A stretch of DNA of 64,000 nucleotides from Escherichia coli (GTDB lineage Bacteria > Pseudomonadota > Gammaproteobacteria > Enterobacterales > Enterobacteriaceae), in assembly GCF_051903065.1 (NCBI RefSeq), contig NZ_CP178438.1. One strand, 5' to 3'. The position numbers were made by a program, and so were the translations under genes. Below, one piece after another: positions 1 to 64,000 of the stretch; within the stretch, counting starts at the first letter, position 1, and every line of letters starts with the position of its first letter. Below the pieces are notes generated by a model. That model worked only from the letters and a program-made list of their open reading frames with translations. It was not told the DNA's origin and did not search any database.

Positions 1-359
1 TGACAGTGTTGACCAGCATGGAAGCCAGCGACCTGGCCGATCTTGGCGTGACACTGTCACCTGCAGATTATGCAGAACGTCTGGCGGCACTGACGCAAAA
101 ATGTGGCCTTGATGGTGTGGTGTGTTCTGCTCAGGAAGCCGTGCGCTTTAAACAGGTATTCGGTCAGGAGTTCAAACTGGTTACACCGGGCATTCGTCCG
201 CAGGGGAGTGAAGCAGGTGACCAGCGCCGCATTATGACGCCAGAACAGGCGTTGGCGGCTGGTGTTGATTATATGGTGATTGGTCGCCCGGTAACGCAAT
301 CGGTAGATCCAGCGCAGACGCTGAAAGCGATCAACGCCTCTTTACAGCGGAGTGCATGA
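1..359 (+). CDS. pyrF: Orotidine 5'-phosphate decarboxylase, C-terminal part (5' end lies outside the window)
   Basis: ORF 6..359 open to the window edge; C-terminal sequence (...[12 protein letters not shown]...) recognised as PyrF; stop overlaps yciH start. Confidence 0.85.
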
Positions 360-685
360 TGAGTGATTCCAACAGCCGTCTGGTCTACTCAACAGAAACC
401 GGGCGTATTGATGAGCCCAAAGCGGCCCCAGTACGCCCTAAAGGCGATGGTGTGGTGCGTATTCAGCGTCAGACCAGTGGACGTAAAGGTAAGGGCGTTT
501 GCCTGATTACCGGTATCGATCTCGATGATGCCGAACTGACAAAACTTGCAGCGGAACTGAAGAAAAAATGCGGCTGCGGCGGAGCAGTTAAAGATGGAGT
601 TATTGAAATCCAGGGCGATAAGCGTGATTTATTAAAATCACTACTTGAAGCGAAAGGGATGAAGGTAAAACTCGCAGGCGGTTAA
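356..685 (+). CDS. yciH: Sui1-family translation initiation factor homolog
   Basis: 109-aa ORF, ATGA overlap with pyrF stop; sequence recognised as YciH. Confidence 0.85.
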
Positions 686-691
686 CATAAA

Positions 692-718
692 AAGCCACGG
701 ATATATCCGTGGCTTTCG
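692..718. terminator. GC-rich hairpin (agccacgg-N6-ccgtggct) followed by T-run, between convergent yciH and osmB
   Basis: Inverted repeat read directly in sequence just after the yciH stop. Confidence 0.6.
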
Positions 719-810
719 AATATTTTACTGTGTGTATTATTCAGTTATTTCGTACTGAACAGAATCAAGCGTATTATAATTGCGAGTCGATAATCGACAT
801 TTATTTACGA

Positions 811-1029
811 TTATTTACCGACCTGGTGACCAATAACACCACCGACAGCTGCGCCGCCTAATGTACCCAACGTACTGCCATCGGTCAGTACTGCACCGCC
901 TAATGCCCCTGCACCCGCGCCGATTGCGGTGTTGCGGTCCCGTTTAGACCAGTTAGAACAGGCACTCAGAGACATTGCCAGGGTAATTGCCAGAACAGCC
1001 GCGGTCATTTTTTTGCTCGTTACAAACAT
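811..1029 (-). CDS. osmB: Osmotically inducible lipoprotein B
   Basis: 72-aa ORF with lipoprotein signal (LSAC) and Gly-rich mature region; recognised as OsmB. Confidence 0.85.
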   Translation of the reverse strand: MFVTSKKMTAAVLAITLAMSLSACSNWSKRDRNTAIGAGAGALGGAVLTDGSTLGTLGGAAVGGVIGHQVGK

Positions 1030-1290
1030 AATACTCTCTCCTGAATTTATGATTCACGGAAGTAAGCTCTCTATAACTATAATAGCTAAGAATAAGCCTG
1101 GTGAAATTATTCCGTGAAATCCGCTCGCGCGCAGGGTTATATCACGCAGGTGATAATGACTTCCTGTTATATCGCTGATAATAATTTTATATCTTGAGAG
1201 TGTTAATAACAGGTAAATAGTCTTAATTATCAACCAGGAATCATCTTAGAGCGGATGATTTGTCAAACTGCAAATGGTAATGACTCCAAC

Positions 1291-1794
1291 TTATTGATAG
1301 TGTTTTATGTTCAGATAATGCCCGATGACTTTGTCATGCAGCTCCACCGATTTTGAGAACGACAGCGACTTCCGTCCCAGCCGTGCCAGGTGCTGCCTCA
1401 GATTCAGGTTATGCCGCTCAATTCGCTGCGTATATCGCTTGCTGATTACGTGCAGCTTTCCCTTCAGGCGGGATTCATACAGCGGCCAGCCATCCGTCAT
1501 CCATATCACCACGTCAAAGGGTGACAGCAGGCTCATAAGACGCCCCAGCGTCGCCATAGTGCGTTCACCGAATACGTGCGCAACAACCGTCTTCCGGAGC
1601 CTGTCATACGCGTAAAACAGCCAGCGCTGGCGCGATTTAGCCCCGACATAGCCCCACTGTTCGTCCATTTCCGCGCAGACGATGACGTCACTGCCCGGCT
1701 GTATGCGCGAGGTTACCGACTGCGGCCTGAGTTTTTTAAGTGACGTAAAATCGTGTTGAGGCCAACGCCCATAATGCGGGCTGTTGCCCGGCAT
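1291..1794 (-). CDS. insB: IS1 InsB (expressed as InsAB' transposase by -1 frameshift)
   Basis: 167-aa ORF identical to IS1 InsB; overlaps insA in the -1 frame. Confidence 0.95.
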
Positions 1795-1988
1795 CCAACG
1801 CCATTCATGGCCATATCAATGATTTTCTGGTGCGTACCGGGTTGAGAAGCGGTGTAAGTGAACTGCAGTTGCCATGTTTTACGGCAGTGAGAGCAGAGAT
1901 AGCGCTGATGTCCGGCGGTGCTTTTGCCGTTACGCACCACCCCGTCAGTAGCTGAACAGGAGGGACAGCTGATAGAAACAGAAGCCAC
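1713..1988 (-). CDS. insA: IS1 InsA
   Basis: 91-aa ORF identical to IS1 InsA ([22 protein letters not shown]...). Confidence 0.95.
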
Positions 1989-2072
1989 TGGAGCACCTCA
2001 AAAACACCATCATACACTAAATCAGTAAGTTGGCAGCATCACCCTGCAAATCATCCGTAGAGAGGGAAATGG

Positions 2073-2822
2073 TTAAATGTCAACGACGTGAACGGTGAGT
2101 TTACTGTGCTCAAGATGCATCAGATCGCTGGCGCGTATTTTCGAATCGGTAATCACGCGATTGAATCGCTCAACGGGACCGATGGAGTATGAATGTACAG
2201 CACCAAATTTCGAGCTGTCAGTCAGGACTATCGCTTCGCACTCTTTTTCCAGCACGGCATTCACCACATCGGTACGCATCATATCGCGACCGGTGAATCC
2301 AGTTTCAGGTTGCCAGCCATCAATACCAATAAATGCTTTGCTGAAATGTACCTGTTGGATGCACTGGCGTGTCAACGGGCCAACCATACTTTCGCTTTTT
2401 TTCTGGTACACGCCACCGAGCAAAATAACTTCACAAGGCGCGTCTTTCAGCAAATGCGCGATGTAGCTGCTGACCGTGATGATAGTGACATTTTTCTTCT
2501 GCTCCCCCAGAGTCCGGGCGAGCAGGGCATTGCTGCTGCCATTTTCGATAAAGATGGTTTCGCCCGGTTGAACCAGTGACGCGGCAAACTCGGCGAGTTC
2601 ACGCTTCAGCGTATAGTTGCTCATCATACGGGTTTCGACGTCATCACTATCAAGCGAAACTGCAAAGCCATGTGCACGGCGGAGGTAACTCAGTTTTTCG
2701 AGGGTGTTGAGATCCTGGCGAATGGTAACTTCAGAAACTCCAGTGGCTTTTGCCAGATCGGTTACGCTAACCTGACCCTGGTCAATGACCATCTGTAGAA
2801 TAGTTTGTTGTCGGGAATTCAT
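2073..2822 (-). CDS. yciT: DeoR-family transcriptional regulator
   Basis: 249-aa ORF with N-terminal HTH and DeoR-type C-terminal domain; recognised as YciT. Confidence 0.85.
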
Positions 2823-2911
2823 CGCTGTAATTCTTATAACGTTATAATACTAAATAAAAAAATACTGACGCGCCGGGCATCCTCAAATAGGAAAACCTGA
2901 AGGCACGATTG

Positions 2912-3085
2912 TTAAATCTCCCAAGGTGCCTTCGGGATGTCTGGCGTAGATTCAGCAACCTGGCGCAAGAGTTCTGCTTTAAGTATCTCGAGATTATGGA
3001 TCGCAGAGTGGTAATCGCCTGCCACAAGGATATCTAACACAATATCAATACGTTCGGCAACGCGCTGGGCATCAAATTCAGACAT
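2912..3085 (-). CDS. yciZ: Small UPF0509-family protein
   Basis: ORF 2912..3094; start chosen at the internal Met ([14 protein letters not shown]...) from memory of K-12 YciZ (57 aa). Confidence 0.7.
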
Positions 3086-3232
3086 CAAGGACATCCTTAT
3101 AGCAAAAGGGGGAAAATGAATAATGCAAAAATTGCCGCTAAAAGAGAAGTGTTTAACAGCAACGGCTAATTATCATCCGGGAATACGATATATAATGACG
3201 GAATATAGCGCTAAGTATATATATTCATCTAC

Positions 3233-5218
3233 TTATGCGCGCTTCAGATAGCGTTTATACCAGCGTTCGAAGGCGACGGCGGGCATCGGTTTGGCAAACA
3301 AAAATCCTTGCCGCTCATTGATCCCATTCTTGGTTAAAAAAGCATCTTCCTTTGCACTCTCTACACCTTCGGCGATCACCTGAAGATTCAATGCCTGGGC
3401 CACAGCGACGATTGCCCGAACCAGTGACTGCGAGACAGGTTGTTTGTGAATATCTCGAACAAAAACCTGGTCAAGTTTGATGGCATCGATCGGAAAGCGC
3501 GCCAGTTGCGAAAGTGAAGAGTAGCCGGTACCAAAATCATCCAGATGCACTTGCGCACCTAGTTGGCTAAATTGTTGAATAACAGACAGTGCCAGTTCAT
3601 CATTCTCAATCAGACAACTCTCTGTCAATTCAACATCAATAGGGCAGTATTCAAAATTGAGTTCCTGGAGAACCTGTTTCAGGGCGGTGAAAATGGTTTG
3701 ATCGGCGAGCTGACGTGCAGAAATGTTTACCGCCACTCGCAGGTTAATGCCTTTATCCCGCCACTTCGCCACCTGGCGTACGACATCGAGAATCACCCAA
3801 CGGCCTAAAGGCACAATTAGCCCTGACTCTTCTGCGTAGGAAATGAAGTCCAACGGTGGAATCAACCCACGTTCAGGTGACTGCCAACGTACTAGTGCTT
3901 CCAGACTGCGCACTTCGCCACGCCAGGTGATTTTTGGTTGATAGTGAATAACCAACTGATCGTTTTCCAGTGCTTTACGCAAGTTGGTATCCAGCCAGAG
4001 ATATTCAAATACCCGTTGATTCATTTCTGGGGTAAAAACGCAAAATTGTCCTCGTCCGCCTTCCTTTGCTGTGTACATTGCTGTGTCGGCGTGACGAATA
4101 ATAGCCGCGCTGTCCGAACCATGTTCGGGAGAGAGTGCAATACCTACTGAACAGCTGGTATAAACTTCAATTAAACCAATGCGAAAGGGGAGCCGTAAGC
4201 GGGTCAAAATTCGTGATGCCATTGCTTCCAGCGCGCTTTGTGAGGTGTTGGATGCCAGTACCAGAAACTCATCGCCACCTGGACGCGCCAACACCTGGTC
4301 ATGTTCGAGACAGCTTAAAATAGCCAATGACACGTCGCGTAATAACTGGTCACCAAACAAATGCCCATAGGCGTCGTTGACCTTTTTAAAATTATCCAAA
4401 TCAAGATACACGACCCCAACTTTATTGTTATCTGCCTGATTAATAGCGTGATCGATTAACTCCTGCATTGCGTTACGATTCGGCAGTCCGGTGATACTGT
4501 CGGTATTTGCCAGAATACGCAGTCGTTCCTGAGCGCGGCGCTCTTCGGTAATGTCGGTGCCGGAACAGATTAAAAAAATCTCGTTTTTGCCACTGCCGCT
4601 GTGGACAAATTTATTGCGAAACAGAAACAGCCGCTGGCCTTTACGTGTTGGTATCCACAGTTCGACTTCATATGCATTGCCGCTTCGAAAAAATACACGG
4701 TTATTGCGCCTGGATGCCGCAGCTTCACGACGGCTCATAAACAGTTTAAACACGCTTTGCCCAATGACGTCGTGTTCGTTCAACCCTGTGTAATCTTCAC
4801 ATAACCGATTGAAGCGTTGGATATTCCCCCGGCTGTCGAGAATCACTATTGCGGAATGTGCTTCAGAAACTACCTGCTCAGCAAAGGAAAGTCCGTGTGA
4901 TAAATCACGAGCAACTGCTGGTGTGTCATGCCATGCAGACGCGTTGCCAGCCCATTCCCGTTTATTGATTTTTCGTCCTACCAGATGCACAGAAAGATCG
5001 CTCTCATCGACGGTCAGACTCATCATCAGGCTGGAGGTGATGACCGTCATTTCCCTGATGCGAGCAGCCTGTTCAGCAGATAACTGCAACGTACGTTCAG
5101 GTTCTGTGGTTTCGGTGGTAGAAAAGCGCAAAACATCGCTGCTTTCCGTCAACCGCCAGTATGGATTGTGCGATCCGAGAAAGTTGTACAACGTTGTGGA
5201 CTCCCTAACGGTTTTCAT
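3233..5218 (-). CDS. pdeR: Cyclic-di-GMP phosphodiesterase (PAS-GGDEF-EAL)
   Basis: 661-aa ORF; GGDEF-like and EAL-type domain signatures in the translation; recognised as PdeR/Gmr (YciR). Confidence 0.9.
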   Translation of the reverse strand: MKTVRESTTLYNFLGSHNPYWRLTESSDVLRFSTTETTEPERTLQLSAEQAARIREMTVITSSLMMSLTVDESDLSVHLVGRKINKREWAGNASAWHDTPAVARDLSHGLSFAEQVVSEAHSAIVILDSRGNIQRFNRLCEDYTGLNEHDVIGQSVFKLFMSRREAAASRRNNRVFFRSGNAYEVELWIPTRKGQRLFLFRNKFVHSGSGKNEIFLICSGTDITEERRAQERLRILANTDSITGLPNRNAMQELIDHAINQADNNKVGVVYLDLDNFKKVNDAYGHLFGDQLLRDVSLAILSCLEHDQVLARPGGDEFLVLASNTSQSALEAMASRILTRLRLPFRIGLIEVYTSCSVGIALSPEHGSDSAAIIRHADTAMYTAKEGGRGQFCVFTPEMNQRVFEYLWLDTNLRKALENDQLVIHYQPKITWRGEVRSLEALVRWQSPERGLIPPLDFISYAEESGLIVPLGRWVILDVVRQVAKWRDKGINLRVAVNISARQLADQTIFTALKQVLQELNFEYCPIDVELTESCLIENDELALSVIQQFSQLGAQVHLDDFGTGYSSLSQLARFPIDAIKLDQVFVRDIHKQPVSQSLVRAIVAVAQALNLQVIAEGVESAKEDAFLTKNGINERQGFLFAKPMPAVAFERWYKRYLKRA

Positions 5219-5452
5219 GATGCATATCCTCCGGTTAACAGCGGAGTCCGCGGTTAAATAAAAGGAACAACATGACTTACATGAAATTAACGGCGGCTAA
5301 ACACATTGTTTTTTTTATATATTTATTTGTAATCTAGTTTTGGAAAAACGCCAGTTTTCAAACGAAAGTCAGTTAAAAAACTGCCGGGATATGATGAAGG
5401 TAGAGCGGGGAAATAAACGGCCCATTCATAAGGAATGGGCCGTGAAAGGAGA

Positions 5453-7387
5453 TTACGCGACCGGGCGCGCAATAATGCTGCGGGTTTCCATGCGGACTTC
5501 GGCAATGGTGACGTCAATAACGTCAGTTACTTTATAAACCGTTTCACCTTTAATTTGTACGGTGCCGTTTTCCTGGCTGCAAACCAGTTCATCGCGCACA
5601 GCGTGTAAGAAAGGTGCCGGAATAAAGGCGATAGCGCCGTTATCAACCAAACGAACACGCATGCCGCCACGGCTGATATCGACAATTTCCGCTGCGAAAC
5701 GGGTGTCGGTCCCGGCTTTGTCTTTCAGGAAGCGTGCGTATAACCAGTCACCAACATCACGTTCTGCCATCCGGTTGAGACGGCGACGCTCGGCCATTTG
5801 GACAGTGATTTCATCCTGTGGACGCGTCGCAGTTTCACCTTTGATAACCGCTTTCAGCAGACGGTGGTTGATCATGTCGCCATATTTACGGATCGGCGAA
5901 GTCCAGGTGGCGTATGCCTCCAGACCGAGGCCAAAGTGAGGACCGGGTTCAGTGCTAATTTCAGCAAATGACTGGAAGCGACGAATGCGGCTGTCGAGGA
6001 AACCAGTTGGTTGCGCGTCCAGTTCACGACGCAGTTTGCAGAAACCGTCCAGCGTGAGCACTTCTTCGGCATCGACATGCAGACCGTGCGTTTTCAGCAA
6101 CGCTGCCAGCGCGTCGGCATTCGCCGGATCAAAGCCCATATGCACGTTATAGATGCCAAAACCGAGCTTATCGCGCAGTACGCGGGCCGCACAAATATTA
6201 GCGGCGATCATCGCTTCTTCGACGATACGGTTGGCAATGCGACGAGGCTCGGCGACGATATCCAGCACTTCACCTTTTTCACCGAGAATAAAGCGGTAAT
6301 CCGGGCGATCTTTAAACACCAGTGCGTGGTTATGACGCCACTCGCCGCGTCGTTGGCAAATTTGCGCTAGCAAACGGACTTGTTCGGCAATTGCTTCACT
6401 TTCAGGCTGCCAGTCACCGGTATTTTCCAGCCAGTCAGAAACCTGGTCATACACCAGCTTCGCTTTGGATTCGATGGTGGCGGCAAAGAATTCGATATTA
6501 TCTTCAATGGTGCCATCAGCGGAGAGCGTCATGCGGCATGCCAGTACCGGACGGACTTCATTGGCGCGCAGTGAGCAGAGATCGTCAGAAAGCTCGCGAG
6601 GAAGCATAGGGATGTTGAAGCCAGGCAGATAGTTGGTGAATGCGCGAATTTTCGCGGCTTTGTCCAGCTTGCTGCCTTCAGCAATCCACGCGGTTGGATC
6701 GGCAATCGCCACAATCAGCTGAAGTTTGTCATCCGGCAACGCCTTAGCGAAAAGGGCGTCATCCATATCTTCTGTGCTGGCACTGTCGATGGTGACAAAA
6801 TCCAGCGCGGTCAGATCTTCACGAACCAGACCTTCATCGAGCATTTCGGTAGCGACGCCGTCTGGTGCTTCTTTTTCCAGATTATGGCGCGCAAGTGTAA
6901 CCCACCACGGTACAAAGTGGTCGTCACCAAAAGTGATGTATTGTGTCAGTTCAGCATAGAAAGAACGATCGCCTTTCAGCGGATGACGGCGCATTTCGGC
7001 AACCGCCCAGTCGCCTTCTTTAAACTCGTGGTTCAGGCCACGGGCTGCGCGGCAAGGAATGGCGTCTTTTAAGAGTGGATGATCAGGAACGATGGCCAGA
7101 CGGTCATTTTTGCCCTGAACTTTACCCACGAAACGAGTCAGGAACGGTTCAACCAGTTCTTCTGGCTCTGCGGATTCACGTTCTTTTTCACTGTGGATCA
7201 CCGCGATAATTCGGTCGCCATGCATGACTTTTTTCATCTGCGGCGGCGGAATGAAATAACTTTTTTGCGCGTCGACTTCCAGGAAGCCAAAGCCTTTTTC
7301 TGTGGCTTTTACCACCCCTTCAGCGCGTGGCGTCTGGGAATGCAGTTGCTGTTTAAGCTGCGCTAGCAGCGGGTTGTCCTGAAACAT
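5453..7387 (-). CDS. rnb: Exoribonuclease II
   Basis: 644-aa ORF recognised as RNase II (RNB catalytic domain, C-terminal S1 domain). Confidence 0.9.
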
Positions 7388-7454
7388 AATTGTCTATTTT
7401 GGTGGCCATTAGAGCGGCTGACAGTTTTACGCGAATCTGTCTGACGCGGCAAGG

Positions 7455-8582
7455 TTAATATGTCTCACCCAACGCGATTTTTAAGCGATTTATCCAGCCA
7501 CACAGCCCGCTCCATACCAGCAGATTAATAATCTGCGTTGATGATTTTTCGTGTTCGAGTAAAGGGCTGAACTGGGCGGCGCTAAAGCGATCGGGTGCTC
7601 GGGTCAGCCATTGTATCGCCTGAACGGTAGCGCGCTCAACAGAATGACGGTCAGCCCATTGGTTAATTTCATTTTCGCCCTTGCGCAGAAGGGTGCTGAT
7701 TTTTTTATATTCATTTGATGAATCCATACAGGTGGCAAAACAAGCAGGACTGCCATTTATACGCGCGCATAACAACGCCGCAAGCTGATTATCCGGCTGT
7801 GTATTGACCCGTGTGCTGTTTAACAACTTTTCGAGAAGGGAAAGTGAAATAGGGTGGAGAGAGAGTATTTCGGCCAGTTGGCAAAGTTCTGCAGTTGAAC
7901 TTTTTGTGTGCTCTTCAGGTAGTTTTTCCACCTCATAGCTGCTTCGCCAGCGTAATGATTCATCAGCAAACAGTGACGCGTCGGCGTAGTTTTGTATCTC
8001 CAGCCCGGGTAACCAGCGTACCGGATGCCCGAGATAAGCCTGAAATGTCGCAATTGTCCGCGCCTGAAAGCCAATAAAACCAATGATTTGGTTAATGATC
8101 ACACAGTCCCAGGCAGTAAGACCGACGTCATTCAGATGCTGGCGCGATCGGTTGTCGATAATAGAAGGCGAGCTAGCCAGTTGGCGGGCATATTGCGTGA
8201 TTTGTGCCAACCGATGATTACTTTCCCTGGTGGAATCAGGCCCGGGGAGCGGCGTAAGTCGCGCCGAATAGTAGTTACATAACCGCTGGACGCCGCAAAC
8301 CTGAGCAACCGTCAGGGCCGTCGACAAGCGTTCATAAGCGGTGAAGGTCTGTGAACGGGTCACGGTAAGCTGGTCAGGGAACAAATCCACTGCAAGAACA
8401 CGCGCAGGGTCCAGCCATGAAAGGAAGGGGGCCAGCGTTTCTTTTTCAAGGATCACGTCGAGTAGAAAGGGATCGCTGACCTTTGCGGCTTCCGGGACCA
8501 GAGGCAGAACGTCATACTCCGTAGTACTGGATTGCGTTTCATGATACCAGTGGCTTTTGCCGGTGATGTGGCGTTGTTCCAT
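7455..8582 (-). CDS. yciW: Uncharacterised protein YciW
   Basis: ORF 7455..8660 (401 aa); start probably at the internal Met ([10 protein letters not shown]...) giving about 375 aa as in K-12; start uncertain. Confidence 0.7.
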
Positions 8583-8725
8583 GGGCGCTCCTTGGTCGTA
8601 AAGGAAATCGTTATCCTGACGCAAGGCGGGAAGGGGAGAAAGACGGATCGGCGATAACAAATATCAGAAAGGTATAACAGAGATAACGGGCGGCACAACG
8701 CCGCCCATCTTTACCAACAGAACGA

Positions 8726-9514
8726 TTATTTCAGTTCGAGTTCGTTCATTGCAGCAATGCTGAAACCGCCGTCAACGTGGACCACTTCACCGGAGATACC
8801 GGCAGAGAGATCGGAGCACAGGAATGCCGCAGAGTTACCCACATCTTCAATAGTAACGGTACGGCGAATCGGGGTAACGGCTTCGCAATGAGCCAGCATT
8901 TTGCGGAAGTCTTTGATGCCGGAGGCCGCCAGAGTACGGATCGGACCAGCAGAGATGGCGTTAACACGCACACCTTCCGGACCCATCGCGTTCGCCATAT
9001 AGCGCACGTTCGCTTCCAGAGACGCTTTTGCCAGACCCATAACGTTGTAGTTCGGGATAGCGCGCTCAGCGCCAAGGTAGGAAAGGGTCAGCAGGGCAGA
9101 ACCCGGATTCAGCATGGAGCGGCAAGCTTTTGCCATTGCAACGAAGCTGTAGGAGCTGATGTCGTGAGCAATTTTGAAGCCTTCACGGGTAACGGCGTTA
9201 ACATAGTCACCATCCAGCTGATCGCCAGGTGCAAAACCAATAGAGTGTACGAAACCGTCAAATTTCGGCCAAACTTTCCCCAGTTCAGCGAACATGGTGT
9301 CGATGCTGGCATCTTCGGCAACATCGCACTGCAGAACGATGTCAGAACCCAATTGAGCGGCAAATTCTTCTACGCGGCCTTTCAGTTTGTCGTTCTGGTA
9401 GGTGAATGCCAGTTCAGCTCCTTCGCGGTGCATCGCCTGAGCGATACCGTAGGCGATGGACAGTTTGCTGGCAACACCGGTTACCAGAATGCGCTTACCG
9501 GAAAGAAAACCCAT
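8726..9514 (-). CDS. fabI: Enoyl-[acyl-carrier-protein] reductase (NADH)
   Basis: 262-aa [43 protein letters not shown]... recognised as FabI. Confidence 0.95.
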
Positions 9515-9949
9515 AGCTTTAATCCTTATTGTTGATGCTTGTTTGCCTGAAAATCAGGCGATTCGTCGTTTTAGTAAACAGTACGAACAGATAAACGGTT
9601 ATTATAATCAACCTGGCTGTGGGTGGCTATAGTTGCGCTTTCTGTACCGGAGAGAAGCTGCGGTACAGAGCATTTTGCGTTATCTACTCTTGACGCCTGC
9701 AAGGGGTAGGTTGGGGAAATATCTTATAGAATCTGACTATGAAACTATTCGTATTAGCTCCGATAAGTTTGATGATGAAAACAGAACTGGCGACAACAAG
9801 TAGCTGCCTTTCTGATGAATTTACCCCAACTTAATATTGTCAACTATCTTCACAGAATCTCCACAATCTCTTCATTATCAGAATATGCACCATGGGTGAT
9901 GCTGCCAACTTACTGATTTAGTGTATGATGGTGTTTTTGAGGTGCTCCA

Positions 9950-10225
9950 GTGGCTTCTGTTTCTATCAGCTGTCCCTCCTGTTCAGCTACTGACGGGGTG
10001 GTGCGTAACGGCAAAAGCACCGCCGGACATCAGCGCTATCTCTGCTCTCACTGCCGTAAAACATGGCAACTGCAGTTCACTTACACCGCTTCTCAACCCG
10101 GTACGCACCAGAAAATCATTGATATGGCCATGAATGGCGTTGGATGCCGGGCAACAGCCCGCATTATGGGCGTTGGCCTCAACACGATTTTACGTCACTT
10201 AAAAAACTCAGGCCGCAGTCGGTAA
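9950..10225 (+). CDS. insA: IS1 InsA
   Basis: Identical 91-aa InsA. Confidence 0.95.
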
Positions 10226-10647
10226 CCTCGCGCATACAGCCGGGCAGTGACGTCATCGTCTGCGCGGAAATGGACGAACAGTGGGGCTATGTCGGGGCTA
10301 AATCGCGCCAGCGCTGGCTGTTTTACGCGTATGACAGGCTCCGGAAGACGGTTGTTGCGCACGTATTCGGTGAACGCACTATGGCGACGCTGGGGCGTCT
10401 TATGAGCCTGCTGTCACCCTTTGACGTGGTGATATGGATGACGGATGGCTGGCCGCTGTATGAATCCCGCCTGAAGGGAAAGCTGCACGTAATCAGCAAG
10501 CGATATACGCAGCGAATTGAGCGGCATAACCTGAATCTGAGGCAGCACCTGGCACGGCTGGGACGGAAGTCGCTGTCGTTCTCAAAATCGGTGGAGCTGC
10601 ATGACAAAGTCATCGGGCATTATCTGAACATAAAACACTATCAATAA
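10144..10647 (+). CDS. insB: IS1 InsB (InsAB' by -1 frameshift at the A6C motif near 10200..10207)
   Basis: Identical 167-aa InsB; ttaaaaaactc slippery run present. Confidence 0.95.
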
Positions 10648-10701
10648 GTTGGAGTCATTACCAAAAGCCAGTCAGACAGCGCAGTTGTTCGTATAAAAGA
10701 T

Positions 10702-23274: not shown

Positions 23275-24693
23275 CTATGCGTTTTTCAACATCCACTCAA
23301 TTTCTGTTTCTGTGATGAGGCGCTCAAACTGCAACAGCTCATCATTTTTACAGGCGTGATACACATGGCAAAACCGTTCGCCTAAATAGCGGCGCAGGTG
23401 ATCATTCTCGATAAACTCACCCAGGGCATCGCTCTGGCGAATCGGGAAGGGTAAGCCATCCTGTTCCAGCCCGTTGCCTTCGACTTCTTCCTGCAACGGC
23501 AGCTCGTTATCAAGACCGTGCAAAATACCGGCAAAAATCGCTGCCATCACCAGATATGGGTTGGCATCGGCACCCGCCACGCGATATTCCACGCGGTGAT
23601 TATGACGATCGCCGCATGGAATACGCAGGGCGACGGTACGGTTATTATGGCCCCACGACGCCTGCGTCGGTACATACATCCCTGGCTGGAAGCGGCGATA
23701 CGAGTTCACGTTTGGTGCCAGCAACGCCATTGATGACGGCATCAGGTCAATCATCCCGGCGAGCATCTTTTTCAGCAGCGGCGAATCTTCGCCTTCTGTG
23801 TCAGAAAGCACGTTCTCGCCACGATTATTTTGCATACTGATATGGATATGCATTCCGCTGCCCGCGTGCTCTTCATACGGCTTCGCCATAAAAGTGGCGT
23901 GCATCTTATGCTTTTCTGCCATCAGACGCACCAGGCGTTTTAGTGCCAGCGCATCATCGCAGGCTTCCAGCACGTTATCAGTATGGTAAAGGTTGATTTC
24001 AAACTGACCCGGCGAGGCCTCAGCGACCGCGCCATCTGCCGGAATCAGCTGTAACTGTGCCAGTTCATCAATATCATTGAGCACATCGGCGAAGTGGTTG
24101 AGGTTATCAACCGAGTAAACCTGGCTTTGTGTATTGCGGTCATCGGTGCCGGGTGCGCAGGGCGGTTGCAGATACCCTTCAGCGTCGCGCTGACGATCCA
24201 GTAAATAGAACTCCAGCTCTACCGCTACGACCGGGAACAATCCGCGCTGGCGCAGCTGCTGCCACAGGCGGTTAAGAACGTTCCGCGGCTCAACGTCAAA
24301 GGGAGCGCCATCTTCATCGACCATGGTCAGGAGCATCTGACCGATAAACTCTGGATCGGCGGCAGAAGGGGTTAAGGAACCGAGAACAGGAACACAGGTA
24401 CGATCCGGCTCGCCCATTTCCTGACCCAGACCCGCTTCTTCTACTACGTTGCCCAGAATATCCATTGCAAACACCGAGGCCGGGAAATAACACCCTTTCT
24501 CCAGCTTCTTCAGACTTGAAACAGGAATACGTTTTCCACGGAAGCAACCATTCAAATCGGTAAGTAAAACATCAACATATTGCGTATTCGGGTAGCGCTC
24601 CAGGTAGCGTTTCACTTCCTGCGTAAAGGCGCTACCCCGCCTCTCTTCTGACTGCTGAACAAAGTTCTCTACTTCAACGATATTGGTTTCCAT
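23275..24693 (-). CDS. puuA: Glutamate-putrescine ligase (glutamine-synthetase-like)
   Basis: ORF 23275..24771; start set at METNIVEVENF... (472 aa). Confidence 0.9.
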   Translation of the reverse strand: METNIVEVENFVQQSEERRGSAFTQEVKRYLERYPNTQYVDVLLTDLNGCFRGKRIPVSSLKKLEKGCYFPASVFAMDILGNVVEEAGLGQEMGEPDRTCVPVLGSLTPSAADPEFIGQMLLTMVDEDGAPFDVEPRNVLNRLWQQLRQRGLFPVVAVELEFYLLDRQRDAEGYLQPPCAPGTDDRNTQSQVYSVDNLNHFADVLNDIDELAQLQLIPADGAVAEASPGQFEINLYHTDNVLEACDDALALKRLVRLMAEKHKMHATFMAKPYEEHAGSGMHIHISMQNNRGENVLSDTEGEDSPLLKKMLAGMIDLMPSSMALLAPNVNSYRRFQPGMYVPTQASWGHNNRTVALRIPCGDRHNHRVEYRVAGADANPYLVMAAIFAGILHGLDNELPLQEEVEGNGLEQDGLPFPIRQSDALGEFIENDHLRRYLGERFCHVYHACKNDELLQFERLITETEIEWMLKNA

Positions 24694-24736
24694 GATTCTT
24701 CGCCTTTGGTTTGTTTTCCGCTCGTTATCAAAGCGT

Positions 24737-24923
24737 AAAATATAATGACCACCATTCGAATCTGTATGCAAACTAAATGTTTGTCAAATGTTAAATTGAG
24801 TTTGCAAAAAAGAAAACTCACTGCTAGATTGAAAAAATATTGAACAGAAAGGTCATTTAAACCGCAGTAATGGCGATAATTTAGTCCACTTTGTGAGATT
24901 GAGCATGGAAAATATAATGAACA
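24737..24923. promoter_or_regulatory. puuA/puuD divergent control region with three copies of an AAAATATAATGA(A/C)C-like motif (24737..24750, 24834..24846, 24909..24923)
   Basis: Motif copies read directly; the third overlaps the first codons of puuD; candidate PuuR operators. Confidence 0.5.
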
Positions 24924-25669
24924 ATCCGGTTATCGGTGTCGTAATGTGCAGGAACAGGCTTAAGGGTCATGCGACCCAGACTCTGCAAGAAAAGTACCTG
25001 AATGCCATCATCCACGCAGGCGGTTTGCCAATTGCGCTGCCACATGCGCTGGCGGAACCGTCGTTACTTGAACAACTTTTGCCGAAACTCGATGGCATTT
25101 ATCTTCCTGGTAGTCCCAGCAATGTGCAGCCGCACCTATATGGTGAAAACGGCGATGAGCCTGACGCCGATCCCGGGCGTGATCTTCTGAGCATGGCGTT
25201 AATTAATGCCGCACTCGAAAGGCGCATCCCCATTTTCGCCATCTGCCGGGGTTTACAGGAACTGGTGGTGGCAACCGGTGGTTCGTTGCATCGCAAGCTG
25301 TGCGAACAGCCTGAATTGCTGGAACATCGGGAAGATCCCGAACTGCCGGTGGAACAGCAATATGCACCGTCGCATGAAGTTCAGGTTGAAGAGGGGGGAT
25401 TACTGTCTGCGTTGTTACCTGAATGTAGCAACTTTTGGGTAAACTCTCTACATGGACAAGGGGCGAAGGTCGTTAGCCCACGGTTGCGTGTTGAAGCTCG
25501 CTCGCCGGATGGCTTAGTTGAGGCGGTTAGCGTCATCAATCATCCTTTTGCGCTGGGCGTACAGTGGCACCCGGAATGGAACAGTAGCGAGTACGCGCTT
25601 TCGCGTATATTGTTCGAGGGCTTTATCACCGCTTGTCAGCACCATATCGCTGAAAAACAGCGACTCTGA
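24905..25669 (+). CDS. puuD: Gamma-glutamyl-GABA hydrolase
   Basis: ORF 24893..25669; start set at MENIMNNPVIG... (254 aa). Confidence 0.9.
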   Translation: MENIMNNPVIGVVMCRNRLKGHATQTLQEKYLNAIIHAGGLPIALPHALAEPSLLEQLLPKLDGIYLPGSPSNVQPHLYGENGDEPDADPGRDLLSMALINAALERRIPIFAICRGLQELVVATGGSLHRKLCEQPELLEHREDPELPVEQQYAPSHEVQVEEGGLLSALLPECSNFWVNSLHGQGAKVVSPRLRVEARSPDGLVEAVSVINHPFALGVQWHPEWNSSEYALSRILFEGFITACQHHIAEKQRL

Positions 25670-25695
25670 CCACTACAGTTTAAGGAAATGCAAAT

Positions 25696-26253
25696 ATGAG
25701 TGATGAGGGACTGGCGCCAGGAAAACGCTTGTCGGAAATCCGCCAGCAGCAGGGGCTTTCACAACGTCGTGCCGCCGAACTCTCCGGGCTGACTCACAGT
25801 GCTATCAGTACGATAGAACAAGATAAAGTCAGCCCTGCCATCAGTACGCTGCAAAAGCTGCTGAAGGTGTATGGTCTGTCACTCTCGGAATTCTTTTCCG
25901 AGCCGGAAAAACCTGATGAGCCGCAGGTCGTCATTAATCAGGACGATTTAATTGAGATGGGCAGTCAGGGTGTGTCAATGAAGCTGGTTCATAACGGTAA
26001 CCCGAATCGCACGCTGGCGATGATCTTTGAAACGTACCAGCCGGGCACAACCACTGGGGAAAGAATTAAGCATCAGGGTGAGGAAATAGGCACTGTACTG
26101 GAAGGTGAAATTGTTCTGACGATTAATGGTCAGGATTACCACCTCGTCGCGGGGCAAAGTTATGCCATTAATACCGGCATCCCGCACAGTTTCAGTAATA
26201 CATCGGCAGGTATTTGCCGAATTATTAGCGCCCATACGCCCACCACGTTTTAA
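25696..26253 (+). CDS. puuR: HTH-XRE/cupin repressor of the puu genes
   Basis: 185-aa ORF with N-terminal HTH (LSQRRAAELSGLTHSAISTIEQ) and C-terminal cupin. Confidence 0.9.
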   Translation: MSDEGLAPGKRLSEIRQQQGLSQRRAAELSGLTHSAISTIEQDKVSPAISTLQKLLKVYGLSLSEFFSEPEKPDEPQVVINQDDLIEMGSQGVSMKLVHNGNPNRTLAMIFETYQPGTTTGERIKHQGEEIGTVLEGEIVLTINGQDYHLVAGQSYAINTGIPHSFSNTSAGICRIISAHTPTTF

Positions 26254-26402
26254 TCTTTTTGTTCTGTAAGCCGGGTAAGCGCAATGCGCCCGGCAATCCA
26301 TAAAGAATGTCGCCAGAAATAAACGGGCATACGGCCCGGGGATCTCTGCGCCCTGACGTTCACAAACTGCATATATCTGATAGTCGTGAAACAGGAGTCA
26401 TA

Positions 26403-27890
26403 ATGAATTTTCATCATCTGGCTTACTGGCAGGATAAAGCGTTAAGTCTCGCCATTGAAACCCGCTTATTTATTAACGGTGAATATACTGCTGCGGCGGA
26501 AAATGAAACCTTTGAAACCGTTGATCCGGTCACCCAGGCACCGCTGGCGAAAATTGCCCGCGGCAAGAGCGTCGATATCGACCGTGCGGTGAGCGCAGCA
26601 CGCGGCGTATTTGAACGCGGCGACTGGTCACTCTCTTCTCCGGCTAAACGTAAAGCAGTGCTGAATAAACTCGCCGATTTAATGGAAGCCAACGCCGAAG
26701 AGCTGGCACTGCTGGAAACTCTCGACACCGGCAAACCGATTCGTCACAGTCTGCGAGATGATATTCCCGGCGCGGCGCGCGCCATTCGCTGGTACGCCGA
26801 AGCGATCGACAAAGTGTATGGCGAAGTGGCGACCACCAGTAGCCATGAGCTGGCGATGATCGTGCGTGAACCGGTCGGCGTAATTGCCGCCATTGTACCG
26901 TGGAACTTCCCGCTGCTGCTGACTTGCTGGAAGCTTGGCCCGGCGCTGGCGGCGGGAAACAGCGTGATTCTAAAACCGTCTGAAAAATCACCGCTCAGTG
27001 CGATTCGTCTCGCGGGGCTGGCGAAAGAAGCAGGCTTGCCGGATGGTGTGTTGAACGTAGTAACGGGTTTTGGTCATGAAGCGGGGCAGGCGCTGTCGCG
27101 CCATAACGATATCGATGCCATCGCCTTTACCGGTTCAACCCGTACCGGGAAACAGCTGCTGAAAGATGCGGGCGACAGCAACATGAAACGCGTCTGGCTG
27201 GAAGCGGGCGGCAAAAGCGCCAACATCGTTTTCGCTGACTGCCCGGATTTGCAACAGGCGGCAAGCGCCACCGCAGCAGGCATCTTCTACAACCAGGGTC
27301 AGGTGTGCATCGCCGGAACGCGCCTGTTGCTGGAAGAGAGCATTGCCGATGAATTCTTAGCCCTGTTAAAACAGCAGGCGCAAAACTGGCAGCCGGGCCA
27401 TCCACTTGATCCCGCAACCACCATGGGCACCTTAATCGACTGCGCCCACGCCGACTCGGTCCATAGCTTTATTCGGGAAGGCGAAAGCAAAGGGCAACTG
27501 TTGTTGGATGGCCGTAACGCCGGGCTGGCTGCCGCCATCGGCCCGACCATCTTTGTGGATGTAGACCCGAATGCGTCCTTAAGCCGCGAAGAGATTTTCG
27601 GTCCGGTGCTGGTGGTCACGCGTTTCACATCAGAAGAACAGGCGCTACAGCTTGCCAACGACAGCCAGTACGGCCTTGGCGCGGCGGTATGGACGCGCGA
27701 CCTCTCCCGCGCGCACCGCATGAGCCGACGCCTGAAAGCCGGTTCCGTCTTCGTCAATAACTACAACGACGGCGATATGACCGTGCCGTTTGGCGGCTAT
27801 AAGCAGAGCGGCAACGGTCGCGACAAATCCCTGCATGCCCTTGAAAAATTCACCGAACTGAAAACCATCTGGATAAGCCTGGAGGCCTGA
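26403..27890 (+). CDS. puuC: Gamma-glutamyl-gamma-aminobutyraldehyde dehydrogenase (aldehyde dehydrogenase)
   Basis: ORF 26307..27890; start set at MNFHHLAYWQDK... (495 aa). Confidence 0.9.
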   Translation: MNFHHLAYWQDKALSLAIETRLFINGEYTAAAENETFETVDPVTQAPLAKIARGKSVDIDRAVSAARGVFERGDWSLSSPAKRKAVLNKLADLMEANAEELALLETLDTGKPIRHSLRDDIPGAARAIRWYAEAIDKVYGEVATTSSHELAMIVREPVGVIAAIVPWNFPLLLTCWKLGPALAAGNSVILKPSEKSPLSAIRLAGLAKEAGLPDGVLNVVTGFGHEAGQALSRHNDIDAIAFTGSTRTGKQLLKDAGDSNMKRVWLEAGGKSANIVFADCPDLQQAASATAAGIFYNQGQVCIAGTRLLLEESIADEFLALLKQQAQNWQPGHPLDPATTMGTLIDCAHADSVHSFIREGESKGQLLLDGRNAGLAAAIGPTIFVDVDPNASLSREEIFGPVLVVTRFTSEEQALQLANDSQYGLGAAVWTRDLSRAHRMSRRLKAGSVFVNNYNDGDMTVPFGGYKQSGNGRDKSLHALEKFTELKTIWISLEA

Positions 27891-27891
27891 A

Positions 27892-29172
27892 ATGACCGAA
27901 CATACCAGCAGTTATTACGCCGCCAGTGCGAATAAATACGCGCCATTCGACACGCTGAATGAGTCGATTTCCTGCGACGTTTGCGTGGTCGGCGGCGGCT
28001 ATACCGGGCTTTCCTCCGCGCTGCATCTGGCAGAAGCGGGCTTTGACGTGGTGGTTCTTGAAGCCTCACGCATCGGCTTCGGCGCAAGCGGACGCAACGG
28101 CGGGCAGCTTGTGAACTCCTACAGCCGTGACATCGACGTGATCGAAAAAAGCTACGGCATGGACACCGCCCGTATGCTCGGCAGCATGATGTTCGAAGGT
28201 GGTGAGATCATCCGCGAACGTATCAAACGTTATCAGATTGACTGCGACTATCGTCCTGGCGGTCTGTTTGTGGCGATGAATGATAAACAACTCGCCACAC
28301 TCGAAGAGCAGAAAGAGAACTGGGAACGCTACGGCAATAAACAACTGGAACTGCTGGACGCCAACGCCATTCGCCGTGAAGTGGCCAGCGACCGCTACAC
28401 CGGCGCGCTGTTGGATCACAGCGGCGGACATATTCACCCGTTGAACCTCGCCATTGGCGAAGCCGATGCCATTCGTCTCAACGGCGGACGTGTGTATGAG
28501 CTTTCTGCGGTGACGCAGATCCAGCACACCACGCCCGCCGTGGTGCGTACTACCAAAGGCCAGGTGACGGCGAAGTATGTAATTGTCGCCGGGAATGCGT
28601 ATCTGGGCGATAAAGTGGAGCCGGAACTGGCGAAACGCAGCATGCCGTGCGGCACGCAGGTGATCACCACCGAGCGGCTATCAGACGATTTAGCCCGTTC
28701 GCTGATCCCGAAAAACTACTGCGTTGAAGACTGTAACTATCTGCTTGATTACTACCGTCTGACTGCCGACAACCGCCTGCTGTACGGCGGCGGGGTAGTG
28801 TATGGCGCACGCGACCCGGATGACGTTGAGCGCCTTGTGGTGCCGAAACTGCTGAAAACCTTCCCGCAACTGAAGGGCGTCAAAATCGACTATCGCTGGA
28901 CGGGCAACTTCCTGCTGACCCTGTCGCGTATGCCGCAGTTCGGTCGCCTCGATACCAACATCTATTACATGCAGGGCTACAGCGGCCACGGCGTCACTTG
29001 TACCCACCTCGCCGGGCGTCTGATTGCCGAACTGCTGCGCGGCGACGCCGAACGTTTCGATGCCTTCGCCAATCTGCCGCATTACCCGTTCCCCGGCGGG
29101 CGCACGCTGCGTGTGCCGTTTACCGCGATGGGCGCGGCTTATTACAGCCTGCGCGATCGTCTGGGCGTTTAA
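27892..29172 (+). CDS. puuB: Gamma-glutamylputrescine oxidase (FAD-dependent)
   Basis: 426-aa ORF with N-terminal dinucleotide-binding motif VVGGGYTG. Confidence 0.9.
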   Translation: MTEHTSSYYAASANKYAPFDTLNESISCDVCVVGGGYTGLSSALHLAEAGFDVVVLEASRIGFGASGRNGGQLVNSYSRDIDVIEKSYGMDTARMLGSMMFEGGEIIRERIKRYQIDCDYRPGGLFVAMNDKQLATLEEQKENWERYGNKQLELLDANAIRREVASDRYTGALLDHSGGHIHPLNLAIGEADAIRLNGGRVYELSAVTQIQHTTPAVVRTTKGQVTAKYVIVAGNAYLGDKVEPELAKRSMPCGTQVITTERLSDDLARSLIPKNYCVEDCNYLLDYYRLTADNRLLYGGGVVYGARDPDDVERLVVPKLLKTFPQLKGVKIDYRWTGNFLLTLSRMPQFGRLDTNIYYMQGYSGHGVTCTHLAGRLIAELLRGDAERFDAFANLPHYPFPGGRTLRVPFTAMGAAYYSLRDRLGV

Positions 29173-29209
29173 TTTCCGATTAACAGTGAAGAGTCAAAAG
29201 GTGTGAAAC

Positions 29210-30475
29210 ATGAGCAACAATGAATTCCATCAGCGTCGTCTTTCTGCCACCCCGCGCGGGGTTGGCGTGATGTGTAACTTCTTCGCCCAGTCGGCAGAAA
29301 ACGCCACGCTTAAGGATGTTGAGGGCAACGAGTACATCGATTTCGCCGCAGGCATTGCGGTGCTGAACACGGGGCATCGCCACCCTGAATTGGTCGCGGC
29401 GGTGGAGCAGCAACTGCAACAGTTTACCCACACCGCGTACCAGATTGTGCCGTATGAAAGCTACGTCACCCTTGCGGAGAAAATCAACGCCCTTGCCCCG
29501 GTGAGCGGGCAGGCTAAAACTGCGTTCTTCACCACCGGCGCGGAAGCGGTGGAAAACGCGGTGAAAATCGCCCGCGCCCATACCGGACGCCCTGGTGTGA
29601 TTGCGTTTAGCGGCGGCTTCCACGGTCGTACGTATATGACTATGGCGTTAACTGGAAAGGTCGCGCCGTACAAAATCGGCTTCGGCCCGTTCCCTGGTTC
29701 GGTGTATCACGTAGCTTATCCGTCAGATTTACATGGCGTTTCAACACAGGACTCCCTCGACGCCATCGAACGCTTGTTTAAATCAGACATCGAAGCGAAG
29801 CAGGTCGCGGCCATTATTTTCGAACCGGTGCAGGGCGAGGGCGGTTTCAACGTTGCACCCAAAGAGCTGGTTGCCGCCATTCGCCGCCTGTGCGACGAGC
29901 ACGGTATTGTGATGATTGCTGATGAAGTGCAAAGCGGCTTTGCGCGTACCGGTAAGCTGTTTGCCATGGATCATTACGCCGATAAGCCGGATTTAATGAC
30001 GATGGCGAAAAGCCTCGCGGGCGGGATGCCGCTTTCGGGCGTGGTCGGTAACGCGAATATTATGGACGCACCCGCGCCGGGCGGGCTTGGCGGCACCTAC
30101 GCCGGTAACCCGCTGGCGGTGGCTGCTGCGCACGCGGTGCTCAACATTATCGACAAAGAATCACTCTGCGAACGCGCGAATCAACTGGGCCAGCGTCTGA
30201 CAAACACGCTGATTGATGCCAAAGAAAGCGTTCCGGCCATCGCGGCGGTACGTGGTCTGGGCTCGATGATTGCGGCAGAATTTAACGACCCGCAAACGGG
30301 CGAACCGTCAGCCGCCATTGCGCAAAAAATTCAGCAACGCGCGCTGGCGCAGGGACTGCTTCTACTGACCTGTGGCGCATACGGCAACGTGATTCGTTTC
30401 CTGTATCCGCTGACCATCCCGGATGCGCAATTCGATGCGGCAATGAAAATTTTGCAGGATGCGCTGAGAGATTAA
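29210..30475 (+). CDS. puuE: 4-aminobutyrate aminotransferase (PLP-dependent)
   Basis: 421-aa class-III aminotransferase ORF. Confidence 0.9.
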   Translation: MSNNEFHQRRLSATPRGVGVMCNFFAQSAENATLKDVEGNEYIDFAAGIAVLNTGHRHPELVAAVEQQLQQFTHTAYQIVPYESYVTLAEKINALAPVSGQAKTAFFTTGAEAVENAVKIARAHTGRPGVIAFSGGFHGRTYMTMALTGKVAPYKIGFGPFPGSVYHVAYPSDLHGVSTQDSLDAIERLFKSDIEAKQVAAIIFEPVQGEGGFNVAPKELVAAIRRLCDEHGIVMIADEVQSGFARTGKLFAMDHYADKPDLMTMAKSLAGGMPLSGVVGNANIMDAPAPGGLGGTYAGNPLAVAAAHAVLNIIDKESLCERANQLGQRLTNTLIDAKESVPAIAAVRGLGSMIAAEFNDPQTGEPSAAIAQKIQQRALAQGLLLLTCGAYGNVIRFLYPLTIPDAQFDAAMKILQDALRD

Positions 30476-30503
30476 TACGCAGAAGCAGGGGCAACGCAAT
30501 AAT

Positions 30504-30587
30504 GCCTGATATGCTGCGCTTATCAGACCTGCAAACGACGTATTGATTATGTATGCCGGATAAGGCGTTCACGCCGCATCCGGCAAG
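30504..30587. repeat. BIME: two REP elements in opposite orientation between puuE and pspF
   Basis: gcctgatatgctgcgcttatcagacc and gccggataaggcgttcacgccgcatccggc both match the REP consensus. Confidence 0.7.
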
Positions 30588-30605
30588 TTGTATTGCCCAA
30601 CTTCG

Positions 30606-31583
30606 CTAAATCTGGTGCTTTTTCAACAACGCGCGGAACTGATGATAGGTTAACCCCAGCAATTCAGCTGCGCGCTTCTGGTTATATTTCCCTTGTTGCA
30701 AACTGAGTTGCAGCAACTCTTTTTCCTGCTGCATCTGAAACTCACGTAAATCCAGCGGCAGCATCGGAAGCGAGGTGTTTTCTGAAACGGCGTTGGCTTC
30801 TTCTGGTGGACGCCGTTTAAAGGGATCAAGAATGATGTCATCAAGCGGATAATCGCTGGTGCCGTGGCGATACACTGAACGTTCCACCACGTTTTTCAAT
30901 TCACGAATATTTCCCGGCCAGCGATAATTCAGCAATGTTTCTCTGGCGTGCTCGGTAAAACCTGGGAACAGAGGCAGCTTGATTTCCCGACACATCTGGA
31001 TGGCAAAGTGTTCCGCCATCAACATAATGTCACTTTCGCGCTCGCGCAGTGGTGGCAGTTGCACAACATCAAAAGCCAGGCGGTCGAGCAGGTCAGCGCG
31101 AAAAGTACCTTCATTGACCATCGCCGGGAGATCGGCATTCGTCGCGCATACCAACCGCACATTCACCTGCAACGGCTGGCTGCCGCCAACGCGCTCCAGT
31201 TCACCGTACTCAATCACGCGCAATAATTTTTCCTGCACCATCATCGGTGCTGTAGCGAGTTCATCAAGAAATAGCGTACCGCCGTCGGCACGTTCAAATC
31301 TCCCTGGATGACGTTTTTGCGCACCGGTAAACGCCCCCGCTTCGTGACCAAACAGTTCGGAATCCAGCAGATTTTCATTTAACGCCGCGCAGTTAAGGGA
31401 AATAAACGGCCCTTGCCAACGGGAGGAGAGATAATGCAGGCGGCTGGCAATCAGCTCTTTACCGGTGCCGCGTTCGCCGATGATGAGCACCGGTTTGTCC
31501 AGTGGTGCGAGATGCGAAACCTGTTCCAGCACTTCGAGAAAGCTGTTCGCCTCACCGAGTAAATTATCTTTGTATTCTGCCAT
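30606..31583 (-). CDS. pspF: Sigma-54-dependent activator of the psp operon (AAA+ enhancer-binding protein)
   Basis: ORF 30606..31598; start set at MAEYKDNLLGE...; GAFTGA motif and C-terminal HTH present. Confidence 0.9.
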   Translation of the reverse strand: MAEYKDNLLGEANSFLEVLEQVSHLAPLDKPVLIIGERGTGKELIASRLHYLSSRWQGPFISLNCAALNENLLDSELFGHEAGAFTGAQKRHPGRFERADGGTLFLDELATAPMMVQEKLLRVIEYGELERVGGSQPLQVNVRLVCATNADLPAMVNEGTFRADLLDRLAFDVVQLPPLRERESDIMLMAEHFAIQMCREIKLPLFPGFTEHARETLLNYRWPGNIRELKNVVERSVYRHGTSDYPLDDIILDPFKRRPPEEANAVSENTSLPMLPLDLREFQMQQEKELLQLSLQQGKYNQKRAAELLGLTYHQFRALLKKHQI

Positions 31584-31677
31584 GATGAAATTCGCCACTT
31601 GTTAGTGTAATTCGCTAATTCATCCTGGCATGTTGCTGTTGATTCTTCAATCAGATCTTTATAAATCAAAAAGATAA

Positions 31678-32418
<741 letters not shown>

Positions 32419-32471
32419 TAACATCCAGGCGGCGTCCGAACGCGCCGCCGCTCATCGTCTAAGGAGTACTT

Positions 32472-32696
32472 ATGAGCGCGCTATTTCTGGCTATTCCGTT
32501 AACCATTTTTGTGCTGTTTGTTTTACCGATCTGGTTATGGCTGCATTACAGCAATCGTTCTGGTCGCAGTGAATTGTCGCAAAGTGAGCAGCAGCGATTA
32601 GCGCAACTGGCTGATGAAGCAAAACGGATGCGCGAACGTATTCAGGCGCTGGAATCTATTCTTGATGCAGAACATCCGAACTGGAGGGATCGCTAA
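32472..32696 (+). CDS. pspB: Phage shock protein B
   Basis: 74-aa single-TM ORF. Confidence 0.9.
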   Translation: MSALFLAIPLTIFVLFVLPIWLWLHYSNRSGRSELSQSEQQRLAQLADEAKRMRERIQALESILDAEHPNWRDR

Positions 32697-33055
32697 TGGC
32701 GGGCATTAATCTCAATAAAAAATTATGGCGTATTCCACAGCAGGGCATGGTCCGTGGCGTCTGCGCCGGGATTGCCAACTATTTTGATGTACCGGTAAAA
32801 CTGGTGCGTATCCTGGTGGTGCTGTCGATTTTCTTCGGTCTGGCGCTGTTTACCCTGGTTGCTTACATCATTTTGTCATTTGCGCTTGATCCAATGCCGG
32901 ACAACATGGCCTTTGGTGAGCAGCTACCTTCCAGCAGCGAATTGCTGGATGAAGTCGACCGTGAACTGGCGGCAAGTGAAACGCGTTTACGCGAGATGGA
33001 ACGTTATGTCACTTCCGATACTTTCACGTTACGTAGCCGTTTCCGTCAACTGTGA
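32696..33055 (+). CDS. pspC: Phage shock protein C
   Basis: 119-aa ORF overlapping the pspB stop. Confidence 0.9.
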
Positions 33056-33063
33056 GGAAAGTT

Positions 33064-33285
33064 ATGAATACTCGCTGGCAACAGGCCGGGCAAAAGGTGA
33101 AGCCTGGTTTCAAATTAGCAGGCAAGCTGGTACTTCTTACCGCACTGCGCTATGGCCCGGCGGGTGTGGCGGGCTGGGCGATAAAATCAGTTGCTCGCCG
33201 ACCGCTGAAAATGTTGCTGGCTGTGGCGCTGGAACCGCTGTTAAGTCGGGCTGCTAATAAACTGGCACAGCGTTATAAAAGGTGA
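33064..33285 (+). CDS. pspD: Phage shock protein D
   Basis: ORF 33052..33285; start set at [10 protein letters not shown]... Confidence 0.85.
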
Positions 33286-33359
33286 GGAGAGTTTCGCAAA
33301 AATTGTTAAATCTCAGGCCTATAATGGATGGCAATTTTCATCCATAGAAGGACACTTAC

Positions 33360-33674
33360 ATGTTTAAAAAAGGCTTACTTGCTCTGGCACTGGTGTTTTC
33401 ACTGCCCGTTTTTGCCGCTGAACACTGGATCGATGTTCGTGTTCCAGAGCAGTATCAGCAAGAGCACGTTCAGGGGGCCATCAATATTCCCCTGAAGGAA
33501 GTGAAAGAGCGCATTGCCACCGTCGTTCCGGATAAAAACGACACCGTGAAAGTGTATTGCAATGCCGGACGCCAGTCAGGGCAGGCAAAAGAGATCCTTA
33601 GCGAGATGGGATATACCCACGTTGAGAACGCCGGTGGCCTGAAAGACATCGCAATGCCGAAGGTCAAAGGTTAA
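33360..33674 (+). CDS. pspE: Periplasmic rhodanese (thiosulfate sulfurtransferase)
   Basis: 104-aa ORF with signal peptide and active-site Cys (CNAGRQS). Confidence 0.9.
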   Translation: MFKKGLLALALVFSLPVFAAEHWIDVRVPEQYQQEHVQGAINIPLKEVKERIATVVPDKNDTVKVYCNAGRQSGQAKEILSEMGYTHVENAGGLKDIAMPKVKG

Positions 33675-33687
33675 AAGAATTCACCAT

Positions 33688-33713
33688 GAGCGGCGCTTAT
33701 GCGCCGTTTTTTT
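33688..33713 (+). terminator. Rho-independent terminator after pspE (gcggcgc-ttat-gcgccg + T7)
   Basis: Hairpin plus T-run read directly. Confidence 0.75.
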
Positions 33714-33884
33714 CTGTCACACCTTATTTACATCCCTATAGATTATTTGCGTCAGCTCACAAATACGCTTTTTCCCTGGTAAAAAATGATTTCCTGCGTG
33801 ACTAAAACCCTTGTGCTCAATTGACAGTTTATTTTCTGCGGAGTAGTCTCTCATTTCATGGGACCGCTACCACGGAAAGGCAAC

Positions 33885-35564
33885 ATGAAACAGAAAATTA
33901 CGGATTACCTGGACGAAATCTACGGTGGAACATTTACCGCAACTCATTTACAGAAACTTGTAACGCGTCTTGAGAGTGCGAAACGATTAATTACACAGCG
34001 ACGTAAAAAACACTGGGATGAAAGTGACGTCGTGTTAATTACCTATGCCGATCAATTTCACAGTAATGGTTTAAAACCACTACCCACATTTAATCAGTTT
34101 TACCATCAATGGCTGCAATGCATTTTTTCACATGTTCATTTATTACCTTTTTACCCATGGTCATCTGATGATGGATTTTCGGTAATTGATTATCATCAGG
34201 TCGCCAGTGAAGCGGGGGAGTGGCAGGATATTCAGCAGCTCGGTGAATGCAGTCATTTAATGTTTGATTTTGTCTGCAACCATATGTCGGCAAAAAGTGA
34301 ATGGTTTAAAAACTATTTGCAACAGCTTCCGGGTTTTGAAGATTTTTTTATTGCGGTTGATCCGCAAACCGATCTCAGCGCTGTCACCCGTCCGCGTGCA
34401 TTACCGCTATTAACGCCGTTTCAAATGGATGATAATTCCACGCGCCATTTATGGACCACCTTTAGCGACGATCAAATTGACCTGAATTACCGTAGCCCTG
34501 ACGTGTTGCTGGCGATGGTGGATGTTTTGCTTTGTTACCTGGAAAAGGGCGCAGAGTATGTCCGCCTGGATGCCGTTGGCTTTATGTGGAAAGAGCCGGG
34601 AACAAGCTGCATCCATCTGGAAAAAACACATCTGATTATCAAACTGTTACGGTCGATTATTGATAACGTCGCGCCAGGCACAGTGATCATTACCGAGACC
34701 AATGTTCCGCATAAAGACAACATTGCTTACTTTGGCAACGGCGATGATGAAGCCCATATGGTGTATCAGTTCTCGTTGCCGCCGCTGGTGCTGCATGCGG
34801 TGCAAAAACAGAACGTCGAGGCGCTGTGCCAGTGGGCGCAAAGTCTGAGCTTGCCCTCCGGTAAAACGACCTGGTTTAACTTCCTCGCCTCTCACGATGG
34901 CATCGGGCTGAACCCACTGCGGGGCTTGTTACCAGAAAGCGAAATATTAGCGCTGGTCGAGGCATTACAGCAGGAAGGTGCATTAGTAAACTGGAAAAAT
35001 AATCCCGACGGTACGCGCAGTCCCTATGAAATAAATGTCACCTATATGGATGCGTTAAGCCGCCGCGAGAGTAGCGATGAAGAACGTTGCGCCAGGTTTA
35101 TCCTTGCCCATGCGATTTTGTTAAGTTTCCCCGGTGTGCCAGCGATATATATTCAAAGTATTCTGGGCTCGCGTAATGATTACGCAGGTGTCGAAAAACT
35201 CGGATATAACCGTGCGATTAACCGTAAAAAATATCACAGTGAAGAGATAACCCGAGAACTGAACGATGAAGCTACATTAAGGCATGCGGTATATCATGAG
35301 TTGTCGCGTTTAATTACACTTCGTCGCAGCCATAACGAGTTTCATCCGGATAATAATTTTACCATCGATACGGTTAATTCATCCGTAATGCGTATTCAAA
35401 GAAGTAACGCAGAGGGTAATTGTCTGACCGGATTGTTTAATGTCAGTAAAAATATTCAGCATGTAAATATTACTGGCCTGCACGGTCGGGATCTGATTAG
35501 TGAAGTTGATATATTGGGTAATAAAATAACGCTGCGCCCCTGGCAGGTTATGTGGATTAAATAA
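33885..35564 (+). CDS. ycjM: GH13-family sugar phosphorylase (sucrose/glucosylglycerate phosphorylase-like)
   Basis: ORF 33858..35564; start set at MKQKITDYLDE... Confidence 0.85.
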   Translation: MKQKITDYLDEIYGGTFTATHLQKLVTRLESAKRLITQRRKKHWDESDVVLITYADQFHSNGLKPLPTFNQFYHQWLQCIFSHVHLLPFYPWSSDDGFSVIDYHQVASEAGEWQDIQQLGECSHLMFDFVCNHMSAKSEWFKNYLQQLPGFEDFFIAVDPQTDLSAVTRPRALPLLTPFQMDDNSTRHLWTTFSDDQIDLNYRSPDVLLAMVDVLLCYLEKGAEYVRLDAVGFMWKEPGTSCIHLEKTHLIIKLLRSIIDNVAPGTVIITETNVPHKDNIAYFGNGDDEAHMVYQFSLPPLVLHAVQKQNVEALCQWAQSLSLPSGKTTWFNFLASHDGIGLNPLRGLLPESEILALVEALQQEGALVNWKNNPDGTRSPYEINVTYMDALSRRESSDEERCARFILAHAILLSFPGVPAIYIQSILGSRNDYAGVEKLGYNRAINRKKYHSEEITRELNDEATLRHAVYHELSRLITLRRSHNEFHPDNNFTIDTVNSSVMRIQRSNAEGNCLTGLFNVSKNIQHVNITGLHGRDLISEVDILGNKITLRPWQVMWIK

Positions 35565-35577
35565 AAAGGAACATCTC

Positions 35578-36870
35578 ATGATTAAATCAAAAATCGTGCT
35601 GTTATCAGCACTGGTTTCCTGCGCCCTGATTTCAGGCTGTAAAGAAGAAAATAAAACCCATGTATCCATCGAATTTATGCATTCTTCGGTGGAGCAGGAG
35701 CGTCAGGCAGTTATCAGCAAATTGATTGCCCGTTTTGAAAAAGAAAACCCAGGTATCACCGTTAAACAAGTGCCCGTGGAAGAAGACGCTTATAACACCA
35801 AAGTCATCACCCTTTCACGTAGCGGCTCGCTGCCGGAAGTGATCGAAACCAGCCATGACTACGCCAAAGTTATGGATAAAGAGCAGCTTATCGATCGCAA
35901 AGCGGTTGCCACGGTCATCAGCAACGTTGGTGAAGACGCGTTTTACGATGGCGTACTGCGTATTGTGCGTACCGAAGATGGGAGTGCCTAGACCGGTGTT
36001 CCCGTCAGCGCCTGGATTGGCGGCATCTGGTATCGCAAAGATGTGCTGGCAAAAGCCGGGCTGGAGGAGCCGAAAAACTGGCAACAGCTGCTGGACGTTG
36101 CACAGAAACTGAATGACCCGGCGAATAAAAAATACGGTATTGCGCTGCCTACGGCAGAAAGCGTGCTGACGGAACAATCCTTCTCCCAGTTTGCGTTATC
36201 CAACCAGGCCAATGTCTTTAACTCTGCAGGCAAAATCACCCTTGATACACCAGAGATGATGCAAGCACTGACCTATTACCGCGACCTTGCCACCAACACC
36301 ATGCCGGGTTCTAACGATATCATGGAAGTGAAAGACGCCTTTATGAACGGCACCGCGCCGATGGCGATTTACTCCACCTATATCCTTCCGGCTGTGATTA
36401 AAGAAGGCGATCCGAAAAACGTCGGTTTCGTCGTGCCAACGGAGAAAAACTCTGCGGTCTACGGCATGTTGACCTCGCTGACCATTACCGCCGGGCAAAA
36501 GACCGAAGAAACGGAAGCAGCAGAAAAATTCGTCACCTTTATGGAGCAGGCGGACAACATTGCCGACTGGGTGATGATGTCGCCAGGCGCGGCACTGCCG
36601 GTGAACAAAGCGGTTGTCACTACCGCCACCTGGAAAGACAACGACGTGATCAAGGCGCTGGGTGAACTGCCGAATCAGTTAATTGGTGAACTGCCAAATA
36701 TTCAGGTTTTTGGCGCAGTAGGGGATAAAAACTTTACCCGCATGGGTGATGTGACGGGTTCTGGCGTGGTGAGTTCAATGGTGCATAACGTCACCGTGGG
36801 TAAAGCCGATCTCTCTACTACGCTGCAAGCGAGCCAGAAAAAACTGGATGAACTGATCGAACAGCACTAA
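35578..36870 (+). pseudogene. ycjN: ABC-transporter periplasmic sugar-binding protein interrupted by an in-frame amber codon (TAG at 35989..35991)
   Basis: ORFs 35578..35991 and 36043..36870 are in the same frame; the protein reads continuously across the single TAG (...RTEDGSA*TGVPVSAWIGG...). Confidence 0.8.
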
Positions 36871-36890
36871 ACCCAGGACAGGAATCCGCA

Positions 36891-37772
36891 ATGAACAGGC
36901 TTTTTTCAGGTCGTTCCGATATGCCCTTTGCGCTGCTGCTTCTCGCGCCCAGCTTATTACTGCTGGGCGGTCTGGTGGCGTGGCCGATGGTGTCGAATAT
37001 CGAAATCAGTTTTTTACGTCTGCCGCTCAATCCCAACATCGAGTCAACGTTTGTTGGGGTGAGTAACTATGTACGCATTCTCTCCGATCCCGGCTTCTGG
37101 CACTCGCTGTGGATGACGGTCTGGTATACGGCGCTGGTGGTGGCGGGCAGCACCGTGCTCGGGCTGGCGGTGGCGATGTTTTTCAACCGCGAGTTCCGCC
37201 TGCGCAAAACCGCGCGTTCGCTGGTGATCCTCTCCTACGTAACGCCGTCTATTTCGCTGGTGTTTGCCTGGAAATACATGTTCAACAACGGCTACGGCAT
37301 TGTGAACTACCTCGGCGTCGATCTTCTGCATCTCTATGAGCAGGCACCGCTGTGGTTCGATAATCCGAGCAGTAGCTTTGTGCTGGTGGTGCTGTTCGCC
37401 ATCTGGCGCTACTTCCCGTATGCCTTTATCTCGTTTCTGGCGATTTTGCAGACCATCGACAAATCGCTGTACGAAGCGGCAGAGATGGATGGCGCTAATG
37501 CCTGGCAACGGTTTCGCATCGTCACGCTGCCCGCAATTATGCCGGTCCTGGCGACGGTGGTGACCCTGCGCACCATCTGGATGTTCTACATGTTCGCTGA
37601 CGTTTATCTGCTGACGACGAAGGTCGATATTCTCGGCGTTTATCTCTACAAAACCGCCTTTGCCTTTAATGACTTAGGGAAAGCGGCGGCGATCTCGGTG
37701 GTGCTCTTCATCATTATTTTCGCTGTCATTCTGCTGACCAGAAAACGGGTGAACCTCAATGGCAACAAATAA
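36891..37772 (+). CDS. ycjO: ABC transporter permease
   Basis: 293-aa polytopic membrane ORF, MalF/G-type. Confidence 0.85.
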   Translation: MNRLFSGRSDMPFALLLLAPSLLLLGGLVAWPMVSNIEISFLRLPLNPNIESTFVGVSNYVRILSDPGFWHSLWMTVWYTALVVAGSTVLGLAVAMFFNREFRLRKTARSLVILSYVTPSISLVFAWKYMFNNGYGIVNYLGVDLLHLYEQAPLWFDNPSSSFVLVVLFAIWRYFPYAFISFLAILQTIDKSLYEAAEMDGANAWQRFRIVTLPAIMPVLATVVTLRTIWMFYMFADVYLLTTKVDILGVYLYKTAFAFNDLGKAAAISVVLFIIIFAVILLTRKRVNLNGNK

Positions 37773-38601
37773 ACGCACACTCAGTCGCATCGGTTTTTAC
37801 TGCGGGCTGGCGCTGTTTCTCATCATCACGCTGTTTCCGTTTTTTGTGATGCTGATGACCTCGTTCAAGAGCGCAAAAGAGGCGATCTCGCTGCATCCTA
37901 CGCTGCTGCCACAGCAGTGGACGCTGGAGCATTACGTCGACATTTTTAACCCGATGATTTTCCCGTTTGTCGACTACTTCCGTAACAGCATGGTGGTGTC
38001 GGTGGTTTCATCCGTGGTGGTGGTATTTCTCGGTATTCTCGGGGCTTACGCGCTTTCTCGCCTGCGCTTTAAAGGTCGGATGACCATCAACGCCAGCTTT
38101 TACACGGTGTACATGTTCTCCGGCATTTTGCTGGTGGTGCCGCTGTTCAAAATTATCACCGCACTTGGCATTTACGACACCGAGATGGCGCTGATCATTA
38201 CCATGGTGACGCAAACTCTGCCCACCGCCGTGTTTATGCTGAAAAGTTACTTCGACACCATCCCTGATGAGATCGAAGAAGCGGCGATGATGGATGGCCT
38301 CAACCGTCTGCAAATCATCTTCCGTATCACCGTGCCCCTGGCGATGTCCGGGCTGATATCGGTGTTCGTCTACTGCTTTATGGTGGCGTGGAACGACTAT
38401 CTGTTTGCGTCGATTTTCCTCTCCAGCGCCAGCAATTTCACCTTACCGGTGGGCCTGAACGCGCTGTTCAGTACGCCTGATTACATCTGGGGACGGATGA
38501 TGGCGGCCTCGCTGGTGACCGCATTGCCGGTGGTGATTATGTATGCGCTTTCGGAACGTTTTATTAAGAGTGGTTTGACCGCCGGTGGCGTGAAGGGCTA
38601 A
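37759..38601 (+). CDS. ycjP: ABC transporter permease
   Basis: 280-aa polytopic membrane ORF. Confidence 0.85.
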   Translation: MATNKRTLSRIGFYCGLALFLIITLFPFFVMLMTSFKSAKEAISLHPTLLPQQWTLEHYVDIFNPMIFPFVDYFRNSMVVSVVSSVVVVFLGILGAYALSRLRFKGRMTINASFYTVYMFSGILLVVPLFKIITALGIYDTEMALIITMVTQTLPTAVFMLKSYFDTIPDEIEEAAMMDGLNRLQIIFRITVPLAMSGLISVFVYCFMVAWNDYLFASIFLSSASNFTLPVGLNALFSTPDYIWGRMMAASLVTALPVVIMYALSERFIKSGLTAGGVKG

Positions 38602-38631
38602 AGCGGCCAGTTTCTTTACAAGGAGTTTTAC

Positions 38632-39684
38632 ATGAAAAAGTTAGTAGCCACAGCACCGCGCGTTGCTGCGCTGGTTGAGTATGAAGATCGGGCGATTTTA
38701 GCCAATGAAGTGAAGATCCGCGTGCGTTTCGGCGCACCGAAACACGGAACGGAAGTGGTCGACTTCCGCGCCGCCAGCCCGTTTATCGATGAAGACTTTA
38801 ACGGCGAGTGGCAGATGTTCACCCCGCGTCCGGCAGATGCGCCGCGCGGCATTGAGTTTGGCAAATTCCAGCTTGGCAACATGGTGGTTGGCGACATTAT
38901 CGAGTGCGGCAGCGACGTTACCGACTACGCGGTGGGCGACAGCGTATGCGGCTACGGCCCGCTCTCCGAGACGGTCATCATTAACGCAGTGAATAACTAC
39001 AAGCTGCGCAAAATGCCGCAAGGCAGCTCCTGGAAAAACGCCGTCTGTTACGACCCGGCGCAGTTTGCCATGAGCGGCGTGCGCGATGCCAACGTACGCG
39101 TAGGGGATTTTGTCGTGGTGGTAGGGCTTGGCGCGATCGGTCAAATTGCCATCCAACTGGCGAAACGCGCTGGCGCATCGGTGGTAATTGGCGTCGATCC
39201 TATCGCCCATCGCTGTGATATTGCCCGTCGCCACGGTGCTGATTTCTGCCTTAACCCCATTGGCACTGACGTAGGCAAAGAGATCAAAACGCTGACCGGC
39301 AAGCAGGGTGCCGATGTGATTATCGAAACCAGCGGTTACGCCGACGCGCTGCAATCGGCGCTGCGCGGTCTGGCCTACGGCGGCACCATCTCTTATGTCG
39401 CGTTTGCCAAACCATTTGCTGAAGGTTTTAACCTCGGACGCGAAGCGCATTTCAATAACGCCAAAATTGTTTTCTCCCGCGCGTGCAGCGAACCGAACCC
39501 GGATTATCCGCGCTGGAGCCGTAAGCGTATTGAAGAAACCTGCTGGGAACTGCTGATGAACGGTTATCTCAATTGCGAAGATTTAATCGACCCGGTAGTG
39601 ACCTTTGCCAACAGCCCGGAAAGCTACATGCAGTATGTCGATCAGCATCCGGAACAGAGCATCAAAATGGGCGTTACGTTTTAA
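38632..39684 (+). CDS. ycjQ: Zn-dependent alcohol/sugar dehydrogenase (MDR family)
   Basis: 350-aa ORF with GLGAIG Rossmann motif. Confidence 0.85.
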   Translation: MKKLVATAPRVAALVEYEDRAILANEVKIRVRFGAPKHGTEVVDFRAASPFIDEDFNGEWQMFTPRPADAPRGIEFGKFQLGNMVVGDIIECGSDVTDYAVGDSVCGYGPLSETVIINAVNNYKLRKMPQGSSWKNAVCYDPAQFAMSGVRDANVRVGDFVVVVGLGAIGQIAIQLAKRAGASVVIGVDPIAHRCDIARRHGADFCLNPIGTDVGKEIKTLTGKQGADVIIETSGYADALQSALRGLAYGGTISYVAFAKPFAEGFNLGREAHFNNAKIVFSRACSEPNPDYPRWSRKRIEETCWELLMNGYLNCEDLIDPVVTFANSPESYMQYVDQHPEQSIKMGVTF

Positions 39685-39701
39685 TTCAAAGGAATGAAAA
39701 A

Positions 39702-40490
39702 ATGAAAATAGGCACACAGAATCAGGCATTCTTTCCGGAAAATATCCGCGAGAAATTTCGTTATATCAAAGAGATGGGCTTCGATGGTTTTGAGATTGAC
39801 GGCAAACTGCTGGTCAACAACATCGAAGAAGTCAAAGCGGCGATCAAAGAAACCGGTTTACCAGTGACCACCGCCTGCGGCGGCTATGACGGCTGGATTG
39901 GTGACTTTATCGAAGAGCGTCGTCTTAATGGCTTAAAGCAGATCGAACGCATTCTCGAAGCGCTGGCAGAAGTGGGGGGTAAAGGTATCGTCGTTCCGGC
40001 AGCGTGGGGCATGTTTACCTTCCGCTTACCGCCGATGACCTCGCCGCGTAGCCTGGACGGCGACCGCAAAATGGTGAGTGATTCCCTGCGCGTACTGGAA
40101 CAGGTCGCCGCGCGTACCGGAACCGTGGTGTATCTCGAACCGTTAAACCGCTATCAGGATCATATGATCAACACCCTCGCCGATGCTCGTCGTTACATCG
40201 TCGAAAACAATCTTAAACATGTGCAGATTATCGGCGATTTCTATCACATGAACATCGAAGAAGATAACCTCGCGCAGGCGCTGCACGACAACCGTGACTT
40301 GCTCGGTCATGTGCATATTGCCGATAACCATCGTTACCAGCCGGGCAGCGGCACCCTCGATTTCCACGCGCTGTTTGAACAGCTGCGCGCCGATAACTAT
40401 CAGGGTTATGTGGTGTATGAAGGGCGTATCCGGGCAGAAGATCCTGCCCAGGCGTACCGTGATTCGTTGGCCTGGTTGCGTACCTGCTAA
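39702..40490 (+). CDS. ycjR: Sugar-phosphate isomerase/epimerase (TIM-barrel xylose-isomerase-like)
   Basis: ORF 39573..40490 overlaps ycjQ; start set at MKIGTQNQAFF... Confidence 0.8.
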   Translation: MKIGTQNQAFFPENIREKFRYIKEMGFDGFEIDGKLLVNNIEEVKAAIKETGLPVTTACGGYDGWIGDFIEERRLNGLKQIERILEALAEVGGKGIVVPAAWGMFTFRLPPMTSPRSLDGDRKMVSDSLRVLEQVAARTGTVVYLEPLNRYQDHMINTLADARRYIVENNLKHVQIIGDFYHMNIEEDNLAQALHDNRDLLGHVHIADNHRYQPGSGTLDFHALFEQLRADNYQGYVVYEGRIRAEDPAQAYRDSLAWLRTC

Positions 40491-40499
40491 GAGGTCTTT

Positions 40500-41555
40500 G
40501 TGAAAAGTGCAATGACAAGCTCTCCGCTGCGTGTCGCGATAATAGGCGCAGGCCAGGTGGCGGATAAGGTTCATGCTTCGTACTACTGCACCCGCAACGA
40601 TCTGGAACTGGTGGCTGTCTGTGACAGCCGCCTTTCCCAGGCGCAGGCGCTGGCAGAAAAATACGGGAATGCATCCGTGTGGGACGATCCGCAGGCCATG
40701 CTGCTGGCGGTGAAACCTGATGTGGTTAGCGTCTGCTCACCTAACCGTTTTCATTACGAACATACCCTGATGGCGCTTGAAGCGGGCTGCCATGTGATGT
40801 GCGAAAAACCGCCCGCCATGACGCCAGAACAGGCGCGGGAAATGTGCGATACCGCGCGCAAACAGGGCAAGGTGCTGGCCTACGACTTTCACCATCGTTT
40901 TGCGCTCGATACGCAACAGCTGCGTGAACAGGTGACCAACGGCGTTTTGGGAGAGATTTACGTTACCACCGCCCGCGCCCTGCGTCGCTGCGGCGTTCCC
41001 GGCTGGGGTGTCTTTACCAATAAAGAACTGCAAGGTGGTGGCCCACTGATCGACATCGGCATTCATATGCTGGATGCTGCGATGTATGTGCTGGGCTTTC
41101 CGGCGGTGAAAAGCGTGAATGCGCATAGTTTTCAAAAGATCGGCACGCAAAAGAGCTGTGGTCAATTTGGCGAGTGGGATCCGGCAACTTACAGCGTCGA
41201 AGATTCGCTGTTTGGCACCATTGAATTTCATAACGGCGGCATTCTGTGGCTGGAAACGTCATTTGCACTCAACATCCGCGAACAGTCGATTATGAACGTC
41301 AGCTTTTGTGGTGATAAAGCCGGTGCGACGCTGTTTCCAGCACATATCTACACCGATAACAACGGTGAATTAATGACGCTGATGCAACGGGAAATGGCAG
41401 ACGACAACCGCCATTTGCGCAGCATGGAAGCCTTTATCAATCACGTACAGGGCAAGCCCGTGATGATAGCCGACGCCGAGCAGGGGTACATCATCCAGCA
41501 ACTGGTGGCGGCGTTATATCAATCCGCAGAAACAGGGACGCGTGTGGAATTATGA
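40500..41555 (+). CDS. ycjS: Gfo/Idh/MocA-family NAD-dependent oxidoreductase
   Basis: 351-aa ORF, GTG start; N-terminal Rossmann fold (RVAIIGAGQVA). Confidence 0.8.
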   Translation: MKSAMTSSPLRVAIIGAGQVADKVHASYYCTRNDLELVAVCDSRLSQAQALAEKYGNASVWDDPQAMLLAVKPDVVSVCSPNRFHYEHTLMALEAGCHVMCEKPPAMTPEQAREMCDTARKQGKVLAYDFHHRFALDTQQLREQVTNGVLGEIYVTTARALRRCGVPGWGVFTNKELQGGGPLIDIGIHMLDAAMYVLGFPAVKSVNAHSFQKIGTQKSCGQFGEWDPATYSVEDSLFGTIEFHNGGILWLETSFALNIREQSIMNVSFCGDKAGATLFPAHIYTDNNGELMTLMQREMADDNRHLRSMEAFINHVQGKPVMIADAEQGYIIQQLVAALYQSAETGTRVEL

Positions 41556-43819
41556 CCAGGCCAGTAACGTTATCAGAACCCCATTTCAGCCAGCATACCC
41601 TGAACAAGTATGCATCGCTGATGGCGCAGGGGAACGGCTATCTTGGGCTTCGCGCCAGCCATGAAGAAGATTACACGCGCCAGACGCGAGGGATGTATCT
41701 GGCGGGGCTGTATCATCGGGCGGGAAAAGGTGAAATCAACGAACTGGTGAACCTGCCTGATATCTTGGGGATGGAGATTGCCATAAATGGTGAGGTTTTC
41801 TCGTTATCCCACGAAGCCTGGCAGCGTGAGCTTGACTTTGCCAGTGGCGAATTACGCCGCAACGTTGTCTGGCGTACCAGCAACGGCGCAGGTTACACCA
41901 TCGCCAGCCGTCGCTTTGTTTCGGCAGACCAACTGCCGCTCATTGCGCTGGAAATCACTATTACGCCACTGGACGCCGACGCGTCAGTGCTGATTTCAAC
42001 AGGTATCGACGCCACGCAAACCAACCACGGTCGCCAACATCTCGACGAAACCCAGGTGCGGGTGTTTGGTCAGCATCTGATGCAGGGGATCTACACCACC
42101 CAGGATGGACGCAGTGATGTGGCCATCAGCTGTTGCTGTAAGGTGAGCGGTGATGTGCAGCAATGCTATACCGCCAAAGAGCGCCGTTTGCTGCAACATA
42201 CCAGTGCGCAGCTTCATGCAGGCGAGACAGTGACGTTGCAAAAACTGGTGTGGATCGACTGGCGGGATGACAGGCAAGCCGTTTTAGACGAGTGGGGCAG
42301 CGCGTCGCTTCGCCAGCTTGAAATGTGCGCGCAGCAGAGTTACGACCAACTTCTTGCAGCATCAACAGAAAACTGGCGTCAATGGTGGCAGAAACGTCGT
42401 ATCACGGTAAATGGCGGCGATGCGCACGATCAGCAAGCGTTAGATTATGCGCTTTATCATCTGCGCATCATGACGCCGGCTCACGACGAGCGCAGCAGTA
42501 TTGCGGCAAAAGGCTTAACCGGCGAAGGCTACAAAGGCCACGTTTTCTGGGATACAGAAGTATTTTTGCTACCGTTTCATCTGTTTAGCGATCCGACGGT
42601 TGCCCGAAGTTTACTGCGTTATCGCTGGCACAACTTGCCTGGCGCGCAGGAGAAAGCGCGACGCAATGGCTGGCAGGGCGCGCTATTTCCGTGGGAAAGC
42701 GCGCGCAGCGGCGAAGAAGAGACGCCAGAATTTGCCGCCATTAACATTCGTACCGGGCTGCGGCAAAAAGTGGCCTCGGCGCAGGCGGAACATCATCTGG
42801 TGGCCGATATCGCCTGGGCGGTTATTCAATACTGGCAGACCACGGGGGATGAAAGTTTCATTGCTCATGAAGGCATGGCGCTACTTCTGGAAACTGCAAA
42901 GTTCTGGATTAGCCGCGCGGTGAGGGTTAACGACCGTCTGGAAATTCATGATGTTATTGGGCCAGACGAATATACCGAACATGTCAATAATAACGCCTTC
43001 ACCAGCTATATGGCGTATTACAACGTCCAGCAGGCGCTGAACATCGCCCGCCGGTTCGGCTGTAGCGACGTTGCGTTTATCCATCGCGCCGAAATGTTCC
43101 TCAAAGAGTTGTGGCTGTCAGAAATTCAGCCCGACGGCGTTTTGCCGCAGGATGATTCGTTTATGGCTAAGCCGGCGATTAATCTGGCGAAATACAAAGC
43201 GGCGGCGGGGAAGCAAACCATTCTGCTGGATTATTCACGCGCAGAAGTGAACGAGATGCAGATCCTCAAACAAGCTGATGTGGTGATGCTCAATTACATG
43301 CTGCCGGAGCAGTTCTCAGCGGCATCGTGTCTTGCCAATCTGCAATTTTATGAACCGCGCACTATTCACGACTCGTCATTAAGTAAAGCAATCCACGGCA
43401 TTGTTGCCGCACGCTGTGGCCTGCTGACCCAAAGTTATCAGTTCTGGCGCGAAGGGACTGAAATCGATCTTGGTGCTGATCCGCATAGTTGTGATGATGG
43501 TATCCATGCTGCCGCAACTGGCGCTATCTGGCTGGGGGCGATTCAGGGTTTTGCCGGGGTGAGCGTGCGTGACGGTGAATTGCATCTAAATCCGGCGTTA
43601 CCTGAGCAGTGGCAACAGTTGTCTTTCCCTCTGTTCTGGCAGGGCTGCGAATTACAGGTCACGCTCGACGCGCAGCGTATTGCGATTCGAACTTCTGCGC
43701 CCGTTTCACTGCGTTTGAACGGGCAGCTTATATCCGTGGCTGAAGAATCTGTTTTCTGTTTGGGTGATTTTATTTTGCCCTTCAATGGGACCGCTACCAC
43801 GCATCAGGAGGATGAATGA
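41552..43819 (+). CDS. ycjT: GH65-family glycoside phosphorylase (kojibiose phosphorylase-like)
   Basis: 755-aa ORF. Confidence 0.85.
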
Positions 43820-44475
43820 AACTGCAAGGGGTAATTTTCGATCTGGATGGTGTAATCACCGACACCGCGCATCTGCATTTCCAGGCGTGGCAGCAGATTG
43901 CCGCTGAAATTGGCATCAGCATTGATGCGCAGTTTAACGAATCCCTAAAAGGGATTAGCCGCGATGAGTCTCTGCGGCGCATTCTGCAATACGGGGGCAA
44001 AGAGGGCGACTTTAACTCGCAGGAGCGGGCGCAACTGGCGTATCGCAAAAATCTGCTCTACGTCCACTCACTGCGCGAACTGACGGTTAATGCCGTTCTG
44101 CCGGGGATCCGGCCTTTGCTGGCAGATCTCCGCGCACAGCAGATCCCGGTAGGGCTGGCTTCCGTCTCCCTGAATGCGCCGACGATTTTAGCGGCGCTGG
44201 AGCTGCGCGAGTTTTTCACCTTCTGCGCGGATGCTTCCCAACTTAAAAACTCGAAACCGGATCCGGAAATCTTTCTCGCTGCCTGTGCTGGGCTGGGCGT
44301 GCCGCCGCAGGCATGTATCGGCATTGAAGATGCGCAGGCGGGCATTGACGCCATTAACGCCAGCGGTATGCGCTCGGTGGGGATCGGCGCGGGCTTAACC
44401 GGGGCGCAATTACTGTTGCCTTCAACGGACTCCCTGACCTGGTCGCGGTTATCGGCCTTCTGGCAAAACGTATAG
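43816..44475 (+). CDS. ycjU: Beta-phosphoglucomutase (HAD family)
   Basis: 219-aa ORF with HAD motif DLDGVITDT. Confidence 0.9.
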
Positions 44476-44488
44476 CAAAGGAATCAAC

Positions 44489-45571
44489 ATGGCTCAGCTT
44501 TCGTTACAACATATTCAAAAAATCTACGATAACCAGGTGCATGTGGTGAAGGACTTCAACCTGGAAATTGCCGATAAAGAGTTCATCGTATTTGTCGGCC
44601 CGTCGGGCTGCGGTAAATCGACCACCCTGCGCATGATTGCCGGGCTTGAGGAGATCAGCGGCGGCGATCTGTTGATCGACGGCAAACGAATGAATGACGT
44701 TCCAGCCAAAGCACGCAATATCGCGATGGTGTTCCAGAACTACGCGTTGTATCCGCATATGACGGTTTACGACAACATGGCGTTTGGCCTGAAGATGCAA
44801 AAAATCGCCAAAGAGGTGATTGATGAGCGGGTGAACTGGGCGGCGCAAATTCTCGGCCTGCGTGAGTACCTGAAACGCAAGCCGGGCGCGCTTTCCGGCG
44901 GGCAACGTCAGCGAGTGGCGCTCGGGCGGGCGATTGTACGCGAAGCGGGCGTGTTTTTAATGGATGAACCGCTCTCTAACCTTGATGCCAAGCTGCGCGT
45001 GCAAATGCGCGCAGAGATCAGCAAGCTGCATCAGAAACTGAACACCACCATGATCTACGTGACCCACGATCAGACCGAAGCGATGACCATGGCGACGCGG
45101 ATTGTGATTATGAAAGACGGGATTGTTCAGCAAGTGGGTGCGCCGAAAACCGTTTATAACCAACCCGCGAATATGTTTGTTGCCGGATTTATTGGATCAC
45201 CAGCGATGAATTTTATTCGCGGCACGATCGATGGCGATAAATTCGTTACGGAAACGCTTAAATTAACCATTCCCGAAGAGAAATTAGCGGTTCTGAAAAC
45301 ACAGGAAAGTTTGCATAAGCCCATCGTGATGGGAATGCGCCCGGAAGATATTCATCCGGACGCGCAAGAGGAAAATAATATTTCCGCCAAAATTAGCGTG
45401 GCAGAATTAACCGGTGCGGAATTTATGCTCTACACCACGGTTGGGGGGCACGAGTTAGTGGTCCGTGCTGGTGCGTTAAATGATTATCATGCAGGAGAAA
45501 ATATCACTATTCATTTTGATATGACTAAATGTCATTTCTTTGATGCAGAAACGGAAATAGCAATTCGCTAA
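44489..45571 (+). CDS. ycjV: ABC transporter ATP-binding protein (MalK-like), apparently intact
   Basis: 360-aa ORF with Walker A (GPSGCGKST), signature LSGGQRQR and C-terminal regulatory domain. Confidence 0.85.
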   Translation: MAQLSLQHIQKIYDNQVHVVKDFNLEIADKEFIVFVGPSGCGKSTTLRMIAGLEEISGGDLLIDGKRMNDVPAKARNIAMVFQNYALYPHMTVYDNMAFGLKMQKIAKEVIDERVNWAAQILGLREYLKRKPGALSGGQRQRVALGRAIVREAGVFLMDEPLSNLDAKLRVQMRAEISKLHQKLNTTMIYVTHDQTEAMTMATRIVIMKDGIVQQVGAPKTVYNQPANMFVAGFIGSPAMNFIRGTIDGDKFVTETLKLTIPEEKLAVLKTQESLHKPIVMGMRPEDIHPDAQEENNISAKISVAELTGAEFMLYTTVGGHELVVRAGALNDYHAGENITIHFDMTKCHFFDAETEIAIR

Positions 45572-45615
45572 ATACAGGGGGAAGGCATTCCCCCAGGATA
45601 ATACAAGGAACAATA

Positions 45616-46521
45616 ATGAAAAAGTTATTACCCTGTACCGCACTGGTGATGTGTGCGGGAATGGCCTGCGCACAGGCCGAGGAAAAGAACGACTGGCACT
45701 TTAATATCGGCGCGATGTACGAAATAGAAAACGTCGAGGGTTATGGCGAAGATATGGATGGGCTGGCGGAGCCTTCTGTCTATTTTAATGCCGCCAACGG
45801 GCCGTGGAGAATTTCTCTGGCCTATTATCAGGAAGGGCCGGTAGATTATAGCGCGGGTAAACGTGGAACGTGGTTTGATCGCCCGGAGCTGGAGGTGCAT
45901 TATCAGTTCCTCGAAAGCGATGATTTCAGTTTCGGTCTGACCGGCGGTTTCCGTAATTATGGTTATCACTACGTTGATGAACCGGGTAAAGACACGGCGA
46001 ATATGCAGCGCTGGAAAATCGCGCCAGACTGGGATGTGAAACTGACTGACGATCTACGTTTCAACGGTTGGTTGTCGATGTATAAATTTGCCAACGATTT
46101 GAACACGACCGGTTACGCTGATACCCGTGTCGAAACGGAAACAGGTCTGCAATATACCTTCAACGAAACGGTTGCTTTGCGAGTGAACTATTATCTCGAG
46201 CGCGGCTTCAATATGGACGACAGCCGCAATAACGGTGAGTTTTCCACGCAAGAAATTCGCGCCTATTTGCCGCTGACGCTCGGCAACCACTCGGTGACGC
46301 CGTATACGCGCATTGGGCTGGATCGCTGGAGTAACTGGGACTGGCAGGATGATATTGAACGTGAAGGCCATGATTTTAACCGTGTTGGTTTATTTTACGG
46401 TTATGATTTCCAGAATGGTCTTTCCATTTCGCTGGAATACGCGTTTGAGTGGCAGGATCACGACGAAGGCGACAGCGATAAATTCCATTATGCAGGTGTC
46501 GGCGTAAATTACTCGTTCTGA
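45616..46521 (+). CDS. ompG: Outer membrane porin G
   Basis: 301-aa ORF with signal peptide and C-terminal aromatic residue (..NYSF). Confidence 0.9.
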   Translation: MKKLLPCTALVMCAGMACAQAEEKNDWHFNIGAMYEIENVEGYGEDMDGLAEPSVYFNAANGPWRISLAYYQEGPVDYSAGKRGTWFDRPELEVHYQFLESDDFSFGLTGGFRNYGYHYVDEPGKDTANMQRWKIAPDWDVKLTDDLRFNGWLSMYKFANDLNTTGYADTRVETETGLQYTFNETVALRVNYYLERGFNMDDSRNNGEFSTQEIRAYLPLTLGNHSVTPYTRIGLDRWSNWDWQDDIEREGHDFNRVGLFYGYDFQNGLSISLEYAFEWQDHDEGDSDKFHYAGVGVNYSF

Positions 46522-46534
46522 TAATGGGCTAAAT

Positions 46535-46594
46535 TGCCGGATGCGGCGCGAGTACTTTATCCGATCTATAAATGTAGGCCGGATAAGATGCGCC
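46535..46594. repeat. REP elements; the second is split by IS150 and continues at 48027..48051
   Basis: gccggatgcggcgcgag...ttatccg, then taggccggataagatgcgcc | IS150 | gccagcatcgcatccggca. Confidence 0.65.
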
Positions 46595-47124
46595 TGAACT
46601 GCACCCCAAATGTTGGACATAATCTGACATCTGAAGGTGCAGTTTATGAAACATTCATTTGAAGTAAAACTTGCCGCTGTAAATCATTACCTGGCCGGTC
46701 ATGCAGGCATCATTTCTACGGCAAAACTCTTTCAACTTTCTCACACCAGCCTCTCACACTGGATTAATCTTTTTCTTCTTCACGGTCCTCAGGCACTGGA
46801 TTGCAGACACAAGCGTAGCTATTCTCCTGAAGATAAACTTTGCGTGGTTCTTTATGCTCTCGGGCATTCTGAGTCTCTACCCCGGGTAGCTGCCCGGTTT
46901 AACATTCCCAGCCACAACATGGTTAAAAACTGGATAAAAGGCTACCGCAAATCTGGTAATGAGGCCTTTATCAGGCGCAGGAAGGAGAAAAGCATGACCC
47001 GTTCTGATGATACCCATGAAAACGAGGCAAACATGACGCCGGAAGAGATGAAGAATGAGCTGCGTTATCTTCGCGCAGAAAATGCATATCTGAAAGCCAT
47101 GCAGGAGCATCTCCTGGAAAAAAA

Positions 47125-48020
<896 letters not shown>

Positions 48021-48066
48021 TGTTCAGCCAGCATCGCATCCGGCATTCAGGCAAGGTCGCTGGTAT

Positions 48067-49065
48067 TTATTTCAGCGTCATATGCGTGGCAACGGTAATA
48101 TTTTGTGGTGACGGTTTTCCGGCAATTAAGCGGAATAATAACTCACAGCTTTGTTGACCTAACTCCTGCGTCGGAACATCGATGCCGCCCGGTGCAGGCG
48201 TTAAAATAAATGACAGCGTTTCATTGCTATAACCCACCACCGCTAACTGCTGCGGAATAGCAATGTTTTTCTCTGCCGCCGCACGATAAATGCTCATTAA
48301 TTTCAGGCTGTCAGTGGCAAACACTGCCTCAGGCAACGGTGACTGACTTAATAATTGCCGTGCTGCTTGCAGTGCTGTTTCATGGGTATAACCGCCATCA
48401 ACAATCCATTCATCACGCACTGCAATATTATGATCTTCCAGACTCTGCTTATAACCATTTACCCGATCCACTGAAACATGGACATCAAGCGGTGCATGCA
48501 GACAGGCAATATTTTGATGTCCACTTTCAATTAACGCATCGGTCAACGCAATGCTGTCACCAAAATTATCGGTATCGACAGAATAAACATGGGCATATTG
48601 ACCTTCAACTTTGCCAATCACCACCACAGGAATATCGTATTTATCAAGTTGCGCAAAAAATGACTCATCCGCTGGCGAACTTAGCATAATAATGCCTTTA
48701 ATCATTTTCTGCTTAATTTTGCTTTCACATTTTTGTAAGTCTTCTGCCGGGTTGTGCGACGTCTGCAATATCACGTCGAAACCTTCTTCTTCCGCTTTGG
48801 CGGTGATGGCATGTAGAACCTCTGAGAAAAACGGATTACCCGCCGTAGTTTTGGTTGAACGGGTAGAAATCACCATAATGGCATCAAAACCCGAAGAGGT
48901 CAGCGCGCGGGCCAGCTTGTTTGGCTGATACTGTAATTCTTCAATGGCCCGTAACACTTTTTCGCGCGCTTCCGGGGAGATATTAGTTTGCTTATTCAGC
49001 ACGCGTGATACGGTGGATTTTGATACGCCTGCAACCCTGGCAATATCATAAATAGTAGGGGACAT
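48067..49065 (-). CDS. ycjW: LacI-family transcriptional regulator
   Basis: 332-aa ORF with N-terminal HTH ([21 protein letters not shown]). Confidence 0.9.
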
Positions 49066-49219
49066 AGGTCAGGAACTCCGTCCGAACGTGAATGCTGCAC
49101 ATCTTATGGAGTTCGCCCGTCGATGACAACACGGGCAGTTGATAATCAATGGCCTGGCCCCCACATTCATATCCTTACGAACGATTTTTTTCTGGTCTTC
49201 AGAGCAGCACAGGACAGCA

Positions 49220-50617
49220 ATGAAGCGACTTAAAAATGAACTTAATGCGCTGGTGAATCGGGGTGTCGACAGACATCTGCGCCTCGCCGTAACCGGACTT
49301 AGCCGCAGCGGCAAAACGGCGTTTATCACTGCGATGGTCAATCAGTTGCTCAATATTCACGCCGGAGCACGCTTGCCGCTGTTAAGCGCGGTGCGTGAAG
49401 AACGGCTGCTGGGCGTAAAACGCATTCCCCAGCGTGACTTTGGCATTCCGCGCTTCACCTATGATGAAGGGCTGGCGCAGTTATATGGCGATCCACCTGC
49501 CTGGCCAACGCCAACGCGCGGCGTCAGCGAAATTCGCCTGGCGCTACGTTTTAAATCGAACGATTCGCTGCTACGCCACTTTAAGGATACCTCCACGCTG
49601 TATCTGGAGATTGTGGATTATCCCGGCGAATGGTTGCTCGACCTGCCGATGCTGGCGCAGGACTATTTAAGCTGGTCGCGCCAGATGACGGGCTTACTTA
49701 ATGGTCAGCGCGGCGAATGGTCGGCGAAATGGCGAATGATGTGCGAAGGGCTGGACCCGCTAGCGCCTGCCGACGAAAACCGGCTGGCAGACATTGCCGC
49801 CGCGTGGACCGATTATCTCCACCACTGTAAACAGCAGGGGCTGCACTTTATTCAGCCAGGGCGCTTTGTCTTGCCGGGAGATATGGCAGGTGCGCCCGCG
49901 CTGCAATTCTTCCCGTGGCCGGATGTCGATGCCTGGGGCGAGTCCAAACTCGCGCAGGTCGATAAGCACACCAATGCCGGAATGCTGCGCGAGCGGTTTA
50001 ATTATTACTGCGAGAAAGTGGTGAAGGGGTTCTATAAGAATCATTTTCTGCGCTTTGACCGCCAGATTGTGCTGGTGGATTGCCTGCAACCTCTCAACAG
50101 TGGGCCACAGGCATTTAATGATATGCGTCTGGCGCTGACGCAGCTGATGCAAAGTTTCCACTACGGGCAGCGTACCCTGTTCAGGCGTTTGTTTTCGCCG
50201 GTTATCGATAAGCTATTGTTTGCTGCCACTAAAGCGGACCATGTGACCATTGATCAGCACGCCAATATGGTTTCATTGCTGCAACAACTAATTCAGGATG
50301 CCTGGCAAAATGCGGCGTTCGAAGGGATCAGCATGGATTGCCTGGGGTTGGCGTCAGTTCAGGCGACCACCAGTGGCATTATTGATGTTAACGGTGAGAA
50401 AATCCCGGCGCTGCGCGGTAATCGACTTAGCGATGGCGCACCGCTCACTGTTTATCCTGGCGAAGTTCCCGCACGTTTGCCTGGTCAGGCGTTCTGGGAT
50501 AAGCAAGGCTTCCAGTTTGAGGCATTTCGTCCGCAGGTGATGGATGTCGACAAACCCCTACCGCATATTCGTCTTGATGCTGCGCTGGAATTTTTAATAG
50601 GAGATAAATTGCGATGA
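49220..50617 (+). CDS. ycjX: P-loop NTPase of unknown function (DUF463)
   Basis: ORF 49139..50617; start set at [11 protein letters not shown]...; Walker A GLSRSGKT. Confidence 0.85.
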
Positions 50618-51675
50618 CCGAACCGTTAAAACCACGTATTGATTTCGACGGTCCGCTGGAGGTCGATCAGAATCCAAAATTCAGGGCGCAGCAGACCTTT
50701 GACGAAACTCAGGCGCAAAATTTTGCCCCGGCCACGCTCGACGAAGCGCAGGAAGAAGAGGGGCAAGTCGAAGCGGTAATGGACGCAGCGTTACGTCCGA
50801 AACGCAGCCTGTGGCGCAAAATGGTGATGGGCGGGCTGGCTCTGTTTGGCGCAAGCGTTGTCGGGCAGGGTATACAGTGGACAATGAATGCCTGGCAAAC
50901 TCAGGACTGGGTGGCGCTGGGTGGATGTGCCGCTGGGGCATTGATTATCGGCGCTGGCGTAGGTTCTGTGGTAACAGAGTGGCGGCGCTTATGGCGCTTG
51001 CGACAGCGCGCCCATGAACGCGACGAAGCGCGTGATTTATTGCATAGCCACGGAACCGGCAAAGGCCGCGCATTTTGCGAAAAACTGGCGCAGCAGGCGG
51101 GCATCGATCAGTCACATCCGGCGCTGCAACGCTGGTATGCCTCAATCCATGAAACGCAAAACGACCGTGAAGTGGTCAGTTTGTATGCGCATTTGGTCCA
51201 GCCAGTTTTAGATGCCCAGGCGCGGCGCGAAATCAGCCGCTCAGCAGCGGAATCAACGTTGATGATTGCGGTCAGTCCGCTGGCGCTGGTGGATATGGCA
51301 TTTATCGCCTGGCGCAATCTGCGTTTGATTAATCGCATCGCCACGCTGTATGGCATTGAACTGGGATATTACAGCCGTTTGCGCCTGTTCAAGCTGGTAT
51401 TGCTGAATATCGCTTTCGCCGGAGCCAGCGAATTGGTGCGCGAAGTGGGGATGGACTGGATGTCGCAAGATCTCGCTGCTCGTTTGTCTACCCGCGCAGC
51501 TCAGGGGATTGGTGCTGGGCTTCTGACGGCACGACTCGGGATTAAAGCTATGGAGCTTTGCCGCCCACTGCCGTGGATTGACGATGACAAACCTCGCCTC
51601 GGGGATTTCCGTCGTCAGCTTATCGGTCAGGTGAAAGAAACGCTGCAAAAAGGCAAAACGCCCAGCGAAAAATAA
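50614..51675 (+). CDS. ycjF: Inner-membrane protein of unknown function (DUF697)
   Basis: 353-aa ORF; ATGA overlap with the ycjX stop. Confidence 0.85.
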
Positions 51676-51734
51676 TGCAATATCGGGTGCTGACCGGATA
51701 TCTTTACGCCGAAGTGCCCGTTTTTCCGTCTTTG

Positions 51735-51752
51735 TGTCAATGATTGTTGACA
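51735..51752. promoter_or_regulatory. TyrR box-like palindrome TGTCAA-N6-TTGACA upstream of tyrR
   Basis: Perfect palindrome about 70 bp upstream of the tyrR start; fits TGTAAA-N6-TTTACA TyrR-box architecture. Confidence 0.6.
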
Positions 51753-51822
51753 GAAACCTTCCTGCTATCCAAATAGTGTCATATCATCATATTAATTGTT
51801 CTTTTTTCAGGTGAAGGTTCCC

Positions 51823-53364
51823 ATGCGTCTGGAAGTCTTTTGTGAAGACCGACTCGGTCTGACCCGCGAATTACTCGATCTACTCGTGCTAAGAGGCATT
51901 GATTTACGCGGTATTGAGATTGATCCCATTGGGCGAATCTACCTCAATTTTGCTGAACTGGAGTTTGAGAGTTTCAGCAGTCTGATGGCCGAAATACGCC
52001 GTATTGCAGGTGTTACCGATGTGCGTACTGTCCCGTGGATGCCTTCCGAACGTGAGCATCTGGCGTTGAGCGCGTTACTGGAGGCGTTGCCCGAACCTGT
52101 GCTCTCTGTCGATATGAAAAGCAAAGTGGATATGGCGAACCCGGCGAGCTGTCAGCTTTTTGGGCAAAAATTGGATCGCCTGCGCAACCATACCGCCGCA
52201 CAATTGATTAACGGCTTTAATTTTTTACGTTGGCTGGAAAGCGAACCGCAAGATTCGCATAACGAGCATGTCGTTATTAATGGGCAGAATTTCCTGATGG
52301 AGATTACGCCTGTTTATCTTCAGGATGAAAATGATCAACACGTCCTGACCGGTGCGGTGGTGATGTTGCGATCAACGATTCGTATGGGCCGTCAGTTGCA
52401 AAATGTCGCCGCCCTGGACGTCAGCGCCTTCAGTCAAATTGTCGCCGTCAGCCCGAAAATGAAGCATGTTGTCGAACAGGCGCAGAAACTGGCGATGCTA
52501 AGCGCGCCGCTGCTGATTACGGGTGACACAGGTACAGGTAAAGATCTTTTTGCCTACGCCTGCCATCAGGCAAGCCCCAGAGCGGGCAAACCTTACCTGG
52601 CGCTGAATTGCGCGTCTATACCGGAAGATGCGGTCGAGAGTGAATTGTTTGGTCATGCTCCGGAAGGGAAGAAAGGATTCTTTGAGCAGGCGAACGGTGG
52701 TTCGGTGCTGTTGGATGAAATAGGGGAAATGTCACCGCGGATGCAGGCGAAATTACTGCGTTTCCTTAATGATGGTACTTTCCGTCGGGTTGGTGAAGAC
52801 CATGAGGTGCATGTCGATGTGCGGGTGATTTGCGCTACGCAGAAGAATCTGGTCGAACTGGTGCAAAAAGGCATGTTCCGTGAAGATCTCTATTATCGTC
52901 TGAACGTGTTGACGCTTAATCTGCCGCCGCTACGTGACTGTCCGCAGGACATCATGCCGTTAACCGAGCTGTTCGTTGCCCGCTTTGCCGACGAGCAGGG
53001 CGTGCCGCGTCCGAAACTGGCCGCTGACCTGAATACTGTACTTACGCGTTATGCGTGGCCGGGAAATGTGCGGCAGTTAAAGAACGCTATCTATCGCGCA
53101 CTGACACAACTGGACGGCTATGAGCTGCGTCCTCAGGATATTTTGTTGCCGGATTATGACGCCGCAACGGTAGCCGTGGGCGAAGATGCGATGGAAGGTT
53201 CGCTGGACGAAATTACCAGCCGTTTTGAACGCTCGGTATTAACCCAGCTTTATCGCAATTATCCCAGCACGCGCAAACTGGCAAAACGTCTCGGCGTTTC
53301 ACATACCGCGATTGCCAATAAGTTGCGGGAATATGGCTTAAGCCAGAAGAAGAACGAAGAGTAA
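51823..53364 (+). CDS. tyrR: Transcriptional regulator of aromatic amino acid biosynthesis and transport
   Basis: ORF 51796..53364; start set at MRLEVFCEDRLGL...; sigma-54-activator-like central domain and C-terminal HTH. Confidence 0.9.
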   Translation: MRLEVFCEDRLGLTRELLDLLVLRGIDLRGIEIDPIGRIYLNFAELEFESFSSLMAEIRRIAGVTDVRTVPWMPSEREHLALSALLEALPEPVLSVDMKSKVDMANPASCQLFGQKLDRLRNHTAAQLINGFNFLRWLESEPQDSHNEHVVINGQNFLMEITPVYLQDENDQHVLTGAVVMLRSTIRMGRQLQNVAALDVSAFSQIVAVSPKMKHVVEQAQKLAMLSAPLLITGDTGTGKDLFAYACHQASPRAGKPYLALNCASIPEDAVESELFGHAPEGKKGFFEQANGGSVLLDEIGEMSPRMQAKLLRFLNDGTFRRVGEDHEVHVDVRVICATQKNLVELVQKGMFREDLYYRLNVLTLNLPPLRDCPQDIMPLTELFVARFADEQGVPRPKLAADLNTVLTRYAWPGNVRQLKNAIYRALTQLDGYELRPQDILLPDYDAATVAVGEDAMEGSLDEITSRFERSVLTQLYRNYPSTRKLAKRLGVSHTAIANKLREYGLSQKKNEE

Positions 53365-53369
53365 GCGCG

Positions 53370-53404
53370 AATATGCCTGATGGTGCAACACCATCAGGCA
53401 TATT
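53370..53404. terminator. Perfect 16-bp inverted repeat (aatatgcctgatggtg caa caccatcaggcatatt) between convergent tyrR and tpx
   Basis: Read directly in sequence. Confidence 0.7.
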
Positions 53405-53407
53405 AAC

Positions 53408-53914
53408 TTATGCTTTCAGTACAGCCAGAGCTGCTTCGTAATCCGGCTCGGTGGTGATTTCATCCACCAGCTGGCTGAAAATCACATTGTCATTTTCGTC
53501 AATAACCACAACGGCACGCGCTGCCAGACCTTTCAGTGGGCCATCAGCAATTGCCACACCGTAGGCTTGCAGGAATTCAGCGTTACGGAAAGTGGAGAGG
53601 GTGATAACGTTGTTCAGACCTTCTGCGCCGCAGAAACGAGACTGGGCGAACGGCAGATCGGCAGAGATACACAGCACAACGGTGTTGTCGATCTCGGTTG
53701 CCAGTTGGTTAAACTTACGTACTGATGCGGCGCAAACACCGGTATCAATACTCGGGAAAATGTTCAGCACTTTGCGTTTACCCGCAAACTGACCGAGGGT
53801 GACGTCAGACAGATCTTTTGCCACGAGAGTAAAAGTCTGCGCTTTGCTACCCGCCTGCGGGATGGAATTGGCGACTGTAACCGGGTTGCCCTGGAAATGA
53901 ACGGTTTGTGACAT
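53408..53914 (-). CDS. tpx: Thiol peroxidase (atypical 2-Cys peroxiredoxin)
   Basis: 168-aa ORF recognised as Tpx. Confidence 0.95.
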
Positions 53915-54032
53915 GATTATCTTTCCTGTTTACATATAGTTAACGTCACACCTAGTTTATGCTAACTGTCAATAACACAGCAAACGCTATTTGCGCTTAA
54001 TCCGCAGACCACCGCGACAACAAGGAGTAAAG

Positions 54033-54998
54033 ATGAGAACCGTTAAGGTATTTGAGGAAGCCTGGCCCTTACATACCCCGTTTGTGATTGCCCGGGGAAG
54101 TCGCAGTGAAGCGCGCGTGGTGGTGGTTGAACTGGAAGAAGAGGGTATTAAAGGCACCGGCGAATGCACGCCGTATCCGCGTTATGGAGAAAGTGATGCC
54201 TCGGTAATGGCGCAAATTATGAGCGTCGTACCGCAATTAGAGAAAGGGCTGACACGGGAGGAGTTGCAAAAAATTCTCCCTGCCGGCGCAGCACGTAATG
54301 CGCTGGATTGTGCATTGTGGGATCTGGCGGCGCGAAAACAGCAGCAATCGCTGGCTGATTTGATCGGCATAACGCTTCCCGAGACAGTCACCACTGCACA
54401 GACGGTAGTCATCGGTACGCCTGATCAGATGGCCAATAGCGCATCAACACTCTGGCAGGCCGGCGCGAAATTATTGAAAGTGAAGCTGGATAACCATCTT
54501 ATCAGTGAGCGGATGGTGGCAATTCGCACAGCTGTGCCCGATGCCACGCTGATCGTTGATGCAAATGAATCATGGCGTGCAGAAGGGTTGGCGGCACGTT
54601 GCCAGCTATTGGCGGATTTAGGCGTTGCTATGCTTGAACAACCGCTTCCTGCGCAGGACGATGCGGCACTGGAGAATTTTATTCATCCGTTACCGATTTG
54701 TGCTGATGAAAGTTGTCATACTCGTAGCAATCTGAAGGCGCTGAAAGGGCGCTATGAGATGGTTAACATTAAGCTCGATAAAACCGGGGGTCTGACGGAA
54801 GCGCTGGCGCTGGCGACTGAAGCACGTGCACAAGGTTTTCGTCTGATGCTGGGCTGCATGTTGTGTACCTCTCGTGCCATTAGCGCCGCTTTACCGCTGG
54901 TGCCGCAGGTCAGTTTCGCCGATCTTGACGGACCGACCTGGCTGGCGGTAGATGTGGAACCGGCGCTTCAGTTCACGACGGGCGAATTGCATCTTTAG
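54033..54998 (+). CDS. ycjG: L-Ala-D/L-Glu epimerase (enolase superfamily)
   Basis: ORF 53991..54998; start set at MRTVKVFEEAWPL... Confidence 0.85.
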   Translation: MRTVKVFEEAWPLHTPFVIARGSRSEARVVVVELEEEGIKGTGECTPYPRYGESDASVMAQIMSVVPQLEKGLTREELQKILPAGAARNALDCALWDLAARKQQQSLADLIGITLPETVTTAQTVVIGTPDQMANSASTLWQAGAKLLKVKLDNHLISERMVAIRTAVPDATLIVDANESWRAEGLAARCQLLADLGVAMLEQPLPAQDDAALENFIHPLPICADESCHTRSNLKALKGRYEMVNIKLDKTGGLTEALALATEARAQGFRLMLGCMLCTSRAISAALPLVPQVSFADLDGPTWLAVDVEPALQFTTGELHL

Positions 54999-55701
54999 GA
55001 TGCCAGCGCAGCAAGTTTGCCATCGCAAAGAGATATTTTTCGCTGGCTTCGTCGGAGGAGATGGGCGGAAACTCTGCGGTGATGCAATGCAAGTTCAGAT
55101 CTGCACACCAACTGCCGAAAGAGCCAGGCGTTTCATAACCGACGCTGGTTACCAGAGGCAATTCAAACGCCTGAGCCAGCCATTCGCCTAATTCGCTGTG
55201 TCTGGGATCTTCAATACAGGCCAGTGGATCGTGGAATGAGACCACCCAGGCAGGTTGAATGCGGTGTATAAGCTGGCACAGCGCCTGGGTTTCAGGTTCG
55301 GAGCCAGGTTTGTCACCAGTCAGTAATACGACATCACGTTCTTCAGCGGCGCTGTTCCAGCGATAAACCGTTTCACCTTCCTTCCAGTTTGCCGCCGGAA
55401 AGTTTCTGTTTAAATCCACACCATTAGCATTGGCCCGTAACCCCAGCTGGCAGCCGTCAGGATTCACACACAGCACCACATGATGGCGGCGCAAAGAAGG
55501 TGTCAAAGTCCGCAGAGCACAGGAGAGCGTGACGACCGAAGAGTTTTCATCACCGTGAGTGCCAGCCAGAATCAAACCACTTTCGCGACTGGCTGCAGGG
55601 GCCGGAAACCAGATTAACGGCGCGCCCAATAATGAACGTCCGTAATGTTCTGTTCCGGGCGGAAATGCGCCGCGTTCGGCGCGTGGGCGGGTTACGGTCA
55701 T
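54973..55701 (-). CDS. mpaA: Murein tripeptide amidase (gamma-D-Glu-Dap amidase, M14-like)
   Basis: ORF 54973..55761; start set at MTVTRPRAERG... (242 aa); overlaps the 3' end of ycjG on the opposite strand. Confidence 0.85.
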   Translation of the reverse strand: MTVTRPRAERGAFPPGTEHYGRSLLGAPLIWFPAPAASRESGLILAGTHGDENSSVVTLSCALRTLTPSLRRHHVVLCVNPDGCQLGLRANANGVDLNRNFPAANWKEGETVYRWNSAAEERDVVLLTGDKPGSEPETQALCQLIHRIQPAWVVSFHDPLACIEDPRHSELGEWLAQAFELPLVTSVGYETPGSFGSWCADLNLHCITAEFPPISSDEASEKYLFAMANLLRWHPKDAIRPS

Positions 55702-55991
55702 GATCGTCTCTGGTTCAGGAAGTATTACAGGCAGTGTTGTGCAAATTTTGCGGATTATCAAATCCTTTTCTTCAACGCTATGTCATCGATCTTGTATCAC
55801 TTTTTTGCCGGAAGTTGTTTGTATTTTTATTGATGTGCAGATATTAGAATTGTCGTAATGTTATATACATGGCGTATTTTATTCTTACTGGTTCTACACA
55901 TGTTAATCGCATCTGATTGATCAGTTCACCTTAATAAGTTTAATAAATCGTACTGCACATAGTACAGTACGATGGTGGCTATATAATTGAT

Positions 55992-56642
55992 TTACATGAA
56001 GAATGGCTTATCGCCATCAGTCCCGGGTTGATTGATGCCTATATTCTCACCAATGTGTTTCTCAGGTTTATCGATGATATCTGTAATTAATGCTGCGACA
56101 CTCTTACGTGATACGATCGTACCTTTGAATGGTTCATTGCGTGAGGTAAGCTCATAATCAATAATATCTTCATCCGTCAGCCAGGCAGGGCGAAGAATTG
56201 TATAATCCAGTCCAGAAGCCTCAATTGCATCCGCAGCCCTGCGGAATGGTTTTAGGGGCTCACCAATAACTGCATTATTCCATTCGCCAAATTTTCCTGG
56301 AACTTCATCATAAATGCCGAGGGAAAGAACAAAGATCAGACGTTTAACATCACAGGCTTTCATCGCAGCGATCACTGAATTTGCCTGAATATCTAAATCT
56401 TCCCCCGTAAGGTTGGCATACACAATATCCTGTCCCTGCATGGCCTGCTTCAGTGCTGCATGATTCAGTACATCCCCCATAATAATCTGGCTATTAGTTG
56501 GATAGGGTTTGTGTATTTTTGCTGGCTGACGAGCAAATAAAGTTTGTTTAATGGTTTGTTTATCTGCCAGTTGATTAATCACATGGCGGGCTATCTGACC
56601 GCCAGCACCAAGAATGAGTACTTTTTTCATAATATTTCTCAT
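55992..56642 (-). CDS. ymjC: NAD(P)-binding (NmrA/SDR-like) protein, apparently intact ymjC homolog
   Basis: 216-aa ORF with Rossmann motif ILGAGGQIARH. Confidence 0.7.
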   Translation of the reverse strand: MRNIMKKVLILGAGGQIARHVINQLADKQTIKQTLFARQPAKIHKPYPTNSQIIMGDVLNHAALKQAMQGQDIVYANLTGEDLDIQANSVIAAMKACDVKRLIFVLSLGIYDEVPGKFGEWNNAVIGEPLKPFRRAADAIEASGLDYTILRPAWLTDEDIIDYELTSRNEPFKGTIVSRKSVAALITDIIDKPEKHIGENIGINQPGTDGDKPFFM

Positions 56643-56647
56643 GAAAC

Positions 56648-57580
56648 TTATCCCAGATGGGTGTTGAAAAAAGGAATAACTTTTTCCAGCGCCTCCTGAA
56701 CTGCTTCCGGTTTGTCATACAGTTCATAATGTGAGAAATCGGGTAATGAAACTAACTGACGATCCTGCGAAACCATCGCCCGGCCATAGACTTCCAGTCC
56801 ATCACGATAAGCACCGAAGGCACCGACTTTTTCACCAACTACTACCATCACCGGCTGAGTCAGTAACACTTCAGTAAATGCGAAGGCATCCCAGGCCAGC
56901 GTTTTCTGTGCATGTGAGAACAACATTTTTGTCGCACCTCCCGGTTGTTGCCCGCGTGGTGTTTTATAGTAGTCAGTTGCTTCATAAACATCGCGTTCGG
57001 TCAGTCCATGGGCTTTTGCTGCATCCAGGCTGGCGGGAAGTAATTCGTTGATCTGTAATTCTCCACCACGAGCCTCTTTGGTTCGTTGCGACGCCATTGC
57101 ATTCAATGCGCCAATCGGATCGTAATTGCTGAAACCTTCCCGAAAAAGACGCCCGATATTAACACCCGTAATACTCACTACAGCTTTAATTCGTTTTTCT
57201 GTCAGCGCGGCATTAATGGCATAGCCCCTCCCCCCACACACACCCAGCACGCCAATGCGTTCAGCATCAACATATGGCAGAGTTACTGCATAATCGATAA
57301 CACGGCTAATATCCTCTACGCGCTGTGTCGGATCTTCTATCCAACGAGGCTCCCCACCAGATTCTCCCTGGAAATTGGCGTCATAAGCGAGAACGACATA
57401 GCCTTTTTCAGCCAATGCCTTGCCATAGATATTGCCAGACGTCTGCTCCTTACAACTGCCAAAAGGATGGACGCTGATAATCGCCGGATACTGTTTTGAC
57501 TCATCAAAATTTGGTGGAAACTGAATATTGGCAGCAATATGCCAGGCCATATCACTATTGCGGATTTGAATATGTTTCAT
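56648..57580 (-). CDS. Alpha/beta hydrolase (dienelactone-hydrolase-like, Cys nucleophile GVCGG)
   Basis: 310-aa ORF; paralog of the adjacent upstream gene. Confidence 0.75.
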   Translation of the reverse strand: MKHIQIRNSDMAWHIAANIQFPPNFDESKQYPAIISVHPFGSCKEQTSGNIYGKALAEKGYVVLAYDANFQGESGGEPRWIEDPTQRVEDISRVIDYAVTLPYVDAERIGVLGVCGGRGYAINAALTEKRIKAVVSITGVNIGRLFREGFSNYDPIGALNAMASQRTKEARGGELQINELLPASLDAAKAHGLTERDVYEATDYYKTPRGQQPGGATKMLFSHAQKTLAWDAFAFTEVLLTQPVMVVVGEKVGAFGAYRDGLEVYGRAMVSQDRQLVSLPDFSHYELYDKPEAVQEALEKVIPFFNTHLG

Positions 57581-58512
57581 TACAGAGTTTCCTCAAAGAA
57601 CGGAGCTAATACTGAAATTGCTTCAGCCACATAGGCTTTGCCGTCATAAAGATCCATATGGTTTGCGCCTTCAACAATGTGATAGCGTTTATCCTGGCTT
57701 GATGCCCGATCGTACAGGTCGTCACTCATCCATTTGCTCCCTGCCTGGCTGCCCGCCACAATCTGCATCGGCTGAGTCAGGTACACTTCCGCCATATGGT
57801 AAGCATCATAGGTAATAATCTGGTTAAGGCTGCGCAAAGTAGCGTAACCCGGTGCTGTTGGATACTGCGCACGAGGGGTGTGGTAATACTCCCAGGCCTG
57901 ACGCAGTTCTTCGTTCGGCGCATCGGCCTCCTTCATTGGAGCCAGTGGCATAATGGCGTATTCTTCGCTGCTAATATCGCTGGTTCGGGCGTTTGAGCCA
58001 GCTTCAATGTGTGGCAGAGCATCAATAGATTTCACATTGTTTTCCCAACCATTGCGGAACATCGAACCAATATTGACCGCACTAACGGTACCGATGGCCT
58101 TGATGCGGCGATCCTGAATTGCAGCATTGGCTGTATATCCTGCACCGGCACAAATTCCCATCGCACCAATTCGGGTATTGTCGACATAAGAAAGCGTTGT
58201 CAGGTAATCAATCACGGCACTGATGTCTTCAGTACGAATGTATGGGTTTTCTAACTGACGCGGCTCGCCGCCACTTTCACCCTGATAAGATGCGTCATAA
58301 GCAATAGTGACAAATCCCTTTTCCGCCAGTTTTTCGGCATAGGTCCCGGCCGTTTGTTCTTTAACGCCCCCACCTGGGTGAGATACCACAATTGCCGGAT
58401 ATTGACGGGTTTCATCAAATTTTGGAGGAAAATAGATCACTGCAGACAAAGAGATGGTTGGATTATTGCTGTTAGTGAAGCTGACTTTATTATTCATCAT
58501 TCCGTTCCTCAT
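57580..58512 (-). CDS. ycjY: Alpha/beta hydrolase (dienelactone-hydrolase-like, GICAG), ycjY-like
   Basis: 310-aa ORF; TAATG stop/start overlap with the downstream paralog. Confidence 0.7.
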   Translation of the reverse strand: MRNGMMNNKVSFTNSNNPTISLSAVIYFPPKFDETRQYPAIVVSHPGGGVKEQTAGTYAEKLAEKGFVTIAYDASYQGESGGEPRQLENPYIRTEDISAVIDYLTTLSYVDNTRIGAMGICAGAGYTANAAIQDRRIKAIGTVSAVNIGSMFRNGWENNVKSIDALPHIEAGSNARTSDISSEEYAIMPLAPMKEADAPNEELRQAWEYYHTPRAQYPTAPGYATLRSLNQIITYDAYHMAEVYLTQPMQIVAGSQAGSKWMSDDLYDRASSQDKRYHIVEGANHMDLYDGKAYVAEAISVLAPFFEETL

Positions 58513-58570
58513 GGAGTTGTTGGTTCGTTTTAACGGTTGGTGATATCACTATAGATATTGATCATTAAGT

Positions 58571-58615
58571 TGATTAGACCCAAAATCATGATTAGACCTA
58601 TCATTTAAATGATTA
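58571..58615. promoter_or_regulatory. pgrR divergent control region: direct repeat TGATTAGACC x2 plus palindrome ATCATTTAAATGAT (T-N11-A type)
   Basis: Read directly; sits between divergent hydrolase operon and pgrR. Confidence 0.5.
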
Positions 58616-58637
58616 ATAGATTGTATGGAGATACTGA

Positions 58638-59537
58638 ATGAAGCGTGAAGAGATCGCTGATCTGATGGCGTTTGTCGTCGTTGCAGAGGAGCGTAGCTTC
58701 ACTCGAGCAGCAGCCCGCCTGAGCATGGCGCAGTCAGCTTTAAGCCAGATAGTGCGCCGTATAGAAGAACGATTGGGATTGCGGCTTCTGACGCGAACTA
58801 CGCGCAGCGTTGTACCAACTGAAGCGGGCGAGCATCTTTTGTCTGTTCTTGGCCCTATGTTGCATGACATAGATTCTGCCCTGACATCCCTGAGCGATCT
58901 GCAGAACCGCCCATCCGGGACAATACGTATTACTACTGTAGAACATGCAGCAAAAACGATATTGTTACCAGCCATGCGCACATTCCTGAGATCGCATCCT
59001 GAAATTGATATTCAGCTCACCATTGATTATGGTTTGACCGATGTCGTTTCTGAACGTTTTGATGCAGGCGTCCGTCTGGGTGGGGAGATGGATAAAGATA
59101 TGATCGCCATTCGAATCGGGCCAGATATACCAATGGCTATTGTTGGCTCACCGGATTATTTTTCTCGCCGAAGTGTTCCAACGTCAGTGTCACAATTAAT
59201 AGATCATCAGGCAATTAATTTGTATCTTCCCACATCGGGTACAGCAAATCGCTGGAGATTAATACGCGGTGGACGTGAAGTTCGTGTTCGCATGGAAGGT
59301 CAGCTTTTACTGAATACGATAGACCTGATCATTGATGCTGCAATTGATGGGCATGGATTGGCGTATCTACCTTATGATCAGGTTGAGCGGGCTATTAAAG
59401 AAAAAAAACTGATACGTGTTTTGGATAAATTCACACCAGATTTACCCGGTTATCACCTGTACTATCCACACCGTCGACATGCTGGCTCGGCATTCTCATT
59501 ATTTATAGATAGGCTGAAGTATAAAGGTGCTGTTTAG
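58638..59537 (+). CDS. pgrR: LysR-family transcriptional regulator
   Basis: 299-aa ORF with N-terminal HTH (FTRAAARLSMAQSALSQ); recognised as PgrR/YcjZ. Confidence 0.85.
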   Translation: MKREEIADLMAFVVVAEERSFTRAAARLSMAQSALSQIVRRIEERLGLRLLTRTTRSVVPTEAGEHLLSVLGPMLHDIDSALTSLSDLQNRPSGTIRITTVEHAAKTILLPAMRTFLRSHPEIDIQLTIDYGLTDVVSERFDAGVRLGGEMDKDMIAIRIGPDIPMAIVGSPDYFSRRSVPTSVSQLIDHQAINLYLPTSGTANRWRLIRGGREVRVRMEGQLLLNTIDLIIDAAIDGHGLAYLPYDQVERAIKEKKLIRVLDKFTPDLPGYHLYYPHRRHAGSAFSLFIDRLKYKGAV

Positions 59538-59873
59538 CACTACTTGCTGATACATTAATTTAATTCTTCTCTTAACGTATTCTCAGTTCCTTTCAACGTT
59601 TTGGTTATTTTTTATTCTTCGTACAATGGCGACAGATGCTGATTATGATACCGAAAACTGGTTTGAACGTGTGAAGCCCGAACGTAGTGTTCGGTGTTCT
59701 ATGTGCTTTGCCGCATTTTGGCGTCTATTATTTACACTAAATATGATTTAATATATTGATACATAAAACATTTTATGCTTCCTGTGTCACTTTTTTGATG
59801 GAAGTTGTTTGCATTTCTTTAAGGCGAAACAAATAATTACGCATCAATTTTAATGTCGGTTAGAGGGAAACTT

Positions 59874-61487
59874 ATGAAGCACTCTGTTTCAGTCACGTGT
59901 TGTGCGCTGTTGGTCAGCAGCATTTCTCTTTCGTATGCTGCAGAAGTTCCGAGCGGCACAGTACTGGCAGAGAAGCAGGAGCTGGTGCGCCACATTAAAG
60001 ATGAGCCTGCGTCGCTGGATCCCGCTAAAGCCGTGGGCCTGCCAGAGATTCAGGTCATTCGCGATCTTTTTGAAGGACTGGTGAATCAGAACGAGAAAGG
60101 GGAGATTGTCCCCGGCGTTGCGACTCAGTGGAAAAGTAATGACAACCGTATCTGGACTTTTACCCTGCGCGATAACGCAAAATGGGCGGATGGCACACCG
60201 GTAACGGCGCAAGATTTTGTCTACAGCTGGCAGCGTCTGGTGGACCCGAAAACGCTATCGCCATTTGCATGGTTTGCCGCGCTGGCGGGAATCAACAACG
60301 CACAGGCGATTATTGATGGTAAAGCTACGCCTGACCAGCTTGGCGTCACCGCAGTTGATGCCCATACTTTGAAAATTCAGCTTGATAAACCGTTGCCGTG
60401 GTTTGTGAATTTAACCGCTAACTTTGCCTTCTTCCCGGTGCAAAAAGCCAACGTAGAAAGCGGTAAAGAGTGGACGAAACCCGGAAATCTGATCGGCAAT
60501 GGCGCTTATGTTCTTAAAGAGCGCGTAGTCAATGAAAAACTGGTCGTGGTACCGAATACCCATTATTGGGATAACGCCAAAACGGTACTGCAAAAAGTGA
60601 CCTTCCTGCCAATTAATCAGGAATCCGCAGCCACTAAGCGTTACCTCGCGGGGGATATTGATATCACCGAATCCTTCCCGAAAAATATGTATCAGAAGCT
60701 GTTGAAGGATATTCCGGGGCAGGTTTATACGCCGCCGCAGCTCGGGACCTATTATTATGCGTTTAACACGCAAAAAGGGCCGACGGCAGATCAGCGCGTT
60801 CGTCTGGCATTAAGTATGACGATAGATCGCCGCCTGATGACCGAAAAAGTATTAGGGACGGGCGAAAAGCCAGCGTGGCATTTTACACCAGATGTTACCG
60901 CCGGATTTACGCCGGAACCTTCGCCGTTTGAACAAATGAGTCAGGAAGAACTGAATGCGCAGGCAAAAACTTTGTTGAGCGCAGCTGGTTATGGTCCGCA
61001 AAAACCGCTGAAGCTGACGCTTTTGTATAACACTTCAGAAAACCATCAAAAAATTGCGATTGCTGTAGCATCGATGTGGAAAAAGAACCTTGGCGTAGAT
61101 GTTAAATTGCAAAATCAGGAATGGAAAACCTATATCGATAGCCGTAACACCGGCAATTTTGATGTTATCCGCGCCTCATGGGTGGGGGATTATAATGAAC
61201 CCTCCACTTTCCTGACATTATTAACGTCAACGCATTCAGGAAATATTTCACGCTTTAACAATCCGGCATACGACAAAGTTCTGGCCCAGGCATCGACGGA
61301 AAATACCGTTAAAGCGCGTAATGCCGATTACAACGCGGCAGAAAAAATCCTCATGGAGCAAGCACCGATTGCACCAATTTATCAATATACCAATGGACGA
61401 TTAATCAAGCCGTGGCTGAAAGGTTATCCCATTAATAACCCGGAAGATGTGGCGTACAGTCGGACTATGTATATTGTGAAGCATTGA
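59874..61487 (+). CDS. mppA: Periplasmic murein tripeptide-binding protein
   Basis: ORF 59853..61487; start set at MKHSVSVTCCALL... (537 aa) after an agagggaaa ribosome-binding site. Confidence 0.9.
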   Translation: MKHSVSVTCCALLVSSISLSYAAEVPSGTVLAEKQELVRHIKDEPASLDPAKAVGLPEIQVIRDLFEGLVNQNEKGEIVPGVATQWKSNDNRIWTFTLRDNAKWADGTPVTAQDFVYSWQRLVDPKTLSPFAWFAALAGINNAQAIIDGKATPDQLGVTAVDAHTLKIQLDKPLPWFVNLTANFAFFPVQKANVESGKEWTKPGNLIGNGAYVLKERVVNEKLVVVPNTHYWDNAKTVLQKVTFLPINQESAATKRYLAGDIDITESFPKNMYQKLLKDIPGQVYTPPQLGTYYYAFNTQKGPTADQRVRLALSMTIDRRLMTEKVLGTGEKPAWHFTPDVTAGFTPEPSPFEQMSQEELNAQAKTLLSAAGYGPQKPLKLTLLYNTSENHQKIAIAVASMWKKNLGVDVKLQNQEWKTYIDSRNTGNFDVIRASWVGDYNEPSTFLTLLTSTHSGNISRFNNPAYDKVLAQASTENTVKARNADYNAAEKILMEQAPIAPIYQYTNGRLIKPWLKGYPINNPEDVAYSRTMYIVKH

Positions 61488-61500
61488 TGTGATGGGAACT

Positions 61501-61524
61501 GGCGTTACCCTTGTGGATAACGCC
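61501..61524. terminator. Hairpin (ggcgttaccc...ggataacgcc) between convergent mppA and ynaI
   Basis: Inverted repeat read directly. Confidence 0.55.
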
Positions 61525-61537
61525 AGTGATGTCTGAT

Positions 61538-62569
61538 TTAGCGGCCCTGTTCCGGCGGTGTAATGTTATCCATATACAGCGTCTGGCTGGGGAAGGCAAA
61601 GTCCGCGCCGTGTGACTGTACAATATCGATAATCTTCAAATAAACGTCTTGCTGTGCAGCAAGCCACTCAGCCCATACCGTGGTTTTGGTAAAGCAATAA
61701 ACCATAATATTCAATGACGAGTCAGCAAACTGGTTGAAATAAACCAGTAAGGTTTGTCGCTGGTCGATGGCCGGGTGATTTTTCAGCATCTCACGTACGG
61801 CTTCGACGATAACGCCCACTTTTGCCGCATCCTCATAACGTAAACCAATGGTCGTGGTAATGCGGCGGTTGGTCATTCGTCCTGGGTTTTCTACGCTGAT
61901 CGACGAAAACAGCGAGTTCGGTACGTACAATGGACGATTATCAAAGGTCGTAATTTTGGTAATTCGCCAGCCAATTTCCGCTACTGTACCTTCGATATTT
62001 CTGTCCGGTGAACGGATCCAGTCGCCAATACTGAAAGGACGGTCGAAATAGAGCATGATCCCGGAAAAGAAATTACTCAGAATATCTTTACCGGCCATAC
62101 CGACAGCCAGACCACCAATACCACCAAAGGTCAGCAAGCCAGAAAGGCTCATGCCGAAATGTTCGCCATAAAGCAGAACAAGCACCACAATAATGGTGAT
62201 TTTGATAATGCGCGACATAATCCGCGCACTGGTGATATCGCGACCTTTTTTAATCTGCTGTTTTTCAAACTGATTAATCAGCAGAAATAGCTTAATCGTC
62301 AGAATAACCGCAATCAGGGACGTACAGATAAAATCGATAACGCCTGGGGTGATAAATTTGAGTTTATAGTTTTCTATAACATAATTAATAATGCTACCAA
62401 CAGCACTGATAATTATGGTGTAGATTAAAAATTGCACCGCATGGAATAAAAAACCTTTTCTTTTACGATTTCCGCGGCGAAACCAAAAGCTCATCAGAAT
62501 CAATGCTGCGCAGCTACCGAAAATAATGACCAGATTAAGCGCATTATTTGTAAACAGTTCAGCGATCAT
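61538..62569 (-). CDS. ynaI: MscS-family mechanosensitive channel
   Basis: 343-aa ORF with N-terminal TM helices and MscS-type C-terminal domain. Confidence 0.85.
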
Positions 62570-62812
62570 TGTTTTATCAGGCTCCTCCAGATAATTGTCG
62601 TCATGCCGGAAACCCCTGGCGGGGCTATTTTACCGCGACAATTCATTCAGATCATCAATAGTCAGGGAAGGAAGTAGCAACATTAGCTAACTAATCAATG
62701 CGTTGATTGTAAATCCAGCTAAGAGGTGAGGTTTTCAGAGCAGACAACGGTGAAATGTCATGGTATTGTTACGTTTAGGTAACAAGAAATTTGTCTGCAC
62801 AAGGATTACATC

Positions 62813-63070
62813 ATGATTATGGCGAAACTGAAGTCAGCGAAAGGGAAGAAATTTCTCTTTGGTTTGTTGGCGGTTTTCATTATTGCGGCGTCGGTTGTGA
62901 CTCGCGCGACTATCGGCGGCGTTATAGAACAGTACAATATTCCGCTGTCTGAGTGGACGACATCAATGTATGTGATTCAGTCATCGATGATTTTTGTTTA
63001 TAGCCTGGTCTTTACTGTGTTGCTGGCAATCCCGTTGGGAATTTATTTCCTTGGCGGCGAAGAGCAGTAA
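62813..63070 (+). CDS. ynaJ: Small inner-membrane protein (DUF2534)
   Basis: 85-aa two-TM ORF. Confidence 0.8.
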   Translation: MIMAKLKSAKGKKFLFGLLAVFIIAASVVTRATIGGVIEQYNIPLSEWTTSMYVIQSSMIFVYSLVFTVLLAIPLGIYFLGGEEQ

Positions 63071-63079
63071 GTAAAAAAT

Positions 63080-63099
63080 AGGCCCGATAACTCGGGCCT
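63080..63099. terminator. Hairpin (aggcccg-ataact-cgggcct) between convergent ynaJ and uspE
   Basis: Read directly. Confidence 0.65.
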
Positions 63100-63119
63100 T
63101 GTCAGTTATTGAAGAGTCG

Positions 63120-64000
63120 TTAATCGTCTTCTTCGTCATCCAGTTCAACGGGTGTCTGATACTGGTCAGGTTTAATGACCAACAGATCGCAGCGAAGATG
63201 ATCAATCACCTGTTCCGCCGTGTTGCCGAGGAATGCTGCTGAAATACCGGTGCGTCCTACCGTGCCCAGAACCACAATCCCCGCCTGTAAGTGCTCCGCC
63301 AAATCAGGAATCACCTCTTCTGGCAGACCTTTTTCTACGTGCGTCATGTTTTCATTAATGCCGAATTTCTGCCGCAGGGCTTTCATTGCCAGCAAATGTT
63401 GCCCACGAATGGCATCGTTATAAACGCTCGGATCAAATTCCGGCAGTTCAATCGCGATATTAATTGGCGTTACTGGGTAAGCGCCAACCAGATGAACTTC
63501 GGTATGGTTGACTTGTTCTGCCAGTTCGATCGTCTCTTTGACCAGTTTTTCATTGAGCGCATTATGATACGGCTCTTCACTGGCGAGATTCACCGCCACC
63601 AGCGCCTTACCTCCTTCCGGCCACGGCTGGTCTTTCACCATCCACACCGGGCTTGGGCATTTGCGTAACAGATGCCAGTCCGTTGGCGTAAAAATCACCG
63701 CTTCCAGACGGTCATGTTGGTGCGCCATTTTTAGCACCAAATCGTGCCCGCCGCTGATCACTTCCTGAATGATGGCTTCGAAAGGACGGTTATGCCAGAC
63801 CACTTTAATTTCAATGGGAACGCCAGCATTGAGATAATATTTTGCCTGCTCGTGGATCCAGGCTGTACGCTGGCTGATGACGCCCTGACGCATAGCGGTA
63901 CGTTCGTCCGGGGAGAGCAGGGTGGTCATTTCGTATGAGAAGTCATAGATCGGCAAAAAGGCTTTAATTTTGCCACCAATCCGTTGATGTAAATAAACAG
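63120..64000 (-). CDS. uspE: Universal stress protein E (tandem Usp domains); N-terminus lies beyond the window end
   Basis: ORF open to the 3' window edge; C-terminus (...[15 protein letters not shown]) recognised as UspE. Confidence 0.85.

Follow-up and report, generated by a model that had tools for sequence, protein, structure and literature searches.

Our main finding is that two copies of a short direct repeat, lying on either side of a foreign gene block in Escherichia coli, are best read as the duplicated core of the ancestral divergent promoter region of mpaA and mppA. The copies would flank an inserted cassette of about 4 kb, the left one serving mpaA and the right one mppA, and we give this reading a probability of roughly 0.8. 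The window analyzed here, that is, the whole stretch of DNA examined, is 64 kb long. Read in this way, the repeat is an ordinary and explainable feature, one more example of events of a well-known type, and a puzzling repeat is accounted for without a new regulator. No description of it was found in the literature searched.

A repeat search delimited two 37-nt copies, both on the + strand: the right, mppA-proximal copy at 59780-59816 and the left, mpaA-proximal copy at 55790-55826, with a start-to-start distance of 3990. The copies are identical at 32 of 37 positions, and the 30-nt cores that they contain (59787-59816 and 55797-55826) at 27 of 30, while similarity is lost sharply beyond both sides of the copies. 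Positions 59787-59818 read TCACTTTTTTGATGGAAGTTGTTTGCATTTCT, and their partner at 55797-55828 reads TCACTTTTTTGCCGGAAGTTGTTTGTATTTTT. When the 25-nt pattern TCACTTTTTTGNNGGAAGTTGTTTG was searched with up to three mismatches, exactly two matches were obtained in the 64-kb window and none in any of 100 shuffled controls, so that none is expected by chance. The motif described in a first-pass annotation of this DNA is therefore real, and its second copy does lie, as had been proposed, between pgrR and mppA and in the orientation of mppA. One detail had to be corrected: with both copies on the + strand and mpaA transcribed from the - strand, the motif points the same way as mppA and is inverted relative to mpaA. 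At the scale of the species, a 43-nt repeat query was found at 10,654 places across 5,418 E. coli genomes, with a median of two per genome, and we therefore regard it as present once or twice per genome, and not as a dispersed repeat.

Gene coordinates in the window were taken from the annotation of strain 23CRST027, which is 100% identical to it. The order is ycjG (+), mpaA (54973-55701, -), encoding the murein tripeptide amidase, the left copy, a gene for an NmrA-type SDR (55992-56630, -), an alpha/beta hydrolase gene (56648-57580, -), the ycjY hydrolase gene (57580-58500, -), the LysR regulator gene pgrR (58638-59537, +), a queH fragment, the right copy, and mppA (59874-61487, +), encoding the murein tripeptide binding protein. 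The accessory block inserted between the two copies, to which no strand applies, thus extends from 55827 to 59779. It contains no annotated transposase or integrase and no tRNA, and no inverted repeat joins its ends. What is annotated as queH (epoxyqueuosine reductase) after pgrR is a pseudogene fragment of 75 nt, or 25 codons (59635-59709, +), with which two terminator-like hairpins are associated, at 59678-59694 and 59709-59723; the fragment probably survives from the donor context. At the other end of the block, just downstream of the SDR gene on the - strand, a hairpin with a 7-bp stem (CGTACTG...CAGTACG, 55950-55972) and no T-run is a possible weak terminator between the cassette operon and the mpaA promoter. 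Further out, ycjG and mpaA are convergent, and their coding regions overlap by 26 nt at the 3' ends (54973-54998).

The state of the locus without the block was searched for with a chimeric query of 1011 nt, composed of the left flank, one copy of the repeat and the right flank. One unbroken 1011-nt match, at about 98% identity, was found in 174 of 5426 complete E. coli genomes, in which mpaA and mppA are adjacent and divergent. The single copy of strain GF4-3 is left-like through TCTTGTA and right-like from GAT on. This GAT type of empty site is present in about 169 E. coli genomes; of the other five, at least one, strain 20AR0192, has a GCC type. As for other species, 80 loci were fetched through MpaA, and in 74 of them mppA and mpaA are divergent, separated mostly by 180 to 200 nt in which the motif is present once. 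These 74 cover Escherichia albertii, E. whittamii and further Escherichia lineages, Citrobacter, Enterobacter, Leclercia, Klebsiella, Kluyvera and other Enterobacteriaceae. Among the loci compared, the pgrR block occupies the mpaA-mppA spacer only in E. coli and in Escherichia sp. E1V33. Since 74 other species of Enterobacteriaceae keep adjacent mpaA and mppA with one copy, the empty arrangement is the ancestral one.

The single copy of the nearest outgroup reads TCTTGTATCACTTTTTTGCCGGAAGTTGTTTGCATTTCT, and its comparison with K-12 and E1V33 suggests that the stretch originally duplicated was about 30 nt long, namely TCACTTTTTTGCCGGAAGTTGTTTGCATTT. Most of the E. coli empty sites would not themselves be ancestral: because about 169 of them carry the GAT of the right copy, which has no counterpart in the Escherichia outgroups compared, we infer that they arose by secondary loss of the block through its repeats. 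The left copy of E1V33 resembles that of E. coli and its right copy the native form, and these copy types suggest that the block was transferred between species by homologous exchange. K-12 and E1V33 have the same internal deletion, which removes the SDR and second hydrolase genes.

The block has relatives outside this locus. Homologues of PgrR with 87 to 89% identity are present in Klebsiella, Raoultella, Kluyvera, Citrobacter, Enterobacter and Salmonella, and the whole four-gene cassette (SDR, hydrolase, hydrolase and the divergent LysR gene pgrR) was also recovered in Raoultella, in Klebsiella-type plasmid-like contigs and in further related contigs. At the nucleotide level these cassettes are about 79% identical to the window, over 55921-59537 for Raoultella and 55983-59536 for the Klebsiella-type contigs. 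Their neighbors are an oxidoreductase/ADH in three of the four gene sets examined and, in the Klebsiella-type contigs, genes of plasmid type (ParB, SSB, TacAT); elsewhere, then, the cassette is unlinked to mpaA/mppA and to peptidoglycan genes. On these comparisons, the cassette is of foreign origin. The Raoultella and Klebsiella-type cassette loci have no copy of the motif, and since cassettes elsewhere lack it, the duplicated sequence came from the target and not from the element. The two ends of the block (55827-55920 and 59538-59779) have no match outside Escherichia, and queH was next to pgrR in none of the cassette contexts examined, so that the immediate donor was not found among them.

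The left copy belongs to a mapped promoter. Kim et al. 2012 (Table S1, PMC3415461) place the K-12 mpaA start at NC_000913.2 1388705 (-), with 20 reads, and give AACTAATAAAATGCAAACAACTTCCGGCAAAAAAGTGATACAAGATCGATG as the sequence upstream of it; this position corresponds to NC_000913.3 1390681. Cho et al. 2014 (Table S6, PMC3923258) report the same start with 37 reads, bound by sigma70 and sigmaS in ChIP, and assign it to a transcription unit consisting of mpaA alone. The published upstream string matches the left-copy region in reverse complement, the TSS-proximal 37 nt of its 51 nt being identical, and the K-12 site could be transferred to the window through this matching promoter sequence. 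The mpaA start thereby falls at 55784 on the - strand, 13 nt from the core of the left copy, and the core, read on that strand, spans -13 to -42 of the mapped promoter. The left end of the copy holds an extended -10 element, TGaTACAAG (55791-55799, -), with the hexamer TACAAG at -12 to -7 and the TG at -15/-14. In the spacer alignment of 74 species, TGA is found on the mpaA strand at a fixed offset in 70. No recognizable -35 element accompanies it: AACAAC stands at -35 to -30, and a consensus scan finds no site in 55650-56000. Extended -10 promoters tolerate a missing -35. The equivalent of the mpaA -10 in the right copy (59781-59789) reads TGaCACAGG, and because this is a poorer match, the mpaA-type -10 of the right copy is presumably inactive.

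The right copy, for its part, coincides with a predicted promoter of mppA. A promoter scan returned TTTGCA-18-AATAAT at 59808-59837, which matches at 9 of 12 positions and falls within the 16 to 18-nt spacing rule. The predicted -35, TTTGCA (59808-59813, +), lies inside the copy, which also holds a T-rich segment upstream of it; the predicted -10, AATAAT (59832-59837, +), lies beyond the repeat, within the right flank of ancestral sequence, and no mppA -10 is present in the left copy. Across the 74-species spacer alignment, AATAAT and the TTGC of the -35 are both present in 74 of 74, with spacing fixed at 18 nt. These elements would put the mppA start near 59843-59844, which corresponds in K-12 to about NC_000913.3 1393196-1393197, and the core of the right copy is strongly predicted to span about -57 to -28 of the mppA promoter. 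The only start assigned to mppA in Kim 2012 and Cho 2014 lies 489 nt upstream, inside pgrR, and has 6 reads; the promoter in the spacer is perhaps not active under the conditions used there, or transcription of mppA may proceed in another way. A CRP site, CGTGAACCGGGTCACA, has been reported at ycjZ/mppA for ETEC H10407 (PMC4287617). It is not in the spacer of the window, where its only match, with two mismatches, is at 21504.

We propose the following origin for the two copies. In the ancestral spacer the promoters would have stood back to back, the mapped mpaA start and the predicted mppA start being about 70 bp apart and the -35 regions overlapping by 2 bp. In the Escherichia lineage, a cassette of about 4 kb (SDR, two hydrolases, pgrR and the queH remnant) would have been inserted into this promoter core, in such a way that about 30 to 37 bp of it were left on both sides of the block. 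Because the core is present on both sides, mpaA and mppA would each keep a complete promoter. The left copy would supply positions -13 to -42 to mpaA, whose extended -10 straddles the boundary of the repeat, and the right copy would supply the TTTGCA -35 and the T-rich segment upstream of it to mppA, with AATAAT following in unique ancestral sequence. In each copy, the portion once used by the opposite gene would now be a relic, and the two repeats could also allow the block to be lost precisely. An insertion without duplication of the core would presumably cripple one of the two promoters, which may explain the survival of this particular event. The duplication, at 30 to 37 bp, exceeds the typical length of a target-site duplication. 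A target-site duplication made by a transposon was considered and rejected: such duplications measure 2 to 14 bp, and the block has neither terminal inverted repeats nor a transposase.

The first-pass annotation had spoken of a motif shared by mpaA and mppA. It is indeed common to the two upstream regions, but a co-regulatory role is not the reason for its two copies, which we regard as copies by descent. LysR-type operators have a T-N11-A dyad and normally lie in the divergent spacer of the regulator's own gene. That the motif is an operator, at which PgrR or some other murein-peptide regulator controls mpaA and mppA together and both copies are kept by need, appears unlikely to us, even though the two genes act in one pathway. 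The duplication at insertion fully explains the presence of two copies, and the motif is conserved at this locus in genera without pgrR there, so that at this locus it predates the pgrR insertion. The sequence itself can be argued both ways. Outside the hexamers, T15-T17 are conserved in 61 to 73 of the 74 species and AAG in 66 to 69, and because of this conservation of non-hexamer TTT and AAG something beyond RNA polymerase contacts may be read in the repeat. A dyad, weak in E. coli (ACTT-N9-AAGT), is perfect in Leclercia (CAACTT-N8-AAGTTG), but it remains imperfect in E. coli and is absent in Klebsiella and Kluyvera; moreover, the 64-kb window has the pattern at no other place, not even upstream of ycjG. 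As cited in PMC5934670 and PMC5493296, the PgrR (YcjZ) regulon of Shimada et al. 2013 lists mpaA as part of ycjY-ymjDC-mpaA. The locus is the same, with pgrR between the repeat copies. It differs in that the SELEX peak reported in PMC5934670 is in the ycjY/pgrR spacer and not at these copies, that mpaA has its own mapped start at the left copy, and that the pgrR cassette of other genera is unlinked to mpaA/mppA. PgrR is thus an unlikely binder of the repeat copies.

Recombination offers another explanation of the motif, as an att-like site at which a site-specific recombinase integrates and excises the cassette, the spacer being a preferred place for islets. We hold this to be quite improbable. 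Direct repeats do bound the block, precise empty sites with one copy each do exist, and E. coli has two kinds of them, GAT and GCC; yet the empty sites are accounted for just as well by deletion between short homologies or by ordinary homologous exchange. Neither in the block nor beside it is there a gene for an integrase or recombinase, a tRNA target is likewise missing, and related cassettes elsewhere do not have the motif at their ends. An unrelated islet, cdtABC, is found in the same spacer in Salmonella enterica subsp. arizonae and diarizonae, which speaks for a preferred site, but it has no flanking repeat. In one fetched locus this islet, cdtA-cdtB-cdtC (Pfam CDtoxinA, Exo_endo_phos, CDtoxinA), extends over 4449-6677. 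Ancestral sequence on the mpaA side of the islet ends at the start of the motif, and the ancestral mppA promoter is gone. The broader proposal that the 30-bp core is either a shared operator of a regulator of murein-peptide catabolism or a recombination-prone landing site that captured islets at least twice, with the pgrR cassette and with cdtABC, is doubtful as well. Two readings of the letters alone fare worse. A sigma54 (-24/-12) promoter could be sought in TGG-N-TTGCA within GATGGAAGTTGTTTGCA, as the right copy has both the GG and the TTGCA elements; it is very improbable, given that the GG-to-GC spacing is 9 nt and not the required 10, that in this strain the left copy has GT in place of GC, that the GG is replaced in Klebsiella and Kluyvera, and that TTGCA pairs with the invariant AATAAT at sigma70 spacing. 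Finally, chance similarity or membership in a dispersed repeat family (REP/BIME, ERIC, MITE) is scarcely credible: the copies are both intergenic and AT-rich, which is all that favors it, and against it stand the empty shuffles, the one or two copies per genome across the 5,418 genomes and the fact that the copies are not palindromic. A search of 55500-60100 against Rfam gave only a sub-threshold match to RAGATH-10, inside pgrR.

The duplicated promoter core that we favor resembles two known kinds of arrangement without being identical to either. In back-to-back divergent promoters of sigma70 type, as here, one spacer drives two genes and the upstream regions overlap, whereas in the window the core is duplicated and its halves stand 4 kb apart, each promoter having a private copy. 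Direct repeats that flank an islet, be they target-site duplications or attL/attR, likewise go with an empty site that has one copy and with presence or absence of the islet within a species. The repeat of the window differs from them in measuring 30 to 37 bp and in coming without transposase, integrase, terminal inverted repeats, tRNA target or an att site borne by the element.

If this origin is correct, mpaA and mppA have retained their ancestral, private promoters despite a 4-kb insertion, and mpaA need not be only the terminal member of a ycjY-ymjDC-mpaA operon. That pgrR is linked to genes of peptidoglycan recycling would then be a recent, Escherichia-specific accident of insertion, which tempers neighborhood-based inference for PgrR; indeed, because the cassette elsewhere is unlinked to peptidoglycan genes, the link of PgrR with peptidoglycan may rest largely on its E. 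coli neighborhood. The filled and empty alleles also constitute a natural pair in which to follow the effects of an insertion into a divergent promoter.

Two minor features were noted around the mpaA start. Downstream of it, in the 5' UTR of the - strand transcript, two blocks, GCAGTGTTGTGCAAA and AATCAAATnGTTT (about 55733-55749 and 55759-55772), are almost invariant in 74 species of Enterobacteriaceae and have no Rfam match; a repressor site and an RNA leader are both possibilities. In K-12, the annotated ymjC ORF (b4525; 4681-4863 of the fetched K-12 locus) overlaps both the left copy and the mapped mpaA start.

What the first reader, a model, noticed from the sequence alone, without database searches (positions are those of the whole stretch)
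62570..62812. No IS5 between ynaI and ynaJ; overall IS content suggests a non-K-12 (possibly B-lineage-like) E. coli
From memory K-12 MG1655 carries an IS5 copy between ynaI and ynaJ; here the interval is a plain 243-bp intergenic region. Together with IS1 x2, IS150, the intact ycjV and the efflux remnant, the window is probably from another E. coli lineage. This is a provenance inference, not a functional claim.
Basis: inference. Interest (0 to 1): 0.2.

Follow-up and report, generated by a model that had tools for sequence, protein, structure and literature searches.

The report
Empty IS5 site; non-K-12 strain
The gap between ynaI and ynaJ is the ordinary, uninterrupted form found in about 93% of complete E. 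coli genomes; only K-12 laboratory strains carry an IS5 there, and the window comes from a wild phylogroup E strain, not from K-12 or the B lineage.

Summary
ynaI (61538..62569, -) and ynaJ (62813..63070, +) are separated by 243 bp with no insertion sequence. MG1655 carries IS5F at this spot. Once IS5 and one copy of its 4-bp CTAA target duplication are removed, the window interval is 243/243 identical to the K-12 flanks. The unoccupied target is at 62687..62690.

Among 5,426 complete E. coli genomes, 5,057 have the empty site. 355 (left junction) and 346 (right junction) have the K-12 IS5 junctions, and every one listed is a K-12 laboratory derivative.

The inference is half right. The window is not K-12: shared sequence is 97.9% identical and there are six structural differences. 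It is not B-like either: REL606 is 97.7% identical and shares K-12's structure here.

The window is 99.991% identical over all 64 kb to strain 23CRST027 (human faeces, Ecuador). That genome types in silico as Clermont phylogroup E. O157:H7 Sakai is the closest of the three references compared in all 16 4-kb bins (tied with MG1655 in one; 98.6% overall).

The IS1 x2, the intact ycjV and the efflux remnant (eef locus cut by IS1) are confirmed. The finding is ordinary and already known.

The parts
61538..62569 (-). ynaI, low-conductance mechanosensitive channel (343 aa)
   Evidence: ORF. Annotated ynaI, WP_000559900.1, in 23CRST027; REL606 carries the same protein accession.
62570..62812 (.). 243-bp ynaI/ynaJ divergent intergenic region with no IS: the finding itself
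   Evidence: It is 243/243 identical to the MG1655 flanks after removal of IS5F and one CTAA.
62687..62690 (.). Unoccupied IS5 target CTAA, the 4 bp that are duplicated on either side of IS5F in K-12
   Evidence: Junction sequences ...TTAGCTAA|GGAAGGTGCG...CGCACCTTCC|CTAACTAATC in MG1655. CTAA/CTAG are given as the IS5 flanking sites in PMC11677980.
62813..63070 (+). ynaJ, DUF2534 family small membrane protein (85 aa)
63120..64000 (-). uspE (its 5' end runs off the window)
1276..2043 (-). IS1 copy 1 (768 bp) between osmB and yciT, a simple insertion with an 8-bp duplication CTGCAAAT (1268..1275 and 2044..2051)
   Evidence: Absent from MG1655, REL606, Sakai and ECNB21-M121.
9895..10662 (+). IS1 copy 2 (768 bp) with no target duplication, abutting a deletion of eefR, eefA and the 5' part of eefB
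   Evidence: 2,682 bp of Sakai (locus positions 12264..14945) have no counterpart in the window.
10663..15563 (+). Remnant of the eef efflux locus: 5'-truncated RND permease (to 13014), outer-membrane factor (13018..14391) and MFS transporter (14400..15563). K-12 and REL606 have ycjD here instead.
44489..45571 (+). Intact ycjV (ABC ATPase, 1083 bp, 360 aa)
   Evidence: In MG1655 the gene is 1 bp shorter and annotated as the pseudogenes ycjV + ymjB. It is intact in REL606 and Sakai.
46595..48026 (+). IS3-family element of IS1397 type (1432 bp, ends TGAAC...GTTCA, two ORFs with a frameshift), with a 3-bp duplication GCC (46592..46594 and 48027..48029), inserted in the centre of a REP palindrome between ompG and ycjW.
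55832..57522 (-). SDR oxidoreductase and alpha/beta hydrolase genes, mostly deleted in K-12 and REL606 (which keep ymjC/ymjD remnants) and present in Sakai

Best explanation
The 243-bp interval is the ancestral, never-occupied form of the divergent ynaI/ynaJ promoter region. IS5F inserted at its CTAA (62687..62690) in the K-12 lineage, duplicating those 4 bp, so the absence of IS5 is the default state in E. coli. The window itself comes from a natural phylogroup E isolate that is clonal with strains 23CRST027 and 23CRST031 (human faeces, Ecuador), not from K-12 or B. Its lineage-specific changes are two IS1 insertions and one IS1397-type insertion. One of the IS1 copies has deleted the front of the eef efflux locus. 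The IS1397-type element sits in a REP. Shown: sequence identity, junction anatomy, database counts and marker typing. Inferred: the direction of the event (insertion in K-12 rather than precise loss everywhere else), from the distribution among genomes.
For: Anatomy: ynaI, the 243-bp interval and ynaJ are as described. MG1655 carries IS5F with a CTAA duplication, and the flanks are 243/243 identical to the window. Distribution: the empty site is present in 5,057 of 5,426 genomes. The K-12 left junction is in 355 and the right junction in 346, and all 60 listed carriers are K-12 laboratory strains such as MG1655, C600, J53, DH5alpha, DH1, NCM3722 and RR1. Provenance: the window matches NZ_AP045789.1 positions 1687955..1751954 with 4 mismatches and 2 one-base indels in 64 kb. 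23CRST031 matches both window chunks that were searched, 1-25000 and 39001-64000, at 100%. Identity over shared sequence is 98.61% to Sakai, 97.93% to MG1655 and 97.75% to REL606, and Sakai is best or tied-best in all 16 4-kb bins. Apart from the three clonal genomes, the best-ranked matches to 39001..64000 that are collinear in 2-3 pieces are almost all O157:H7 genomes (one unnamed record at 98.8% precedes them). Marker typing of the matching genome: chuA primers exact, 288 bp; AceK.f/ArpA1.r 400 bp; no yjaA between rrfE and yjaB; both E-specific ArpAgpE primers exact including their 3' ends. In MG1655 the controls give the expected 211, 400 and 301 bp, with a 3'-terminal mismatch in each E-specific primer.
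Against: The window is not letter-for-letter 23CRST027 (six differences), so the exact source may be a sister isolate or another assembly. The phylogroup markers lie outside the window and were read from the matching genome. The primer sequences came from my memory, although exact hits with the expected amplicon sizes validate them. Identity to Sakai (98.6%) is only about 0.7-0.9 points above that to the phylogroup A references. No phylogroup D or F reference was compared directly. The middle of the window (25001..39000) was not searched against the collection on its own.
Confidence: 0.93

Rival explanations
1. The window comes from the E. coli B lineage (REL606/BL21) or a close relative.
For: REL606 also has a 243-bp empty ynaI-ynaJ interval and an intact ycjV. 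From my own knowledge, B strains carry many IS1 copies and IS150.
Against: REL606 is 97.75% identical over shared sequence, no closer than K-12. It has ycjD instead of the eef locus, shares K-12's ymjC-region deletion and the extra ~122 bp between puuR and puuC, and has no IS at any of the three insertion sites. The supposed IS150 is not IS150. The matching genome is chuA-positive, whereas B strains belong to phylogroup A, which is chuA-negative (my knowledge).
Confidence: 0.01
2. The window comes from a K-12 derivative that lost IS5F by precise excision.
For: The 243-bp interval itself is 100% identical to the K-12 flanks.
Against: There are about 1,100 mismatches to MG1655 over 54 kb. The eef locus replaces ycjD, ycjV is intact, the ymjC region is intact, and IS insertions lie elsewhere. 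The same 120 bp around the site are 100% identical in many unrelated wild strains.
Confidence: 0.005
3. The source is a phylogroup D (or other chuA+, arpA+, yjaA-) strain rather than phylogroup E, and the E-type arpA allele and the similarity to O157 arose by recombination.
For: The quadruplex pattern + + - alone does not separate D from E. No D reference was aligned. One window segment (28001..32000) is only 95-96% identical to all three references, which suggests a mosaic history.
Against: Both E-specific primers match exactly, including their discriminating 3' bases, and those bases differ in MG1655. Among the roughly 5,400 complete genomes matched, the highest-ranked collinear (2-3-piece) non-clonal matches to 39001..64000 are almost all O157:H7 genomes. 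Sakai is collinear with the window apart from the three IS events.
Confidence: 0.05

Closest known systems
E. coli K-12 MG1655 ynaI-IS5F(insH4, b1331)-ynaJ locus
   Same: Same genes in the same order, and flanking intergenic sequence 100% identical to the window.
   Different: K-12 carries the 1,195-bp IS5F plus a second CTAA; the window has the single, unoccupied CTAA. In K-12 this IS5 copy can recombine with a second IS5 and delete ynaJ-uspE-fnr (PMC2072959). It is one of the 11 IS5 copies of BW25113 (PMC11677980).
E. coli strains 23CRST027 / 23CRST031 (NZ_AP045789.1, NZ_AP045800.1) and ECNB21-M121 (NZ_CP083585.1)
   Same: 99.99-100% identity. 23CRST027 has all three IS insertions and the eef deletion over the full window. 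23CRST031 matches chunks 1-25000 and 39001-64000 in one piece each at 100%.
   Different: 23CRST027 differs at 6 positions (1543, 5075, 9544, 26657, 47162, 60360). ECNB21-M121 lacks about 6% of window 1-25000 and matches in three pieces spanning about 1.1 kb more DNA, consistent with it lacking both IS1 copies and keeping a longer, intact eef locus (its annotation was not read). It shares the IS1397-type insertion.
E. coli O157:H7 Sakai (phylogroup E), pyrF-uspE region
   Same: Collinear with the window, including eefRABCD, the intact ymjC region, intact ycjV and the empty ynaI-ynaJ site. It is the closest of the three references in all 16 4-kb bins, tied with MG1655 in one.
   Different: 98.6% identity. 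It has no IS1 or IS1397 at these sites, and its ycjN stop codon is at a different position (codon 210 against 138).
IS1397 (IS3 family, REP/BIME-specific insertion sequence)
   Same: Two-ORF, frameshifted IS3-type transposase labelled 'IS1397 family' by PGAP. Inserted in the centre of a REP palindrome with a 3-bp duplication. IS1397 is reported to insert specifically into E. coli REP sequences (PMC1525189).
   Different: The element was not aligned to the ISfinder reference sequence, so identity to IS1397 proper rests on the PGAP label and on the insertion behaviour.

Membership tests
E. coli K-12 lineage | IS5F between ynaI and ynaJ with a CTAA duplication | tested here: not met
   The window has a single CTAA and no IS. 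The junctions are found in 355 (left) and 346 (right) genomes, and every listed carrier is a K-12 derivative.
E. coli K-12 lineage | Near-identity of sequence and the local K-12 structure (ycjD, frameshifted ycjV, ymjC/ymjD remnants) | tested here: not met
   97.93% identity over 54.3 kb. The eef locus replaces ycjD, ycjV is intact at 1083 bp, and the SDR/hydrolase genes are present.
E. coli B lineage (REL606/BL21) | Near-identity to REL606 over the region | tested here: not met
   97.75% identity over 54.3 kb, with the same structural differences as K-12 except for IS5 and ycjV.
   The element at 46595..48026 shares only short patches (70 bp or less, about 77%) with MG1655 IS150.
Clermont phylogroup E | arpA+, chuA+, yjaA- and an E-specific arpA allele (ArpAgpE primers) | tested here: met
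   Tested on the 99.991%-identical genome NZ_AP045789.1, not on the window. chuA gives 288 bp and aceK-arpA 400 bp. No yjaA gene or primer site lies between rrfE and yjaB. Both ArpAgpE primers are exact and 1,077 bp apart, which is 301 bp plus an IS1. The primer sequences came from my memory and were validated by exact hits and expected amplicon sizes.
Clermont phylogroup E | Core-genome or MLST placement within phylogroup E | not testable with these tools
   No MLST database or whole-genome tree is available here. The support is indirect: O157:H7 genomes make up nearly all of the best collinear non-clonal matches, and Sakai is best or tied-best in every bin.
IS5 target site | 4-bp CTAA/CTAG target, duplicated on insertion | tested here: met
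   CTAA flanks IS5F on both sides in MG1655 and occurs once at the corresponding point in the window. The target sites are named in PMC11677980.
IS1397 | IS3-family architecture and insertion into the centre of a REP/PU palindrome with a short duplication | tested here: met
   PGAP label and programmed frameshift. Ends TGAAC...GTTCA, GCC duplication, and an empty site GCCGGATAAGATGCGCC/AGCATCGCATCCGGC in Sakai and MG1655. REP specificity is described in PMC1525189.
IS1397 | High nucleotide identity to the ISfinder reference IS1397 | not tested

The most novel reading that the evidence does not exclude
The overlapping CTAACTAA motif in the ynaI/ynaJ divergent promoter region may be a recurrent landing pad for IS5-family elements. 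K-12's IS5 and an unrelated IS5-family element in FDAARGOS_943 inserted within 3-5 bp of each other, and about ten genomes have neither the empty site nor the K-12 state. Such insertions might rewire expression of the YnaI channel or of YnaJ.
Probability: 0.2. Interest if true: 0.15.

Novelty: already known. Interest (0 to 1): 0.05.

Why it matters
It matters only as bookkeeping. It fixes the provenance of the window (a wild phylogroup E strain, clonal with 23CRST027), so K-12 coordinates and K-12-specific features should not be assumed when other findings in this window are read. Those features are IS5F, the ycjV frameshift, ycjD and the ymjC remnants. It also shows that lacking IS5 here carries no lineage information beyond 'not K-12'. 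One practical side point: the K-12 IS5 copy at this site is known to mediate deletion of ynaJ-uspE-fnr in laboratory stocks (PMC2072959), an instability this strain does not have.

Tried and rejected
I searched the literature for the sequence type of 23CRST027, 23CRST031 and ECNB21-M121. Only incidental mentions of ECNB21-M121 turned up, with no ST or phylogroup.

I tried to read the primary IS1397 papers (PMC94167, PMC169884) and Sawers 2005 on IS5 upstream of fnr (PMC1070394). None is held, so the length and duplication size of reference IS1397 are not cited.

An Rfam scan of the whole window at gathering thresholds gave no hits.

A promoter-consensus scan of 62400..63200 found no sigma-70-like site. 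It found only two terminator-like hairpins: one after ynaJ/uspE, and a weak one at 62604..62621. Neither changes the reading.

I considered and rejected a B-lineage origin, K-12 with precise IS5 excision, and IS150 as the identity of the third IS.

I did not run a separate collection search for window 25001..39000, because the direct alignment to 23CRST027 already covers it.

Full report
**1. The observation**

The sequence at 61000..64000 and its ORFs show three genes in order:
- ynaI at 61538..62569 on the minus strand (343 aa)
- ynaJ at 62813..63070 on the plus strand (85 aa)
- uspE from 63120 onward on the minus strand

RefSeq annotation of a near-identical genome names the genes ynaI (low-conductance mechanosensitive channel) and ynaJ (DUF2534 protein).

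**2. The K-12 comparison**

NC_000913.3 annotates 'insertion sequence:IS5F' at 1396044..1397238 (insH4, b1331) between ynaI (b1330) and ynaJ (b1332).

The MG1655 junctions read ...CATTAGCTAA|GGAAGGTGCG (IS5) ...CGCACCTTCC|CTAACTAATC..., which is a 4-bp CTAA duplication. Joining the 121-bp left flank and the 126-bp right flank and removing one CTAA reproduces the window interval with 243/243 identities. The unoccupied target is therefore window 62687..62690. A study of all 11 IS5 copies of BW25113 lists ynaI/ynaJ among them and names CTAA/CTAG as the flanking sites (PMC11677980).

**3. How unusual the empty site is**

It is not unusual.
- A 120-bp probe centred on the CTAA is matched contiguously in 5,057 of 5,426 complete E. 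coli genomes.
- A probe across the K-12 left junction (60 bp of flank plus 60 bp of IS5) is matched in full in 355 genomes. The right-junction probe is matched in full in 346.
- All 60 listed carriers of the right junction, and the four sampled for the left, are K-12 laboratory derivatives. They include MG1655 sublines, C600, J53, DH5alpha, DH1, NCM3722 and RR1.
- About ten genomes have neither state.

REL606 and the B-derived NEBExpress have the empty site, and so does O157:H7 Sakai. The absence of IS5 excludes K-12 and nothing more. From this distribution I infer that the empty site is ancestral and that the insertion arose in the K-12 lineage.

**4. Provenance of the window**

Collection searches with 39001..64000 and 1..25000 both put NZ_AP045789.1 (strain 23CRST027, human faeces, Santo Domingo, Ecuador) and NZ_AP045800.1 (23CRST031) first, at 100% in one piece. 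A direct alignment of all 64 kb to NZ_AP045789.1 positions 1687955..1751954 gives 99.991% identity, with 4 mismatches and 2 one-base indels. The differences are at 1543, 5075, 9544, 26657, 47162 and 60360.

ECNB21-M121 (meat) is 100% identical to the second chunk. In the first chunk it lacks about 6% of the query and matches in three pieces spanning about 1.1 kb more DNA, which is consistent with it lacking both IS1 copies and keeping a longer, intact efflux locus. I did not read its annotation.

Only 9 records reach 99% identity over 39001..64000. Apart from the clonal genomes, the best matches that are collinear in 2-3 pieces are almost all O157:H7 genomes at 98.7% (one unnamed record at 98.8% precedes them).

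**5. K-12 and B tested directly**

Over shared sequence the window is 97.93% identical to MG1655 (54.3 kb), 97.75% to REL606 (54.3 kb) and 98.61% to Sakai (61.0 kb). Sakai is best or tied-best in all 16 4-kb bins (tied with MG1655 in 24001..28000).

Structural differences from MG1655:
- an IS1 at 1276..2043
- IS1 plus an efflux locus at 9637..15599, where K-12 has ycjD
- about 122 bp extra in K-12 between puuR and puuC
- an IS3-family element at 46595..48026
- SDR and hydrolase genes at 55832..57522, where K-12 keeps only ymjC/ymjD remnants
- IS5F in K-12
- a ycjV that is 1 bp shorter in K-12 and annotated there as the pseudogenes ycjV and ymjB

REL606 shares every K-12 state except IS5F and the ycjV frameshift. 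The B-lineage suggestion therefore fails. Sakai is collinear with the window apart from the three IS events.

**6. Phylogroup**

The window carries no typing marker, so I read the markers from the 99.991%-identical genome.
- chuA lies between dctR and yhiD.
- arpA (annotated espL4) lies beside aceK and is split by an IS1.
- No yjaA lies between rrfE and yjaB, where an IS1397-type copy sits instead.

I used the Clermont 2013 primers from memory. The chuA pair matches exactly, 288 bp apart. AceK.f (2 mismatches) and ArpA1.r (exact) lie 400 bp apart. Both E-specific ArpAgpE primers match exactly, 1,077 bp apart, which is 301 bp plus the IS1.

In MG1655 the same primers give 211 bp (yjaA), 400 bp and 301 bp, and each E-specific primer mismatches only at its 3'-terminal base. 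That result validates both the recalled sequences and their allele specificity. The pattern arpA+, chuA+, yjaA-, arpAgpE+ is phylogroup E. B strains belong to phylogroup A (my knowledge).

**7.

- IS1 x2 is correct. Copy 1 (1276..2043) is a simple insertion with an 8-bp CTGCAAAT duplication. Copy 2 (9895..10662) has no duplication and abuts a 2,682-bp gap relative to Sakai that removes eefR, eefA and the 5' part of the RND gene. This is the signature of an IS1-mediated adjacent deletion.
- The 'efflux remnant' is this eef locus.
- The intact ycjV is correct, but it is simply the non-K-12 state.
- 'IS150' is wrong. The 1,432-bp element shares only short patches of 70 bp or less at about 77% with MG1655 IS150. 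PGAP labels its frameshifted transposase 'IS1397 family'. It sits, with a GCC duplication, in the centre of the palindrome GCCGGATAAGATGCGCC/AGCATCGCATCCGGC between ompG and ycjW. IS1397 is reported to insert specifically in E. coli REP sequences (PMC1525189).

**8. What the interval does**

It is the shared upstream region of two divergently transcribed genes (PMC11677980). The consensus scan found no strong sigma-70 match, and Rfam found nothing in the whole window.

In K-12 the IS5 splits this region 121 bp from ynaI and 126 bp from ynaJ. The same IS5 copy (b1331) has been shown to recombine with a second IS5 near ogt and delete ynaJ-uspE-fnr in laboratory stocks (PMC2072959). The strain in the window has the native arrangement and lacks that instability. 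This last point is an inference.

**9. Verdict**

'Non-K-12' is supported, 'B-lineage-like' is not, and 'IS150' was misidentified. Everything here is already known biology. Interest is very low.

Noticed in passing
window 46592..48029: An IS3-family element of IS1397 type (1,432 bp, GCC duplication) is inserted precisely in the centre of a REP palindrome between ompG and ycjW. A second copy, 99.93% identical, lies in 23CRST027 between rrfE and yjaB, where yjaA sits in K-12 (L009 16555..17986).
   Followed up: partly
window 9895..15563: The eefRABCD-type efflux locus between fabI and sapF is decapitated by an IS1 with no target duplication; 2,682 bp present in Sakai are missing. The match pattern of the clonal strain ECNB21-M121 suggests it keeps the locus intact, which would make the deletion very recent.
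   Followed up: partly
window 35989..35991 (ycjN, 35578..36870): ycjN carries a TAG at codon 138, where MG1655 and Sakai have TGG. Sakai's ycjN is also a pseudogene, but its stop is at codon 210, so the gene was inactivated twice independently in related lineages.
   Followed up: partly
window 28001..32000: The puuB-puuE-pspF segment is only 95.2-96.0% identical to Sakai, MG1655 and REL606, well below the 97-99.7% seen in the rest of the window. It may be a recombinant or lineage-specific allele block.
   Followed up: no
window 55832..57522: An SDR oxidoreductase and an alpha/beta hydrolase are intact here and in Sakai (where the hydrolase is a pseudogene). K-12 and REL606 share the same deletion, which leaves the ymjC/ymjD fragments.
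   Followed up: partly
L015 (NZ_CP065615.1, FDAARGOS_943) 1583..2500; corresponds to window ~62691..62694: A different IS5-family element (about 0.9 kb, ends GGCTGTGTCCC...GGGACACAGCC, apparent TA duplication) is inserted 3-5 bp from the K-12 IS5 site, within the overlapping CTAACTAA motif. About ten genomes have neither the empty nor the K-12 state.
   Followed up: partly
L009 24652..27614 (NZ_AP045789.1, outside the window): arpA (annotated espL4) of the matching strain is split by an IS1 that lies inside the Clermont E-specific amplicon. The PCR product would be 1,077 bp instead of 301 bp, so the strain could be mistyped as phylogroup D by gel or by size-strict in-silico typing.
   Followed up: partly
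window 1543, 5075, 9544, 26657, 47162, 60360: These are the only six differences from 23CRST027: two one-base indels and four A/G transitions. The indel at 1543 lies inside IS1 copy 1, which RefSeq marks as frameshifted in 23CRST027. The differences could come from a sister isolate or from assembly or polishing differences.
   Followed up: no
window 62604..62621 (+ strand): A short GC hairpin followed by a T-rich run lies inside the intergenic region, antisense to the ynaI leader. It is a pattern match only: 2 terminator-like sites were found against 0.8 expected from shuffles.
   Followed up: no
window ~26300: MG1655 and REL606 carry about 122 bp between puuR and puuC that are absent from the window and from Sakai. 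This is probably a REP/BIME-type insertion or deletion, but I did not examine it.
   Followed up: no
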